A DNA stretch of 64,000 bases from Oscillospiraceae bacterium (GCA_015063695.1 SVTQ01000008.1:5116-69115), one strand, 5' to 3'. Positions 1-64,000 are shown, counted from the first letter of the stretch. The notes: generated by a model from the sequence alone, not told the origin. Program-made: numbers and translations.

Positions 1-292
1 TTTCAGCCTCAATGGTGATATCAAACTGAATGGAGCGCATCATGCAGGAAGCGGAAAACAGACAAACGTCCCTGTCAAACAAACGGTAAATAGTTACCTC
101 CCGTCCCTCCTCGGAAAGGATATATGCCCGAAGCTGCCCCGTTTTAATAAGGAAAAGACCCGTACAATCGGAGCTGCCGTCATGAAGCACGGTTCCCTTT
201 TCAACCTTTCGGGTGGTTATCGCTCCCTCGATCTTATTCTGTTCTTCCGCTGTAAGTTTATTCCAAATGGGAAAAAAGCTTCTGAAATCCAT
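1..292 (-). CDS. Crp/Fnr-family transcriptional regulator (N-terminal part; runs off the left edge of the window)
   Basis: Not in the ORF track. Manual translation from ATG at 292 gives MDFRSFFPIWNKLT...CTGLFLIKTGQLRAYILSEEGREVTIYRLFDRDVCLFSASC, a cNMP-binding-like domain typical of clostridial Crp/Fnr proteins. Confidence 0.85.
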   Translation of the reverse strand, partial: MDFRSFFPIWNKLTAEEQNKIEGAITTRKVEKGTVLHDGSSDCTGLFLIKTGQLRAYILSEEGREVTIYRLFDRDVCLFSASCMMRSIQFDITIEAE

Positions 293-383
293 TTCGCTCC
301 GTCCTTTCAAACTCTTCATATATACATTATATATGATTTTTTTCCAAATATCAACCACCCTCTCACACAGATAATTTTAGTTA

Positions 384-425
384 TGTGATTTTATCACAGA
401 AAAAGGAAAAAATATCCGCTATAAT
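384..425 (+). promoter_or_regulatory. Putative Crp/Fnr-type operator TGTGAT-TTT-ATCACA (384-398) and TATAAT -10 box (420-425)
   Basis: Perfect inverted repeat centred about 41 bp upstream of the predicted start site, next to a divergent Crp/Fnr gene. Confidence 0.5.
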
Positions 426-509
426 AAGCACAACAAAGAAAATAAGCCCAAAACAAAGGGATTTCTTATAACATAAACGACCATTCTGAAAAACATAAAG
501 GAGGTACTC

Positions 510-1550
510 ATGAAATACATAAACAAAAAGAATTTGATAATTGCAGTCAGTATAGCTTTGGTTCTTCTGACCGCAGGCGGAACCATACTCGCATACGGGC
601 TCAGAAACAGAACAATATCAAACGAGCCCTCTCCGACGGACACCCGTCTTGAAAACACCGAGCTTGTCCCCATAGATGAAAAAGAAGAAAAAAAGCTCCC
701 CGAAGCAAATAAGCTTGAAATTCCCGAAGTGACGGAAGAAGCTAAAAAAGAAACAGCCGAAGCCGAAGAGAAAAAGGAAGCCTCTCCAAAGGTCGAAGAG
801 GAAAAGGCTCCCGACGAGGAGCCGAAGGCGGCAGAGGATACACAGAAAGCTCAGCCCCAAAAGCTTACGACCGAAGAAATTGAAATAGCAAGCGCAGGCA
901 GCGAAGCTAAAAAGGATGCCGTCCCCGCCGTAACAAAGAAAACGGAGCCGAAGGCTCCCGTAGCGAAGGCGGTTGAATCAAAGCCCGCAGAAACAAAGGC
1001 ACCCGAAACAAAGCCTGCTGAAACAGAACCGGCTCAAACAGAGCCCCCTGAAACAGAGCCCGCTGAAACGGAACCGCCCGAAACAGAGCCTCCCGAAACG
1101 GAGCCCGCGGAAACCGAACCACCGAAGCCCGAGCGCCACGAGCCCAAAGCCATTGACTTCACTGTTTACGACGAGAAGGGCAACCCCGTAAAGCTGTCGG
1201 ACTATTTCGGAAAACCAATCGTGCTCAATTTCTGGGCAAGCTGGTGCGGCCCCTGCAAGCGCGAAATGCCCGACTTCAACCAAAAGCATCTTGAACAGGG
1301 CGGCGAGGTTCAGTTCCTTATGGTAAACCTCACGGGATATGACACACTTCCCGATGCCAAAGCAGTTATTGAAGAAAACGGATACGTTTTCCCCGTATTC
1401 TACGACCTGCGCTCCGAAGCGGCAGCGGCATACGCCGTTCAGTCCTTCCCCACCACCTACTTCATCGACGCTGAAGGCTATCTTATAGCCAAAGCCGTCG
1501 GCGCAATCAGCGCAGAAACTCTCCAAAGCGGAATCGATATGATCAAATAA
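510..1550 (+). CDS. Membrane-anchored TlpA/ResA-like thiol-disulfide oxidoreductase with a long Glu/Pro-rich linker
   Basis: N-terminal hydrophobic helix, LNFWASWCGPC (CxxC) motif, FPTTYFID cis-Pro loop, GGAGG RBS. Confidence 0.88.
   Translation: MKYINKKNLIIAVSIALVLLTAGGTILAYGLRNRTISNEPSPTDTRLENTELVPIDEKEEKKLPEANKLEIPEVTEEAKKETAEAEEKKEASPKVEEEKAPDEEPKAAEDTQKAQPQKLTTEEIEIASAGSEAKKDAVPAVTKKTEPKAPVAKAVESKPAETKAPETKPAETEPAQTEPPETEPAETEPPETEPPETEPAETEPPKPERHEPKAIDFTVYDEKGNPVKLSDYFGKPIVLNFWASWCGPCKREMPDFNQKHLEQGGEVQFLMVNLTGYDTLPDAKAVIEENGYVFPVFYDLRSEAAAAYAVQSFPTTYFIDAEGYLIAKAVGAISAETLQSGIDMIK
985..1122 (+). repeat. 15-bp coding tandem repeat encoding (P/A)ETEP-like pentapeptides
   Basis: Translation PAETKAPETKPAETEPAQTEPPETEPAETEPPETEPPETEPAETEPP. 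Confidence 0.85.
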
Positions 1551-1599
1551 TACAAAGAGAACCCCAAGCCGTCTTACGACAGCCCCCGGCCCCCTTGAC

Positions 1600-1631
1600 A
1601 AAAATGACGGGCGGAGAAGCGCCGCCCGTCA
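1600..1631. terminator. Intrinsic terminator hairpin (TGACGGGCGG/CCGCCCGTCA)
   Basis: 10-bp GC-rich stem; T-run on the minus strand. Confidence 0.6.
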
Positions 1632-1980
1632 AACGAAAGAGAAAAATATGAAAAAACACTGACTGTGTCAGTATACAAAATTGGTCTCCCGACGAAACTG
1701 CGAAATATCTGCTGCAGCTTTCGCAGTTTCGTGCACGGAGTTATTACAACCATCTGCAAGGGGGATAGCAGAGGGGCTGTCGCGCAAAGCGGTAAGAAGG
1801 AGCGTATATTTTATAGGAGATACCGAATCCGTTTTCGGTTTAAAGTGATTCCCTCTTACACTTACTATTATACTCCCCAATATGTTCCCCCTTTGAGCTT
1901 AATGTGATGAAAAGCTGAACTTTTCCGCCTTATACGTTTAATAATACTTAAAAAACCACATGTACGTCTTTCTTAAATTT

Positions 1981-2006
1981 GTAGGGGAGGATTCCATATC
2001 CTCCCG
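1981..2006 (+). repeat. GTAG-type REP palindrome
   Basis: GTAGGGGAGGATTCCATATCCTCCCG, identical to copies at 9779 and 9913. Confidence 0.8.
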
Positions 2007-2075
2007 CCAAACAATTGTTGATACATAAGAGAACCCCAAGGGCACAACAACCCTTGAGGTTTTTAAATCATCTAT

Positions 2076-4424
2076 TTACGCAAATCTTGAAATGATCTCA
2101 TCCTGTTCAACCTCGCTCAGCTCAAGGAAGCGAATGGAGAAACCACCGAGACGAACAATAAGATCGGAATGTGCCTCGGGATTTTTCTTTGCGTCGATAA
2201 GCTCGTCAACACAAGCAGTGGTTATCTGACCAAGCTGACCGCCGTTCTTAAGATAAGTGTCAATAAGCTTTTCAATATTCTTTCTCATTTCGGGAGTCTT
2301 CATAAGTGTTGTGGGAATGAGAATATTGCAGGTGGTACCGCCCATGCCGTACTCAAGAGGAAGCCTTGAGCAGGATCTCAGCATCGCCGTAAGACCGTTC
2401 TTGTCAGCACCGGGACGGGGACCGATGGAGTTGCCGAGAGGCTCTCCCGCACGTCTGCCGTCGGGAGTTGCCCAGGTTGCCGCACCGTAGCTGATACCGC
2501 CGCCGAGAAGGGAGCACGCGCCCGAGAATTCGCCGCCGCGAACGGAATGGTACTTCTTTATCTCAGTCCAGAACGCCTCAAGAACTCTTGCCACCATAGC
2601 ATCCGCCTCGGCATCGTCGTTGCCGTACTTGGGAGCCTTCGTGAGAAGAAGCTGTCTCTCCTTTTCATACCCCTCGAAGTTAGCTTCAAGAGCCGCCTCA
2701 AGAGTTTCCTTTGAAATAAGCTTTTCCTCAAAAACAAGCTTCTTTATGGCAGTGAAGGAGTCGCCTACTACTGCCGCACCCGCAGTTTCAACACAGCCCA
2801 GGTTGTACTTTGCGCCGCCCTCATCAAGGTTGAGTCCGCGCTCGATACAGTTGTCGGTGAAGCAGGTCTTGACAAGCTTGGCGTAGTTTGCGGCTCTTAC
2901 CTCCTGCCCCAGGTTACAAAGCTCCACGAAGTGCTTTGTAAAGTATCTCATCTGACTGAGGAAGGCTTCAAAAAGGTCTTCAAAATTGTCATAGTCGGTA
3001 ATATGACCTGTCTTAAGACCAAGCTGAACCTTTTCCTTATCTCCCCTTGCACATCCGTCGTTGAGTGTGAACTCAAGAAGCTTCGCAAGGTTCATAAGAC
3101 CGTCCTCGCAGCCGAAGTTACTTCTGCCGGGAAGCTCAAGCTCCTGACAGCCGAGGAGCGAATAGTCGTATGCATCCTCGGGATCAACGCCGTAATTATT
3201 TATAAAAGCAGGGATTATCTGTGTGTCGGAGGCGATACTGGGATCGCTCATGCCCTCAGCCCACATCTGTACGGTAAGCGCAAGAAGGGCGGGGTCACTT
3301 TTTTCGTTTATACGGACACTCATTCTGGGATGAGTTTCGTGAGTTCTTCTGAGTATCTGAAGAAGCAGGAAGGTAAGATCGTTTGAAGCATCCTCGCCGT
3401 CCTCGGGACGGATACCGCCAACCGTGATATTGTGGATACCGTGCTCAAGGAAGTTCATCATAAGGGATGCGGTAATATCTTCCGTGAACTGTCTGTCCTC
3501 CTCAAGGGATTTCTTGAAGAAGGGATAGAGGTACTGGTCAAGTCTGCCAACGCAGTCGACCCAGTCCCAAAGAGAGTAGAACCAGACGAGCTGAACCGCA
3601 CCGTAATAATCGGTGGGCGCATCAAAGGAGACCCTTCTGCAGTTTTCCGCCATCTTAAAGAAACGTTCAGACCATCTTGCCGCATCCTCACCGGTCGCAG
3701 CCTTCAATTCTTCCCCTCTCTTCTCTGCCGCATCTGCAAGCATGAGTATCCAGTCGCGCATACCTTCAAGAATAATCCTGCAGGCTGTGAGCATTTCGAT
3801 CTTGTGGGGATCCGTCTCCTCGGCAAGGCGAGCCATGACCTCGGCGTGAACGCCGCCGATGCCCTTTGACATAAGGGTGTTGTAGTTGGGAACGGTGTGT
3901 CCCTGATAGCCGCCGACCCACCAGAGCTTGAACTCCATGTGGTCAACGTAGGCACGGGGGTGCTCGGGAGTGTTGAAGCGTCTCCAAGCCTCTTCAAGGA
4001 AATGAAGAGGGTTCAGAGGGTTCATGGGCTTCTCGTATTCGTCCATCAGCGCATTAAGCTCATCCTTGCGGTCAGCGTAGGCAGGAGTATCAAGGACCCA
4101 GCGCGCCTGCTGAACACCGTAGGAAAAATGCTCGTAGAAGGGTCTGTTGGGACGGGCAAAGCCGATAAGGTAAGAGCCGTCAAGAACAACGGGCTCGGAC
4201 ACCATCCAACTGCGGACTATCGCCTTTGCAAGCTTCGTGGGATAGGGCTCGTTCTCAAACTCGCGGAAAACGTCAATAAAAGGAGTTTTTCCGTCGGGCT
4301 CGGGCCCCGTGTCCGTCATTTCTCTCACTCTGTTGGGCTTTATTCTCTTCTGAAGCTCACTGTAGAGCATCTCAAGATCATCGGAATATTTAAAGGTTTC
4401 AACAGTACTTCTGTAATCCTTCAT
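2076..4424 (-). CDS. Glycyl radical enzyme (PFL-like superfamily), substrate unknown
   Basis: 782 aa; single-Cys loop LLGCQE; C-terminal glycyl loop LIVRLGGFS; PKYGNDD and ATPDGR motifs; adjacent activase. Confidence 0.9.
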   Translation of the reverse strand: MKDYRSTVETFKYSDDLEMLYSELQKRIKPNRVREMTDTGPEPDGKTPFIDVFREFENEPYPTKLAKAIVRSWMVSEPVVLDGSYLIGFARPNRPFYEHFSYGVQQARWVLDTPAYADRKDELNALMDEYEKPMNPLNPLHFLEEAWRRFNTPEHPRAYVDHMEFKLWWVGGYQGHTVPNYNTLMSKGIGGVHAEVMARLAEETDPHKIEMLTACRIILEGMRDWILMLADAAEKRGEELKAATGEDAARWSERFFKMAENCRRVSFDAPTDYYGAVQLVWFYSLWDWVDCVGRLDQYLYPFFKKSLEEDRQFTEDITASLMMNFLEHGIHNITVGGIRPEDGEDASNDLTFLLLQILRRTHETHPRMSVRINEKSDPALLALTVQMWAEGMSDPSIASDTQIIPAFINNYGVDPEDAYDYSLLGCQELELPGRSNFGCEDGLMNLAKLLEFTLNDGCARGDKEKVQLGLKTGHITDYDNFEDLFEAFLSQMRYFTKHFVELCNLGQEVRAANYAKLVKTCFTDNCIERGLNLDEGGAKYNLGCVETAGAAVVGDSFTAIKKLVFEEKLISKETLEAALEANFEGYEKERQLLLTKAPKYGNDDAEADAMVARVLEAFWTEIKKYHSVRGGEFSGACSLLGGGISYGAATWATPDGRRAGEPLGNSIGPRPGADKNGLTAMLRSCSRLPLEYGMGGTTCNILIPTTLMKTPEMRKNIEKLIDTYLKNGGQLGQITTACVDELIDAKKNPEAHSDLIVRLGGFSIRFLELSEVEQDEIISRFA

Positions 4425-4437
4425 AGGGTCACCTCGT

Positions 4438-5334
4438 TTACATTATCACAACAGGCACAGCCGTATATTTTTCTATCTGCGCCTTGAAATCTTCAAGCTC
4501 CTCGGGAGTTGACGGCTGTGTCACAAAGCCGCCGTCCATTCCAAGCTTATTTCTCTTGCCCTCACCGTATGAGTGGTAAGGCATTATATTAATTTCTTTT
4601 ATACTCTTATATTTTTCGGCAATAAGACCGATGCTTTTAAAATGCTCCGGATTATCGTTGATGCTCGGAATTATTGGACAGCGCAGAACTATGTGAGCGC
4701 CGAGACTGTCAAGCAGCTCAAGGTTTTCCATTATCTGCCTTGGGTCAGCCCCCGTCACCTTTTTATGTACCTCTGCATCCGTCGCCTTGCAGTCGTAAAG
4801 GAAAACGTCAACGTACTCCGCCGCCTCTTTTATGACATCAGGCGGTGCCATACCGCAGGTCTCAACTGCCGTGTGAAGCCCCTTCTCCTTTGCGGCTTTC
4901 AATATTTCAAGGGCAAATTCACTCTGGAAGAAGGGCTCACCGCCCGAAAGGGTCATGCCCCCCGTCTCCCCATAGAAATCCTTGTCCTTCATAACCTCGG
5001 AAATAACCTCGGAAACCTCATAGAGCGTGCCGTTTCTCAGAAGCGCACCCGAAGGGCAGACCTCGGCGCACCTGAGGCAGGATGAGCATCTTGAAAAATC
5101 AAGGCCGTGAAGACAGTCCTTCATAACGTGGGCACCGTTCTCACAAACCGAGGCGCACTCACCGCAGCCGATACAGCTTCTCACATTGTACTCGATACTG
5201 CTCTTTGAAGAAAGTCCCTCGGGATTGTGGCACCAGATACATCTGAGAGGGCATCCCTTCAGAAAGACGTTTGTGCGTATCCCCGGCCCGTCATGGACGG
5301 AAAAACGCTGAATATTAAAAATAGTTCCTTTCAT
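4438..5334 (-). CDS. Glycyl-radical-enzyme activating enzyme (radical SAM, ferredoxin insert)
   Basis: HDGPGIRT, CPLRCIWC (CxxxCxxC), two CxxCxxCxxxC clusters, SGGEP. Confidence 0.93.
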   Translation of the reverse strand: MKGTIFNIQRFSVHDGPGIRTNVFLKGCPLRCIWCHNPEGLSSKSSIEYNVRSCIGCGECASVCENGAHVMKDCLHGLDFSRCSSCLRCAEVCPSGALLRNGTLYEVSEVISEVMKDKDFYGETGGMTLSGGEPFFQSEFALEILKAAKEKGLHTAVETCGMAPPDVIKEAAEYVDVFLYDCKATDAEVHKKVTGADPRQIMENLELLDSLGAHIVLRCPIIPSINDNPEHFKSIGLIAEKYKSIKEINIMPYHSYGEGKRNKLGMDGGFVTQPSTPEELEDFKAQIEKYTAVPVVIM

Positions 5335-5363
5335 TTTTCCACCTCAAACGGACATAACTTTAC

Positions 5364-5405
5364 ATTATAATACTATCATAAATAAACGTTTATTGTCAAC
5401 GGACA
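5364..5405 (-). promoter_or_regulatory. Sigma-A promoter region of the activase-GRE operon with palindrome AATAAACGTTTATT
   Basis: TTGACA at 5394-5399 (minus) followed by TAGTAT/TATAAT; the palindrome lies in the spacer. Confidence 0.5.
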
Positions 5406-5472
5406 AATGTAACATTTATATTACAAAACGGCATAATGTTTTCCTCAAAAAAACGCCCCCGAAGGGGCGCTT

Positions 5473-5705
5473 CAGACCGAAGACAAACTTGGTATAACGC
5501 AGATGTGAGAAGAAAAGATTCTTCAAAACAATTATTTCTTGATGAAATCATCTGACATGGAAAAGGCGGGCAAAATGCCCACCACATCTGCTTTTGGCGA
5601 GTTTTTCCCTCTACCATAGGCAACTATGCCTACGAGGAAAAAATCGCCAAATCTACCTGCGTTTCTCTCAGTCTGATCCAGAGTGCAGACTTTGTCTGCA
5701 CTCTG
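5473..5705 (+). mobile_element. Non-autonomous MITE, copy 1 (IS1182-like ends), with 22-bp target duplication
   Basis: Ends CAGACCGAAGACAAA / TTTGTCTGCACTCTG; identical hairpin AAACGCCCCCGAAGGGGCGCTT at 5451-5472 and 5706-5727; four more copies in the window. Confidence 0.85.
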
Positions 5706-5751
5706 AAACGCCCCCGAAGGGGCGCTTAATTTATTCTTTATTCTTTCTTCT

Positions 5752-8124
5752 CTATTCTTTAAAAATCCTCTTCGCTATATCCACCGCCGCTTTAGCGTCT
5801 TTTCCGTAAAAGTCAGCACCCATCTTCTTTGCATACTCGGGAGTGAGCACCGCACCGCCGACTGCAACTTTGACGCGGGGGACTTTTTCTCTGAGAAGGG
5901 ATGCTGTCTTTTCCATAGCGGGAAGGGTCGTCGTCATAAGAGCGCTGAGGAATACTGCCCCTGCGCCCTCTCTTTCCACTGCCTCAAGAACCTTTTCGGC
6001 AGGAACGTCCTTCCCAAGGTCGGTGACGGAAAAGCCGTAATTTTCAAGAAGGACCTTAACGATATTCTTTCCGATATCGTGAACGTCTCCCTCAACGGTG
6101 GCAATAACTATCCTGCCCTTTTCGGCACCGACTTCGCCTGAAGAGGCAATCATCTCCTTCACCGCGCCGAAGCATACCCCTGCCGTGTCGGCGGCAAGAA
6201 TAAGCTGAGGAAGATATATTTTTCCGCTCTCGTACTTTTCCCCGACGGCATCGAGCACGGGAATAAGATGACTGTCGATAACCTCAAGGGGAGAAAGGCT
6301 TTCAAGAAGAGCCTTCACCGCCGATACCGCCTCTTTTTTAAGTCCCCCTTCAATGGCAGCGCCAAGGCTTACGCCTTCTTCCTTGTTTTTTTCAACGGGG
6401 GCTGCCTCCGCCTTTGCCGCAATATAGCAGGCGGCGTTTACGTCAAAGCCGCCAAGCACTCTGAAAGCGCGGACAGTGTCGGTCATGGAGGAAATATTGG
6501 GATTTATTATGGCAAGGTCAAGTCCTGCCTCAAGAGCCATCGCAAGGAAGGTCCTGTTTATGCACTCTCTGTCGGGAAGTCCGAAGGAGATATTTGAAAC
6601 GCCGAGAACGGTGCGAAGCCCAAGCTCGCCTTTAACCCTTGAGAGGGCGCGAAGGGTCTCCCCTGCCGCCGCCTGCTGAGCGGAAACGGTGAGGGTCAGA
6701 CAGTCGATAACCACCTTTTCCCTCGGTATTCCGAGAGCCTCTGCTCGCTCTGCGATCTTCCTTGCAATTTCAAAACGGTCCTCTGCCTTTTCGGGAATTC
6801 CGTTTTCGTCAAGGGTAAGTCCAACGACCGCAGCACCGTATTTTTTAACTATGGGGAGAATTTCCGAAAGGCTCTCCTCCTTGCCGTTTACGGAGTTTAC
6901 AATAGCGCATCCGTTGTATACCCGAAGGGCCGCCTCAAGGACCTCGGGGTCTGTGGAGTCAAGCTGAAGGGGAGCATCTGTAATGCCCTGAACAGCTTTT
7001 ACCACGCGAACCATCATTTCCTTCTCGTCTATTTCGGGAAGCCCTACGTTTACGTCAAGAATTTCAGCTCCCGCCGCAACCTGCTCCGATGCCCTTGCCA
7101 AAATGTAGTCAATATCACCGTTTCTAAGTGCTTCCTTAAAAAGCTTTTTACCCGTGGGATTTATTCTCTCGCCGATCACCCTCGGCATGTTAAGATATAC
7201 GGTCTTTGAAGCGGAGCATACCGCCTGAAGTGTTTCCGCCCTTCTATCGGGACAAATTTTTTCCTTCACCGCATCAGAGAGAGCCGAGACGTACTCGGGA
7301 GAGGTTCCGCAGCAACCGCCCATTATCTTTACACCCATGTCGGCAAAGACCGCCATCTGACGGGCAAAATCCTCGGGGGAAAGGTCATACTTCCCTGTTT
7401 TGGGGTCGGGAAGCCCTGCATTGGGCTTCAAAAATACGGGTACGGGAGAATACTTTACAAGGTCACGTACCGCGCTCTCAAGCTGACAGGGTCCGAGAGA
7501 GCAGTTGATGCCGACGGCATCGGCGCCAAGCCCCGACAGAACAAGGATCTCCTCAATAACGGAAGTACCCGTAAAGGTCCTCATGTTCTTCTCAAGAGAG
7601 ATACTGCAGAATACGGGAAGGTTCGTGTTTTCCTTAGCCGCAAGAAGAGCCGCCTTCAGCTCGTAAAGGTCGGTCATGGTCTCGAGAACTATAAGGTCAG
7701 CTCCTGCCGCCTGTCCTGCCTTTACTATCTCTGCATAGGCATCGTAAGCTTCTTCAAAGGAAAGCTCGCCGCTTGGCTCAAGAAGCTTTCCGAGAGGTCC
7801 CACATCAAGGGCAACGGAAACGTCAAGATCAAAGGTCGCATCCTTTGCTATCTTTACAGCCGCCGAAACGACCTCAAAAACGGTTCTGTCCGAGCCCTTC
7901 AGCTTGTATCTGTTAGCACCGAAGGTGTTGGCAAAAACAACGTTTGAGCCTGCCTTGGCATAGGCTCTGTTTATGCCCGCCACCCACCTCGGGTTCGAAA
8001 AGTTCATTTCCTCCGACAGCTCGCCGGGCTTCATGCCTCGCTTCTGAAGCTCCGTGCCCATGGCGCCGTCAAGAATTATATATCCGTCACTGTCAAGAAG
8101 TGCTCTTATATCCACAGTGTTCAC
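5752..8124 (-). CDS. metH: Cobalamin-dependent methionine synthase (Hcy, pterin and B12 domains; no activation domain)
   Basis: LDGAMGT, GINCS and GGCCGT Zn ligands, IGERINPTG, B12 motif EGDVHDIG; true start may be the GTG at 8115. Confidence 0.88.
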   Translation of the reverse strand: MNTVDIRALLDSDGYIILDGAMGTELQKRGMKPGELSEEMNFSNPRWVAGINRAYAKAGSNVVFANTFGANRYKLKGSDRTVFEVVSAAVKIAKDATFDLDVSVALDVGPLGKLLEPSGELSFEEAYDAYAEIVKAGQAAGADLIVLETMTDLYELKAALLAAKENTNLPVFCSISLEKNMRTFTGTSVIEEILVLSGLGADAVGINCSLGPCQLESAVRDLVKYSPVPVFLKPNAGLPDPKTGKYDLSPEDFARQMAVFADMGVKIMGGCCGTSPEYVSALSDAVKEKICPDRRAETLQAVCSASKTVYLNMPRVIGERINPTGKKLFKEALRNGDIDYILARASEQVAAGAEILDVNVGLPEIDEKEMMVRVVKAVQGITDAPLQLDSTDPEVLEAALRVYNGCAIVNSVNGKEESLSEILPIVKKYGAAVVGLTLDENGIPEKAEDRFEIARKIAERAEALGIPREKVVIDCLTLTVSAQQAAAGETLRALSRVKGELGLRTVLGVSNISFGLPDRECINRTFLAMALEAGLDLAIINPNISSMTDTVRAFRVLGGFDVNAACYIAAKAEAAPVEKNKEEGVSLGAAIEGGLKKEAVSAVKALLESLSPLEVIDSHLIPVLDAVGEKYESGKIYLPQLILAADTAGVCFGAVKEMIASSGEVGAEKGRIVIATVEGDVHDIGKNIVKVLLENYGFSVTDLGKDVPAEKVLEAVEREGAGAVFLSALMTTTLPAMEKTASLLREKVPRVKVAVGGAVLTPEYAKKMGADFYGKDAKAAVDIAKRIFKE

Positions 8125-8743
8125 CTTCTTTTCTGAAAGCGCAGGTGTCTTTCATTTTGCACACCGCGCAGCTTTGTCTGTCTTTTTTTACAGGCTTATC
8201 GGACACGCCGATAACCGCCGTCACGGACTTTACCGGAAGGAGCATACAGCTTTCCGTCACGTGAAGTCCTATTCTTTTGTCAGCTTCGATAAGGGTGAGA
8301 AGCTTACGCTGAAGCTCTATTGGAAAGTCCCCGTAGCCGGGGCTGAAGCGCCACGTAAGATGAAGAGGCGCAAAAGCCGCCGAAAGCTCCGCATCCGCCT
8401 CGCGGCAAAAGCCCTCTATACAGGCGCTTGCAACCGCATCTGCCGCCACAGCCGAAGCCATTTCCAAAACCTGCAGTCGGTTTATATATCTGTCAATTTC
8501 AAGACCCAGCGTCGCCGCGAAAACTATGACTTTTTCGCATCCCTCAAGATGTTCTTTTATGTCCTCGCCGAGAAGAACATCGGAAAGCGCATCCTTGTCA
8601 AAAACCTTATACGTATAGCGAGGCTCGGCAAGCCGTGCCACTTCCCTCTCGCACTCCGCGAGAAGCTCAAGAAAACGCCCCTCGGGAGCTTCCTTCATCC
8701 CCATAAAACGGAGAGCCTCACCTCTGTCGATATATCTGTCCAT
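8093..8743 (-). CDS. Stand-alone methionine synthase reactivation (AdoMet-binding) domain
   Basis: RFSPGYGD and LLPVKSVTAVIG motifs; C-terminal CxxCxxxxxC; lies between metF and metH. Confidence 0.88.
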   Translation of the reverse strand: MDRYIDRGEALRFMGMKEAPEGRFLELLAECEREVARLAEPRYTYKVFDKDALSDVLLGEDIKEHLEGCEKVIVFAATLGLEIDRYINRLQVLEMASAVAADAVASACIEGFCREADAELSAAFAPLHLTWRFSPGYGDFPIELQRKLLTLIEADKRIGLHVTESCMLLPVKSVTAVIGVSDKPVKKDRQSCAVCKMKDTCAFRKEGEHCGYKSTS

Positions 8744-9606
8744 TACAGCGATGTCTTCTTAACGGCGGCAAAAATACGCTTTGCAACCTCGGGATTGTTC
8801 ATCGTATAAAGATGGATACCGTCAACGGAGCTTCTGAGAAGACCGTCTATCTGTATCGCCGCATATTCAACTCCCGCATCAAGCAGAGCCTTCGGGTCGT
8901 CGGAATATTTCGCCATAATATGAGAGAGTGCGCGGGGAATGGATGCTCCGCACATGGTAACCATTCGCTCTATCTGATTTTTGTTTGTAACGGGCATAAT
9001 ACCTGCGGTCATGGGAATATTAATTCCCGCTCTCACCGCCTTCTCGCGGAAGGAATAAAAATAACTGTTGTCAAAGAAAAGCTGAGTGACGAGGAAATCC
9101 GCTCCCGCATCAACCTTCTTTTTCAGATTTTCAATATCGGTGTCAATATCGGGAGCCTCAGTGTGGCACTCGGGATAGCAGGCACCCGCAACGTCAAAGC
9201 CGCCCCTCGCCTTGATAAAAGAAGTAAGCTCAGACGCGTATCTGAAATCATCCTTGGGAGGAACGTTTGGGTTAACGTCGCCGCGGAGAGCAAGGATATT
9301 CTCAATGCCGTATTTCTTGAAATCAACGAGAATATTTTCAACCTCCGCCTCACTGCAGCTAACGCAGGTAAGGTGCGCCATAGCCTCAATGCCGTACTGA
9401 TTTTTTATAAGGGACGCGATCTGCCTTGTCTTTGTGTCCGCAAGGTTACCCCCTGCCCCGTAGGTCACGCTTATGTAGTCGGGAGAAAGGTCACGCAGCC
9501 CGTCAAGGGTCGAATATATGGAATTTATACTGCCGTCCTTTTTGGGCGGAAAAACTTCGAGTGAAAAAACGGGCCTGCCTCTTTTGAAAAGTCCTGATAT
9601 CTTCAT
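8743..9606 (-). CDS. metF: Methylenetetrahydrofolate reductase
   Basis: FSLEVFPPK, SVTYGAGG, AHLTC, ALRGD, TQLFFD, HLYTMN; start set to ATG 9606 (GAGG RBS). Confidence 0.93.
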   Translation of the reverse strand: MKISGLFKRGRPVFSLEVFPPKKDGSINSIYSTLDGLRDLSPDYISVTYGAGGNLADTKTRQIASLIKNQYGIEAMAHLTCVSCSEAEVENILVDFKKYGIENILALRGDVNPNVPPKDDFRYASELTSFIKARGGFDVAGACYPECHTEAPDIDTDIENLKKKVDAGADFLVTQLFFDNSYFYSFREKAVRAGINIPMTAGIMPVTNKNQIERMVTMCGASIPRALSHIMAKYSDDPKALLDAGVEYAAIQIDGLLRSSVDGIHLYTMNNPEVAKRIFAAVKKTSL

Positions 9607-9778
9607 AATAACCTCGCTTGCGCCAAAAACTTTATACACAGTTATTTTAGCATAATTACATTGATTTAACAACAGTTATTTTAATAGTTGCGAAAAAAAA
9701 GAAATTGTGGTATTCTAAATATCGGAAGGTGAGGGCTTGTCCCGCGAATTATCACACCGCCCCGACCAACATGTGACC

Positions 9779-9938
9779 GTAGGGGAGGATTCCATATCCT
9801 CCCGCGATATGCCCTTCGGGCGCGATATATCTTCGATGCGATATATCCCTAATGAGGATGCGATATGTTTGCTTCGTAAACGCAATAAATATCCGGCCAA
9901 CATCATCCATCCGTAGGGGAGGATTCCATATCCTCCCG
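9779..9938 (+). repeat. Composite repeat: two GTAG REPs (9779-9804, 9913-9938) enclosing GCGATAT-based hairpin units
   Basis: REPs identical to the 1981 copy; four GCGATAT units; the last unit recurs inverted at about 21537-21565. Confidence 0.75.
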
Positions 9939-9967
9939 CCTTTAACAATCACCTCACGGAGAACCTT

Positions 9968-11527
9968 ATGAAATACTGTGTTTTGCCGTCCTATATATGG
10001 ACTTATCCCGATATACATTACTATCCCGAAGGCAAAGAAGCAGCACGGCTTCTCGCCCTCAGAGGGGGATACGCCGCCTTTCAGCTCCACGTGTGGGATG
10101 CCGAAGGTGAACTACTCACTGCAGTTTGCGAAGGCTTTGAGGGCGAAAGATACGCCGTAATTCCCATTCCCGTTGAAAGCTGTCCCGGAATTGAAGAACC
10201 GACGGAGCATTTCCCCGAAAGAAAAGCACCCTTCAAGGTCGGCGACTGCCTTATGCCCATAGAAGAAAAAGCCTCCCTTTCAAAAGGAAGCGCAACTCTT
10301 TATTTTGCTGTCCCCGTGCCCCTTGATGCAAAGGGCAATACCGAAGGCAGGATCATAATCTCAGACGGTAAAGAAACGGCAGAAGTGCCCGTCACCATTG
10401 AAGCTTCAAGCGCAAAGATCCCCGAAGAAAAACTGAATATCGCCATGGGCTGCGACTTTGTCAGCATGGCGGAATACCATAAAATAACCACAAGAGAAGA
10501 CTTCGAAAAAACACAGACACAGTACATGTCCCTTCTCCGCCGTCAGCATCAGACCCATATATACATGCACGGACCGAGACCTATGTTCAAAAACGGCAAA
10601 TGGGAGTTCAACCACGAATTTTTCAACAAATTTGCAAAAAAAGCCCTGGATATGGGCTTTAAGAAGATATTCCTTCACGGAGTGGGCTTCAGACGGGCAT
10701 GGGACGCACCCGATATCATGTGCGGAAAGATCGATCTTCTCTCCGAGGAAGGCTATAAATATCTGAGAGAATACCTCACCGCCCTTCGCGAAAACCTGAG
10801 GGAGCAGGGCTGGCTTGACAAAGATATTTTCCATCTCGGCCTCTGCGACGAGCCAAACGATATCAATGCGCTGAACTACCGCGCCCTTGCAGGCATGGTC
10901 AGAAAGCTTATCCCCGAAATAAAGCTCTACGATGCCACAAGCGGCGCCCCCATCTACGGCACCCTTGATATTTATATCCCGCGCGCGGATGAATACGAAA
11001 AGCACCGCGATATCTTCGATTACTATAAAAGCATCGGCGACGAGGTGTGGCACTACGTCTGCCTCTACCCCCGTGAAAAGGGCTATATTAACCGCTTTAT
11101 GGATATTCCTCTTCTTGCCACAAGGTACCTCTTCTGGGGAAACTACCGCTACGGTCTCACGGGATACGTCCACTGGACAGTCAACTGCTACCAGAGCGGA
11201 TGCGATCCTTTTAAGGAGAGCTGTCCACGCCACGTCAACGCAGGAAGCAAGAGCATCCTTCCCCCGGGCGACGATAAGCTTATCTACCCCGGCACCGACG
11301 GAGGCGGCTGGATGTCCCTTCGCCTTGAAAACCACCGCGAGAGTGCCGAGGAATACGCAATGCTAAGGGCAGTGAAAGAATACGATATAGCACTTGCAGA
11401 CGAGATATGTGAAAGTGTGTTCCACAGCTTCAACAGCGTGGAATGGAGCGCGGAAAAATTTGAAAATGCCCGCCGCAGTCTCATAAAAGCATATGAAAAA
11501 GCAACGGCATCAGATCCCGTGCTCTGA
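9968..11527 (+). CDS. DUF4091-domain protein, probable GH123-like glycoside hydrolase
   Basis: LCDEP acidic pair, VWHYVC, GYVHW, PPGDDKLIYPG, SLRLE motifs; no signal peptide. Confidence 0.65.
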   Translation: MKYCVLPSYIWTYPDIHYYPEGKEAARLLALRGGYAAFQLHVWDAEGELLTAVCEGFEGERYAVIPIPVESCPGIEEPTEHFPERKAPFKVGDCLMPIEEKASLSKGSATLYFAVPVPLDAKGNTEGRIIISDGKETAEVPVTIEASSAKIPEEKLNIAMGCDFVSMAEYHKITTREDFEKTQTQYMSLLRRQHQTHIYMHGPRPMFKNGKWEFNHEFFNKFAKKALDMGFKKIFLHGVGFRRAWDAPDIMCGKIDLLSEEGYKYLREYLTALRENLREQGWLDKDIFHLGLCDEPNDINALNYRALAGMVRKLIPEIKLYDATSGAPIYGTLDIYIPRADEYEKHRDIFDYYKSIGDEVWHYVCLYPREKGYINRFMDIPLLATRYLFWGNYRYGLTGYVHWTVNCYQSGCDPFKESCPRHVNAGSKSILPPGDDKLIYPGTDGGGWMSLRLENHRESAEEYAMLRAVKEYDIALADEICESVFHSFNSVEWSAEKFENARRSLIKAYEKATASDPVL

Positions 11528-11610
11528 TGAAGATGTTAATATCAACTCTTGATATTGTCAAAAAATCCGTTATAAATAATGAAAAATCAATACGTGAGGT
11601 AAATGAACAA

Positions 11611-12981
11611 ATGAAATACGACGTAATAATCATTGGAGCAGGCCCCGGAGGTATCTTCGCAGCTTACGAGCTTGTGCAAAAAGCTCCCGAGCTCAAAATT
11701 GCCGTTTTTGAAGCAGGACATGCCCTTAATAAGCGCAAATGCCCCATTGACGGAGATAAGATCAAAAGCTGTATAAGCTGTAAAAGCTGCAGTATCATGA
11801 GCGGTTTCGGAGGAGCAGGTGCATTCTCCGACGGGAAATACAATATCACCAACGATTTCGGCGGCACTCTCTACGAATATATCGGTAAGAAAAAAGCTCT
11901 TGAGCTTATGAGATACGTTGACGAGATCAACCTGAAATACGGCGGCGAAGGAACAAAGCTCTACACCACCGAAGGAACGCCCTTCAAAACAAAGTGTATC
12001 CAGAACGACCTTCATCTGCTTGAAGCATCAGTCCGCCACCTGGGAACAGACATCAACTACGTCGTTCTTGAAAACGTGTACGACTATCTAAAGGATAAAG
12101 TAAAGTTTTACTTTGATACCGCAGTCCTTTCCGTGCTCGACGAAAACGGAACGTATAAGATAATCTGCAAGGACGACACCTACGAATGCGATTACTGTAT
12201 TATTTCCGTGGGCCGAAGCGGAAGCAAATGGATGGAAACGGTCTGCAGAGATCTGAATATCACCACAAAATCCAACCGAGTTGATATCGGCGTGCGCGTT
12301 GAGCTTCCCGCGGCAGTTTTTGCTCATATCACCGACGAGCTTTACGAAAGTAAAATAGTTTACCGCACGGAAAAATACGGAGACAAGGTGCGTACCTTCT
12401 GTATGAATCCCAAGGGCGCAGTGGTAAGTGAAAATACAAACGGCATCATCACCGTTAACGGCCACAGCTACGAGGACCCCGCAAAGCAGACGAATAACAC
12501 AAACTTTGCCCTGCTGGTTGCAAAGCATTTCTCCGAGCCCTTCAAGGACTCCAACGGCTACGGCGAATCCATCGCCCGTCTCAGCAACATGCTTGGCGGC
12601 GGAGTTATCGTTCAGCGCTTCGGAGACCTTATCCGCGGCCGACGTTCAACCCAGAGCCGTATTGATGAAGCCTTCATCACCCCCACCCTGAGCGCAACTC
12701 CCGGAGACCTCAGCCTTGTTCTTCCCAAACGCCTCCTTGACGGTATCATAGAAATGATCTACGCCCTCGATAAGGTCGCCCCCGGTACGGCAAACGAAGA
12801 TACACTGCTTTACGGCGTTGAAGTCAAGTTCTACAACATGGAAGTTGAAGTTGACGAGCACCTTGAATCCAACCATAAGGGTCTCTATATCATCGGAGAC
12901 GGAAGCGGAATCACCCATTCCCTCTCCCATGCCTCCGCAAGCGGCGTCCACGTTGCACGAAACATCGCGAACAAATCATGA
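11611..12981 (+). CDS. NAD(P)/FAD-dependent oxidoreductase
   Basis: IIGAGPGG, GFGGAGAFSDGK, RTFCMNP, IGDGSG; start set to ATG 11611 (GAGG RBS). Confidence 0.85.
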   Translation: MKYDVIIIGAGPGGIFAAYELVQKAPELKIAVFEAGHALNKRKCPIDGDKIKSCISCKSCSIMSGFGGAGAFSDGKYNITNDFGGTLYEYIGKKKALELMRYVDEINLKYGGEGTKLYTTEGTPFKTKCIQNDLHLLEASVRHLGTDINYVVLENVYDYLKDKVKFYFDTAVLSVLDENGTYKIICKDDTYECDYCIISVGRSGSKWMETVCRDLNITTKSNRVDIGVRVELPAAVFAHITDELYESKIVYRTEKYGDKVRTFCMNPKGAVVSENTNGIITVNGHSYEDPAKQTNNTNFALLVAKHFSEPFKDSNGYGESIARLSNMLGGGVIVQRFGDLIRGRRSTQSRIDEAFITPTLSATPGDLSLVLPKRLLDGIIEMIYALDKVAPGTANEDTLLYGVEVKFYNMEVEVDEHLESNHKGLYIIGDGSGITHSLSHASASGVHVARNIANKS

Positions 12982-13015
12982 CCCTCGGCCGTGCCGATGA
13001 TTTTCGGAATACAAC

Positions 13016-13058
13016 AAAAAGGGATGTAAAAAACTCGTCGTTTTTTACATCCCTTTTT
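13016..13058. terminator. 19-bp perfect hairpin, probable bidirectional terminator
   Basis: AAAAAGGGATGTAAAAAAC-TCGTC-GTTTTTTACATCCCTTTTT between convergent genes. Confidence 0.7.
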
Positions 13059-13099
13059 CAGCACCAATAGGTGATATATATTTTTGGTATGGCGGCGGA

Positions 13100-13217
13100 G
13101 AACGATCTGCTTTGCAATTATCGTTTCTTTCTTTTCTTTGATGAGGTACTTATGAAGCTTTACGATTCGAGCGGCGAAAAGGAGGGATTTGTCGATTAAC
13201 GGATTTTCTTTTTTCAT
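13100..13217 (-). pseudogene. 3'-truncated four-helix-bundle protein gene
   Basis: First ~39 codons (MKKENPLIDKSLLFAARIVKLHKYL..QIV) nearly match 15766..16122, then homology stops at 13100. Confidence 0.85.
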
Positions 13218-13235
13218 AACTTTCACCTCATTTTT

Positions 13236-13359
13236 AAAGAATAAAGAAAAAAGAATAAAGAATAGAGAATAAATATGAAGCGGCGAAGCCGCCCTATTTT
13301 TATTTCTTATTTATTCTCTATTCTTTCTTCTTTTAGGCGAGCTTGCCTCGCCGCTTCTC
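13236..13359 (-). repeat. Heptamer-repeat leader (5x AAAGAAT-like plus inverted array)
   Basis: AAAGAAT AAAGAAA AAAGAAT AAAGAAT AGAGAAT at 13236-13270; near-identical to 16141-16264. Confidence 0.85.
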
Positions 13360-13403
13360 TGGCGCGCCCGGCGGGAATCGAACCCACAACTAACCCTTAG
13401 GAG
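13360..13403 (-). repeat. tRNA-Arg(CCT) 3'-half fragment (att-like site)
   Basis: Matches 16265-16308 from the anticodon loop to CCA, with 3 differences in the acceptor strand. Confidence 0.85.
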
Positions 13404-13612
13404 ATACTGAGGAAAACGGCTTTCGTGTTCCTCATAATACCTAAAAATCCCCTGCTGTCAGGGGATTTTTAAGGTTAATATGTTATCTTGTGTTACACCG
13501 TTACCGCTGGTTTTATGCTGTTTTACATTGTCCGATTAGCAATCTATTAGCAAGACTCGTGAATTTAGGGTGGTGGTAATGAGCGTATTGTATTTCATCA
13601 TATGTTATAAAA

Positions 13613-15418
13613 TCACTCTTTAACTATAATCATCCTACCCATAATTAAATGATTAGACTTATCGAATATGTTCTCTTTTTCCAAAGTTTTAAAATCCACT
13701 TTTTTGTTAACTTCGGTAATAGGAATATCTTTTCTTATAACATAATACTTCGGGATATATATTTCGGGACATTTGCTTCTTATTAACGCGTCCAATTCAT
13801 TGATAAGCTCTTCGTTTATATCATTTTCAGGTACAATATGAGCAACAGGGACTTCTCTTTCTTCCGTGTCATCATATTTAACACAACAACAATCGTTAAT
13901 TAAAGAATGAGATTTTATAGTGTCCTCGATAGTTCCGAGCCACACTTTACCACCACTTCGTGTAAGCATTCGTTTTGCTCGACCGCAATGATAAACTCTG
14001 CCTTCTTTATCCATATAACACAAATCGTCGGTATGTAACCACACCTTACCATCTTTATGTATACGAAGCATTTTCTTCGTTTCGTCAGGATTCTTGATAT
14101 ACCCCTTCATCACGGTAGGACCAGAGATGCAGAGTTCGCCAATTTCACCATACTTCTTTTCTTCTAACTTTTCAGGGTCAAATTCATCATATGGCATATA
14201 ATCAAAGACACCTATTTCAGCATACTTCAAAGGGATGCCTATACTACCTTTCTTGAGTGCAGGTTTTATAGAGTATATTACACCGGCCATACTTTCTGTA
14301 AGACCATATCCCTGCTTAATCCAAGTATCACAATTTTTAGATTTTGAAAACTCGTGATAAGCAATTTCCTCTTCTTCGTGCAACTTATCTCCACCCGAAA
14401 TAGGATCTGTTGCAAAACAAAGGTCATCTATTCCGGATTCACGAATACTTTTAAACAAAATTGGTCCTGCCATAAACACATTGGGACGATGTTCTTTAAT
14501 CAAAGAAGGATATTCTTCAATTGAGAATTTGGAAATCAAATTAACCGATACGCCACAGCACATGAGATTATAAGTAGCGTTAAAGTAATATGAAACAGCA
14601 GGCGGAAGAATACTCATAGATGTCTTGGGCGCATAAAACTCCATTTCGCTATTCATAAAAGAACATGCGCTCGCAATAATGCTATCGTTAGTTGTTTCAA
14701 CGCCTTTTGCGCCGCCAGTCGTTCCACCGGTATACATAATAACGCTTACATTTTGTCCGCCGTTATTAATTGTTTGGTAATCTGTGCCCTTGTAAAGTTT
14801 TTTCCACTTGTTATATTTTAAAAACTGCGGGGAAAGCTTTATTGAATTTCCAGACTGACCAACAATGCTTTTAAAGTTTTCTATAAACAGTTTAATTACT
14901 GCCATCTTGCTCATTGATACAGTTACTGGAACCGTAATAACTTTATTTATCGTTTTAGAAAGCCCCAAATCCATAGCTCCAACAACATTTTGAAGAATGA
15001 ATGAGATGTCAGATACAAATAGGTATTTTGACTCTGTTAACTCACACATAAATTTAATTCTTTCAGGACTCTCGTCAAATTTAATAAGATTTGTCGTAGC
15101 CCCCATCTTACAAAGCGCAAACCAAAAGAATATTGCTTCAGGAACATTAAGGAATACAAAGGAAACCGTATCTCCTTCTTTAATACCCATAGCCGTCAAA
15201 CGAGCAATAGTTTTCTCAACTTCTGTTTTTATGTCATTTGTTGTGTATTTGTTTCCGTAGTATTCCAACAAGGGGTGATTATAGTCTTTTGTAATCTCCA
15301 GAAAAAAGTCATAGCAGTTCTTTCCAAACGGGATTTCGGGCAAAGAGGAATCTTTGTACCATTTCATCCAAGGTTTGTCAATAGAGGCATAACCTGTAAG
15401 TTTTTGTTCTGTGTTCAT
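13613..15418 (-). CDS. AMP-dependent acyl-CoA synthetase/ligase (ANL superfamily)
   Basis: YTGGTTGGAKG P-loop, QGYGLTES, GELCISGPTVMKGY, WLHTDD; start set to ATG 15418 (AAGGAG RBS). Confidence 0.88.
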   Translation of the reverse strand: MNTEQKLTGYASIDKPWMKWYKDSSLPEIPFGKNCYDFFLEITKDYNHPLLEYYGNKYTTNDIKTEVEKTIARLTAMGIKEGDTVSFVFLNVPEAIFFWFALCKMGATTNLIKFDESPERIKFMCELTESKYLFVSDISFILQNVVGAMDLGLSKTINKVITVPVTVSMSKMAVIKLFIENFKSIVGQSGNSIKLSPQFLKYNKWKKLYKGTDYQTINNGGQNVSVIMYTGGTTGGAKGVETTNDSIIASACSFMNSEMEFYAPKTSMSILPPAVSYYFNATYNLMCCGVSVNLISKFSIEEYPSLIKEHRPNVFMAGPILFKSIRESGIDDLCFATDPISGGDKLHEEEEIAYHEFSKSKNCDTWIKQGYGLTESMAGVIYSIKPALKKGSIGIPLKYAEIGVFDYMPYDEFDPEKLEEKKYGEIGELCISGPTVMKGYIKNPDETKKMLRIHKDGKVWLHTDDLCYMDKEGRVYHCGRAKRMLTRSGGKVWLGTIEDTIKSHSLINDCCCVKYDDTEEREVPVAHIVPENDINEELINELDALIRSKCPEIYIPKYYVIRKDIPITEVNKKVDFKTLEKENIFDKSNHLIMGRMIIVKE

Positions 15419-15433
15419 TTTTATACTCTCCTT

Positions 15434-15660
15434 AAAAATAAAAAGTGCGGCTACCGAAGTAACCGCACAAAAACGCAAACTCCGATAGTCGCCAAACTAA
15501 CTCAATATGAAATGGGCGTAAAAGCACACATATATATTGTTGGAATCTGCATTTTATCAAATTCATTACAATATATATGTATGACAAAAAAGAGCATAAT
15601 ATCCTATAAAAAAGAAAAATACACCCAATTATACACATATTAAGTTAGTTTGGCACTATC
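15434..15660 (-). promoter_or_regulatory. Structured 5' leader ending in an intrinsic terminator (candidate attenuator)
   Basis: Stems 15636-15660/15484-15509 and 15568-15580/15528-15540; terminator GTGCGGTTAC-TTCG-GTAGCCGCAC plus T-tract just before the RBS. Confidence 0.6.
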
Positions 15661-15765
15661 AGTTTACCACAAATTGCAACAAAATACAATAAAAAAAGAA
15701 AAAACTCACCACAAAAGGTAAAAAAATAGAAAGAACCGAAAACATTACGCTTTCGGCACTTTACG

Positions 15766-16122
15766 TTACTTATTTTCTTTAGATGTATTGAGTGTTGAAA
15801 CAAGAATCTTTTTGATTTCAAGACAATCTTTAAGAAGGGAGTCGCCTTCTTTTTTCGTTATATATTCCGATAAAACAAGAAGGCGGAGCCAATACTCCGT
15901 TTCGGCAGTTTCTTTAAGAGATATTTGAAGTTTGGCAATAAAATCCGGCTTACTTATACCGTATATCGCTTCGTTGGCATTTGCGCCGATCGATGTAGCA
16001 CTGCGAACGATCTGCTTCGCAATTATCGTTTCTTTCTTATCTTTGGTTAGGTACTTGTGGAGCTTTACGATTCGAGCGGCGAAAAGGAGGGATTTGTCGA
16101 TTAACGGATTTTCTTTTTTCAT
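15766..16122 (-). CDS. Four-helix-bundle protein (TIGR02436 / 23S-IVP / Avd-like fold)
   Basis: KQIVRSATSIGANANEA..S..DFIAKLQISLKETAETEYWLRLL signature; ATG 16122 after AAGGTG. Confidence 0.92.
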   Translation of the reverse strand: MKKENPLIDKSLLFAARIVKLHKYLTKDKKETIIAKQIVRSATSIGANANEAIYGISKPDFIAKLQISLKETAETEYWLRLLVLSEYITKKEGDSLLKDCLEIKKILVSTLNTSKENK

Positions 16123-16140
16123 AACTTTCACCTTATTTTT

Positions 16141-16264
16141 AAAGAATAAAGAAAAAAGAATAAAGAATAATGAATAAATATGAAGCGGCGAAGCCGCCCT
16201 ATTTTTATTTCTTATTTATTCTCTATTCTTTCTTCTTTTAGGCGAGCTTGCCTCGCCGCTTCTC
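16141..16264 (-). repeat. Heptamer-repeat leader between tRNA-Arg and the four-helix-bundle gene
   Basis: Five heptamers at 16141-16175, inverted array at 16201-16239, GAAGCGGCGA/TCGCCGCTTC pair at 16182-16191 and 16253-16262. Confidence 0.85.
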
Positions 16265-16339
16265 TGGCACCCCCAGCGGGAATCGAACCCACAACTAACC
16301 CTTAGGAGGGGTTTGTTATATCCATTTAACTATGGGGGC
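16265..16339 (-). tRNA. tRNA-Arg (anticodon CCT)
   Basis: GCCCCCA acceptor stem, anticodon loop CT-CCT-AA, GGTTCGATTCC T-arm, encoded CCA. Confidence 0.95.
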
Positions 16340-16379
16340 GTATTCACCTCCGCATTTCTGCGAAGGATTCTTTGCATCT

Positions 16380-16406
16380 GTAGGGGACGACGTCCTCGAC
16401 GTCCCG
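16380..16406 (+). repeat. GTAG-type REP variant
   Basis: GTAGGGGACGACGTCCTCGACGTCCCG. Confidence 0.7.
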
Positions 16407-16423
16407 TTTACTTAAGATTTTCC

Positions 16424-16807
16424 TCAGTCAAGCTTCGCGTAAGTCTTCTTAACAAAGGACTCGCACTTTATCACAAATCTCTCGTGCTCACCCTCGCCGA
16501 TAAGACCCTTTTCGTCGAAAGCCTTAACGGAAAAAACGAGACGTCTGCCGTCAACCTCTTCGAGAGTACACTCAGCAGTGATATTCATTCCCACGGGAGT
16601 TGCCGCAAGGTGTTTAACGTTTACAAAAGTACCAACGGTGGAAAGGCCTTCCTCAAGGTGAGGCTGAACACATGTGTAGCAGGTCTTTTCCATAAGAGCT
16701 ATCATTGAAGGAGTGGAAAAAACGCGGAGAGTTCCGCTTCCCATTGCGGCGGCAGTGTTGGTTTCATCTGCCATAACGGTTTCTGTGTGTCTGAGTCCCT
16801 TTTCCAT
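16424..16807 (-). CDS. Hotdog-fold thioesterase (FlK-like)
   Basis: GSGTLRVFSTPSMIALME, TVGTFVNVKHLAATPVG, GEGEHERF; start set to ATG 16807 (GGAGG). Confidence 0.85.
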   Translation of the reverse strand: MEKGLRHTETVMADETNTAAAMGSGTLRVFSTPSMIALMEKTCYTCVQPHLEEGLSTVGTFVNVKHLAATPVGMNITAECTLEEVDGRRLVFSVKAFDEKGLIGEGEHERFVIKCESFVKKTYAKLD

Positions 16808-16897
16808 ATATAACCTCCGGCAAAGAACCCCAAAACAGCGAAAAATGTTTGACTTTAGCATGTGATGAAGGCACCGTTTTCTGTTGGCTCTTGGCTA

Positions 16898-16945
16898 CTC
16901 CTCATCCACCGCTAAAGCGATCCCCCTTCTCCCTCAGGAGAAGGC
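16898..16945 (-). repeat. Double-hairpin intergenic repeat (CCTTCTCCTGAGGGAGAAGGGGGA...GGTGGATGAGGAG family)
   Basis: Reverse complement matches 43446-43534 and 62474-62572. Confidence 0.7.
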
Positions 16946-17107
16946 AGACTTCGGGGGCTCCGCAAATTTTCAAAAATACATTAAAAGTATATCACACCTG
17001 CAGAAGCTTTTCAAGTATATTTTTCCAAAATCCTAAAATGAATATGACCCTTCCCTTTTTTCGAGCTTTTGTGAGCAAAACTTTGGAAGATAATAACAAA
17101 AATCCTG

Positions 17108-17136
17108 TTGACTTGATATTTGAAAGGTACTATAAT
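17108..17136 (+). promoter_or_regulatory. Sigma-A promoter of htpG-birA-pgm
   Basis: TTGACT-17bp-TATAAT. Confidence 0.75.
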
Positions 17137-17178
17137 ATATAGTGAGATATAATATATAATTCCACGGAGGCGATATAA

Positions 17179-19041
17179 TTGAACAACATAGAACGCGGCG
17201 GAATAAGCGTTGAAGCCGCCCACATTTTCCCCATAATCAAAAAATGGCTCTATTCCGACAAGGAGATATTCCTTCGCGAAATAGTTTCCAACTCCTGCGA
17301 TGCAGTTACGAAGCTCCGCCGTCTTATCTCTCTCGGCGAAGTTAAAGATATAGAAGACAAAGATTTCAAGGTAACGGTAACACTCGACAAAGAAGCAGGC
17401 ACTATCACCGTCTGCGATAACGGTATCGGCATGACCGTGGACGAGCTGAAGAGATATATCTGTCAGATAGCACTCTCGGGAGCCCTTGAATTCATCGAAA
17501 AATACGAGGGCGAAAACGGTGATGCGGCAGGTATCATCGGCCACTTCGGCCTCGGCTTCTACTCATCATTTATGGTCAGCTCCACCGTTGAAGTTATAAC
17601 AAAGTCCTACACGGGCGCACCTGCCGTTAAATGGGTCTGCGCCGATGCAGGAGAATACGAGATAGAAGAAAACTGCGACACCGACGAGCTCTTTGACGAC
17701 AAGGGCACCGCGGTTATCATGCACGTAAGCGACGAGGGCAAGGAGTTCCTTGAAGCTTCTGCCCTTCGCGACATTCTCGATAAATACTGCGCCTTCATGC
17801 CCGTAGAAATCTACTTTGACGACGGCGAGGAGAAAAGCTGCGACTGCGAAGAAGAAAACTGCGAGCACAAACCCACGCCTATAAACGACACCTGCCCTCT
17901 GTGGCTGAAAAACCCCTCGGACTGCGAAGCCGAGGACTACAAGAAGTTCTACACCAAGGTGTTCCATGACTTCCGCGAGCCCCTCTTCCACATTCACATC
18001 AAAGCGGACTACCCCCTCAACTTCAAGGGTATCCTCTACTTCCCCAAAATAACAAACGAGTTTGAAAGCCTTGAGGGTCAGGTAAAGCTCTACTACAATC
18101 AGGTCTTCGTTTCCGATAACATAAAAGAAGTCATTCCCGAATATCTTTTAATGTTACGCGGTGTCCTTGACTGTCCCGAGCTTCCCCTCAACGTTTCAAG
18201 AAGCTACCTTCAGAACAGCGGCTACGTCACAAAGATATCCGCTCACATCGTAAAGAAGGTTGCCGACAAGCTGAATTCCATGTTCAACCTTGACCGTGAG
18301 GGCTTTGAAAAGATATGGAACGACGTCAAGACCTTCGTTGAATACGGATGTATGCGCGACAGAAAGTTCTATGACAGAGTTAAAAATTCCATAGTTTACC
18401 GTCTCTGCGACGGAAGCTATGCTACCCTTGCGGAGTATCTTGAGAGCGCCAAGGACAAGCACGAAAACAAGATCTACTACACCTCCGACAAAACAAAGCA
18501 GGCATCCTACATCTCCATGCTCGAGGCACAGGGTATCAAGGTTGCAGTTCTTGACAAGTTCATTGACACACAGTTTATAAACACCGTTGAAATGAACGAG
18601 GCAGGCGTTAAGTTCTGCCGAGTTGACTCCGAGCTTGCCGATGCGGTAAAGGGCGGCGATGCCTCTGAGATCGAAGCCGTTTCCGAGGTATTCAAAAAGA
18701 TAATTCCCGAAGAGACAAAGATAACCTTTGAGAGCTTCAAGGACGAGGGCGTTCCTGCAATTCTGAACATCAGCGAGCAGTCACGCAGAATGGAAGACAT
18801 GATGAAGATGTACTCCGCCATGGGCGAGGAAGCCCCCATGAGCTTCCCCACCGAGGCAACGCTTATTATCAACAGTAACAATGCCCTTATAAAGAAGCTT
18901 GAAGGAAGCACCGACGAGGCGATGAAGGAAATAATTGCAAAGCATATCTATAACCTCTGCCTTATCAGTCAGCGCGGACTTTCCGCAGAGGAGCTGAAGT
19001 CTTTCCTCTCCGACAGCTTCGAAATACTCTCCATGCTCTGA
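17179..19041 (+). CDS. htpG: Molecular chaperone HtpG (Hsp90)
   Basis: LYSDKEIFLREIVSNSCDA, DNGIGM, IGHFGLGFYS, LPLNVSR; TTG start. Confidence 0.96.
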   Translation: MNNIERGGISVEAAHIFPIIKKWLYSDKEIFLREIVSNSCDAVTKLRRLISLGEVKDIEDKDFKVTVTLDKEAGTITVCDNGIGMTVDELKRYICQIALSGALEFIEKYEGENGDAAGIIGHFGLGFYSSFMVSSTVEVITKSYTGAPAVKWVCADAGEYEIEENCDTDELFDDKGTAVIMHVSDEGKEFLEASALRDILDKYCAFMPVEIYFDDGEEKSCDCEEENCEHKPTPINDTCPLWLKNPSDCEAEDYKKFYTKVFHDFREPLFHIHIKADYPLNFKGILYFPKITNEFESLEGQVKLYYNQVFVSDNIKEVIPEYLLMLRGVLDCPELPLNVSRSYLQNSGYVTKISAHIVKKVADKLNSMFNLDREGFEKIWNDVKTFVEYGCMRDRKFYDRVKNSIVYRLCDGSYATLAEYLESAKDKHENKIYYTSDKTKQASYISMLEAQGIKVAVLDKFIDTQFINTVEMNEAGVKFCRVDSELADAVKGGDASEIEAVSEVFKKIIPEETKITFESFKDEGVPAILNISEQSRRMEDMMKMYSAMGEEAPMSFPTEATLIINSNNALIKKLEGSTDEAMKEIIAKHIYNLCLISQRGLSAEELKSFLSDSFEILSML

Positions 19042-19042
19042 T

Positions 19043-19792
19043 ATGGCGCAGGATATTTTACTTCTTAAAGAACAGCTTGGAGAAGACTTTTTACCCATCC
19101 TGTTTGAGAATATCGGCTCCACAAACGTAAAGCTGCTTGAAGACGTGAGGAGCGGAAAAGCAGACGTTGGCACCGTGTATATCGCAGAAAGACAGAGTGC
19201 AGGGCGCGGCAGGCTCGGCAGAAGCTTTATTTCCCCAAAAGGCGGAATATATATGAGTTTTTGCACGGGTGACGTGGAATACGGTCTCTCCACCGTTATC
19301 TGCGCCGTAGCTGTTGCCGATACCTTTAAAGACTTCGGTTTTTCACCCGAGGTAAAATGGGTCAACGATATACTTATAGGCGGCAAAAAGGTATGCGGAA
19401 TTCTCGCCCAAAGCCTTGGCGACGGCAAAAGAGCGGTCATAGGAGTTGGGCTGAACCTCAGAACAGAGGATATCCCCGAAGAGCTTTCGGAAATCGCCAT
19501 AGGGCTCGACGTTTTCGGTGACGTTCCCCGTCCCGAAATCATTGAAGCCGGTATTCTGAAAAGCTATAAAGCGCTTTCGGTCTCCATGCCCGACGGTCGG
19601 GAAAATATCATAGAAAAATACAAAAGCTACATGACCCTTTTAGGCGAGAAAATAACCGTCCTTCAGACGGGGGAAACTCTCACCGCAAAGGACATTGACA
19701 AGGACGGCGCGCTTATGGCGGTGTCCGAAAACGGAAAAACCGTCCGCCTCGCATCAGGCGAAATATCAATAAGAAAAATTACTACCAAATAA
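19043..19792 (+). CDS. birA: Biotin-protein ligase lacking the N-terminal HTH
   Basis: GSTN, QSAGRGRLGR, KWVND, KVCGIL, IGVGLN. Confidence 0.9.
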   Translation: MAQDILLLKEQLGEDFLPILFENIGSTNVKLLEDVRSGKADVGTVYIAERQSAGRGRLGRSFISPKGGIYMSFCTGDVEYGLSTVICAVAVADTFKDFGFSPEVKWVNDILIGGKKVCGILAQSLGDGKRAVIGVGLNLRTEDIPEELSEIAIGLDVFGDVPRPEIIEAGILKSYKALSVSMPDGRENIIEKYKSYMTLLGEKITVLQTGETLTAKDIDKDGALMAVSENGKTVRLASGEISIRKITTK

Positions 19793-19803
19793 AGGGAGGC
19801 AAT

Positions 19804-21522
19804 ATGGAAAACTACAGAATTCAGTATGAAAAATGGCTGGCAAGCGACAAGGTTGCAGAGGACGTAAAGGCAGAGCTCCGTGCTCTTTCCGACGAGGACG
19901 TCAAGGTCCGCTTCTCCGAGTACATGAGCTTCGGCACAGCAGGTCTTCGCGCAGAAATGGGCGCAGGCACCGCATTCATGAACACCTACACCGTTGCCCA
20001 CGCAACAATGGGCCTTGCGGCACTTATCTGCAAGCTGGGCGAAGAAGCAAAGGCAAGAGGTGTCGTTATCGCATACGACAGCCGTAACAATTCCGCCGAG
20101 TTATCTCAGAGATGTGCAGAGGTCCTCTCAGCCGAAGGAATCAAGGTATACCTCTTTGAGTCCCTCAGACCCACCCCCGTTCTCTCCTTTGCAATAAGAG
20201 AGCTTGGATGTGTTGCGGGTATCAATATTACCGCATCCCATAACCCCAAAAAGTACAACGGCTACAAGGCGTACTTCGAAGACGGCGCACAGCTTTCTCC
20301 CGACAATGCAAAGACGGTTTCCGATGCCATAGCTGAGATAGATATCTTTGACGGCATTCCCACCCCCGATATGGCAAAGCCCGAGCTTATCATCTCCGTC
20401 GGCGCTGACCTTGACGAAAAATACCTTGCAAAGGTTCTTGCAGAGGCAGTCAATCCCGATGCTATCCCTGCAGTTGCAGACGAGCTTAAAATAGTTTACA
20501 CTCCCCTTCACGGCGCAGGAACGGTCCTCGTTCCCGAAATGCTCCGCCGCGCAGGTCTCAAGATGCTCTATCCCGTTGAAAGTCAGATGGAGCCCGACGG
20601 CGACTTCCCCACAGTAGTATTCCCCAATCCCGAATTCCCCGCCGCCTTTGAAGAAGGCATCAAGGTTGCAGAAAAGGAAAACAGTGACCTTATCGTTGCA
20701 ACGGACCCCGATGCTGACAGAGTAGGCGTTATGGCAAGAGATAAGAGCGGCGCTTTCAAGTGCATCACGGGCAACCAGATGGGCGCGCTCATTCTCGACT
20801 ACGTTATCACCGCCTTCAAGGAAAGCGGCAAGATGCCCGATATGCCCTACGCGGTAAAGACTATCGTTACCTCCGAAATGGCGGCTGAGATCTGCCGTTC
20901 AAACGGTGTGAAGATGTACAACGTTCTCACGGGATTTAAGTTCATCGGTGAAGTAATAAAGAACCACGAGGAAGCAGGAGAGGGCACCTTCCTTCTCGGC
21001 TTTGAAGAGAGCTACGGCTACCTTAAGGGCACCTACGCACGCGATAAGGACGCAGTTGTTGCTTCCCTTCTTATCTGCGAAATGGCGGCATTCTATAAGG
21101 CGAAGGGCATGACCCTTTCCGATGCCCTTGATGCACTCTTCGAAAGATACGGCTACTTCCGCGAAAGCGTTACAAACATCACAATGGATACTCCCGACGG
21201 CAAGGAAAGAATGGCGGCTATGATGGCTTCTCTCAGAGAGAACCCCATCACAAAGCTGGGCGAAAAGACTATCGTTGAATTCCGCGACTATAAGAGCGGA
21301 AAGGTCATCGACCTGAAGAGCGGTGCCGAAAGCGAAACGGGACTTCCCTCCTCCGACGTTCTCTATTACGTAACAGAAACGGGCGACGTCGTAGTTGTAC
21401 GCCCCTCCGGCACAGAACCTAAGGTCAAGATCTACGTTCTCACAAGAGGCGAAACAGACGAAGGCGCTATCGCAAGCGCCGACGGCTGCCTTGAAGAGAT
21501 CAAAAAGATCATGCTCGCATAA
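19804..21522 (+). CDS. pgm: Phosphoglucomutase/phosphomannomutase
   Basis: FGTAGLR, ITASHNP, DPDADR, GFEESYG, RPSGTEPK. Confidence 0.9.
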   Translation: MENYRIQYEKWLASDKVAEDVKAELRALSDEDVKVRFSEYMSFGTAGLRAEMGAGTAFMNTYTVAHATMGLAALICKLGEEAKARGVVIAYDSRNNSAELSQRCAEVLSAEGIKVYLFESLRPTPVLSFAIRELGCVAGINITASHNPKKYNGYKAYFEDGAQLSPDNAKTVSDAIAEIDIFDGIPTPDMAKPELIISVGADLDEKYLAKVLAEAVNPDAIPAVADELKIVYTPLHGAGTVLVPEMLRRAGLKMLYPVESQMEPDGDFPTVVFPNPEFPAAFEEGIKVAEKENSDLIVATDPDADRVGVMARDKSGAFKCITGNQMGALILDYVITAFKESGKMPDMPYAVKTIVTSEMAAEICRSNGVKMYNVLTGFKFIGEVIKNHEEAGEGTFLLGFEESYGYLKGTYARDKDAVVASLLICEMAAFYKAKGMTLSDALDALFERYGYFRESVTNITMDTPDGKERMAAMMASLRENPITKLGEKTIVEFRDYKSGKVIDLKSGAESETGLPSSDVLYYVTETGDVVVVRPSGTEPKVKIYVLTRGETDEGAIASADGCLEEIKKIMLA

Positions 21523-21565
21523 CGAAGCGCGGCAATATATCGCGTTTGCAAAGCAAACATATCGC

Positions 21566-21594
21566 AAAAGCTCCCAAACAAAGGGAGCTTTTTT
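21566..21594 (+). terminator. Intrinsic terminator after pgm
   Basis: AAAAGCTCCC...GGGAGCTTTTTT. Confidence 0.7.
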
Positions 21595-21736
21595 GATTTA
21601 TTCCTCCGGCTACGGCAGTAGTTGCAAATTTTGCAACTACTGAATATCTCGCTGTTTCAGTTATTATCTACAGTCAGTTGCAAAAAACAAAAATATATGC
21701 TACAATAAACCAGAATAAAAAAGGAGTGACAGAAAA

Positions 21737-22141
21737 ATGGCAAAAAATAACACTGAAGCATATAAGTGGTCCGACAGAAAAAGAATAATCTTCGGTCTCC
21801 CTTGGTCCTTCACAAGATATATGCTCACAGAGGAAAAGCTCATAATCGACACGGGCTTCTTTAACCGTACAGAAGACGAGATACGTCTCTACAGAATTCT
21901 CGATATAACCCTTAAGAGAAGCTTCGGAGAAAGACTTTTCGGCCTCGGCACCATCCACTGCTGCAGCGGCGACAAGACACAGGGAGAGTTTGACATCAAA
22001 AGAATTAAAAACCCCCGCGAAGTAAAGGAAATGCTCTCCGACATGATAGAGAGAGAACGTATGGAACGCCGCGTTGGAGCAAGAGAATTTATCGACACAG
22101 ACGACGGCGAGGACTTCGAGGGTGAGAACTGTGAACTTTAA
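21737..22141 (+). CDS. Bacterial PH-domain protein
   Basis: WSDRKRIIFGLPWSFTRY...EIRLYRILDITLKRSFGERLFGLGTI pattern; AAGGAG RBS. Confidence 0.75.
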   Translation: MAKNNTEAYKWSDRKRIIFGLPWSFTRYMLTEEKLIIDTGFFNRTEDEIRLYRILDITLKRSFGERLFGLGTIHCCSGDKTQGEFDIKRIKNPREVKEMLSDMIERERMERRVGAREFIDTDDGEDFEGENCEL

Positions 22142-22219
22142 ATTTAACACTAATATATAAAACTCGGCAGAAAAAATATTTTTCTACCGATTTGTGATAT
22201 TGTATAGCAGGTAATAAAG

Positions 22220-22738
22220 GTGGATGAAGAAATCAAACTTCCCAAACGAAAGCGAAACCGAATAAAAGATTATGACTACAGTTCATGCGGCACATATTTT
22301 ATAACGATATGTACGAAAGATCGAAAAAACATATTTTGGAATAAAAATCATCCGTATTACGTAGGGGAGGATATCATCCTCCCGTTTGATAAAACGGTAT
22401 TATCACCTTACGGTAAAATTGCAGATGGTGCAATCAATGCAATTCCCGAGCATTATCCGCATATTGAATTATTACAATACATTATTATGCCTAATCACGT
22501 TCATATGATATTGTATATTCCGTGTAAGGACGGGAGGATGATATCCTCCCCTACGAGCATTCCGACGGCCGTTGGGCAAATGAAACGTTATGTTTCAAAA
22601 AAGATCGGCTTTGCAATTTGGCAAAGATCATTTCATGATCATGTGATACGAAATAAAAAAGATTATGAAAAGATTTCGAAATACATCCATGAAAACCCGC
22701 TCATATGGCGATACGATTGTTTTTACTGCGAAGAATAA
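22220..22738 (+). CDS. REP-associated tyrosine (HUH/Y1) transposase (RAYT)
   Basis: RKRNRIKDYDYS..YFITICT, MPNHVH (HUH), WQRSFHDHVIR, YIHENP catalytic Tyr. Confidence 0.88.
   Translation: MDEEIKLPKRKRNRIKDYDYSSCGTYFITICTKDRKNIFWNKNHPYYVGEDIILPFDKTVLSPYGKIADGAINAIPEHYPHIELLQYIIMPNHVHMILYIPCKDGRMISSPTSIPTAVGQMKRYVSKKIGFAIWQRSFHDHVIRNKKDYEKISKYIHENPLIWRYDCFYCEE
22361..22554. repeat. Inverted pair of GTAG REPs inside the RAYT coding sequence (22361-22384 and 22531-22554)
   Basis: GTAGGGGAGGATATCATCCTCCCG and its exact reverse complement, translated as VGEDIILP and GRMISSPT. Confidence 0.85.
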
Positions 22739-22820
22739 AACTATTTGAAGGTCGTGTCGGTTCGAGCGTTGTAAGTGCAGTTTAGCACAACGGACTTAAA
22801 AACAGTCCACCGGACTGTTT

Positions 22821-23052
22821 CAGAGTGTAGACAAAGTCTACACTCTGGGGCAGACTGAGAGAAACGCAGGTAGATTTGGCGATTTTTTCCTCGTCGGCGT
22901 AGTTATCTACGGTAGAGGGAAAAACTCGCCAAAAGCAGATGTGGCGGGCTTTTGCCCGCCTTTTCCATATCAAATAATTTCATCAAGAAATATTTACTTC
23001 CAACAAAGTTTTCTGCTCACATCTGCGTTATACCAAGTTTGTCTTCAGTCTG
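22821..23052 (-). mobile_element. MITE copy 2 with 21-bp target duplication
   Basis: AAACAGTCCACCGGACTGTTT at 22800-22820 and 23053-23073. Confidence 0.85.
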
Positions 23053-23301
23053 AAACAGTCCACCGGACTGTTTTTGCCACGCCTACGGCATGTGGCCGTC
23101 CTTTCGATTCCCCGTCAAATACGGGTCAAAGCAAAAAGAAAAGCACCTCGCTTGAGGTGCCTTCTTTTTGGTGACCCGTGGGGGTTCACTGTGGATTGAA
23201 GGTCGTGCCGAAATTCATTTCGGCGTTCACGGTCGTGTCGGTTCGAGCGTTGTAAGTGCAGTTTAGCACAACGGACTTAAAAACAGTCCACCGGACTGTT
23301 T

Positions 23302-23533
23302 CAGAGTGTAGACAAAGTCTACACTCTGAGGCAGACTGAGAGAAACGCAGGTAGATTTGGCGATTTTTTCATCGTCGGCGTAGTTATCTACGGTAGAGGA
23401 AAAAACTCGCCAAAAGCAGATGTGGCGGGCTTTTGCCCGCCTTTTCCATATCAAATAATTTCATCAAGAAATATTTACTTCCAACAAAGTTTTCTGCTCA
23501 CATCTGCGTTATACCAAGTTTGTCTTCAGTCTG
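23302..23533 (-). mobile_element. MITE copy 3 with 21-bp target duplication
   Basis: Same hairpin at 23281-23301 and 23534-23554. Confidence 0.85.
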
Positions 23534-23696
23534 AAACAGTCCACCGGACTGTTTTTGCCACGCCTACGGCATGTGGCCGTCCTTTCGATTCCCCGTCAAA
23601 TACGGGTCAAAGCAAAAAGAAAAGCACCTCGCTTGAGGTGCTTTTCTTTTTGGTGACCCGTGGGGGGTCACTGTGGCTTGAAGGTCGTGCCGAAGT

Positions 23697-24215
23697 TTAA
23701 TTTAGTAATTCAAAGTCTTCTTTCTTTATACGAAAGCTCATTTGTGTAGTTTTTTCTCCGGTAAAACAGTTTGTTTCTGTTTCATCACCGTCGGGATGAC
23801 GCACAAATCCTGTCTTGAGCAATACTTTCATACTATATTTATTATCGCAATAACAGCCTGCGGATATCTCATTATATTCGTAATGATTAAATATATATGA
23901 TAATGCCAATCTAAAAGACACGGTTCCGTAACCCATGTTTCTATATTTCGGATATATCCAGATAGCTAAGTCAGGACAAACCTCGTCTAAACCTAATCTG
24001 AGGACACCAACGTTTTCATTGCTATATTTATCTACTACAACGACCCAAAACTTAAAACGGTTTATATCATAATCTGAAAACTGCTCAAACGTATCAGTAA
24101 AAATACCGTTATATCCTTTTTGTGTATCAATGTCTTTCCAGCACATGTACATATCATGATCGTCGCCGTGTGTATACGGTCTCAATCCGATTCTTTCATT
24201 TTCAATGATGAACAC
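23697..24215 (-). CDS. GNAT-family (RimJ/RimL-like) N-acetyltransferase, low GC
   Basis: IENERIGLRP start, IWIYPKYRNMGYGT acetyl-CoA motif, DNKYSMKVLLKTGF. Confidence 0.82.
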   Translation of the reverse strand: MFIIENERIGLRPYTHGDDHDMYMCWKDIDTQKGYNGIFTDTFEQFSDYDINRFKFWVVVVDKYSNENVGVLRLGLDEVCPDLAIWIYPKYRNMGYGTVSFRLALSYIFNHYEYNEISAGCYCDNKYSMKVLLKTGFVRHPDGDETETNCFTGEKTTQMSFRIKKEDFELLN

Positions 24216-24239
24216 ATTTATTCTCCTTGTGCACGAAGT

Positions 24240-24608
24240 TTATTTTTTGTTTTTTGCTACATTGCTTTTTGCTGTGTTTATAGAAGTAATAAGTAAGCGT
24301 TTGATTTCAATACAATCACCTAATAGGGAGTTGTATAGATTTTGTTCGATATAGTCTGATAAATAGAGTAATTTTATCCAATATTCAGTTTCAGCAGTTT
24401 CTTTTAATGCAATATGAAGTTTAGATATAAAGTCAGCATGACTTTGACCATAACTCGCTTCATTAATGTTTGCCCCTATACTCGTTCCGCTGCGAATTAT
24501 TTGCTTGGATATCGTCAGCCCTTTTTTATTCTTGATCAAATAATCATGAAGTTTAATTATTCTTGCCGCAAAAGCAATTGACTTATCAATCAATATGTTT
24601 TCTTTCAT
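24240..24608 (-). CDS. Four-helix-bundle protein (second intact paralogue)
   Basis: KQIIRSGTSIGANINEA..S..DFISKLHIALKETAETEYW; start set to ATG 24608. Confidence 0.92.
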   Translation of the reverse strand: MKENILIDKSIAFAARIIKLHDYLIKNKKGLTISKQIIRSGTSIGANINEASYGQSHADFISKLHIALKETAETEYWIKLLYLSDYIEQNLYNSLLGDCIEIKRLLITSINTAKSNVAKNKK

Positions 24609-24630
24609 TATAATCACTTCCTTTGGTAAA

Positions 24631-24659
24631 ATTATAGCAAAATTAGAATTCTGTGTCAA
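24631..24659 (-). promoter_or_regulatory. Consensus sigma-A promoter for the four-helix-bundle and GNAT genes
   Basis: TTGACA-17bp-TATAAT on the minus strand. Confidence 0.8.
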
Positions 24660-24733
24660 ATCTAATTTGGAGAATTCATTACTTTCTATCACATCCGGTA
24701 CTTGGATTAAGATGCTTGACTATCGGTTATGCT

Positions 24734-24877
24734 ATTATTCATTAGCCGCAGGCGACTTCGTTATTCATTTTTCTTTATTCATTTGAAAATCCGTTCTATA
24801 TGAAAAATGAATAATGAATAGTGAATAATGAATAATACAAACAAAAAACCGTCCTCTTTCGAGAACGGATTTTCGTT
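24734..24877 (-). repeat. Heptamer-repeat region downstream of tRNA-Glu
   Basis: TATGAAA AATGAAT AATGAAT AGTGAAT AATGAAT at 24799-24833; inverted array at 24734-24784; GAAAATCCGTTCT/AGAACGGATTTTC pair at 24785-24797 and 24862-24874. Confidence 0.8.
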
Positions 24878-24952
24878 TGGTGACCCGTGGGGGAATCGAA
24901 CCCCCGTTACCGCCGTGAAAGGGCGGTGTCTTAGCCGCTTGACCAACGGGCC
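24878..24952 (-). tRNA. tRNA-Glu (anticodon TTC)
   Basis: GGCCCGTTGGTCAAGCGGCTAAGACACCGCCCTTTCACGGCGG...GGTTCGATTCCCCCACGGGTCACCA. Confidence 0.96.
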
Positions 24953-25017
24953 AAAATATTAAACTATGTGAGGTTTCAAAGAAAAAGTCACACACGATTG
25001 TGCGACTTTTTCTTTTG

Positions 25018-25092
25018 TGGTGACCCGTGGGGGAATCGAACCCCCGTTACCGCCGTGAAAGGGCGGTGTCTTAGCCGCTTGACCAACGGGCC
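25018..25092 (-). tRNA. tRNA-Glu (anticodon TTC), identical second copy
   Basis: Identical to 24878-24952. Confidence 0.96.
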
Positions 25093-25125
25093 TTATATGG
25101 CTCGGCAGATACTTCCGCTTCGCCA

Positions 25126-25202
25126 TGGTAGCGGAAGTTGGACTTGAACCCACGACCTATCGGGTATGAACCGATTGCTCTAGCCAACTGAGCTATTCCG
25201 CC
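25126..25202 (-). tRNA. tRNA-Met (anticodon CAT, elongator type)
   Basis: GGCGGAATAGCTCAGTTGGCTAGAGCAATCGGTTCATACCCGAT...TTCCGCTACCA; one mismatch in the T-stem. Confidence 0.9.
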
Positions 25203-25233
25203 ATTTTCGTAGGCCTCAACCTAACGCTTGAAT

Positions 25234-25262
25234 AGTATATCACGGAATATTCTTTTTGTCAA
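25234..25262 (-). promoter_or_regulatory. Sigma-A promoter of the tRNA cluster
   Basis: TTGACA-17bp-TATACT. Confidence 0.8.
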
Positions 25263-25408
25263 CACTTTTTTTAGAAAAATTATGTTTTTTTCTAAAAAAA
25301 TGTATGAGACTTTTTTGTGTAATATTTTACAATAATTCTTTCTCTTTTTTGTGCATATACAATATTAAAATGTTAATGTTAACATTTCGACGTATACAGT
25401 TCATCCTA

Positions 25409-26032
25409 TCAATACTCAAACCCGAAAGCCTCCGACAGCACCTCAAGAAATCTGAATCTTATTTTATATTTAAGCCCCGAGTTATTCTTTATAAGTTTAT
25501 ACTGCTCCGAGGAAAATCCTGCCGCAAGGAATTCCTCCTCGGCCTCGCCTTCGGAGGCGGCGGTGCAAAGAGGCGGATAGAGAACGCACCACCAGTTCTT
25601 CCCCTCCCCTTCTCCGATAACTACTCTGAGGGACGTGTAAGTGCCGCTCGGCAAAGTAAAATTCTCGTAATAACGTGTCGGATACTTTTCCTTTCCGAAA
25701 TCTATCTTTACGCTATCCTCACACCCTTCAAGGCGGAGCACCTTTTCCGAAGCTTCAATTATCTCCTCTTCCATATCGGAGAGATTTGTTACCGCCTGCA
25801 CCTTGCTGTCGGCACTTCCTTTTTTCTCCACTGCTTCAAGAACAGCATCCCTTACAAGGAGCTTCAGTCTCTGATCGTCCTCGCTGTCGGAATTTGCGAT
25901 AACGTGAAGTCTCACCGTGTTCTCGTATATCTCCGTTTCATTCCCGACGGGCAGAAGGTTAAGTATACAATATACTCCCATCATAAGTACGCAAAAGCAA
26001 AGTATGAATTTAACTGTTTTGATATCCTGCAT
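25409..26032 (-). CDS. spoIIR: Stage II sporulation protein R
   Basis: RLHVIANSDSEDDQRLKLLVRDAV, YPTRYY..LPSGTY.SLRVVIGEGEGKNWWCVLYPPLC. Confidence 0.95.
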   Translation of the reverse strand: MQDIKTVKFILCFCVLMMGVYCILNLLPVGNETEIYENTVRLHVIANSDSEDDQRLKLLVRDAVLEAVEKKGSADSKVQAVTNLSDMEEEIIEASEKVLRLEGCEDSVKIDFGKEKYPTRYYENFTLPSGTYTSLRVVIGEGEGKNWWCVLYPPLCTAASEGEAEEEFLAAGFSSEQYKLIKNNSGLKYKIRFRFLEVLSEAFGFEY

Positions 26033-26058
26033 TTTAGTTTCTCCTTTTTAAGATATAC

Positions 26059-26088
26059 TATTGTGCCCCGATATCCAAATTTTTATTC
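26059..26088 (-). promoter_or_regulatory. Sigma-F-type promoter of spoIIR
   Basis: GAATA-15bp-GGGCACAATA; the -10 fits GGnnAnAnTW, and spoIIR is a known sigma-F target. Confidence 0.7.
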
Positions 26089-26158
26089 ATATATTGATTT
26101 ATTTTTCTGATGTGGTATACTTATATAAAGAACAATTCTTCAGAAAGGAGACTTCAAA

Positions 26159-27361
26159 GTGACCGCCACGGAAAAATATTTTCTTGAGCTTCTCGCATTC
26201 CACATAAACGGAAAAGAGCCTACAGAGACGGATTTTGACCCGTCGGAGCTTCTCTCCCTTGCAAGAAAGCACAAGCTTGTCCCCGTAATATACAGTGCGC
26301 TTAAAAAGGCAGGAGCCCCCCTTAGTACCGAAAACGAAGCACTTTTCAAAAACGGCGCAAGACTTGACTGTGCCCACGGCATCCGAAAAGAAGTTTCCTT
26401 TTATAAGCTTCTTTCCGACCTTGAAAAAAGTGATATCTCCCCCATCGTTGTAAAGGGCGTTATTCTGAGCAGCCTATATCCCGAGGCAAATACACGCTTC
26501 TCCACCGACCAGGATCTTCTCTTTACAAAGGAGGATTTAAAAAAAGCGGAGGAGGTTTTTAAAGAAAACGGTCTCATAAAAAATGACCGTGCCGAAGACG
26601 ACACGGTGCAGGCGTATATGAGCCCCGTCAGCGGACTTTACATAGAGGCACACACAAGCCTTTTCCCCGAATATCCTTCCCATAACGCGGCTATGAATAA
26701 AATGTTTAATGCCGCCTTTGAAAACAGCATTTACGAGGTCATAGGCGGTGCACGCATCCGCACACTCTGTCCCACGAAGCACCTTCTCTTCCTTATACTT
26801 CACAGCTTCAAGCATTTCGTATACTGCGGCTTCGGCATCCGTCAGATAACAGACTTTATAGTCTACGCTGCAGCAAATAAGGAAAAAACAGACTCAAAAA
26901 TGATCCTTGAAAGCCTTGAAAGGGTAAACGCCCTCGGATTTTTCGATGCCATTCTTTGCATCTGCCGAGAGCACTTCGGATATTCTCCGGAAGAATTAGG
27001 CTTTGAAGGCTATGAACCCGAAGCATACGACGTCACCGACATGACCCTCGACGTTCTCTCGGGCGGAGCCTACGGCAACAGCACGAAGGAAAGACTTCAC
27101 AGCTCAAAGACCACTCTCGCCGCCGCAGACGGGAAGAAAACAAACGGCATGACAGCTTCCCTTTTCCCGCCCCTTGCCGCAATGAAGAGCAGCTTCCCCT
27201 ATCTTTCAAAGCACCCCTATCTCCTTCCTGCCGCATGGGTCGTGAGAATTTTCTCTCATTTTAAAAAAGACAAAAAAGAGCGCGCGTTCACTGCAGGCAA
27301 GTCTCTTGAGATCGGAAAAGTGAGACTTGAAATGATGCGAAAGTACAAAATCATAAAATAA
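26159..27361 (+). CDS. Nucleotidyltransferase family protein (NTP_transf_5-like)
   Basis: VVKG..L..LYP....R.STDQDLL, IEAHTSLF, HSFKHF...GFGIRQITD. Confidence 0.78.
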   Translation: MTATEKYFLELLAFHINGKEPTETDFDPSELLSLARKHKLVPVIYSALKKAGAPLSTENEALFKNGARLDCAHGIRKEVSFYKLLSDLEKSDISPIVVKGVILSSLYPEANTRFSTDQDLLFTKEDLKKAEEVFKENGLIKNDRAEDDTVQAYMSPVSGLYIEAHTSLFPEYPSHNAAMNKMFNAAFENSIYEVIGGARIRTLCPTKHLLFLILHSFKHFVYCGFGIRQITDFIVYAAANKEKTDSKMILESLERVNALGFFDAILCICREHFGYSPEELGFEGYEPEAYDVTDMTLDVLSGGAYGNSTKERLHSSKTTLAAADGKKTNGMTASLFPPLAAMKSSFPYLSKHPYLLPAAWVVRIFSHFKKDKKERAFTAGKSLEIGKVRLEMMRKYKIIK

Positions 27362-27376
27362 CGGATATATAATAAT

Positions 27377-27838
27377 ATGGAAGAAAAAAATTTTGTCTTC
27401 ACAACAGACTCCTTTAAGGAGAGCGTCATCCCCCTTATCGACGAGGGGCTGACCGTACCGCTGAAGGTAAGCGGCTCAAGCATGGAGCCCTTCCTTGTTG
27501 ACGGACGGGACACGGTCTTTATTTCAAAACCGAAATTTCCCCTTAAAGTCGGCGATATTGCCTTCTTTGAACGAGAAAACGGGCGAATCGTAATGCACCG
27601 TATAAAAAGAATAAAAAAAGGCGACTACTATTTCATCGGCGATGCCGAGAAAGTAATCGAAGGCCCCGTTTCCGCAGAAAAGATCTTCGGTGTTGTAAGG
27701 AGTGTAAACAGAAAGGGAAAAACTGCCGATAAAAAGGACTTGACCTTTTGGTTTTTCAGAAATGTCTGGATAAGGATCATTCCCCTGCGCCCCTTCGCGC
27801 TGAAGGTATATGAAGGACTTTTCAAAAAGAAAACATAA
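27377..27838 (+). CDS. S24/S26-family peptidase without a membrane anchor
   Basis: VSGSSMEPFL catalytic Ser, GDI..F, VMHRI, IGDA. Confidence 0.78.
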   Translation: MEEKNFVFTTDSFKESVIPLIDEGLTVPLKVSGSSMEPFLVDGRDTVFISKPKFPLKVGDIAFFERENGRIVMHRIKRIKKGDYYFIGDAEKVIEGPVSAEKIFGVVRSVNRKGKTADKKDLTFWFFRNVWIRIIPLRPFALKVYEGLFKKKT

Positions 27839-27974
27839 AGAGAACCCTAAGCCGTCTTACGACAGCTTGCGGAACCCTTGTCAAAGAGAACCCCAAGTCG
27901 TCTTGCGACAACTTGAGGACCCCTTGTCAAAGAGAACCCCAAGTCGTCTTGCGACAACTTGAGGACCCCTTGTC
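27837..27974 (+). repeat. Three tandem 46-bp GAGAACCCC...GGACCCC hairpin units
   Basis: Units at 27837, 27883 and 27929; units 2 and 3 identical; related to 1554, 2027, 43478, 43617, 47560 and 62674. Confidence 0.85.
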
Positions 27975-28024
27975 AATATAAAACCTCGGAATACCGTTTT
28001 GGAATTCCGAGGTTATCTTTTTTA

Positions 28025-29875
28025 TTAAACGTTTTGTTCGGCTCGCACGAAGGTAGGCGCGATCTCATGGAGCTTGTCCTCCACAAGTGTCATCATCGCT
28101 TCATCGCTGCAGTTATCGTCGCTGACGATATCCCATAGCTCATTAAGCTGTTTTTTTAGGACTTCGGAGTCAAAATCAATAGGTCTTCCCACGTGTATCT
28201 TTTTGTTGCTCGTGGTCCTTAGTCCCTCTTCGTTCATAAGAAGCTCTTCGTAAAGCTTTTCACCGGGACGGAGCCCGATAAACTCAATATCTATCTTCTT
28301 ACCTGCAAGACTTATCATCTTCTTTGCGAGGTCGACGATCTTGACAGGCTCACCCATATCAAGAATGAATATCTCACCGCCTGCCGCCATAGCTCCCGTT
28401 ACGAGAACAAGCTGAACCGCCTCGGGGATAGTCATAAAATATCTTATGATATCGGGATGGGTAACCGTTACGGGGCCGCCGTCGGCTATCTGCTTTTTGA
28501 ACAGCGGTATCACGGAACCGTTGGAGCCGAGAACGTTACCGAAACGAACGCAAGAGAAGGAGGTCTTGCAGTCCTTCGCCTCGTTCATGGACTGAATTAT
28601 CATTTCACAGACACGCTTAGTTGCACCCATGATATTCGTGGGGTTGACCGCCTTGTCCGTTGAGATCATGATAAACCTCGGAACCTTATTTACAAGAGCA
28701 GCCTTAGCCACGTTGTAGGTTCCGAAAATATTGTTCTTGACCGCTTCGGCAGGGGCGCTTTCCATAAGAGGAACGTGCTTGTGCGCCGCCGCGTGGATAA
28801 TAAGGTCGGGCTTATAAGTTCTTATAAGATGGTCCATTCTGGAATAGTCGCGCACAGAGGAGATTATGACCTTAAGATCAAGCTTTTCACCGTATTTACG
28901 GCGAAGCTCCATTTCAATATCGTAAGCGTTATTCTCGTAAATGTCAACGATAATAAGTCTTCGGGGACTGTTTGCTGCGACCTGACGGGAGAGCTCGGAG
29001 CCGATGGAACCGCCGCCGCCCGTTACGAGAACGGTCTTTCCGCAGATAAACGAAAGAACCTCATCGCTTATGACGCTCACGCACTCGCGGCCGAGAAGCT
29101 CGTCGGGAGTGATGTCACGAATTTTCTGAAGAAATTTCTGATTTTCAGTTTCAAAGTCGAGCAGCCCCGGCAGTATCTTTACCTCGATACCCGTCTTACT
29201 GCATCGTTCAAGAAGCTCCGCTCTTGCGGCATTTGTTGCCGAGGGGATAGCAATAACTATCTCTTCAACTCTGTATTTTTTTGCATACTTTTCAATGTCG
29301 GCAGAGGTGCCTGCAATATATAAGCCGTTTACTCTCTTACCAACCTTTGACGTGTCGTCGTCAATACCCACAACGGGAAGAATATCACATTTCCTTGCCG
29401 ATTTTATCTCGGCAAGCATCGTATAGCAGGCATGACCACAGCCGATTATCATTACTCTTTTCTTACCCGAGCCTATTCTTTTTGCACCCGTAACGTAGTC
29501 ACGGTAAACGCGGTAAAAAAGTCTGAGGGAAACAAGGGCAAATCCCGTGGTGGTCGCCACCAGCATATAGAAGTAGAAGGGTATCTTATCGTCAAAGACC
29601 CATCTGCTTATTACGAAATAAACTGCTCCCGCAGTTACCGAGGCTATCATGCACAGCAGAAATTCCCACGCTTCGGCATACTGCCAAAGGCTTCGGTATG
29701 TACCGAATATAAAGAGAACAACGAAATATATGGGAATAAGAGCACCGAGAGCTTCCATATAAAGTCCTTCGGCATTTATGTAAAGTCTGCAGTAGTGATA
29801 ACACAGATTAAACACCAGATATACAAGGAACATGTCCGCAAACATGAGAAGCATATCTCTTATCTTAATTCTCAA
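28025..29875 (-). CDS. Polysaccharide biosynthesis protein, CapD/PglF-like nucleotide-sugar 4,6-dehydratase
   Basis: Four N-terminal TM helices, TGGGGSIGSEL, HAAAHKHVP, STDKAV, RFGNVLGS, LRPGEKLYEEL; TTG start. Confidence 0.92.
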   Translation of the reverse strand: MRIKIRDMLLMFADMFLVYLVFNLCYHYCRLYINAEGLYMEALGALIPIYFVVLFIFGTYRSLWQYAEAWEFLLCMIASVTAGAVYFVISRWVFDDKIPFYFYMLVATTTGFALVSLRLFYRVYRDYVTGAKRIGSGKKRVMIIGCGHACYTMLAEIKSARKCDILPVVGIDDDTSKVGKRVNGLYIAGTSADIEKYAKKYRVEEIVIAIPSATNAARAELLERCSKTGIEVKILPGLLDFETENQKFLQKIRDITPDELLGRECVSVISDEVLSFICGKTVLVTGGGGSIGSELSRQVAANSPRRLIIVDIYENNAYDIEMELRRKYGEKLDLKVIISSVRDYSRMDHLIRTYKPDLIIHAAAHKHVPLMESAPAEAVKNNIFGTYNVAKAALVNKVPRFIMISTDKAVNPTNIMGATKRVCEMIIQSMNEAKDCKTSFSCVRFGNVLGSNGSVIPLFKKQIADGGPVTVTHPDIIRYFMTIPEAVQLVLVTGAMAAGGEIFILDMGEPVKIVDLAKKMISLAGKKIDIEFIGLRPGEKLYEELLMNEEGLRTTSNKKIHVGRPIDFDSEVLKKQLNELWDIVSDDNCSDEAMMTLVEDKLHEIAPTFVRAEQNV

Positions 29876-29914
29876 AACCTGACCTCCAAAATTCTAATAC
29901 CCGTATTGTCTAAA

Positions 29915-30628
29915 TTACTTGTAAAGGAGTTCTTTTTCTCGGTCACGAAGCTCTGCCGAAAGATCAGCGGAGAGCGAGCCCAGATATTTTTGCATTTTTT
30001 CGATACCGCTTTTATTCGTAAGAGCGGGGGAATGGACGTCACCGCCGAAAACAACGGGAAGTCCGCTTTTTATCACCTTTTTCATTTTTCCAAACAGTAA
30101 AAAGTTATTTGTCGCTTCACAGTTTATCTGAGGGATCACATCGCCGTTCAGAAAAACTTCTTCAAAGGCTATGGGATGAAAAAGCTTTGTGTATCTGTTT
30201 ATATGCGCCATAACGGGACGAACCTCGTGCTGATACATCACGTTATAGACCTCTTCCGTCTCCCATCCGCCAAAGGGGGCAAACTGAAGCTCAATGAGGA
30301 TACCTCCGTTTCCGAAGGAAAGCTTCTCAATATCCTTTATATCGCACAGTCCACGGTAGAGGGCAACCTCTGCGCCAAGATGAATTCTCGGGATGTCGGC
30401 TTCCCTCACTCCCTGTTTATAAATATGATCAAGAAGCTTTGAATAAGCCTCGTCGCGCCTTTCAAGAAAAGTCCTCACACTCTCGTGGCGCATGGAATAA
30501 TGGGGAGTTGCGCATACGTCGGTAATTCCAAGGGACTTTAAATACCGAAGGATGGCAAGGGACTCCTCGGGCCTTCTTGCCCCGTCGTCGATTCCCGGGA
30601 GAAAGTGGGAATGAAAATCAACTCTCAT
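29915..30628 (-). CDS. CpsB/CapC-like PHP-family tyrosine phosphatase
   Basis: DFHSHFLPGIDDG, ATPH, AHINRY, GDVH. Confidence 0.85.
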   Translation of the reverse strand: MRVDFHSHFLPGIDDGARRPEESLAILRYLKSLGITDVCATPHYSMRHESVRTFLERRDEAYSKLLDHIYKQGVREADIPRIHLGAEVALYRGLCDIKDIEKLSFGNGGILIELQFAPFGGWETEEVYNVMYQHEVRPVMAHINRYTKLFHPIAFEEVFLNGDVIPQINCEATNNFLLFGKMKKVIKSGLPVVFGGDVHSPALTNKSGIEKMQKYLGSLSADLSAELRDREKELLYK

Positions 30629-30680
30629 AATGTCCGCCTCCTTACATAGCGCGGTATACCGCGTTTATCTCCGGTCTGAA

Positions 30681-31439
30681 TTAATACCCATATTTCTTAT
30701 AATAGTATTTGCCGTATCTGCTGTACTTTCTGTTATAAGAAAGACCGATGGACTTATTGGTAGTGTTGGAAAGGAATGCGCCGAGAATATTTACGTTTGC
30801 AAGCTTTGAGCTCTCAACGGACTTCTTCAGGTGGTCGTGCTTACAGATAGAAGGACATACCGCAAGAAGGATACCTGCCGTATGAGGAGCAAAAGTCAGC
30901 GAATCGGACACCACGTTAAGCGGAGGGGTGTCGATAAGAACGTAATCGTAAAGCTCCGAAACCTCGGCGAGGAAGTTATGCATGGACTTTGAGCCGAGAA
31001 GCTCCGAGGGGTTTGAAGGGATCTTACCGGACGTAAGAAGGTCAAGATTAGGTCTTACTTCCTTCTTGACCGCAACGTCAAACATAGTCTCACCTACGAG
31101 AACGGTGGAAAGACCTCTTACGTTACTTGCGGAGAAAACTTTATTCTGAACGGGCTTTCGAAGGTCGGCATCCACAAGAAGAACAGATGCGCCCGTCTGG
31201 GCGAGAGCTATGGAAAGGTTTGCACTGGAAATGGACTTACCTTCGCCGGGAAGAGAGCTTGAAAGAACAACCACGTTGCCGAATTCAGCGGAGTCCTTTG
31301 CCGCCGCCATGGAGAACAGAAGATTTGTTCTCAGTGTCTTATATGCCTCGGCTATATAGAATGAGGTCTTGGAGCTGAGAAGCAGCTCGCCGCCATACTG
31401 TTTACCTTTTTTCTTAGTTGCGTTATTACTTATGTTCAT
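30681..31439 (-). CDS. CpsD/CapB-like BY-kinase
   Basis: EAYKTLRTNL, Walker A PGEGKS, DADLRKP, DTPP, C-terminal Tyr cluster. Confidence 0.92.
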   Translation of the reverse strand: MNISNNATKKKGKQYGGELLLSSKTSFYIAEAYKTLRTNLLFSMAAAKDSAEFGNVVVLSSSLPGEGKSISSANLSIALAQTGASVLLVDADLRKPVQNKVFSASNVRGLSTVLVGETMFDVAVKKEVRPNLDLLTSGKIPSNPSELLGSKSMHNFLAEVSELYDYVLIDTPPLNVVSDSLTFAPHTAGILLAVCPSICKHDHLKKSVESSKLANVNILGAFLSNTTNKSIGLSYNRKYSRYGKYYYKKYGY

Positions 31440-32157
31440 AATATGTACGGTACCTTTCTTTAGCCTTTACGTTGAAGTTGGGGATATCGCTGAGAACGGG
31501 AATTCCGTACTGAGCGGTAATTTCTTCCTTAGACTTGATGCGTGTATCAAGAAGATATGCAACCACGATAATTACAGCCGCAATAACTGCCGCCGCAACA
31601 CCGTATACGAAGGGCTGCTTGAAGGAAGGAAGATTTGTCTTTGCTGTGGGCACCTGAGCCTCATCAAGAATTTCAGCGGCACCAACCTTGATATTCTCTT
31701 TGAGGATATCGGGGACAACTACAAGAATTGCGTTGCAGACCTCAGCCGACTTGTTGGGATCGTCTGTGGTGCAGGTTATCTGCATGACTTCCGTTTCCTG
31801 AACGGAAGAAACGTTTATAGAGCCTCTGATCTCGGATGCCTTATATTTGCCGTCAAGCTGTTCAACGACCTTGTCGATAACCTTGTTTGTTTTGATAACG
31901 ACGCTGCAGGTCTCGATAAGCTTCTGCGCGTTGTAGGTATCGCTCGTGCTGTAAATATACTTTACATCGTTGGAGTTTGAAACGTACATCGTAGCAGAAG
32001 CAGTATAAAGAGGAACCTTAACCGTTTCCTTTGTGTAATAGATGTAGCCAAAGCACAGAGAAAAACACAGGATAAGGATCCAAAGGCTTCTGAGAAGAAG
32101 ACCGCCAAGGTCTCTGAAATCAATGTCAAAAATACTTTGACCGTTCTGTGTATTCAT
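31426..32157 (-). CDS. CpsC/Wzz-like polysaccharide co-polymerase
   Basis: Two TM helices, PLYTASATMYV, LDTRIKS..I..YGIPVL..IP. Confidence 0.87.
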   Translation of the reverse strand: MNTQNGQSIFDIDFRDLGGLLLRSLWILILCFSLCFGYIYYTKETVKVPLYTASATMYVSNSNDVKYIYSTSDTYNAQKLIETCSVVIKTNKVIDKVVEQLDGKYKASEIRGSINVSSVQETEVMQITCTTDDPNKSAEVCNAILVVVPDILKENIKVGAAEILDEAQVPTAKTNLPSFKQPFVYGVAAAVIAAVIIVVAYLLDTRIKSKEEITAQYGIPVLSDIPNFNVKAKERYRTYYEHK

Positions 32158-32218
32158 TTTTTACCTCGCTGATTAAATAGTTGTATGAAAAGCGGAAAGC
32201 CCGCTTGTTTGCCGATTT

Positions 32219-33247
32219 TTATACTCTTTTTTTAAGCCTTTTTACCGTCTTCAGAAGAGAGGCAAAAAGATACATAGCGTAGACTTTGCCTGCTGCGGCA
32301 AGCCTTGCCGTAAAGCGTACTCTGAAACTGTGTTTTTTCAGAATTTCTTTATTTATACGCCCTGTGTAGTACGTCTGTTTGCAAACGGTGTCAATGGCAG
32401 AAAGGCACTCTTTTTTGGAAAGGTCTTCTCTTCCCACCGCGTTCATTACAAAATCGTACACCGCAAGGGCGCACCTTCCCGAAAAGGCACTTTCAAGAAA
32501 GGTTAGACCGTATTTTCCCATAAGCTTTTCGCACTCTGCGAAAAACAGATTTGAATACTCAATTCTTTCTTCGAGGGACAGCTTCTTCTGAGTGAAGGAG
32601 TCGCCGTTGGCGAAGTATCTGTAGAAGAAATGGTTATTCAGAAAATACATTTTTGAAGCGCAGATCATGGCTTCAAGGGCAAAAACCGTATCTTCTCCCG
32701 AGCGAAGCGCGGGAAAAGCAATATTTCTTTCCTTAAGAAAGTCCGCCCTGTACAGCTTGTCGATAAAGCTGCAGAGAGCCGCATCCTTTCCGAGGAAAGC
32801 TTCTCCGAGGACACTGTAAAGCTCATCGCCCTCTACCTCACCCGAAAAAACGGTGCATTTCTGTATATGCTCGTTTTTTCCGTCGGTCCTCACAATTCCT
32901 GCGGAAACTATGTCCGCATCGTATTCTTCAGCCGCCGCCACAAGCTTTTCCACCGCATCGGATGTATATGTGTCGTCGCTGTCAAGAAACATAATAAAGT
33001 CTCCGCCTGCCGCCTCAATGCCGAAATTTCTTGCGGCAGAAACTCCGCGGTTTTCGGTTCGGAAAAACTTTATACGCAAGTCCTTTTTTGCATATTCCCG
33101 GCAGATATCAGCCGAATTGTCGGTGGAGCCGTCGTCAATGACTATCATCTCAAGATCTTCATAGGTCTGAGAAAAAAGAGACTCAAAGACCGCAGGCAAA
33201 AATTCTGCCGTGTTGTACACGGGGACTATAATACTAACTTTTTTCAT
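32219..33247 (-). CDS. GT2-family glycosyltransferase
   Basis: VSIIVPVYN, IDDGSTD, GVSAARN, FLDSDD, GED. Confidence 0.9.
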   Translation of the reverse strand: MKKVSIIVPVYNTAEFLPAVFESLFSQTYEDLEMIVIDDGSTDNSADICREYAKKDLRIKFFRTENRGVSAARNFGIEAAGGDFIMFLDSDDTYTSDAVEKLVAAAEEYDADIVSAGIVRTDGKNEHIQKCTVFSGEVEGDELYSVLGEAFLGKDAALCSFIDKLYRADFLKERNIAFPALRSGEDTVFALEAMICASKMYFLNNHFFYRYFANGDSFTQKKLSLEERIEYSNLFFAECEKLMGKYGLTFLESAFSGRCALAVYDFVMNAVGREDLSKKECLSAIDTVCKQTYYTGRINKEILKKHSFRVRFTARLAAAGKVYAMYLFASLLKTVKRLKKRV

Positions 33248-33344
33248 CTTCAGTCTGTGGTCGGGCGGCGGAAAACTCCGCCGCCGACCGTCATTTTATT
33301 ATTCCGTCACTACTCTCCGAGGCAAGACCTCGAAAGATCCGTCT

Positions 33345-33365
33345 GTAGGGGAGGGGGCCCTCCCG
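33345..33365 (+). repeat. GTAG-type REP (short)
   Basis: GTAGGGGAGGGGGCCCTCCCG. Confidence 0.65.
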
Positions 33366-33381
33366 CCTTAAAAATTCAATT

Positions 33382-36300
33382 TTACGCTCTTGACATCTGA
33401 ACCTTTACAGAGCCGATTTCAAGCTCGATCTCACCTGTATAGTCAGCGCTTGCAAGAGGAGCATCACTGATGCTTGCAAGAAGCTCGGCTTCGATATATT
33501 CCTTGTTTGCGGAAATGATCTCGGCCGCCTTGCCTTCTGCTTCAAAGTATACGCTTATGCTGTCGGATACGTTGAAGTCAGCATCCTTTCTGCATACCTG
33601 GCACTGACGGAGAATGTCGCGGAGGAAGCCTTCCGCAAGAAGCTCTTCAGTTACGTTCATGTCAAGACTTACGATATAGCCGCCATCCTTAACGATGGAG
33701 ATATTGGGCTTGGAAACTGCAGTGAGAGTAAAGAGCTCTGCGGGCATTTCCTTATCGTAACCGGGAACTGTTACCATAGCCCCTGCTTCGATGGAAGCTA
33801 CAACTGCCGCCATAGCATCAGCATCAAGCTCCTGAAGCATACCCTTTACCTTGTTTACGTCACCCTTGAGGAAAGCACCTGCCTTTCTGAAATCGAGACC
33901 TGCAAGCTTAACTTCAAGTGCGTTTGTATTTTCAAGAACAACAAGGTTCTTAACATTTACTTCACCCAGCATGATGGAAACGAGAGCTTCGTCGATCTCG
34001 ACTTTTCCGTCTTCGCGGCAGAGGTAGAGGTTTGCGAGAGGCTGACGGATACGGCACTGCTTTTCGTTTCTGAGCTTGAGAACGAGGGAGATGATGTTTC
34101 TTACTTCGTCAACGCTGTCGATAACAGAAGAGAATTCTTCAACGCCTTCCATAACTGTGGGCCATTCTGTAAGGTGAACGGATTCTGCGCTCTCTGTTGA
34201 ATAGCGGAGAACGACTTCCTGCCATACGTGCTCTGTCATGAAGGGGATGATGGGAGCCATGACCTGAGTTATGGTCTTTATTGCGTACATCATTACGGTG
34301 TAAGCTGTCATCTTGTCCTCTGTATCTTCTACCTTCCAGAAACGTCTGCGGTTTACACGGATATAGAAGTTGGAGATATCGTCAACTACCTTTTCATAGT
34401 AAGCAACAAGGTCCTTTGTGGAGTAGGACTCCATAGCTTCCGTTGCGCGTCTTACAAACTCGTTAACGAGAGCGATGAGCCAACGGTCAACGAGGCAGAG
34501 CTTGGAAACGTCGATGGAATTAAGGTCTACCTTCGGCTTGTCGATCTCAGCGTAGGTTGCAAAGAATGTGGAGAGGTTCCAGTAAGCGAGAAGCTTTCTC
34601 TTTGCGCCGTCACCGAGGTTGAAGCCGTATCTTACGTCGTTTGTGATGGGAGCTGCCGCGTAGATATATCTTGAGGGGTCAGCGCCGACCTTGTCAGCAG
34701 CCTCGTCAAATCTTATCATAAAGCCTGTCTTGGAGAAGCGGCTTCCGTCCTCTGCGGTTACCATACCGTAGGTTCCGACCTGCTCGTAGGGAGGCTCGTC
34801 GATAAGAACCGTACTCATAAAGAGCATGGAATAGAACCAGAGACGGATCTGTTCCTTCATTTCAACAACGTACTCTGCAGGGAAATACTGCTTCCAGTAT
34901 TCCTTATCTTCGAAATACTTAAGTGTGGAGAAAGGAACGATACCTGCGTCAAGCCAAACGTCACCGACCTGAGTAACTCTTGTTACGGGCTTTCCGCAGT
35001 GAGGACAGGTGATGTGAATTTCATCGATCCAGGGTCTGTGGAGATGAGGAATAGCATCAACGAGATCCTTCTCGATAGCCTTTTCTCTCAGCTCTTCCTT
35101 GGAGCCGATAACGGTTACGTGACCGCATTCTTCACAGTTATAGAAAGGCAGGGGCAGACCGTAGAAACGCTTTCTGGAAATGTTCCAGTCTGTCATGTTG
35201 TTGAGCCAGTCAAGCATTCTCTTGCCCTGATAGGGGGGATTCCACTTTACCTTTTCCGCATTTCTGATAAGACGGGGACGAAGCTCTTCAACGTCGATAG
35301 CCCATTCCTTAACACAGCGGAAGAGAATTTCCGTCTTACATCTCCAACAAACGGGATAGCTGTGAACGATCTTATGTGTGTAGAACAGCTTGCCGCGATT
35401 TTTCAGCTCTTCAAATACTTCGTCACGGATGTCGTGTGCGCTCTTGCCTGCGAACATTCCGCAGCCTGCGCTCATGATACCGTATTCGTCGATGGGGATA
35501 AGAACGTCAAGACCTTCGCGCTTACCGAGCTCAAAGTCTTCGGCACCGCAGCCGGGAGCGATATGAACAACGCCGCAGCCTTCATCGTCGAGAACGTCTT
35601 CCCAGGGAACGATCTTGTGGTCAACGCCTGCCTGAATGCCGAATTCGGGGAAGCATGTTTCGTAGTGGAGACCGACAAGGTCGGCACCCTTGAATTCTTC
35701 AGCAATCTCGTACTTGCCTTCGAACTTGCCCTTGTAGTAGGTCTTGCCCATGATGAGCTTCTGACCTTCGTCTGTTATCATGGAAACGTAGGTCAGCTCA
35801 GGGTTAACCGCGAGAGCAACGTTGGACGTGAGTGTCCAGGGAGTTGTAGTCCAAACGAGCATGTAAGCATCCTTCTCAACGAGAGGAAGCTTGATGAACA
35901 CTGCCGTATGCTCTATCTCCTTATAAGAGCCGGACATTTCGTGCTCGGAGAGGGACGTACCGCAACGGGGACACCAGGGCATAGGCTTATGTACCTGCTT
36001 GATCCAGCCGTTATCGTCACACTTCTTGAGGAATGCCCAGATACCTGTGATATTGGAATCCTTGTAGGTGTAGTAGGAGTTATCCCAATCCATCCACTGA
36101 CCGAGACGCTTGGACTGCTCGGTGATGATGCCGGAATACTTCTTTACTCTTTCGATACACTTGTCTGTGAACTTATCAAGACCGTATTCTTCGATATCCT
36201 TCTTGCTTTCGAAGCCAAGTTCCTTTTCAACTTCAACTTCTACCCAGAGACCCTGACCGTCAAAGCCGTTGCGGTAGTGAGTGTCATAACCCTGCATAGC

Positions 36301-36516
36301 CTTGTATCTGAGGAATACGTCCTTCAGAGTTCTGCCCCAAGCATGGTGAATACCCATGGGGTTGTTTGCGGTGATAGGGCCGTCAATGAAACGGTACTTC
36401 TTACCGTCCTTATTCTTTTCTTTCAGTTTTTCAAAAGATCCCTTTTCTTCCCAAAGTTTAAGCACTTCCTCTTCATTGGCAGAAAAGGAATAGGAAAAAT
36501 CAAATGAGTCCTTCAT
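33382..36516 (-). CDS. ileS: Isoleucine-tRNA ligase, type 2 (eukaryote-like)
   Basis: DGPITAN..GIHH, WTTTPWTL editing site, DWNISR, QIRLWF, type-2 C-terminus; start set to ATG 36516 (GGAGG). Confidence 0.93.
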   Translation of the reverse strand: MKDSFDFSYSFSANEEEVLKLWEEKGSFEKLKEKNKDGKKYRFIDGPITANNPMGIHHAWGRTLKDVFLRYKAMQGYDTHYRNGFDGQGLWVEVEVEKELGFESKKDIEEYGLDKFTDKCIERVKKYSGIITEQSKRLGQWMDWDNSYYTYKDSNITGIWAFLKKCDDNGWIKQVHKPMPWCPRCGTSLSEHEMSGSYKEIEHTAVFIKLPLVEKDAYMLVWTTTPWTLTSNVALAVNPELTYVSMITDEGQKLIMGKTYYKGKFEGKYEIAEEFKGADLVGLHYETCFPEFGIQAGVDHKIVPWEDVLDDEGCGVVHIAPGCGAEDFELGKREGLDVLIPIDEYGIMSAGCGMFAGKSAHDIRDEVFEELKNRGKLFYTHKIVHSYPVCWRCKTEILFRCVKEWAIDVEELRPRLIRNAEKVKWNPPYQGKRMLDWLNNMTDWNISRKRFYGLPLPFYNCEECGHVTVIGSKEELREKAIEKDLVDAIPHLHRPWIDEIHITCPHCGKPVTRVTQVGDVWLDAGIVPFSTLKYFEDKEYWKQYFPAEYVVEMKEQIRLWFYSMLFMSTVLIDEPPYEQVGTYGMVTAEDGSRFSKTGFMIRFDEAADKVGADPSRYIYAAAPITNDVRYGFNLGDGAKRKLLAYWNLSTFFATYAEIDKPKVDLNSIDVSKLCLVDRWLIALVNEFVRRATEAMESYSTKDLVAYYEKVVDDISNFYIRVNRRRFWKVEDTEDKMTAYTVMMYAIKTITQVMAPIIPFMTEHVWQEVVLRYSTESAESVHLTEWPTVMEGVEEFSSVIDSVDEVRNIISLVLKLRNEKQCRIRQPLANLYLCREDGKVEIDEALVSIMLGEVNVKNLVVLENTNALEVKLAGLDFRKAGAFLKGDVNKVKGMLQELDADAMAAVVASIEAGAMVTVPGYDKEMPAELFTLTAVSKPNISIVKDGGYIVSLDMNVTEELLAEGFLRDILRQCQVCRKDADFNVSDSISVYFEAEGKAAEIISANKEYIEAELLASISDAPLASADYTGEIELEIGSVKVQMSRA

Positions 36517-36820
36517 ATATTTCCTCCGAAAATTGTTAATCATATTTATACAAAGTATATTATACCACCCGTAAACTTTAAAATCAATACTTTACTATAA
36601 AATAAAATATATTATATATAACGACAGAAAACTCCTTGACACTTACCCGCATTTAATATAAAATACATATATAATTTCAAAAAAGAAGGGTTTTGCCCAC
36701 GGCAAAACCCCACAAATTCTTTTCTCTTTTCTCAGCTACGCTGACGCTCCGCATAAATTCCACTAACCGATTAAAATTCGAAGTGTCATTTATCTTCACT
36801 CTATTATTGATGCCTTATCA

Positions 36821-37855
36821 TCAATAATAATTCTGTTGTCTCGTTCTTGAAATATTGAGCGGACCTTCGGGAATTACAGAGATATGGTCAAGGGAGAGAC
36901 CCGTGCCGATGGCAACGCAGTCGACCGCCTTGTTGGCAATTCTCGTTTTGATACCCGTAACGTTGTTGATAAGTCTGTCAAGACCGAAGAGCAGGCTTCC
37001 GCCGCCGGTCATAACGATGCCGTTGTAAAGAATGTCTCCGATAAGCTCGGGGGGAGTTCTTTCAATAACACTGCACACAGCTTCAATAACCGCCGTGATA
37101 GGCTCCTCGAGCGCCTCGGGCATTTCAAGGGAAGAAATTCTGACGACCTTAGGAAGGCCCTGAATAAGGCATCTGCCCTTAACGTCGATAACACGGGGCT
37201 CGTCGCGATGCCATGCGCCGCCGACCTTCACCTTGATCTCTTCCGCAGTGCGCTCACCGATGGCAACGTTGTATTTTCTTCTTACGTATCTTATAATAGC
37301 CTCGTCAAACTTGTCTCCCGCAACCTTGATGGATTCGGAAACAACGACGCCGCCGAGAGAAATTACGGCAATATCCGTAGTACCGCCGCCGATGTCAACT
37401 ATCATGTGACCGTTGGGAGTGGAAATGTCGATGCCTGCGCCGATAGCCGCCGCCACGGGCTCTTCGATAAGATAAGTCTTCTTTGCGCCCGCCTGATTTG
37501 CGGCATCAAGAACCGCTCTCTCTTCAACCTCGGTGATACCGCTGGGAACGCAGATGATAACTCTGGGCTGCCAGAACAGATTGAAGGAGCCGCCGCAGGC
37601 TCTCTTGATAAAGTGCTGTATCATTCTCAGCGTTACCTCGTACTGGCTGATAACGCCGTCGCGAAGAGGTCTGAGAGCTATTATGTTACCGGGAGTTCTG
37701 CCCAGCATCTGCTGCGCTTCCCTGCCTATTTTAAGTATGTTACCGGTATCACGGTCAATGGCAACTACGGAAGGCTCTTTCATTACGATGCCTTTGCCCT
37801 TTACGTACACAAGGACCGTCGCAGTTCCAAGGTCTATACCTATATCTTTACGCAT
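36821..37855 (-). CDS. mreB: MreB/Mbl-family actin-like protein (stand-alone paralogue)
   Basis: GIDLGTA, EPSVVA, IEEPVAAAIGAG, DIGGGTT, TGGGSLL; no mreCD next to it. Confidence 0.88.
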   Translation of the reverse strand: MRKDIGIDLGTATVLVYVKGKGIVMKEPSVVAIDRDTGNILKIGREAQQMLGRTPGNIIALRPLRDGVISQYEVTLRMIQHFIKRACGGSFNLFWQPRVIICVPSGITEVEERAVLDAANQAGAKKTYLIEEPVAAAIGAGIDISTPNGHMIVDIGGGTTDIAVISLGGVVVSESIKVAGDKFDEAIIRYVRRKYNVAIGERTAEEIKVKVGGAWHRDEPRVIDVKGRCLIQGLPKVVRISSLEMPEALEEPITAVIEAVCSVIERTPPELIGDILYNGIVMTGGGSLLFGLDRLINNVTGIKTRIANKAVDCVAIGTGLSLDHISVIPEGPLNISRTRQQNYY

Positions 37856-38138
37856 TGTTACTCCTTTTCTGTGGTTTCTCTATATAATAAACCAAAACTC
37901 AGTGGTATTTTCGCATTACATATTCCTGCAACCTATATTTTAACACATTCCCTCTTTTTTTGCAACCTCTTTTTTTGACAAAAAACTAAAAAGGTGAACG
38001 CCTTTATCGTCATTTGCATAAATCCTGCAGAGCATTCTGAAAAATTCCGCAAGTGTTCACACAAACTTCACTTAAACAGATTATAATTGCTATAATAAAT
38101 TAATATACGAATTCATAAGTATCAGGGAGGACTGAACT

Positions 38139-39242
38139 TTGATAGAAATCAAAAATCTCACAAAGAAGTACGGTTCCTTTACCGCTGTAAAGGATCTGAG
38201 CTTCACCATTGAAAAGGGCCATATCTACGGCCTTCTCGGCCCCAACGGCGCGGGTAAATCCACCACCATGAACATAATGACGGGATGTCTTGCGGCAACG
38301 GAAGGCTCCGTTACCGTCAACGGCTGCGATATCTACGAAGAGGCAAAGAAGGCGAAGAAAGCAATAGGCTACCTTCCCGAAATTCCCCCTCTCTATATCG
38401 ACATGACACCCTATGAATACCTCGTTTTCGTAGGAAGAGCAAAGGGTATCCCCTCAAAAGACCTTGAGAAATCCGTCACCGAGGTTATGGAAAAAACAGG
38501 AATTACCGAAGTGGCAGACAGACTTATAAAGAACCTCTCCAAGGGCTACAAGCAGAGAGTGGGCATCGCTCAAGCTATTCTCGGGAACCCGGAAATAATC
38601 ATTCTCGACGAGCCTACGGTAGGTCTTGACCCCAATCAGCTCGTTGAAGTGAGAAACCTTATCCGCTCCCTGAGGGATGACCACGCGGTGATCCTCTCCA
38701 GTCATATCATGGGCGAGATAACCGCCGTTTGCGACTACGTAATAATGATAGCAAACGGAAAAATAGTAAAGCAGGGCACCCTTGAAGAGCTTGAAGGAAG
38801 CACAAATTCGAACACAATTACCATTGAATCAAGAGGCTCCGCTTCACTTCTCGAAGCGTCAGTAAACGCCCTCGACGGCGTAAAGTACAGCCGCTTTACG
38901 GAAACGGGAACTACCGTCAAGGCAGTTATAGAAACAAAGAAGGGCACAGACGTCAGAGAAGAGCTGTTCTATATTTACGCAGACCTTAAGGCTCCTATTC
39001 TCTCCATGACAAGCTCCTCGGTAAGCCTTGAAGACCTCTTCATCAGACTTACAAGAGAAGCGGAAAAGGCTGACAAAAGCGAAGAAAAGCCCCGCAGCGA
39101 AAAGAAAATTTTCACACCCTCTCCCTTAGGACAGGCATATATTGAAGAAAACCCGGAAATTTCCGAAAATAAACCCGAAGAAGAAAACGAAGCCGAAGAA
39201 TACACATCACTTTTCGGCGAAAGCGAAGGAGGCGAAGAATAA
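38139..39242 (+). CDS. ABC transporter ATP-binding protein (GldA-like)
   Basis: GPNGAGKST, LSKGYKQR, ILDEPT. Confidence 0.9.
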   Translation: MIEIKNLTKKYGSFTAVKDLSFTIEKGHIYGLLGPNGAGKSTTMNIMTGCLAATEGSVTVNGCDIYEEAKKAKKAIGYLPEIPPLYIDMTPYEYLVFVGRAKGIPSKDLEKSVTEVMEKTGITEVADRLIKNLSKGYKQRVGIAQAILGNPEIIILDEPTVGLDPNQLVEVRNLIRSLRDDHAVILSSHIMGEITAVCDYVIMIANGKIVKQGTLEELEGSTNSNTITIESRGSASLLEASVNALDGVKYSRFTETGTTVKAVIETKKGTDVREELFYIYADLKAPILSMTSSSVSLEDLFIRLTREAEKADKSEEKPRSEKKIFTPSPLGQAYIEENPEISENKPEEENEAEEYTSLFGESEGGEE

Positions 39243-39243
39243 T

Positions 39244-40107
39244 ATGGGCGCAGTATACAGAAAAGAACTGAAAAGCTCTCTCTGCAACATGACGGGAGTA
39301 ATATTTATCGCATACGTGCTCTTGTGGTTCGGCATCTACACCGTTGCCGTCAACCTCATGAGCGGCGTTTCACAGTTTGAATACACAGTTTCAAGCGCAG
39401 GCTTTATATCTCTTCTTGCCCTTCCCGTTCTCACCATGAGAAGCTTCGCGGAGGAAAAGAGCAACAAAACGGACCAGCTTCTCTATTCCCTTCCCATAAG
39501 CACAACGTCTGTTGTTATCTCCAAATTCCTCGCCATGGCAACTGTTTTTGCAGTACCCGTTGTCATCGCAGGCTTTTATCCCTTTATCCTCTCCCTCTAC
39601 GGAACGGTCTATCTCAACACCGCATATTCAACCCTTATAGCATACTACTTCCTCGGCTGTTCCCTCATTTCCGTGGGAATGTTCATTTCCTCGGTAACCG
39701 ACAGCCAGGTCATAGCTGCAGTGCTCAATATCGGCGCTATCATCCTTATATACTTTATGTCCTCCATCGCAGGGCTCTTCTCCTCAGCGGCATCCGTCTC
39801 CCTCGTATGCGTTATCGCGGCAGCACTTATTGTGGCGTATATCTCCTACGTTCTCACTAAGAACGCAGTTGTGGGCGTGTCCGTGGGCGCAGTTCTCGCG
39901 GGAGCTGCAGGCATCACCTATGCAGTGAAGTCCTCCCTCTTTGAAAACCTCTTCCCCGAGACCCTCGAGGCTCTTGACGTTTTCTCAAGAACCAACTCCT
40001 TCGTTAACGGCATCTTCGACCTTCCTGCAATTATTTTCTATCTCAGCGTGACCGTGTTCTTCGGATTTCTTACAGTCCAGTCCATGGAAAAGAAGCGTTG
40101 GAACTGA
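39244..40107 (+). CDS. ABC-2 permease (GldF-like)
   Basis: Multiple TM helices, TMRSFAEEK..TDQLL; start set to ATG 39244. Confidence 0.85.
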   Translation: MGAVYRKELKSSLCNMTGVIFIAYVLLWFGIYTVAVNLMSGVSQFEYTVSSAGFISLLALPVLTMRSFAEEKSNKTDQLLYSLPISTTSVVISKFLAMATVFAVPVVIAGFYPFILSLYGTVYLNTAYSTLIAYYFLGCSLISVGMFISSVTDSQVIAAVLNIGAIILIYFMSSIAGLFSSAASVSLVCVIAAALIVAYISYVLTKNAVVGVSVGAVLAGAAGITYAVKSSLFENLFPETLEALDVFSRTNSFVNGIFDLPAIIFYLSVTVFFGFLTVQSMEKKRWN

Positions 40108-40126
40108 TAAAGGAGGTACTTAACTT

Positions 40127-41590
40127 ATGAAACTCAACAGAAAAACACTTAAAATAGGCTCCTTTACTCTCGTTTCAACGGCAGTTGTTCTTGCGGTCCT
40201 TATCTTCGTGAACCTCTTCGTAGCCGAGCTTCCCCGAAACCTCACCTATTTTGACACGACTCCCGGCAAGGTCTACACTCTCAGTGAGGACAGCCTCACC
40301 TTCCTTGAAGGCGTTAACTCTCCCATCAATATTTATATGATAGCGGAAAGCGGAGCTGAGTCCTCTCAGTCCATTCAGATAACCGCGTTCATCGAAAAAT
40401 ATGCAGAGGCAAATAAAAATATCACCTTTAGTACCGTTGACCCCATTCTCCATCCCGATTTCACAACAAAGTATACTACGGAAACTCTCACTCAGAATTC
40501 CGTGATCGTTGAAAGTGAAACAAGAAACAGGATCATCGACGGCGGAGCGTGGTATATGTATGAAACCGATATGGGCTCCTTTGATGCCGCAACCTACCAG
40601 ATGTACTACAACTACGGCTACTTTGACGGCACAGACCCCTTCCTTTTCTACGGAGAAATGAACCTGACAGGTGCCATCGACTACGTAACTGCAACGGATA
40701 TTCCCAAAGCTTACGTTCTCACAGGCCACGGCGAAAAAGAAATAACAGCGCCTTTCCTCGGCTACATCGACAAAGAGAATATCGAATACGAAAGCTTCTC
40801 TCTTATGACGGGCGACGGCTCCATCCCCGAGGATGCTGACATCATCATCATTAACGTTCCCACCACCGACTTCCGCGAGGAAGAATGTAACACCCTCGTT
40901 GAATACTTCCGCGGCGGCGGCAATATCATTCTCACAACAGCCTATAACTACTTCTCAAAGGCCCTCACTCCCAACCTTGCGGCAGCTCTTGAAAAGATGG
41001 GTCTTACCTCCACCGACGGTATCATCGTTGAAGGCTCAACTTCAAACTACTATCAGTACCCCACCTATATTATCCCGAAGACCCAAAACGAGTGCCCCTA
41101 TTCCCTTGAAGCGCTCAGCGGCAAGCAGATGTTCACACCCTATGCCCACGGCATCGAAAAGGTTAAGGAAACGTCTTCTGCCGTTTACGCCCTTTTCTCC
41201 ACAAGCGACAAGGCATATCTCAAGACAGACCCCTCAAGCTCCGAGACCTTCGATAAGGAAGAGGGCGATGTTGACGGACCTTTCCTCGTAGGTGCCATGG
41301 CATCCCCCGCAGGCTCCGATTCCTCAGCAGGTCTTATCTGGATATCAACTCCCCTTCTCCTTGAAAGTGACTATGACCTTGGCGGCAACTCCGTATTCTT
41401 CGCGGAGACCCTCAAGTGGATGGCTGACAAGGAAACCGGAATCTCCATTCTCGGTGTCGACATGAATTCCGAAATGCTCATGGTAACTGAAGGCTCCGTT
41501 ATCGGCTGGGGCGCCGCTCTCGTTATAGGCCTTCCCCTTATCATCCTTGTAGCAGGACTTTACGTCTGGATCTCAAGACGTAAAAGATAA
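40127..41590 (+). CDS. GldG-like ABC auxiliary protein
   Basis: N- and C-terminal TM helices, YTLSE, LTGHGE, C-terminal RRKR. Confidence 0.8.
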   Translation: MKLNRKTLKIGSFTLVSTAVVLAVLIFVNLFVAELPRNLTYFDTTPGKVYTLSEDSLTFLEGVNSPINIYMIAESGAESSQSIQITAFIEKYAEANKNITFSTVDPILHPDFTTKYTTETLTQNSVIVESETRNRIIDGGAWYMYETDMGSFDAATYQMYYNYGYFDGTDPFLFYGEMNLTGAIDYVTATDIPKAYVLTGHGEKEITAPFLGYIDKENIEYESFSLMTGDGSIPEDADIIIINVPTTDFREEECNTLVEYFRGGGNIILTTAYNYFSKALTPNLAAALEKMGLTSTDGIIVEGSTSNYYQYPTYIIPKTQNECPYSLEALSGKQMFTPYAHGIEKVKETSSAVYALFSTSDKAYLKTDPSSSETFDKEEGDVDGPFLVGAMASPAGSDSSAGLIWISTPLLLESDYDLGGNSVFFAETLKWMADKETGISILGVDMNSEMLMVTEGSVIGWGAALVIGLPLIILVAGLYVWISRRKR

Positions 41591-41608
41591 AAGCGGAGGC
41601 AAGAGAAA

Positions 41609-42643
41609 GTGACAGATAAAAAGAAACTGATTACGACCGTAGCTCTCCTTTGTACTCTTGCTGTTTTCCTTGTAGGCTTTCTCGTTATGAAAAACTATAA
41701 CGAAAATAATGAAGTACCCGGGGAGACCACCGAGGAAACCTCAGTTAAGGTAACTGAATTCAAAGCTGATGAGCTTACAAACCTCAGCTACGTTTTCGAA
41801 GGAAACGAGTACTCCTTCACAAGAAATACCGACACCACCTGGTCTCTCGATACCGACGAGCTCTTCCCCGTTAAGGACAACACTGTTGACATAATGGCAA
41901 CAAAGCTTTCGGGAATCGAAGCGGAAAAGACCGTTGAAAACGGGGACGTTGAGTCCTTCGGATTTGACGCTCCTTACCTCACCGTAAAGGGTAAATACTC
42001 CGACGGCACAACGGTCGAATTCATCTTCGGCAAAACAAATCCCTTCAACGAGCTTGTATATCTTAAGGACGTAAAAAGCGGAAAGATATATATGGCAGAG
42101 TCCACGGTAATGTCTCCCTTCAAGGTTGCTCTCACAGACCTTATACAGACAGATAAGCTTCCCTCCGACATTTCCGATGACTTTGTAAACTCCCTTACTA
42201 TTACCGACGAAGCGGGCACCTCAAAAGCTATTAACCCCGAAATGGGAATGCACCTTACCGAGGCAATGGAGCTTTTCTACAAGCTTGAATTTCCCGCTTC
42301 AAACTGCAAATATACCACCGAAGAGGGTCTTGCAGACTACGGCATCGGAAAAAGTCAGGCAAAGGTCGAGCTTTCCTACAAATCCCCCGAAACAATTATT
42401 AATGAAGACGGCACCTCCTCCACAGTACAGGTTGATACCGACTATAAAATAATCTTCGGTGACAGCTGGGTGAGAGAGGAAACTCTTGAGGACGAAGACG
42501 GCGAGCCTTACGTTGAAAAGACCGTGTTCTACTACTACACCACCCCCGGCTCCACCATCGTTTACAGTATAAACGAAAACGATTACGAAAAGCTTATGCA
42601 CTACGTCGGAATGACCGACGACGAGCTTTACGACGTGGACTGA
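41609..42643 (+). CDS. DUF4340-like membrane-anchored protein
   Basis: N-terminal TM, FGFDAP motif, position after gldG-like gene. Confidence 0.7.
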   Translation: MTDKKKLITTVALLCTLAVFLVGFLVMKNYNENNEVPGETTEETSVKVTEFKADELTNLSYVFEGNEYSFTRNTDTTWSLDTDELFPVKDNTVDIMATKLSGIEAEKTVENGDVESFGFDAPYLTVKGKYSDGTTVEFIFGKTNPFNELVYLKDVKSGKIYMAESTVMSPFKVALTDLIQTDKLPSDISDDFVNSLTITDEAGTSKAINPEMGMHLTEAMELFYKLEFPASNCKYTTEEGLADYGIGKSQAKVELSYKSPETIINEDGTSSTVQVDTDYKIIFGDSWVREETLEDEDGEPYVEKTVFYYYTTPGSTIVYSINENDYEKLMHYVGMTDDELYDVD

Positions 42644-42658
42644 GAAAGGATATTAAAA

Positions 42659-43114
42659 ATGATCTACGATAAGATAACAAATCTTGAATTTTACGCCCCC
42701 TTTGACAAGAGATTTCTCACAGTTTCCAAATGGATAAAGGAAACAGATATCGACGCCCTTGAGGACGGCTCCTATGAGCTTGGCGAAGGAATTCTCGCAA
42801 ACGTTTCCGAATACGAACCTCTTAAGGAAGAGATAAGCTACGAGGGACACAAAAAATATGCCGACCTTCAGTACCTCCACCGCGGCGACGAGCTTATCGA
42901 ATGGGCACCCATCGATGAGATAGAAGACCTCTCCGACTACGTCGAGGAATACGACTTCCACGGTACAATGAAGAGCGGAAAGACACATCTTACCCTCACC
43001 GTTGACGAAGGCTCCTTCGCATACTTCGCCCCCTGTGATCTCCACCGCCCCGGCCTGTGGAGAAACGCCGATAAAGTAAAAAAGGTAGTGTTCAAGCTTC
43101 CCGTAATTGACTAA
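42659..43114 (+). CDS. YhcH/YjgK/YiaL-family protein
   Basis: EGHKKYADLQY, FAPCDLHRP, KKVVFK. Confidence 0.88.
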   Translation: MIYDKITNLEFYAPFDKRFLTVSKWIKETDIDALEDGSYELGEGILANVSEYEPLKEEISYEGHKKYADLQYLHRGDELIEWAPIDEIEDLSDYVEEYDFHGTMKSGKTHLTLTVDEGSFAYFAPCDLHRPGLWRNADKVKKVVFKLPVID

Positions 43115-43150
43115 ATGAACATAAAAAAGCTCTCGGTACCCCGAGAGCTT

Positions 43151-43382
43151 CAGACTGAAGACAAACTCGGTATAACGCAGAAGTGAGCAGAAGAATTTGC
43201 ATAAAGCAAATATTTCTTGATGAAATCATCTGATATTGAAAAGGCGGGCGAAAGCCCGCCACATCTGCTTTTGGCGAGTTTTTCCCTCTACCATAGACAA
43301 CTATGCCGACGAGGAAAAAATCGCCAAATCTACCTTCGTTTCTCTCAGTCTCACTCAGAGTGTAGACTTTGTCTACACTCTG
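43151..43382 (+). mobile_element. MITE copy 4 with 24-bp target duplication
   Basis: AAGCTCTCGGTACC(C/A)CGAGAGCTT at 43127-43150 and 43383-43406. Confidence 0.85.
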
Positions 43383-43445
43383 AAGCTCTCGGTACCACGA
43401 GAGCTTTTTTATGATATACAAACAGTAACAACCGACCAACACACA

Positions 43446-43773
43446 GCCTTCTCCTGAGGGAGAAGGGGGACCACGGCGGGGTCCCCAAGTTAGCCCTGCT
43501 GACTTGGGGTTCTCGCGTAGTGGTGGATGAGGAGTAGCGCAAATACAACAGAAAACTACATCATCACCATAGAAACAACCGGCCAACATCCACCCGTAGG
43601 GGTCGGCGCCCCCGACGAGAACCCCAAAAATCATAAAGATTTTTGAGGACCCCTGCCGACGAGAACCCCAAAAATCATAAAGATTTTTGAGGACCCCTGC
43701 CGACGACCCGTCGCCCTTCACCGCCTTCATCAAACTATATCTTTTACCCGTAGGGGCGAGCATCGCTCGTCCG
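43446..43773. repeat. Cluster of nested palindromic repeats (double-hairpin repeat, GAGAACCCC units, two GTAG REPs)
   Basis: GAGAACCCC unit at 43478-43514 inside a double-hairpin repeat; two 44-bp units (43617-43704) inside REP 43596-43710; REP at 43750-43773. Confidence 0.8.
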
Positions 43774-43776
43774 CTT

Positions 43777-44643
43777 TTAACCCTTTCGCCTCAGATACAT
43801 CATCTTATTTATCTCTGCCCCGAGAAGGATAATATACATACAAAAATAGAGCCACAGCATAAGAAAAACGACCGCCCCAAGGCTCCCGTAAACGTAGGAG
43901 GAGCGCGGAAAATATCTGATATATAAAGAATAAAAGAAGGAAAAAAGAAGCCATCCTGCGGCGGAAAACAACGCTCCCGGAAGCTGTGCCCTCAGCTTTT
44001 CGGGACAGCATTCCGAGGTCTTCCGCTCCCTTTTGAAAAAGAAGACCCCTTTGGTAACAACAAAATAAAGAAGAGAAAAATACAGTGTCAGAAAGAAGGC
44101 AAAAAGCAGATATTTAAACCTGAAGAGAGAGGAATATTCATCGAACATTTTAACAAGGGGAAATATGCCGCCGAATACGAAAAAGAGGACTGTGGCGGTA
44201 ATTATGGCAACAAAAAGAGCCGTGTAAATAAGAGATAGAATGAGAGTGTAAATAAAAGTCCCCTTCATTCTCACCCTGTACACCTCGGAAACTCCGCGCA
44301 TCACTGCCCTTATCCCCCTGGAAGCGCTCCAAAGCGCCGCCGCAGCTGCCGTTGATACTATCGGAATATCCGCACTTTGTGAAGCCTCGGTGAAAACAAA
44401 ATCAAGAACGCCCGATGCCTCCCTCGGCAGAACGTCATGCAAAACTTCGGCAAGCTCGGGAACAAGATCGGGAGAAAAAAGACGGATAAGAAGAATGAGA
44501 AGAATAACGAAGGGAATGGCGGAAATACATATATAAAAGGCGGTCTGCGCCGCATACACCGTCACCCTGTCCTCGTGAAGAGTGTCCGCTATGCGCCGAA
44601 TTCTTTTAATAATGGGCGAGAGCGCCACAACCGAACTTTTCAT
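43777..44643 (-). CDS. YihY/BrkB-family membrane protein
   Basis: YAAQTAFY..S.IPF, LWSASRG, YGSLGAVVFLMLWLY, LGAEIN; start set to ATG 44643. Confidence 0.88.
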   Translation of the reverse strand: MKSSVVALSPIIKRIRRIADTLHEDRVTVYAAQTAFYICISAIPFVILLILLIRLFSPDLVPELAEVLHDVLPREASGVLDFVFTEASQSADIPIVSTAAAAALWSASRGIRAVMRGVSEVYRVRMKGTFIYTLILSLIYTALFVAIITATVLFFVFGGIFPLVKMFDEYSSLFRFKYLLFAFFLTLYFSLLYFVVTKGVFFFKRERKTSECCPEKLRAQLPGALFSAAGWLLFSFFYSLYIRYFPRSSYVYGSLGAVVFLMLWLYFCMYIILLGAEINKMMYLRRKG

Positions 44644-44745
44644 ATTAAACTCCAAAACCTGAAATATTACCGTTCTATATATTATGCTCATTTATTTCCG
44701 CAAATTACGCACTTTTCAGAGATAGAGATAAACCTCACCGCTTTG

Positions 44746-44774
44746 TTGACTTAAAAGCATTTTTCTGCTATAAT
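44746..44774 (+). promoter_or_regulatory. Sigma-A promoter of nfo
   Basis: TTGACT-17bp-TATAAT. Confidence 0.75.
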
Positions 44775-44826
44775 TTATATAGATAATATAGATAAAAACT
44801 ACTCAAAGCGACCAACATCAGCACAG

Positions 44827-44851
44827 GTAGGGGAGGGGTTTACTCCTCCCG
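44827..44851 (+). repeat. GTAG-type REP in the nfo 5' UTR
   Basis: GTAGGGGAGGGGTTTACTCCTCCCG. Confidence 0.7.
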
Positions 44852-44880
44852 ATATATTAAATCTAACAAACGAGGTTATT

Positions 44881-45720
44881 ATGTTTTATATAGGATGTCA
44901 TCTTTCAGTCAGCGGCGGCTACGAGCACATGGGCAAAGAAGCCCTCAGCATAGGCGCCAACACCTTTCAGTATTTCACAAAAAATCCGAGGGGCAGAGGC
45001 TCAAAGGAGCCAACACCCGAGGATGTGGCGGCACTTGTGAAGCTTCTTGAAGAGAACAACTTTGCGCCGCCCCTTGCCCACGCACCCTACACCTACAACC
45101 CCGCATCAAAGGACGAAAATATCCGTGAATATACCACGGAAGCAATGGCAAAGGAGCTTCGTTTCCTTGAGGCTATCCCCGGCGCTCTCTACAATTTCCA
45201 CCCCGGATGCCACGTAGGTCAGGGACTTGAAGTGGGAATTCAGTATATTGCAGACCTTCTCAACACCATCCTCACTCCCGACCAGAATACCACCGTCCTC
45301 CTTGAGACTATGGCAGGAAAAGGCACGGAGATAGGCTCAAAATTTGAGGAACTGAGAGCTATAATCGACCTTGTAAACGAGGACGTGAGAGGCAAGGTGG
45401 GAGTATGCCTTGACACCTGCCACGTCAGCGACGCAGGCTACGATATAGCAGGTGACCCCGATGCAGTTTTTGCAGAGTTTGACCGTATCGTCGGCCTTGA
45501 CAGACTGAAGGCGATCCATATCAACGACTCCAAAAATCCTCTCGGCGCCCATAAGGACAGACACGAAAAAATAGGAGACGGCTTCCTCGGCATCGAAGGC
45601 TTTGATAAAATAATCAACTGCAAGGCCGTAAAGCACCTTCCCTTCTACCTTGAAACACCAAACGAAGTCGACGGCTACGCAAAGGAGATCGCCCTTCTTA
45701 AGTCTATGAGAAAAGAATAA
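44881..45720 (+). CDS. nfo: Endonuclease IV
   Basis: HAPY, HPG, LLETMAGKG, CLDTCH, HINDSK, DRHE, LETP. Confidence 0.95.
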   Translation: MFYIGCHLSVSGGYEHMGKEALSIGANTFQYFTKNPRGRGSKEPTPEDVAALVKLLEENNFAPPLAHAPYTYNPASKDENIREYTTEAMAKELRFLEAIPGALYNFHPGCHVGQGLEVGIQYIADLLNTILTPDQNTTVLLETMAGKGTEIGSKFEELRAIIDLVNEDVRGKVGVCLDTCHVSDAGYDIAGDPDAVFAEFDRIVGLDRLKAIHINDSKNPLGAHKDRHEKIGDGFLGIEGFDKIINCKAVKHLPFYLETPNEVDGYAKEIALLKSMRKE

Positions 45721-45790
45721 AAATTACGGCAAAAGCTCCACTGCCGTAAAACAGCTTCACTCCCGAAAGTTCATTCTATCGGGAGTGTTA

Positions 45791-45819
45791 TTGCATAAAT
45801 AGTTGCTGTGTGTTATAAT
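45791..45819 (+). promoter_or_regulatory. Sigma-A promoter of the NUDIX gene
   Basis: TTGCAT-17bp-TATAAT. Confidence 0.65.
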
Positions 45820-45878
45820 GTGATAGGATAATACTAACAGTTTGATAAACTTGAATTTAGTTAATAGGTGGTGATATA

Positions 45879-46391
45879 GTGAACGAATGGAAACTAATTG
45901 GCACATTGACCGATAAATGCATACTTGGGACGGATGGGCTAAGTACGAAAGAGCCAAGAAGAACATCGAGAGCGATATTGATTAACGATGAAGGTCAATA
46001 TGCGGTGATGTATGCTAAAAAATTCAATCTTCATTCTTTGCCTGGTGGTGGAATAGAAAATGGCGAAGATGAATTTTCTGCATTGGTTAGAGAAGTGTCT
46101 GAAGAAACAGGATGTGTATGTGATTCTGTAGAGCCGTTAGGTATTGTTGCCGAAAATAGATACCATGCAGACTTTACATCGTTATCGTATTATTTTGTTG
46201 TACATACAAAGACTAAGCAGGCTGTATTGCATCTGACAGATGCAGAAATTGAAAACGGAACGATATTAAAATGGTGCTCATTTGATGAACTATATAGTTT
46301 AATTAAGGATATTGAGCACGAAACAAATCAACGAAAATTTCTACAGGCAAGGGACTTACTTGCACTTAATGAATATAATCAAAATCTCTAA
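45879..46391 (+). CDS. NUDIX hydrolase, low GC
   Basis: Nudix box GGIENGEDEFSALVREVSEETG. Confidence 0.9.
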   Translation: MNEWKLIGTLTDKCILGTDGLSTKEPRRTSRAILINDEGQYAVMYAKKFNLHSLPGGGIENGEDEFSALVREVSEETGCVCDSVEPLGIVAENRYHADFTSLSYYFVVHTKTKQAVLHLTDAEIENGTILKWCSFDELYSLIKDIEHETNQRKFLQARDLLALNEYNQNL

Positions 46392-46495
46392 CCAATTTCA
46401 ATTTGTCTGACAGCTTCAAAGACGCACATCAATACAAAAAAGCACGGAAACAGAACTTAAAGTTCAAAATCCGTGCTTTTTTATCGAAATAATTA

Positions 46496-47428
46496 TCACT
46501 TATAAAGAATAGCTGCAAGAGCGCAGTAGTCCCTTGCGGAGAGCTTTTCGCCTCTTATATCGCTTCTTATGCCAAGCTCGGAAAGCGCCGCCTCGGTCTT
46601 CTCCTTGGGGATCTCCGATGAGAGAGCGTTAACGAGGGTCTTTCTTCTCTGAAGGAACGCGAGGGCAATAAGCTTTTTAACTCTTGCGGCAAACTTATCG
46701 CAAGCCGCCTTGTCCTTTGGAGCCTTGTCCCAGACGTCGTAAATGCCGTTTTCATGGAGAGTTATCTGAACGACGGAAGAAGAGACCTTGGGCGCGGGAA
46801 GGAAGTTCCCTGCACTTACGGTAAAGAGCTTTTCCGCCGTGCCGTGAAGGGCAACGGAGACGGAGAGAGAGCCGTAGTCACCGCTTCCTGCAGAAGCGCA
46901 TATCCTGTCGGCAACCTCGGTCTGTACCATTACGGTAATGCTTCTGAAACGTGAGGGGCCCGAAAGGGGGTATTCCTCAAGAAGCTTCATGAGAACGGGA
47001 GTTGTAACGTAATAAGGAAGGTTTGCGCAAACGCACACGGGCATGTCCCCTGCAAGCTCTGAAAGAAGAGCATCCGCCTGAACGTTCATAAAGTCCTCGT
47101 TTACAACCGTAACGTTATCACACTCGGCAAGGGTCTCTTCAAGAAGAGGAATAAGCCCCTTATCTATCTCAACGGCAATTACCTTTTCAAAATAGGAGGA
47201 GAGCTCCACGGTCATGGAGCCTATACCGGGGCCTATCTCAAGGGCGCAAACCCCCTCCATAAAGCCGCCGAAGCCGTCAAAGCCAACGTCACCGCCTGCC
47301 GCCGCGCTTCCTGCAATTCGCTCGGGTATGGCGCTGTTTATAAGAAAGTTCTGACCGTAGCCCTTCTTGGGGGCGAGGCCGTATTTATCCATAAGCTCCC
47401 GGACTGTTTTGGGACTGCAAAGATTCAT
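46496..47428 (-). CDS. rsmA: 16S rRNA dimethyladenosine transferase
   Basis: KGYGQNFL, EIGPGIG, VEID, ANLPYY, F.PAPKV.S, RRKTLVN. Confidence 0.95.
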   Translation of the reverse strand: MNLCSPKTVRELMDKYGLAPKKGYGQNFLINSAIPERIAGSAAAGGDVGFDGFGGFMEGVCALEIGPGIGSMTVELSSYFEKVIAVEIDKGLIPLLEETLAECDNVTVVNEDFMNVQADALLSELAGDMPVCVCANLPYYVTTPVLMKLLEEYPLSGPSRFRSITVMVQTEVADRICASAGSGDYGSLSVSVALHGTAEKLFTVSAGNFLPAPKVSSSVVQITLHENGIYDVWDKAPKDKAACDKFAARVKKLIALAFLQRRKTLVNALSSEIPKEKTEAALSELGIRSDIRGEKLSARDYCALAAILYK

Positions 47429-47462
47429 CTTTATCTCCTGAAAAAATATCGTATTCTCAAAC

Positions 47463-47577
47463 AGGGGGTCTCACGGTAGGGGAGGGGCAGTGCTGTGAGG
47501 ATTTCCTTGGAAATCCGAGGAAATGCCCTTGGGGTACTCCTCCCGTCTTAACCGCAAGGCGACTTGGGGTTCTCTTT
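47463..47577. repeat. Triple-nested palindromic repeat
   Basis: Minus-strand GAGAACCCC element interrupted by REP 47476-47545, which itself contains a ~45-bp hairpin insert. Confidence 0.65.
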
Positions 47578-47579
47578 TA

Positions 47580-48458
47580 TCAGATAACCGTCATCTTGTA
47601 GGACGTTTCAAAATACTCACCGGGAAGGATGCTCTTCGCATACTTCTTGCTTTCAAGCTCGGGAGTTTCGTTTGTTCCTGCAGGGAGACCGCACCAGGGC
47701 TCAAGGCAGATGAAGGGGGATTCCTTCTTGATAGGTGTCCAGAGACCGATAGCGTCAAAGCGGTCAAAGTCAAACCTTATACCGTGACCTGTGTTTCTGT
47801 TAACGAGGCGAATGCTCTTTACCTTGAGGTCTTCGATAATAAGAGCGTCGTTATCGTAGTCGCTGTATCTGAGGGGAAGCTCGTTGTTCTTAACAAGGTC
47901 AAGCTTGGGGATATCAGGACACATGTAGCCTGTTCCCTCCTGAGTGATAGACATATAAGCACCTTCGTAGTCCTCGAAGTAAATGCTGTAATCCTCAAAG
48001 CTTTCACCCTCGAAAATGGGACAGTTGAAGCCGGGGTGACCGCCGATGGAGAAGGTCATCTTTTTGTCACCTGTGTTGATGACTCTGTATGTAGTTTCAA
48101 AGCCGTCATCCGTTACCTCGTGAGTAATTCTGAGGCAGAAGGGATAAGGATAGCTCTTAAGAAGCTCCTCGTTTTCCACAAGCTCGAATACGACCTTGGA
48201 GGGAGTGATCTCCACGGGAGTGAATTCGCACTTTCTTGCAAGGCCGTGCTTGGGCATGGGATATTCCTCGCCGTCAGCAATTATCTTGCCGTCCTTGGGT
48301 GAGCAAAGAACGGGGAAAAGAACGGGAGCTCTTCCCGACCAGTGCTCGGGGAGACCGTACCAACAGTATTCGGTTCCGTTTTTCTCGCAGGAGATAAGCT
48401 CTGCACCGAGAGAGGTGCAGATAGCCGTTACGTCATTTTTGGATATTGTGAAATTCAT
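47580..48458 (-). CDS. Aldose 1-epimerase family protein (LacX-like)
   Basis: W.GRAPVLFP, KHGLAR, IGGHPGF, FICLEPW. Confidence 0.88.
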   Translation of the reverse strand: MNFTISKNDVTAICTSLGAELISCEKNGTEYCWYGLPEHWSGRAPVLFPVLCSPKDGKIIADGEEYPMPKHGLARKCEFTPVEITPSKVVFELVENEELLKSYPYPFCLRITHEVTDDGFETTYRVINTGDKKMTFSIGGHPGFNCPIFEGESFEDYSIYFEDYEGAYMSITQEGTGYMCPDIPKLDLVKNNELPLRYSDYDNDALIIEDLKVKSIRLVNRNTGHGIRFDFDRFDAIGLWTPIKKESPFICLEPWCGLPAGTNETPELESKKYAKSILPGEYFETSYKMTVI

Positions 48459-48488
48459 AATAACTCCAATTATTTTTTAAATTTTAAA

Positions 48489-49886
48489 TCAGAAAGCGAT
48501 CTTTTCAGAAAGGTAAGCTTCAAGCTCGGAAATAGGCAGACGAACCTGTTCCATGGAGTCTCTTTCTCTTACCGTTACACAGCCGTCTTCAACAGATTCA
48601 AAGTCGTATGTGATGCAGTAGGGTGTACCGATCTCGTCCTGACGGCGGTAACGCTTACCGATAGAGCCTGTTTCGTCAAAGTCAACACAGAAGCTTTTGG
48701 AAAGCTGAGTAAATACTTCGTCAGCCTGCTCGGAAAGTTTTTTAGAGAGAGGAAGAACTGCTGCCTTGAAGGGAGCGAGAGCGGGATGGAGACGGAGAAC
48801 AACGCGGGTGTCGTTCTTTTCAGCGTCAACAACTTCTTCATCGTATGCGTCAACGAGGAAAGCAAGTGCCACACGGTCAGCTCCGAGGGAGGGCTCGATA
48901 ACGTAGGGAACGTACTTTTCGTTTGTTTCGGGGTCAAAATATTCCATGGGCTTGCCGCTGTGGTTTGCATGCTGAGTGAGGTCGTAGTCAGTTCTGTCAG
49001 CTACACCCCAAAGCTCACCCCATCCGAAGGGGAAGAGGAATTCGAAGTCAGTGGTTGCCTTGGAGTAGAAGCAGAGCTCATCCTCGGAGTGGTCACGGAG
49101 TCTGAGGTTTTCTTCCTTCATGCCGAGGTTCAGGAGGAACTGCTTGCAGTATTCCTTCCAGTAAAGGAACCATTCAAGGTCAGTGCCGGGCTTGCAGAAG
49201 AATTCAAGCTCCATCTGTTCGAATTCACGTGTACGGAACGTGAAGTTACCGGGAGTAATCTCGTTTCTGAAGGACTTACCGATCTGACAAACGCCGAAGG
49301 GGAGCTTCTTTCTGGAGCTTCTTGCAACGTTCTGGAAGTTTACGAAGATACCCTGAGCTGTTTCGGGTCTGAGATAAAGCTCGGAGCTTGAGTCCTCGGT
49401 TACGCCCTGGTACGTCTTGAACATAAGGTTGAACTTACGGATATCCGTGAATTCTTTACTGCCGCAGTCGGGGCAAACTATTCCCTTTTCAGCAATGTAG
49501 TCAGCCATTTCTTTATTTGTCCAGCCTGCAGGATTATCGTCGAGACCGTTTGCAAAAGCATAGTCCTCGATAAGCTTGTCGGCTCTGTGACGTGTCTTAC
49601 ATTCCTTACAGTCCATAAGGGGGTCGGAGAAGCCGCCGACGTGACCGGAAGCTACCCATGTTTCGGGGTTCATGATGATAGCCGCATCAAGACCTACGTT
49701 GTATTTACATTCCTGAACGAACTTCTTCCACCAAGCCTTCTTTACGTTGTTCTTGAATTCAACGCCGAGAGGGCCGTAGTCCCAGGAGTTAGCGAGACCG
49801 CCGTAGATCTCACTGCCTGCAAAGATAAAGCCGCGGTTTTTACACAGCGCAACAATTTTGTCCATCGTCTTTTCTGAATTGTTCAT
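48489..49886 (-). CDS. glyQS: Glycine-tRNA ligase, homodimeric type
   Basis: [50 protein letters not shown]. Confidence 0.95.
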
Positions 49887-49963
49887 TTCTGTTTACCTCT
49901 TTATGTATATGTTTTATTTTTTATTTTATCCGCTCTGCCGAAAGACAGAGGGTCATAAGCATT

Positions 49964-51037
49964 TTATCTGTATTTTGAAAGCGCCTCAACACCGCCGGAA
50001 ACGTCAGGCTCAAAGGTTGCATCCTGAGGCTCGCCCGCGGGCTTGAAAAGTCCGGGATAGGATACCGTTACCGCAATATCGTCGCTAAACGCTTTGATAA
50101 GCTCTCCGTTCTGTGCGAAGAAGTCTGTCGTGATATTGGTAACTGCATATTTTTCAACTCTCGTCCAGAGAGAGGACTGACCGTTCGGAGAGAGCTTTGC
50201 GAAGTTTCTGAACACGCCCTTTGTGTAGCCGTCGGAGATTATAAGCTCATCCTCAATTCCGTCGGAATAGTCACTGTAAAGAAGGAGACCCATGGAGGAA
50301 GGGCCGATGTTGTCGGTACATTCCTCAAGGAAGGAATCAAATTCAACCTCGGGATCAAGAGCCTTTATCTTCCCTGCGCCCGACTGACCTACGTAAACCT
50401 TGCCGTCCGTGAAGATCTCACAGGGCACGGTGCAGTACACCGCGCCGATAACGTCAACGATGCTCTTTACGTCGGTACAGTTGACCACAGCATAGTAGTC
50501 AACGGAAACGCCCGTTATGGACTCAACCTTCGATTTAAAAAATTCAAATCCGTAATAACCGTAAACGTTGTAAAGTGTTTCATATCCCGCAGGGGTCGTT
50601 ACGTTTGTGTTGGGTGCAATGGGAGTGAAGATATACTCGCCGTATTCCTTACTGCACTGAACAAGGCAGATGGTTGAGGGACCTGCAATGCGGAAGCCGT
50701 CCTCAAGATATCCCGCCTCATCCTCGGTCTTATCTATTTCCGAAGGGGCGGGCAGATAGTCCGAAAAGACCTTGGGTCTGTAATCGGTGCACACTATAAG
50801 CATGGAGAAGGAATTTCCTTCAATATCCTTCAAAGTGTTTTCGGTTTGATCGCTTTCTTCCTTATCCGCACCTCCCTCGTCCTTGGGAGCGTTTAAGATA
50901 TCGGTAATTCCGTCGGGAGTTCTGTCGAATATTCCAAGGAGAATTCCCTCAACGGAATTAGTTACGAACACCGCCGCAATACCTGCAAGCACAGCCGTAA
51001 TAAGAAAAGCAATTCCGAAGCTTTTTAAGCCTTTCAT
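49964..51037 (-). CDS. Divergent LCP (LytR-CpsA-Psr)-like protein
   Basis: N-terminal TM, VESITGVSVDYYAVVN..VKSIVD.IG.V core; catalytic Arg motifs not recognisable. Confidence 0.55.
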   Translation of the reverse strand: MKGLKSFGIAFLITAVLAGIAAVFVTNSVEGILLGIFDRTPDGITDILNAPKDEGGADKEESDQTENTLKDIEGNSFSMLIVCTDYRPKVFSDYLPAPSEIDKTEDEAGYLEDGFRIAGPSTICLVQCSKEYGEYIFTPIAPNTNVTTPAGYETLYNVYGYYGFEFFKSKVESITGVSVDYYAVVNCTDVKSIVDVIGAVYCTVPCEIFTDGKVYVGQSGAGKIKALDPEVEFDSFLEECTDNIGPSSMGLLLYSDYSDGIEDELIISDGYTKGVFRNFAKLSPNGQSSLWTRVEKYAVTNITTDFFAQNGELIKAFSDDIAVTVSYPGLFKPAGEPQDATFEPDVSGGVEALSKYR

Positions 51038-51073
51038 AGTATTTTTCCTTTCACTAAGGGGAAATTGTGCCTT

Positions 51074-51598
51074 TTAAGACACTACCTTTGAGATACCCGT
51101 AACGATCACCGTAACGGTAGCTTTCTCTGTGTGAAGCTCTATCTCGAAGTTAGGGGCAATATATGTTTTTCCGTTGACAAGAAAGCCGTAGTCCGCAGTG
51201 TAGCCCTGCACGGATGCCGCACCCTTTATGTCAACAAGACTGTTGTCGCCTATATCTGCCGATGAATATACGGAAACGTACTTGCCGTCGGAGTCCTCAA
51301 CGAATATCTGAGCGGGAGTTACCGTAATATTATCGCTTACCGTTCCGAAAAGAGTGCCGTCTTCAGTCCAGAGGCTTTCCCCTGCGGAAAGATATCCGCT
51401 GACGGATGCCTTTGCCTGCTTGACCTCAAAGGAAACGGCATATTCGGAAAGCTCGGGGCTTATCACGGGAAGAATTCCGTCGGAGCCGACGTAAACTCTG
51501 ACAATTACCCCTGCTATACACATCAGCACAAGTACCGCAATAAACACGTCAAGGGCAGAAACTCTGCCGCCTTTTTTGGCATTTTCTTTATTTTTCAT
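51074..51598 (-). CDS. DUF4330-like membrane-anchored protein
   Basis: S.LD..I N-terminus, single TM, beta-rich domain; resembles 52820..53296. Confidence 0.55.
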   Translation of the reverse strand: MKNKENAKKGGRVSALDVFIAVLVLMCIAGVIVRVYVGSDGILPVISPELSEYAVSFEVKQAKASVSGYLSAGESLWTEDGTLFGTVSDNITVTPAQIFVEDSDGKYVSVYSSADIGDNSLVDIKGAASVQGYTADYGFLVNGKTYIAPNFEIELHTEKATVTVIVTGISKVVS

Positions 51599-51625
51599 AC
51601 CAAGCGGTTCCTCACTTTAATTGGT

Positions 51626-52750
51626 TTATTTTTTGTCTGTCTCGTGACTGAGCTCCTCGCCTTTTTTAATGGGAGTGTAGCCGTGCTCGGCAAGACCGGA
51701 TAGAACACGGGAGCTCGTCTTCTTCATTACAATATAGTTGAGACCGAAAACGATGATAGCGCAAGCGGCAACTATAAGGGTCTTCGTCAGCTTATACTCG
51801 CTGAAGATATCCTCGGAGAAGGTTATGGAAACAAGCCCGAGTATACCGCAGACCGCATAGAGAATTCTCACAGCCTCGCGCTGGGTAAATCCCATGTCCA
51901 CAAGCTTGTGGTGCAGGTGCTTTCTGTCGGGAGCGAAGGGGCTCTCACCGCCCTTTATTCTTCTGAATATGGCAAAGAGCGTATCGAGAAGAGGAAGGGC
52001 AAACATTGCAATGGGAATGATGAAGGAGATAACGGTGTGCATCTTGAACACGCCCTGAACGCTCATTACCGCCATGGTATAACCGAGGAACAGGGAGCCC
52101 GTGTCGCCCATGAAAATTCTCGCAGGGTTCATATTAAAGGGAAGAAATCCCAGACACGCCGCCGCAAGTATCGCCATGATGAGAGCTGACTGATAGTCTC
52201 CGTGAAGAAGTACAACACCGAGAAGCGTAATAGACATAATGGCGGAAACGCCGCAGGCGAGACCGTCAAGACCGTCAAGAAGGTTGATGGCGTTTGTAAG
52301 ACCCACGATCCAGAGGATACTTATGGGAATACTGAGAACGCCGAATTCTATTACGTACCCGAATAGGGTGATATGCTCAATTACAACTCCGAAGAGAACG
52401 GCAACGACTGCCGCCGCGACCTGCACGATAAGCTTTACCCAAGCCTTGAGACGGTAAACGTCGTCGAGAATACCCATGACCACCATAATAAAGCCGCCTG
52501 CAAGAACTGCGCCGAGAGCAGGTGTGTATGTACCGAACACCAGGGCGCTTATGGCAAAGCCGCCGAAAATGGCAAGACCGCCTATTCGGGGAGTGGGCTT
52601 CGTGTGCATTCTGCGCTCGTCGGTAGGAACGTCAACTGCTCCGATGAGGAACGCAAGAACTCGGACGGGAGGGGTCAGAGCAAAGGCAAGAAGCCCCGAG
52701 CAAAGAACCGCGCTCACAGCGTATATAATCGTATTAATAAGATTTTCCAT
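51626..52750 (-). CDS. WecA/TagO-like undecaprenyl-phosphate GlcNAc-1-phosphate transferase
   Basis: PTPRIGG, GILDD, NAINLLDGLDGL, FMGDTGS, DRKHLHH. Confidence 0.92.
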   Translation of the reverse strand: MENLINTIIYAVSAVLCSGLLAFALTPPVRVLAFLIGAVDVPTDERRMHTKPTPRIGGLAIFGGFAISALVFGTYTPALGAVLAGGFIMVVMGILDDVYRLKAWVKLIVQVAAAVVAVLFGVVIEHITLFGYVIEFGVLSIPISILWIVGLTNAINLLDGLDGLACGVSAIMSITLLGVVLLHGDYQSALIMAILAAACLGFLPFNMNPARIFMGDTGSLFLGYTMAVMSVQGVFKMHTVISFIIPIAMFALPLLDTLFAIFRRIKGGESPFAPDRKHLHHKLVDMGFTQREAVRILYAVCGILGLVSITFSEDIFSEYKLTKTLIVAACAIIVFGLNYIVMKKTSSRVLSGLAEHGYTPIKKGEELSHETDKK

Positions 52751-52819
52751 TATACTTCTCCATAATCATCCGCCGTCATGCACGGCGGTATTATCATGTT
52801 AAACGTCTTTTCAAAAAGC

Positions 52820-53296
52820 TCAGTCGATAACCTCGGCGCTGATACAGCTTCCCGTGCAGTAGAGCTCGGGGAGCATGAGCGCATAGTCTTTGCCGACGCT
52901 TATCGAAAGCTTATCGATATAGTAACCGGTCGGGCCGCCCGTAGCAGGGCTTTCCACCGTGATGTAAAGACTTCTGTATCCGACGATATCGCTGACCACC
53001 TGAACGCCGCCGTCGGACATACCCACGTGAGTAGCGTTTCTGATGTCGCAGGCGGTGACCGTACCGATCATCCTGCCGCTTTCATAATCGTAAACCGCGT
53101 CCCCCGCCTTCACGTTGTCGGCAAGGTCCTCGGATATCATGTCGGTCTCAATTACGTACTGAAGGTTGATCTTTTTACCCTCTGCATCCCCGCCTGCATT
53201 AAAAACAAAGCTTCGAAGCAGAAGAGCAGCCGCCCCCAAAACTACAAGTATTATAACAAGGTCAACTATATTGAACCTGTGTTTTTTCTTTTCCAT
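52820..53296 (-). CDS. DUF4330-like membrane-anchored protein
   Basis: RFNIVDL N-terminus, TM, VKAGD.VYD...G..IGTV. Confidence 0.65.
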   Translation of the reverse strand: MEKKKHRFNIVDLVIILVVLGAAALLLRSFVFNAGGDAEGKKINLQYVIETDMISEDLADNVKAGDAVYDYESGRMIGTVTACDIRNATHVGMSDGGVQVVSDIVGYRSLYITVESPATGGPTGYYIDKLSISVGKDYALMLPELYCTGSCISAEVID

Positions 53297-53339
53297 TGTA
53301 TTTTGCCACGTCCTTTCTCAGTTACGTTTTTTATCTTGT

Positions 53340-55382
53340 TTACACTATATCAGCCTCAAAATTATGCTCTCTGTCGTCACCGAGAGTATAGGAAGCTTCA
53401 ATTTCGTCGATCTCATTTCTTGTGATAGTGCTGTAAGCTGCCGAGAGCCCTGCGGCTATCCAGAAAAGAAGGAATACTTTTTCGTTGTACCATATATAGT
53501 CGAATATTCCGTAAAACAGCATCCCCGCAACGCTGCAGAGGGGAGCCGCAATTCCCATACGCCTTGAAACGCAGTACTCATTAACGGAGAGCTTTCCCTT
53601 GGACTTTACGTCCTTGGAGGCAAACTGAGAGAGGCTCTCGGGGATATTTATATAAATTCCTCTCGTTCTGAGAGCAGGATTTTTTCTCGCTCTGTCAATG
53701 CGCAGAAACGCCGTAAAGGCAGAGGAAACGATGAGCCACGCGAAAACAAGGAAGATGACAAGCCCGAAAACTCCCGTTTCGACCCATATCTGAAGATAAG
53801 TGTTATAGGAGTGAGCCACGCTGTCGGGAGTGTTTCCCGAAAGCATGGGGCGAACAGCCTCAAAGGATGCCTTTCCGAAGCCGACACCTCCGAAAAGAAA
53901 ATCGGAGAGCGCCCCGCTTATACTGTCCCAAAGCTCAAGACGCGTTCTGCCGAAACGAGCAAAGCCCTCGGAGAGTGCCGCGGCAATACGGGATGCCGCC
54001 GCAGGAAACAGGAGAGATGCCACAGGCACCGTGATAACACCCGAGAAGATAATATAGATAGCATTTCTCGAATATATCAGAAGAAGAAGGAGGACGGAAA
54101 GCGCCGCCGCAAGAGCCGAATAAACGGAGCCGTCAAATATAACGGGAAGAATGAGAAGAAGCACTGCCGCCGCGCTGTAGCCCCTTGTAACCCTGAAGGC
54201 AGGGCGCATGAAGAAGGACACCGCCATGGGGAGAGCTACGGCGGAAACTGCGGATATGACCGCCTTATCTCCCATGATAAGCTGAGAAGCAAGAGTGCCT
54301 TCAAGCATTTCGGAAAGGGCAAGGCTGACACCGCCGAATGCCATATCTCCGAGAAAGCCCGCAACGTAAAGCAGACAGGAAGCGGAGAGACCCATCACCG
54401 CCGAGGCGGTTGCTCTGTCAAGCCACGCCTTTGTTTTGAAGAGGTTCACCGTGAGAAAATACACGCTGATAAGAAGCACGTACAAAGCCGCTTCTCCGAG
54501 GGCACCGTCTGCACTTGCCACGATACCGCCTAAAAGGATTATGAGAAGGACACCGAAAACGGAGGCATCCAGCGTTTCAAAGGAAGCAAATCTTTTTCTG
54601 CGGACAAGCTTTACAAGGAAAGAAACAGCCACCGCAGAGATAAGAATAAGGTTTGCGGAATTTGTGAGAAAAGGAAGCAGGAATGAGAGGGCAACCATTC
54701 CGAACTCAGGTCTTGAAACCGTTATCCACAGAAGCGCAATGAACAGAAGCACGAAAACTATTTTGTAGGGAGATACGAAATAGGCAATACCGCCTGCGAT
54801 AACTCCCGCAATAAATCCGTAGCTCACTCTGCCCCGCCCCGTTTTTTCGCTTTCGTCAAATCTGCCGTCATTGAGGCCCGAAACCGATTTGAGCGCCGAG
54901 CCGAAGGCAGAGTTGTCAACGGCGGAGGAGGCGGCCTCGTCACTGAAAAGAAGGGGCAAAGCCGACACCGCAAGAATGAGTCCGAAAAGCAGACCGAAAA
55001 CCTGTCTTTCGGTACCGAACAAAAAATTGTCAACAAGTCCGAAAAGGAAGGTGTATATTCCGAAAGACATAAGGAAGGTTCCGTAGACCTTCAGCTTTAT
55101 ATCCAAAAGACGTGTCGCAAAGGATTTAGAAGCATCGGAGGCGCGGCCCTCGTCAAAAGCAGCCGAAGCCGCCTCTCTGAGAGGAGAAAGGAAGGAAGAG
55201 CTCTTCTTGCCGTGAGCATCCTTCTGCCGTCCGTCGCTGTAAGAGGTAAAGACTGCGCCCACAACGCCGTTTTTCAGTCCTCTGTAAATAAATCTTGCAA
55301 ATCTGTCAAGATAGGATGCCGTTCCCGCTCTCACAGCTTTTCTTTTTTCGCCGATTTTTGCGTTTTTTCCGTTGTGTGCCAC
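53340..55382 (-). CDS. O-antigen ligase/Wzy_C-family polytopic membrane protein
   Basis: Many TM helices, R..LW, GVGFG, HSYNTYLQIWVETGVFG. Confidence 0.8.
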   Translation of the reverse strand: MAHNGKNAKIGEKRKAVRAGTASYLDRFARFIYRGLKNGVVGAVFTSYSDGRQKDAHGKKSSSFLSPLREAASAAFDEGRASDASKSFATRLLDIKLKVYGTFLMSFGIYTFLFGLVDNFLFGTERQVFGLLFGLILAVSALPLLFSDEAASSAVDNSAFGSALKSVSGLNDGRFDESEKTGRGRVSYGFIAGVIAGGIAYFVSPYKIVFVLLFIALLWITVSRPEFGMVALSFLLPFLTNSANLILISAVAVSFLVKLVRRKRFASFETLDASVFGVLLIILLGGIVASADGALGEAALYVLLISVYFLTVNLFKTKAWLDRATASAVMGLSASCLLYVAGFLGDMAFGGVSLALSEMLEGTLASQLIMGDKAVISAVSAVALPMAVSFFMRPAFRVTRGYSAAAVLLLILPVIFDGSVYSALAAALSVLLLLLIYSRNAIYIIFSGVITVPVASLLFPAAASRIAAALSEGFARFGRTRLELWDSISGALSDFLFGGVGFGKASFEAVRPMLSGNTPDSVAHSYNTYLQIWVETGVFGLVIFLVFAWLIVSSAFTAFLRIDRARKNPALRTRGIYINIPESLSQFASKDVKSKGKLSVNEYCVSRRMGIAAPLCSVAGMLFYGIFDYIWYNEKVFLLFWIAAGLSAAYSTITRNEIDEIEASYTLGDDREHNFEADIV

Positions 55383-55490
55383 ATGCTTTCCTCCTTCCGT
55401 ACAGTATTATTCATTATATTATACTATAATATTTAAATAAATTCAAGGTCTCTCAAAAAAATAACAAAAAATTTAAGTGTGCGGAAGGTA

Positions 55491-55519
55491 TTGACTATAA
55501 CTTTTAATTTTGTTATAAT
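55491..55519 (+). promoter_or_regulatory. Sigma-A promoter of hisS-aspS
   Basis: TTGACT-17bp-TATAAT. Confidence 0.78.
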
Positions 55520-55590
55520 TAATAATTGATTTAGAAAATACAAAGAGGGCATCTCTATGCCTCTCTCTTCACATAACATCGGAGGAACTA

Positions 55591-56856
55591 ATGGAAAGCA
55601 TCAGAAAACCCAGAGGTACCATGGACGTACTCGCACCCGACGTGTACACATGGCAGTATATCGAAAGCACGGCAAGAAGAGTTGCCTCAAAATTCGGCTT
55701 CGACGAGATCAGGACCCCCACCTTTGAAGAGCTTGCGCTCTTCTCACGAGGTGTCGGCGAATGTACCGACGTTGTTCAGAAGGAAATGTACACCTTCGAG
55801 GACAAGGAAGGAAAGCTCTTCGCCCTCAGACCCGAAGGAACGGCATCCGTCGCAAGAGCTCTTATCGAAAACGGAAAGTGCTCCGACACTCTTCCCATAA
55901 AGCTCTCCTACATCATCAACTGCTTCAGATACGAAAAGCCCCAGGCAGGCAGAAGCCGCGAATTTGAGCAGTTCGGCGTTGAAATGTTCGGTTCTTCCGA
56001 TGCGGGAGCTGACTTCACCGTTATCTCACTTGCGGCAAGCCTTCTCACAGAGCTCGGCATCGGAAACATCTCTCTCCACGTAAACTCTATCGGATGTCCT
56101 GACTGCCGTCCCTCCTACAGAGCTGCTCTCGTTGAATATTTCGAAAAGAACGCAGACGGACTTTGCGATACGTGTAAAACAAGACTTAAGACCAACCCTC
56201 TCAGAGTTCTTGACTGTAAGTGCGAGAGCTGTAAGAAGCTTGCTGAAAACGCACCCAAGACCATCGACCACCTTTGCGAGGGCTGTAAGAACCACATGGA
56301 TAAGCTCACCGCCATGCTTGATGCCTGCGGTCTGAACTACGTTATAGATACACACATCGTCCGCGGACTTGACTACTACACAAAGACAGTATTTGAATTC
56401 ATCGCCGAAGGCATCGGCGCACAGAGCACCGTTTGCGGCGGCGGCAGATACGACGGACTCGTAAAAGAGCTCGGCGGCCCCGCTCTCCCCGCCTGCGGCT
56501 TTGCAATGGGTATCACAAGACTTATCCTTGCAATGGAGCAGAACGGCGTAAAGGTGCCCGGAAAGAACGCTCCCGCACTCTATATCGCATCCATGGGTCA
56601 GACGGCGCAGATAAAGGCGCAGGAGATCGTTTGGAACCTCCGAAAAGAAGGCATCTATGCGGAATGTGACGTTGTGGGCAGAAGCCTTAAGGCACAGATG
56701 AAATACGCCGACAAAACGGGAGCTATGAAGGTTCTCATCATCGGCGACAGCGAGCTTGAAAGCGGCCGCGCAATGCTCCGCGATATGACAGGCGCAATGG
56801 GCGAAAACACACAGACAGAGATCGAAATTGCAAAGGTTGCAGAATATCTCAGATAA
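55591..56856 (+). CDS. hisS: Histidine-tRNA ligase
   Basis: PRGTMD, LRPEGTA, FRYEKPQAGR.REF.Q, VRGLDYY, GGGRYD. Confidence 0.96.
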   Translation: MESIRKPRGTMDVLAPDVYTWQYIESTARRVASKFGFDEIRTPTFEELALFSRGVGECTDVVQKEMYTFEDKEGKLFALRPEGTASVARALIENGKCSDTLPIKLSYIINCFRYEKPQAGRSREFEQFGVEMFGSSDAGADFTVISLAASLLTELGIGNISLHVNSIGCPDCRPSYRAALVEYFEKNADGLCDTCKTRLKTNPLRVLDCKCESCKKLAENAPKTIDHLCEGCKNHMDKLTAMLDACGLNYVIDTHIVRGLDYYTKTVFEFIAEGIGAQSTVCGGGRYDGLVKELGGPALPACGFAMGITRLILAMEQNGVKVPGKNAPALYIASMGQTAQIKAQEIVWNLRKEGIYAECDVVGRSLKAQMKYADKTGAMKVLIIGDSELESGRAMLRDMTGAMGENTQTEIEIAKVAEYLR

Positions 56857-56889
56857 AACGTGCGGGATATACGAAAGGAACGAATTTCA

Positions 56890-58680
56890 ATGAATAACAG
56901 ATTTGAAAAAACAGACAGAAGAACTCACTACTGCGGTACCCTTACCGCGGCAAATATCGGCGAAAGAGTTGCAGTTGTAGGCTGGTGCCAGAAGCAGAGA
57001 GACCTTGGCGCCCTCATCTTCATCGACCTTCGCGACAGAACGGGCATGGTTCAGCTTGCATTTGACGAAGCAACTGAGAAGTCCATCTTCGACGCGGCCT
57101 TCGGTGTTCGCGCAGAATATGTTCTCGCGGCTCAGGGCGTAGTTCGCTCAAGAGGCGCAGAAGCGGTAAACAAGAATATGGCAACAGGTGAGATAGAGAT
57201 CGCAGTTGACGGCTTCAAGATCCTCTCCGCCGCAAAGACTCCCCCCTTCGCAATAGTCGAAAACAGCGACGTTAAGAGCGAGCTCAGACTTACTCACAGA
57301 TATCTTGACCTCCGCCGTCCCGACATGGCAGGAAACCTTATCGCAAGAAGCAAGATCACAAAGCTTGCAAGAGACTACTACCACGAAAACGGCTTTATCG
57401 ACGTGGAAACCCCCATACTCGTAAAGCCCACACCCGAAGGAGCAAGAGACTATCTCGTTCCCAGCCGTGTTCACCCCGGCAAGTTCTATGCTCTTCCCCA
57501 GTCTCCTCAGATCTACAAGCAGCTTCTCATGTGCTCCGGCTTTGACCGCTACATTCAGATAGCCCGCTGCTTCAGAGACGAAGACCTGAGAGCCGACAGA
57601 CAGCCCGAGTTCACACAGATAGACCTTGAAATGTCCTTCGTAACCGAAGACGACGTTATCGCAGTAAACGAAGGCTTTATCAAGCACGTTTTTGAAAACT
57701 TCATGAACCTTCCCCTTGAGGTCCCCTTCAAGAGAATGACCTGGCACGAAGCGATGGAGCGCTACGGCTCCGACAAGCCCGACACACGCTTTGAAATGGA
57801 GCTCTGCGACATTTCCGACATCGCGGCAGGCTGCGGCTTCGGCGTATTCAGCGGCGCAGTAGCAGACGGCGGCAGCGTAAGAGGTATCACCGTCAAGGGC
57901 GGCGCGTCCATGTCCAGAAAAGAGATCGACTCCCTCGTTGAGTTCGTAAAGTCTTACGGAGCAAAGGGTCTCGCATGGTACAAGAATGCAGAGGGCGCAG
58001 TTTCCTCCTCCTTCGCTAAGTTCCTCACAGAGGACGAAGTAAACGCTCTTCTCACAAAGATGAACGTTGAAACAGGTGACCTTGTCCTCATCGTTGCGGC
58101 AAAGAACAAGGTAGTATTCGACTCCCTCGGCGCACTCAGATGCGAGGTCGCAAAGAGAATGGGACTTATCGACAAGTCAAAATTCAACTTCCTCTGGGTA
58201 ACGGAATTCCCTCTCCTCGAGTACAGCGAAGAGGACGGCAGATACTACGCAATGCACCACCCCTTCACAATGCCCATGGACGAGGATATCGAAAAGCTTG
58301 ACACTGCTCCCGGCGAAGTCCGCGCAAAGGCATACGATATCGTCCTCAACGGCACGGAGCTTGGCGGCGGTTCCATTCGAATTCACTCCGAAGAGCTTCA
58401 GAGCAAGATGTTCTCCGTTCTCGGTATCGGCGAAGAAGAAGCACAGGTCAAGTTCGGCTTCCTTCTTGACGCATTCAAGTACGGCGTACCTCCCCACGGC
58501 GGTCTCGCATTCGGTCTTGACAGACTTGTAACACTCCTGCTCGGACTTGAAGATATCCGTGACGTTATCGCCTTCCCCAAGGTACAGAACGCGTCCGAGC
58601 TTATGTCCAAGTGTCCTGCACCTGCTGATGCTAAGGCACTTGAGGAGCTCTGCATCGCAGTAACGGCCGAAGAAGAATAA
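56890..58680 (+). CDS. aspS: Aspartate-tRNA ligase
   Basis: RTHYCG, FIDLRD, PEGARDY, LPQSPQ, FRDEDLRADRQPEFTQ, HHPFT, PPHGG; start set to ATG 56890. Confidence 0.96.
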   Translation: MNNRFEKTDRRTHYCGTLTAANIGERVAVVGWCQKQRDLGALIFIDLRDRTGMVQLAFDEATEKSIFDAAFGVRAEYVLAAQGVVRSRGAEAVNKNMATGEIEIAVDGFKILSAAKTPPFAIVENSDVKSELRLTHRYLDLRRPDMAGNLIARSKITKLARDYYHENGFIDVETPILVKPTPEGARDYLVPSRVHPGKFYALPQSPQIYKQLLMCSGFDRYIQIARCFRDEDLRADRQPEFTQIDLEMSFVTEDDVIAVNEGFIKHVFENFMNLPLEVPFKRMTWHEAMERYGSDKPDTRFEMELCDISDIAAGCGFGVFSGAVADGGSVRGITVKGGASMSRKEIDSLVEFVKSYGAKGLAWYKNAEGAVSSSFAKFLTEDEVNALLTKMNVETGDLVLIVAAKNKVVFDSLGALRCEVAKRMGLIDKSKFNFLWVTEFPLLEYSEEDGRYYAMHHPFTMPMDEDIEKLDTAPGEVRAKAYDIVLNGTELGGGSIRIHSEELQSKMFSVLGIGEEEAQVKFGFLLDAFKYGVPPHGGLAFGLDRLVTLLLGLEDIRDVIAFPKVQNASELMSKCPAPADAKALEELCIAVTAEEE

Positions 58681-58703
58681 TCAAAAAACTCCTGACGGTA
58701 AGA

Positions 58704-58729
58704 CGGGAGGAGGCAAGCCCCTCCCCTAC
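58704..58729 (-). repeat. GTAG-type REP
   Basis: Reverse complement GTAGGGGAGGGGCTTGCCTCCTCCCG. Confidence 0.7.
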
Positions 58730-58834
58730 CGTTTCACCATATGATATAAAAAGCACTGTTGTCCCACAAAGACAAAAGTGCTTTTTCTCCCCTTTACTAC
58801 TTATTTTAACAAACCACTGATTTTAAACAAAAGA

Positions 58835-60667
58835 ATGAAGAAAGAAAACCAAAAGAAAAAAGAAAGAAAAGAGACCGTCTCTCTTATATGGGGCTTTCTG
58901 AAGGGAAGCCGTCTGTTTTTTGCCGTCAGTATAATTTCTGCGGCGCTGATGGCTCTTGCGGATATGATAAGCCCTCAGATAATAAGAGCGGCGGTGGACA
59001 ACGCCATCGGAGGAAACAAGCCCGAGTTTCCAAAGTTCGTTATGAGCTTTGTGAACAGAATAGGCGGCTTTGAATATCTCGGAAAAAATCTCCACGTAAT
59101 GGCGCTTGCGGTAGTTGTTGTCGCCGCGGTCAAGGTGCTGTCTCAGTATGCCTTCCGCGTGTTCAATGCAAAGGGCTCCGAGACCCTCGTTAAAAATATG
59201 AGAGACACACTGTACTCTCATATCGAGCGTCTTCCCTTCTCATGGCACATGAAGAACAAAACGGGAGACATCATTCAGAGATGCACCTCGGATATTGAAA
59301 CGCTCAAAAGATTTATTTCCGAGCAGATGACCTCTATCTTCAGAATAGTCATCCTTCTTGTGCTCTCCGTGGTGTTCATGCTCTCCATGAATATCCCCCT
59401 GACCCTTATCGCAGTTATTCCGATGCCCATAATCATTCTTTACTCCATGTACTTCCATAAGAACATACGCAAGGGATTCAGAGAATGTGACGAAAACGAG
59501 GGCAAGCTCTCCGCCATGGCGCAGGAGAACCTGACGGGAGTGCGCGTTGTCAGAGCCTTCGGACGTGAAAGCTTCGAAAAGGAGCGCTTCGAGAAGCATA
59601 ACGAGTTCTACACGGGACTTTGGGTCAGAATGGCAAAGCTTATGAGCCGTTTCTGGGCAACGCTCGACGTGCTCTCGGGGCTTCAGATAATGCTTATAAT
59701 CGTCTTCGGCGCAGTGTTCTGCATCAAGGGACAAATGACCTCGGGCGAATATATCGCCTTTATCTCCTACAACGCCCTTCTCGTGTGGCCCATACGAATG
59801 CTGGGCAGAATGCTCTCGGAAATGAGCAAGGCTCAGGTTGCGATAGAGAGAATTAAATACATAACCGACACCGAAGAGGAAAAGGACAAAAAGGGCGCGG
59901 TGTGCGCCGATATGAGCGGCGACATTGAATTTAAAAACGTCAGCTTTGCCTACGAGGGCTGTCCCGAGATACTCCACGATATAAATCTGAAAATCAAAAG
60001 CGGAACGACCCTCGGAATTCTCGGCGGCACGGGAAGCGGTAAGACCACCCTTATGCTCCTTCTTGACAAGCTTTACGGGCTTGCCCCCGAAATGGGACAA
60101 ATAACCGTCGGCGGAGTAGATATTGCCGACATCAAAACCGAACACCTCAGAAAGAATATCGGCATAGTCCTGCAGGAGCCCTACCTTTTCTCGGGAACCA
60201 TCCTCCAGAATATCGGTATCACCTCGGAAAGTATTGACAAGGAAACCGTAGAAAATGCGGCTAAAGCAGCTTGCCTTGACGAGACCGTAAAGAATTTTGC
60301 CTCGGGCTATGAAACTTTCGTAGGTGAGCGCGGCATCACCCTCTCGGGCGGTCAGAAGCAGAGATGCGCCATCGCGAGAGTGCTGACCAAAAAGACCCCC
60401 ATCATGATATTCGACGACTCTCTCTCGGCAGTTGACACCGAAACGGATGCAAAAATAAGAGCCTCCCTCGAAGCACTTTTCGGAGAGGCGACCATCATTA
60501 TAATATCCCACAGAATAACCACCCTCTCAAAAGCAGACAATATCATCGTTCTTGACAAAGGCCGTATCATCGAGGAAGGTCCCCACGAAAAGCTGAAGAG
60601 CGCAGGGGGAATATATCAGAAGATATACGAAATTCAGTCGGGTACGGGAGAGGAGGTGCCGGCATGA
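58835..60667 (+). CDS. ABC exporter, fused permease/ATPase (heterodimer subunit, degenerate site)
   Basis: GGTGSGKT, LSGGQ, IFDDS (Asp in place of the catalytic Glu); start uncertain (58835 or 58778). Confidence 0.9.
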   Translation: MKKENQKKKERKETVSLIWGFLKGSRLFFAVSIISAALMALADMISPQIIRAAVDNAIGGNKPEFPKFVMSFVNRIGGFEYLGKNLHVMALAVVVVAAVKVLSQYAFRVFNAKGSETLVKNMRDTLYSHIERLPFSWHMKNKTGDIIQRCTSDIETLKRFISEQMTSIFRIVILLVLSVVFMLSMNIPLTLIAVIPMPIIILYSMYFHKNIRKGFRECDENEGKLSAMAQENLTGVRVVRAFGRESFEKERFEKHNEFYTGLWVRMAKLMSRFWATLDVLSGLQIMLIIVFGAVFCIKGQMTSGEYIAFISYNALLVWPIRMLGRMLSEMSKAQVAIERIKYITDTEEEKDKKGAVCADMSGDIEFKNVSFAYEGCPEILHDINLKIKSGTTLGILGGTGSGKTTLMLLLDKLYGLAPEMGQITVGGVDIADIKTEHLRKNIGIVLQEPYLFSGTILQNIGITSESIDKETVENAAKAACLDETVKNFASGYETFVGERGITLSGGQKQRCAIARVLTKKTPIMIFDDSLSAVDTETDAKIRASLEALFGEATIIIISHRITTLSKADNIIVLDKGRIIEEGPHEKLKSAGGIYQKIYEIQSGTGEEVPA

Positions 60668-62460
60668 AAAACGAAAAGCTCCCCTTTTTCGGAGTGGGAA
60701 AAATAATTCCCTTCATGAAAAAATACCGCATGACCGTTATAGCTATGATCCTCTACGGTCTCGGCGGAAGCGTTATCGACGTTCTTCAGCCTCTCTTCCA
60801 GAGATACGCACTCAATGAGTTCGTAGGAGAAAACAGTCTCAGAACACTTCCCCTGTTCCTTGCGATCTACGTCGGCGTTATCGCCTTCACGGGTGTTGTG
60901 AACTACATCTCCTGCGCCCTTGCCATGAAGGTGGAGGTCAGCATAAACCGCGACCTTCGAAATGCCGCCTTTTCAAGACTGCAGGAACTGTCCTTCTCCT
61001 ACTTCAACAGAAACAGCGTAGGCTATATCCACGCGAGAATTATGAGCGACACCTCGAGAATAGGCTCCCTCGTTTCATGGTCGCTGATGGACAGCGTATG
61101 GCATCTTTCTTACCTCCTCGGAGCAGTTGCCGTAATGCTTGCGGTAAACGCAAGGCTCGCCCTTCTCGTTATCCTCATAATACCCCTCATCGCCATTCTC
61201 TTTTCCCTGTTCCAGGGTAAGCTCATAAGGGTAAACCGCGAGGTGCGTGAGATAAACTCAAAGATAACGAGCAACTTCAACGAAGGTATTACGGGTGCCA
61301 AGACCATCAAGTCCCTTGTTATTGAGGAGAAGATGGAAAAAAGCTTCACAAAAGATACCGCGGAAATGAAGCATAAGTCGGTAAACGCCGCAAGGCTTCG
61401 CGGACTCTTCTCCGCCACCATGAATTTTGCTTCCTCCCTCGCCCTCGCCATCGTGCTATGGAGAGGGGGATATATTGCCGCATCGGAGGTTGGTACCTTC
61501 TCCATGTTCATGTCCTACGCACAGGGCATGATGGAGCCTGTCCGCTGGATAATCGACTCCATATCCGACCTTATCACCACAAGGGTAAACATCGAGCGTC
61601 TTTCAAAGCTTCTCGAAACTGAGCCCGACGTAAAGGACACCCCCGAGGTCATAGAAAAATACGGCGATGCCTTTGAGCCGAAAAAAGAAAACTGGGAGCC
61701 CATAAAGGGCGAGATAGAATTCTGCGGCGTTGACTTCAAATATCCCGACGGCGAGGAATACATACTCGAAAACTTTGATCTGAAGATACCCTTCGGCTCA
61801 AACGTTGCCATCGTCGGCGAAACCGGAGCCGGAAAATCCACTCTCGTAAACCTCGTCTGCAGATTTTTCGAGCCCACGGGGGGCAAGGTTCTTATTGACG
61901 GAAAGGATGCAAGAGAGCGCTCACAGCTCTGGCTCCACTCCTCCATCGGCTACGTGCTCCAGACACCCCATCTGTTCTCGGGCACGGTAAGAGAAAACCT
62001 GCTCTACGGAAATCCCGATGCAACGGAAACGGATATCGAAAGAGCCCTCGCCCTCGTTTCCGCCGAGGACGTTATAAAGAAGCTTGAACACGGTCTTGAC
62101 ACCGATGTGGGCGAAGGAGGCGACATGCTCTCTACGGGAGAAAAACAGCTTCTCTCCTTTGCAAGAGCAATTCTCGGCGACCCGAAGATACTTGTTCTTG
62201 ACGAGGCAACCGCCTCAGTCGATACCATAACCGAGCAGAAGATACAGTCCGCCATCGACACTGTCATCAAGGGCAGAACTTCAATAGTTATCGCCCACCG
62301 CCTTTCCACCGTAAAGAATGCGGACGTGATACTCGTCGTAAAGGACGGAAAGATAATCGAAAGAGGCGCACACTCCGAGCTCATAAAGGCAAAAGGACAC
62401 TACTATAATCTCTATACCCGCCAGTACGAGGACGAGGCAACGAATTCTCTTCTCGGATAA
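60664..62460 (+). CDS. ABC exporter, fused permease/ATPase (heterodimer subunit)
   Basis: GETGAGKST, LSTGEKQ, LDEAT, IAHRLST. Confidence 0.92.
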   Translation: MKNEKLPFFGVGKIIPFMKKYRMTVIAMILYGLGGSVIDVLQPLFQRYALNEFVGENSLRTLPLFLAIYVGVIAFTGVVNYISCALAMKVEVSINRDLRNAAFSRLQELSFSYFNRNSVGYIHARIMSDTSRIGSLVSWSLMDSVWHLSYLLGAVAVMLAVNARLALLVILIIPLIAILFSLFQGKLIRVNREVREINSKITSNFNEGITGAKTIKSLVIEEKMEKSFTKDTAEMKHKSVNAARLRGLFSATMNFASSLALAIVLWRGGYIAASEVGTFSMFMSYAQGMMEPVRWIIDSISDLITTRVNIERLSKLLETEPDVKDTPEVIEKYGDAFEPKKENWEPIKGEIEFCGVDFKYPDGEEYILENFDLKIPFGSNVAIVGETGAGKSTLVNLVCRFFEPTGGKVLIDGKDARERSQLWLHSSIGYVLQTPHLFSGTVRENLLYGNPDATETDIERALALVSAEDVIKKLEHGLDTDVGEGGDMLSTGEKQLLSFARAILGDPKILVLDEATASVDTITEQKIQSAIDTVIKGRTSIVIAHRLSTVKNADVILVVKDGKIIERGAHSELIKAKGHYYNLYTRQYEDEATNSLLG

Positions 62461-62473
62461 AGGACCAACCATA

Positions 62474-62572
62474 GCCTTCTCCTGAGTGCCCATTCCCCAG
62501 AAATCGTCGTAAACTCCGATTTCCCGGGGGCCCCAAGGACCGAAGGGGGACCACGGAGTGGTGGATGAGGAG
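62474..62572 (+). repeat. Double-hairpin repeat with an internal palindromic insert
   Basis: AGCCTTCTCCTGAG[insert]GAAGGGGGACCACGGAGTGGTGGATGAGGAG. Confidence 0.65.
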
Positions 62573-62708
62573 TTACATTGAAGTTAGGCTGCCATCTCCC
62601 CCACCGTGGAAAGCTTCTTTTACCCTCGTCTTACTCGATTGATTTTTCTCATCATAGCTAAATCACATTACAAAAGAGAACCCCATGAGCATTAAAACTC
62701 ATGGGGTT

Positions 62709-62851
62709 CAGACTAAGAGAAACGCAGGTAGATTTGGCGGGCATTTTGCCCGCCTTTTTTCGATGTTTGATAATTATTATATCAAGAAAGATTTATTATA
62801 TACAAATGGTTTTACTTACATCTGCGTTATACCAAGTTTATCTTCGGTCTG
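62709..62851 (-). mobile_element. MITE copy 5, internally deleted and diverged
   Basis: CAGACTAAGAGAAACGCAGGTAGATTTGGCG...TTATACCAAGTTTATCTTCGGTCTG at the foot of hairpin 62679-62708; lacks the 27-bp terminal palindrome. Confidence 0.75.
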
Positions 62852-62852
62852 A

Positions 62853-64000
62853 TTACTGTTCATTCTTTATCGATGCCTTATTCGCCTCATGTCCCGCAAC
62901 GTTTGTTGCAAAGAGAGTCGTTCCGCTCTTGGAGGAAACGAAGAAATAATAGTTTGTATCCGCAGGATAAAGAGCATATTTAAGAGCGTTCATACCGGGG
63001 TTTGCAATAGCTCCGGGAGGAAGGCCGTTGTTCTGATAGGTGTTATAGGGGCTGACGTAGCTTATGGTCTCGCCCGTTACGTCGGTAGGTCTCTCACCCG
63101 TCAGATGATGGATAGCGTAAACTACCGTCGCATCACTTTCAAGACGGGGATAGGTTCCCGCATTATTCAGTCTGTTGTGGAAAACGGAGGAAACGTTTCT
63201 GAAGTCCGAGGAGAAGCCTGCTTCCTTTTCTATCATGGAAGCGAGAGTCACCACCTGGTCGGTAGTAAAGCCTATCTCGTCGGCTCTTGCCTTATAAGCC
63301 TCGGTATAGACCTCGGAAAACCTCTTCAGCATCTTGTTGATTACGGTGTAAGCATCGGAAGCGTTGTAGAATTCATAGGTGTCGGGGAAGAGATAGCCTT
63401 CAAGACGGTAAAATCTGTCCTCGCTCCAACCGTTTGCATCAAGCTCTTCAACGAACCAATAGTCAAACTCGCCTTCGTTGATGACCTTGGCATAGTCCTC
63501 CTTCGTTCCGCCTATCTCATAGGAGAGCATAAGATCGATTATCTCGTCAACGGTGTAGCCTTCGGGAATAGTTATCCATGAAGTACCCGAAACTCTCTTA
63601 GGCTTGAATTCATAGAAGAGGCTCTTGTAGTTCATCATGGGAGAAACGCTGTAATCTCCCGCAACGTAGTTTTCCTCGATCTCCTTGATGCTTCCGTAGA
63701 GAGAGAAAATGCCTTTGTACTTAATAACGCCGTTCTGATAAAGTATCTCCGCTATATCGTCCGTCGTAGCATTTTCGGGGATCGTTACCTCAATTACCTC
63801 GTCGGACTTTACGAATGCAAAAACGTCGTTGCCAACGTTGATTGCAAATACGGAAATGACCGCCGCAATAACCGTTACGAAAACGAGATAGATCACGGCA
63901 ACGACCATGCTTCTCACAAGATGGCTTCCCGTGTCGGAAGACTTCTTATTGTCGGGCCTACGCGCTTTACTCTGCTTTTCAACCTGTTGGCTGACATCGG
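62853..64000 (-). CDS. mltG: Endolytic transglycosylase MltG (5' end lies beyond the window)
   Basis: TIPEG, LEGYLFPDTYEF, LASMIEKE, FHNRL, SPYNTY, GLPPGAIANPG; frame stays open to 64000. Confidence 0.92.
   Translation of the reverse strand, partial: DVSQQVEKQSKARRPDNKKSSDTGSHLVRSMVVAVIYLVFVTVIAAVISVFAINVGNDVFAFVKSDEVIEVTIPENATTDDIAEILYQNGVIKYKGIFSLYGSIKEIEENYVAGDYSVSPMMNYKSLFYEFKPKRVSGTSWITIPEGYTVDEIIDLMLSYEIGGTKEDYAKVINEGEFDYWFVEELDANGWSEDRFYRLEGYLFPDTYEFYNASDAYTVINKMLKRFSEVYTEAYKARADEIGFTTDQVVTLASMIEKEAGFSSDFRNVSSVFHNRLNNAGTYPRLESDATVVYAIHHLTGERPTDVTGETISYVSPYNTYQNNGLPPGAIANPGMNALKYALYPADTNYYFFVSSKSGTTLFATNVAGHEANKASIKNEQ

Follow-up and report, generated by a model that had tools for sequence, protein, structure and literature searches.

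In the 64,000-nucleotide stretch of Oscillospiraceae DNA analyzed here (the window), four-helix-bundle (4HB) genes of the PF05635/TIGR02436 family occur twice intact and once truncated, in each case downstream of a tRNA 3′ end. What the heptamer-bearing leader between the tRNA and the gene does is the question raised by this locus. The original prediction matched five repeats with the five subunits of a pentameric protein. It is well supported that these copies, two complete and one a relic, represent a compact cassette that moves horizontally, and also that the cassette is composed of a non-coding head (a word array, a centre A′ pairing with the start A, and an inverted array) with the 4HB gene behind it. 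Its identification as a member of a class of repeat-headed PF05635 cassettes is made with high confidence.

Structure of the cassettes in the window

All features described below are on the minus strand. The Arg cassette is anchored by tRNA-Arg(CCT) (16265–16339; ARAGORN, and Rfam tRNA with 63 bits). Its gene encodes 118 aa from the ATG at 16122 (15766–16122, within the ORF 15766–16131) and matches PF05635 (E 1.7e-24), TIGR02436 (E 2.2e-27), and PDB 2RLD (E 7.8e-33). Segment A (16250–16262) starts 2 nt past the CCA and overlaps a local hairpin that has no T-run behind it (stem 16252–16257 with 16241–16246; 16241–16262 as a whole). It is followed by arm B (16202–16239), an imperfect heptamer array, rich in purines, that complements B′ (inverted pairs of 31–37 nt at 78–87%, and at 78–94% over the B/B′ inverted repeats). 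Then come segment A′ (16182–16194), the complement of A over 13 nt at 92%, with a small hairpin of its own (16182–16199), and arm B′ (16140–16178), which consists of 5.6 tandem heptamers (TRF, period 7, 87% matches) and ends about 6 nt upstream of the ribosome-binding site. The A′ hairpin and the T-rich arm behind it were flagged as terminator-like (site 16199–16183), and the promoter scan found no promoter-like site between tRNA-Arg and the 4HB gene. Judged from the sequence, an attenuator geometry is possible at this locus.

The relic (13100–13404) is separated from the intact Arg cassette by an AMP-binding, acyl-CoA-synthetase-like gene (13613–15478; PF00501, E 2.4e-46; PF13193). It contains the 3′ part of a tRNA-Arg, an A-B-A′-B′ head, and the first ~125 nt of the 4HB gene. 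As predicted, the two Arg leaders are near-copies: 13100–13399 is a 300-nt direct copy of 16005–16304 (96% identical), with a heptamer array at 13235–13273 (TRF, period 7, 5.6 copies). The tRNA part begins in the anticodon loop and, in the alignment, has three changes in the acceptor strand. Three tRNA-anchored 4HB genes had been counted, which is correct for the two intact ones, but the third is a remnant whose ORF (12885–13226) has no Pfam match.

The Glu cassette is anchored by tRNA-Glu(TTC) (24878–24952; ARAGORN, Rfam), the final gene of a Met-Glu-Glu tRNA cluster whose promoter-like site lies at 25262–25234 (promoter scan). Its gene encodes 122 aa (24240–24608, within the ORF 24240–24692; PF05635, E 9.9e-26; TIGR02436, E 9e-29). 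Here segment A (24862–24874) provides the 5′ side of a terminator-like hairpin (24849–24868) of 8 pairs, followed by the T-run TTTTTTGTTT (24839–24874 as a whole). Arm B (24800–24836) carries 5.3 tandem heptamers (TRF, period 7, 90% matches), A′ (24785–24797) is the exact 13-nt complement of A (100%), and arm B′ (24733–24784) is a complementary, less regular word array (inverted pairs of 28 nt at 86% and 12 nt at 100%). Downstream of both arms is the cassette's own predicted sigma-70-like promoter (24631–24659; TTGACA, 17 nt, TATAAT), which scores 12/12 and has a TG extension.

The TRF arrays and the inverted pairs confirmed the A-B-A′-B′ order in each leader; A starts 2–3 nt after the CCA in the Arg and Glu sequences and overlaps a local hairpin at both loci. 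The count of exactly five heptamers is a fair reading, as 5.3–5.6 copies represent five full units and a partial one. Both loci have a five-heptamer array, but on the gene strand this T-rich array lies next to the gene at Arg (arm B′) and next to the tRNA at Glu (arm B), so that the five heptamers are not positioned equivalently in the two leaders. The other arm shows less regularity at each locus (TRF: 3.4 copies of period 7 at 16215–16238 for Arg; a 14-nt period × 2.0 for Glu). Folded as RNA, the heads gave z-scores of −5.35 and −6.17, with none of 200 shuffled sequences folding equally well.

Architecture and repeat number in related genomes

We surveyed 41 related genomes, 25 of which have PF05635, and examined 66 PF05635 loci (64 of them for tRNA adjacency). 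A word array followed by an inverted array (at least three forward and at least three inverted words) was found upstream in 50 of the 66 loci, compared with 0/66 for shuffled sequences and 4/150 for the upstream regions of random long ORFs. A perfect complement of at least 10 nt between the start of arm 1 (A) and the centre (A′) was found in 31 of these 50 loci, versus 36 of 1990 cross-locus pairings, and the predicted layout is thus conserved across cassettes of unrelated sequence. The A sequences vary between clades with the A:A′ helix retained, and compensatory differences are present (e.g., L029 versus L032). The layout is widespread in gut bacteria and not peculiar to the window, and the heptamer form is one variant of it: in most relatives small GC hairpins stand between successive words, and the heads of the window are the contiguous-heptamer variant.

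These inter-word hairpins (at least 4 bp) were found in 74 of 91 cases in arm 1 and 86 of 114 in arm 2 (shuffles, ~16 and ~27). On the gene strand, G-T mismatches in their stems outnumber A-C mismatches 20:1 in arm 1, and the ratio is 10:14 in arm 2. The comparison of loci shows selection on pairing in the heads, apparently acting partly at the RNA level. For arm 2, which has no G-T excess, whose loops mirror those of arm 1 (TTC/TGC/TAC versus GAA/GCA/GTA), and whose folding tends to favor the opposite strand (26 of 40 loci), a DNA-level palindrome fits as well or better. Sense and antisense fold energies of the heptamer-type loci had no consistent bias (sense better in 5, worse in 4).

The hairpin-spaced head form is the orphan Rfam motif Gut-1 (RF01706): on the gene strand, arm 1 of L029 reaches 56.8 bits (gathering score 50), and its arm 2 reaches 29.6 bits on the complementary strand. 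The motif and the heads share a repeated word alternating with sequence-variable hairpins, and gut bacteria as hosts; the window's own heads, in contrast, are contiguous heptamers without inter-word hairpins and gave no match to Gut-1 even at E = 1. As a dispersed repeat, the Gut-1 form is scattered through genomes in tens of copies, most of them lacking the gene; of the 25 genomes that encode PF05635, 20 gave at least three matches, as against 0 of the 16 that lack it. Weinberg et al. 2010 (PMC2864571) list Gut-1 as a free-standing non-coding RNA confined to the human gut, and in that description neither a partner gene nor an inverted second arm nor any connection to tRNAs is mentioned.

The survey also bears on the correspondence between repeats and subunits. 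According to the prediction, a 4HB homopentamer would bind one heptamer per subunit and toggle A:A′ against B:B′ to regulate the gene or move the module. The analogue is TRAP with the trp leader of Bacillus subtilis, in which a ring protein, short tandem repeats, and alternative pairings are combined. The cassette likewise has a ring protein family beside short tandem repeats, with alternative pairings possible. In support of a pentamer, 2RLD, the closest solved relative, was deposited with five chains. The repeat counts of the window and of its ortholog in the sister species G006 (5.4–5.9 units) are in accord with five, and in the Arg leader the repeats lie between A and A′, so that A:A′ could be an antiterminator to the terminator-like A′ hairpin and T-rich arm. 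Across cassettes, however, the units per arm span 2 to 8 with a mode of 4 and not of five. Each arm comprises 3–8 words in hairpin-spaced arrays (mode 4; 22 of 40 for either arm) and 3–5 in contiguous ones, the 39 period-7 arrays adjoining PF05635 genes have 2.1–8.3 copies (median 4.3), and the Gut-1 consensus itself has four words. The shifted position of the five-unit array between Arg and Glu also counts against the correspondence, as does the difference in heptamer unit between the window and G006 despite proteins 91% identical. In the Glu leader, the repeats stand between the terminator-like hairpin upstream and the gene's own promoter downstream, an order that makes TRAP-type attenuation impossible there; moreover, repeat number is not tied to subunit number, and TRAP and the 4HB proteins are unrelated. 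The one-repeat-per-subunit model is therefore highly improbable.

The G006 ortholog of the Arg cassette retains segment A with its hairpin as well as A′, and its heptamer unit is altered in both arms together, with complementarity still at 81–100%. Such concerted change can arise by template switching in quasi-palindromes without selection. The arrays might accordingly have no function, being products of replication slippage and such switching in AT-rich spacers by hairpin terminators; the fast, concerted change of the heptamer units, their wide variation in copy number, and the reported over-representation of heptamer repeats in bacterial genomes (PMC4692102) are what this account would lead one to expect. 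It leaves unexplained why 31 of 50 cassettes share a four-part architecture whose A:A′ helix is specific to the clade, and it does not account for hairpins of unrelated sequence kept between conserved words, which slippage cannot produce, for the fixed register of head and promoter, or for the co-occurrence of arrays and gene at the genome level, and we consider it very unlikely.

Insertion behind tRNA genes

Heads and cassettes accumulate directly 3′ of tRNA genes and terminators. An intact tRNA lies directly upstream of 31 of the 64 PF05635 loci, and 3 of the 4 PF05635 genes in this genome are tRNA-anchored. The anchoring noted in the window is thus real, but a targeting of tRNA 3′ ends is not universal: roughly half of the loci are located elsewhere, as are many arrays that lack the gene.

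The tRNA-Glu site is empty in G006, where the 3′ flank of the tRNA aligns with 23530–23700 of the window, past the cassette and a GNAT acetyltransferase gene (23697–24215; PF13302, E 1.8e-13) that belongs to the missing segment. The alignment with this empty site revealed an 18-nt direct repeat of the end of the tRNA-Glu region at 23649–23666, followed by the displaced native terminator; the copy in the tRNA is at 24876–24893, and a further copy is at 23167–23184. Given the empty site and the tRNA 3′ end duplicated beyond the insert, the Glu cassette is an insertion, in agreement with the mobility proposed earlier. Repeats of the tRNA tail were found downstream in 4 of the 31 tRNA-linked loci within the flanks covered.

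These observations suit an alternative in which the head serves recombination as a folded-DNA or arm-type site (cf. attC, attP arms) with no RNA part, and a trans-acting recombinase or host enzyme inserts cassettes at tRNA 3′ ends. The relic's start in the anticodon loop with a different acceptor strand, the serial or tandem heads behind tRNAs (L028, L033; C30, C39), the mirror symmetry of the arms down to their loops, a tRNA-Glu 3′ flank that differs in all 5 congeners examined, and the horizontal transfer indicated by the protein phylogeny, with near-identical 4HB proteins in different bacterial families, are also in its favor. The tRNA fragment at the Glu locus, however, belongs as well to a 481-nt tandem duplication and so need not mark site-specific recombination. 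As the prediction stated, the window has no integrase; a single PF00589 gene is on another contig, and reverse transcriptase gave 0 matches in the genome (91% complete). Furthermore, roughly half of the cassettes, like the majority of heads lacking the gene, lie away from tRNAs, and the strand-specific G-T excess of arm 1 is not predicted by a double-stranded site. A purely DNA-level site is thus a rather unlikely explanation of the head.

Some known systems resemble the cassette in part. ORF-bearing intervening sequences of 23S rRNA (Leptospira, Coxiella), whose stem is cleaved by RNase III, gave PF05635 its name; they share with the cassette the protein, a position in or beside a stable-RNA gene, and long complementary arms, and four loci of the window genes' protein clade (L005, L007, L030, L057) have the gene between the arms. 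Unlike them, the cassettes sit behind tRNA genes and not inside 23S rRNA, the window's two arms are both upstream of the gene and built from iterated words, and the Glu cassette has its own promoter. With REP/REPIN and RAYT the cassette shares dispersed, hairpin-forming intergenic repeats in tens of copies per genome, complete copies that flank or head a single small gene, and co-occurrence of repeats and gene across genomes. The 4HB protein, by contrast, is unrelated to the Y1 transposases and to our knowledge has no known catalytic activity, and cassette-type arrays were seen in genomes without the matching 4HB clade. A separate REP/RAYT-like system is also present in this genome. Finally, PF05635 is described as resembling the DGR accessory protein Avd (PMC10053308), both being small basic helical bundles of one fold family; No reverse transcriptase, however, was found in this genome, and the literature on Avd that we drew on does not describe word arrays at Avd genes.

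Expression of the cassette gene and the proposed role of the head

Of the 35 loci scanned, 24 have a promoter-like site (at least 9/12) behind the last word, with 18–30 nt from the −10 element to the ATG, and in 13 of these 24 the first base of the −35 hexamer lies between −1 and +3 nt relative to the end of that word. The word is common to 22 of 23 pairs with at least 80% protein identity and to 20 of 613 pairs below 50%, and word columns are 86% identical versus 71% for other columns (20 hand-picked pairs). This abutment on, or overlap with, the −35 hexamer, the joint divergence of word and protein, and the small, lysine-rich nature of the 4HB protein could be explained if the arrays were double-stranded DNA operators through which a 4HB oligomer or another regulator controls the cassette promoter. 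The word spacing, however, is 13 to 40 bp in hairpin-spaced arrays and 7 bp in contiguous ones, and hence there is no constant helical phasing. A duplex site also leaves the selection for inter-word hairpins unexplained, many heads are distant from any 4HB promoter, and the Arg cassette has no promoter to regulate. The operator model is thus unlikely.

The best reading is a mobile cassette whose head would work as a folded nucleic acid, possibly bound by the cassette's own protein. Against this reading count the arrays found where no matching 4HB clade was seen: GTKATAT arrays occur in 5 of 5 genomes with a cognate 4HB gene in 2, and CGATAT arrays have 43 matches in G026 with no cognate 4HB gene seen (genomes 93–98% complete). 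An RNA role is also weakened at Glu, where the terminator-like hairpin is 5′ of the arrays and scant RNA may reach them. The mechanism as a whole is accordingly put forward tentatively, at somewhat less than even odds.

In this mechanism the head would act as a folded nucleic acid rather than as a subunit counter. Upon read-through from the tRNA, it would fold either as an A:A′-closed domain or as a long B:B′ hairpin, and this fold may stop or mark the read-through RNA, keeping tRNA maturation apart from the expression of the cassette gene. The Glu gene would be expressed from its own promoter placed right behind the last word, and the Arg gene, which has no room for a promoter, by regulated read-through. 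The iterated words would be probable protein contact sites, most plausibly for the cassette's own 4HB oligomer, with no rule of one repeat per subunit.

Two tRNA-linked cassettes in the window

The large protein family PF05635 came to notice in 1993 within 23S rRNA genes, and the DGR accessory protein Avd is, to our knowledge, its sole member with an assigned role. Each intact four-helix-bundle (4HB) gene of this family in the window forms a cassette with a non-coding head, in which four segments are arranged in the order A, B, A′, B′: A pairs with A′, and B and B′ (arms 1 and 2) are inverted arrays of a short word. All of the cassette features described here lie on the minus strand. In the Arg cassette, which is anchored at tRNA-Arg(CCT) (16265-16339), segment A starts 2 bases past the CCA and is overlapped by a small hairpin. 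It is followed by arm B (16202-16239; imperfect, purine-rich heptamers), by A′ (16182-16194), the complement of A, and by the T-rich arm B′ (16140-16178; 5.6 tandem heptamers), which stops just short of the ribosome-binding site of a 118-aa 4HB gene. The Glu cassette is located behind tRNA-Glu(TTC) (24878-24952), with which a Met-Glu-Glu cluster ends. Its segment A forms the 5′ arm of a hairpin that has a T-run and resembles a terminator; arm B (24800-24836) consists of 5.3 tandem heptamers, A′ (24785-24797) is an exact 13-nt complement of A, and arm B′ (24733-24784) is complementary and less regular. A perfect (12/12) sigma-70-like promoter (24659-24631) comes next, and the 122-aa 4HB gene lies behind it. 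The repeat layout put forward in the original prediction was thus upheld at both loci, but the regular five-unit array is B′ at the Arg locus and B at the Glu locus. When the leader folds were compared with those of shuffled sequences, the z values were −5.35 and −6.17, and none of the 200 shuffles equaled the native fold for either leader.

The two window proteins scored 86.5 and 90.5 bits against PF05635 (cut-off, 33.8) and 95.4 and 99.9 bits against TIGR02436 (cut-off, 24). The conserved motif of the 4HB family is GxxRxxxSxxxNxxE, and 18 genes of the family have been reported in cas loci (PMC3936711). The RxxxSxxxNxxE part was found in both window proteins (RSATSIGANANE and RSGTSIGANINE), with Q replacing the leading G in both. 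The closest solved structure is 2RLD (E = 7.8e-33), the deposit of which contains five chains. The idea that PF05635 is a HEPN family was dropped: the terms 23S, intervening, Avd, S23 and DGR do not occur in the main text of PMC3710099. Among the three 4HB genes originally claimed, two are intact, but the third is a relic: the region 13100-13399 is a direct copy (96% identical) of 16005-16304 and contains the head, flanked by the 3′ part of tRNA-Arg and by only about 125 nt of coding sequence. Elsewhere in the window, a gene-less heptamer array that resembles arm B′ of the Arg cassette (TTTATTC, 4.6 copies; repeat span 5730-5761) is found at 5700-5770, directly behind a small GC hairpin and the 3′ part of a MITE-like element.

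Heads of related cassettes and the Gut-1 motif

We fetched 69 loci from a set of 41 related genomes, 25 of which have PF05635, and oriented each locus by its 4HB gene. Upstream sequence of 280 nt or more was available for 66 loci, and in 50 of these a 7-mer is present three or more times and is then followed by three or more copies of its reverse complement; the same pattern was found in 0 of 66 shuffles and, within the own genome, in 4 of 150 regions upstream of randomly chosen long ORFs. In 31 of these 50 loci, a stretch of 10 nt or more at the start of arm 1 is perfectly complementary to part of the centre piece, versus 36 of 1990 cross-locus pairings. Since clades differ in the sequence of A and yet keep the A:A′ pairing, the predicted A/A′ covariation is real. 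Among the 64 loci with 300 nt or more of upstream sequence, 31 have an intact same-strand tRNA gene whose end lies no more than 450 nt from the start codon, and these tRNAs cover thirteen amino-acid specificities. Within the own genome, the assembly of which has 31 tRNA genes (ARAGORN), three of the four PF05635 genes lie directly behind a tRNA gene (Arg, Glu and Trp). The layout seen in the window extends to the wider family.

The words of most relatives (ATGATGT, GTGATAT, GTGAAAT, CGATATG and others) are spaced by small GC hairpins, whose sequences vary while the pairing is retained. Hairpins of at least 4 bp occur in 74 of 91 unique inter-word segments of arm 1 and in 86 of 114 of arm 2, versus approximately 16 and 27, respectively, in shuffles. 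Gut-1 (Rfam RF01706), a word-hairpin repeat, has stood as an orphan among RNA motifs since 2010. The hairpin-spaced head form is this motif: at one locus (L029), arm 1 matched Gut-1 with 56.8 bits on the gene strand (gathering score, 50) and arm 2 with 29.6 bits on the opposite strand, and the Gut-1 consensus contains four words. In the article text of Weinberg et al. (2010; PMC2864571), Gut-1 is listed as a non-coding RNA, with human gut sequence as its only known source. Gut-1 was absent from the window at the gathering score, and loci L001-L004 gave no match at E values up to 1; the heptamers of the window heads are contiguous, with no hairpins between the words. Both kinds of head are closed by A:A′, have two inverted arms and precede the gene, and mixed heads exist (L017, with spacings of 40/7/20; L070; and position 14372 of the own-genome contig C13). 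The words grade into each other around RTGAWRT, and single-linkage grouping chained most of them into a single, uninformative class. Because the A:A′ closure is the same, the heads stand before sister clades of one gene family and the tRNA placement is shared, the window shows the contiguous-heptamer and Gut-1-type heads as two forms of one architecture.

The contiguous-heptamer cassettes form one clade of the protein tree (17 rows; support, 94/85), which includes both window genes. Four cassettes of the same clade (L005, L007, L030 and L057) carry the gene between the arms, and the arms also enclose the ORF in L089. The window cassettes are genuine members of a class of cassettes to which they add a new form, and three relatives of this class are known: the ORF-bearing intervening sequences (IVSs) of 23S rRNA, Gut-1 and, by way of life, the REP-like dispersed repeats. 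An IVS sits within a 23S rRNA gene and has its ORF enclosed by the arms, whereas the window has no rRNA, its 4HB genes follow tRNA-Arg and tRNA-Glu, and both arms are upstream of the gene; the related cassettes with an enclosed ORF are IVS-like in this respect. Arm order also varies: in one protein clade, L021 and L070 begin with the reverse-complement word, in contrast to L017, and the Arg and Glu cassettes of the window show the same reversal.

Strand constraint, promoters and the number of words

The head may act as a folded nucleic acid that keeps the tRNA transcript apart from the cassette gene, in which case the words would be putative protein contact sites and a 4HB oligomer their most plausible partner. 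A serious rival is that the head is a DNA-level recombination site, and the strand evidence on an RNA or a DNA role cuts both ways. Read on the gene strand, the arm 1 hairpins contain 20 G-T versus 1 A-C mismatch, and this excess is the signature expected of selection on a single strand of gene-strand polarity, most simply RNA. The arm 2 hairpins contain 10 G-T versus 14 A-C mismatches. The hairpin loops are mirrored (TTC, TGC and TAC in arm 1; GAA, GCA and GTA in arm 2), and the better fold is obtained with arm 1 as sense in 25 of 40 loci and with arm 2 as antisense in 26 of 40. On these asymmetries of mismatch, loop and fold, the head resembles one element present twice, in opposite orientations, and clear RNA-type constraint is seen in arm 1 only. 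In the contiguous-heptamer type, the fold energies of the two strands showed no consistent bias.

Of the 35 loci with enough space for a scan, 24 have a promoter-like site (at least 9 of 12 positions) behind the last inverted word. At 13 of these sites, the −35 hexamer begins −1 to +3 nt from the word end, and the predicted distance from the −10 hexamer to the ATG is 18-30 nt. As judged from these sites, most cassette mRNAs would start behind the head. The promoter scan gave no such site for the Arg cassette, in which the A′ hairpin and the T-rich arm were flagged as terminator-like; A:A′ pairing could compete with this terminator, so that an attenuator is possible at the Arg locus only. In TRAP attenuation, the repeats overlap or precede the antiterminator and the terminator follows, whereas at the Glu locus the terminator-like hairpin lies ahead of the repeats and the promoter after them.

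The number of words was examined in both head forms. Arm 1 of the hairpin-spaced form has 3, 4, 5 and 8 words in 13, 22, 4 and 1 loci, respectively, and its arm 2 has 3, 4, 5 and 6 words in 6, 22, 11 and 1 loci. In the contiguous form, arm 1 has 4 and 5 words in 6 and 4 loci, and arm 2 has 3, 4 and 5 words in 2, 4 and 4 loci. The 39 period-7 arrays detected beside 4HB genes with TRF have 2.1-8.3 copies (median, 4.3); the rounded copy numbers are 4 (13 arrays), 5 (10), 2 (6), 6 (5), 3 (4) and 8 (1). The proposal that five repeats correspond to five protein subunits, for which a broad distribution of copy numbers had been named as the contrary outcome, did not hold, as the copy numbers are broad. 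In the sister species G006 of the same genus, the ortholog of the Arg cassette encodes a protein with 91% identity (107/118) and retains A, its hairpin and A′, and the heptamer unit is changed in both arms, which still pair. Because the unit differs at this level of protein identity, the data fit poorly with a fixed code of one word per subunit, and the pentamer-counting model is not supported.

Insertion, gene-less heads and a proposed partner of the words

In G006, the flank behind tRNA-Glu consists of a plain terminator with a repeat element, and it aligns with window positions 23530-23700, past a GNAT gene as well as the cassette. The tRNA-Glu region ends in 18 nt (24876-24893) that are duplicated at 23649-23666, and the second copy precedes the G006-like flank. 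As the G006 flank lies past the duplicated tRNA end, the segment of approximately 1.2 kb that comprises the head, the 4HB gene and the GNAT gene is an insertion relative to this sister species. Site-specific recombination is not proven, because the tRNA fragment is also part of a 481-nt tandem duplication. This repeat (22745-23720; 2.0 copies, 96%; units 22816-23056 and 23301-23538) includes a segment of approximately 240 nt that has dozens of dispersed copies in the same-genus genomes G006 and G002, carries the same small palindrome at both borders and is MITE-like in appearance. The plus-strand ORF at 22220-22738 shows a weak match to Y1 transposases (PF01797, E = 9.6e-4) and scores 68.6 bits against the REP-associated tyrosine transposase model NF047646, under the cut-off of 80; GTAG-type REP-like hairpins are found inside this gene and also beside CGATAT word arrays elsewhere in the genome.

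A tRNA-integrating element has a direct repeat of the tRNA 3′ end at its other border, and relatives in which its site is empty; both are seen at the Glu locus, and the Arg locus has a 300-nt repeat covering the 3′ part of the tRNA. Such an element also encodes an integrase of the tyrosine or serine type, whereas a search for PF00589 gave no match on the window's contig; the single PF00589 gene of the own genome is on another contig (C34:25808). Likewise, a DGR pairs Avd with an adjacent reverse transcriptase, whereas PF00078 gave no match in the whole 91%-complete genome. The sequence immediately after the CCA of tRNA-Glu differs in all five congeners examined (window 24840-24878; L048 of G004, L044 of G006, L045 of G001 and L046 of G003): one holds a heptamer cassette, another a plain terminator and a third a one-armed Gut-1-like array, the last two having other sequences, and the G004 flank is a gene-less half-array. 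This 3′ site looks like a turnover hot spot. Within the short flanks examined, repeats of the tRNA tail were found downstream in 4 of the 31 tRNA-linked loci. Finally, 4HB proteins with 91-94% identity occur across bacterial families (L083 of G026 and L084 of G037; L023 of G037 and L065 of G036; L031 of G026 and L033 of G024), which points to probable horizontal transfer of whole cassettes.

Gut-1 matches far outnumber PF05635 genes, with 18 in the own genome (E up to 0.01) and up to 58 in relatives, and the exact three-word patterns occur 9-25 (GTKATAT) and 0-51 (CGATAT) times per genome, as compared with 0-1 for reversed controls. In the own genome, complete two-armed heads with no 4HB gene stand in tandem behind tRNA-Gln and tRNA-Ser, and single arms are found in the 3′ and 5′ flanks of ordinary genes. 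These tandem heads, the words of which differ (C30:9430-9990 and C39:83990-84420), are joined by a conserved piece of approximately 57 nt; this piece reads on the opposite strand as a truncated ORF start, but just four truncated copies of 11-30 codons were found genome-wide. A gene-less hairpin with heptamer arms (purine-rich, small hairpin, pyrimidine-rich) at C7:45990-46130 lies between a leader with a terminator-like end and the start of a gene that is pheS-like by eye.

At least three Gut-1 matches were found in 20 of the 25 genomes with PF05635 versus 0 of the 16 without it, kin among these genomes not being independent; in the 16 families besides that of the window, the counts were 4 of 6 versus 0 of 10. 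A word is common to 22 of 23 pairs with at least 80% protein identity, versus 20 of 613 pairs below 50%, and in 20 hand-picked pairs the word columns are 86% identical versus 71% for the rest; in these sequence comparisons, the word evidently tracks the protein. Among genome-by-word cells, arrays were found in 5 of 5 with the cognate 4HB and also in 4 of 5 without it. The single-arm GTGAAAT arrays of the related genome G021 are modules of larger G-run/C-run mosaic repeats (L090-L098 and L101-L103). Many of these copies are near-identical and located at contig ends, which suggests a recent spread. Target-site duplications were sought in 14 of them, whose mosaic G/C-rich context had no definable boundaries.

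By analogy with RAYT/REPIN systems, the PF05635 4HB proteins might be dedicated trans partners of word arrays, whether heptamer arrays, Gut-1-type arrays or IVS arms, a proposal to which we give only a small chance of being correct. Under this proposal, the oligomer would read an iterated word on single-stranded RNA or DNA, with extruded hairpins aligning the words, the contiguous and hairpin-spaced forms would be equivalent, and the 4HB protein would maintain, spread or exploit repeats at stable-RNA genes. A literature search, which covered Weinberg et al. (2010) as the article without its supplement, found no paper that ties PF05635 to such arrays or to tRNA flanks. In the portions of PMC4692102 and PMC4679880 considered here, the excess of heptamer repeats in bacterial genomes is described as still unexplained, and the PF05635 family is not mentioned. 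The present analysis turns a vague association into questions that can be addressed at the bench, namely, whether the 4HB protein binds the head, whether RNA is cut or transcription terminated, and whether the cassettes move. If the proposed partnership is true, the IVS protein, the Gut-1 motif and the bacterial heptamer repeats would be explained together.
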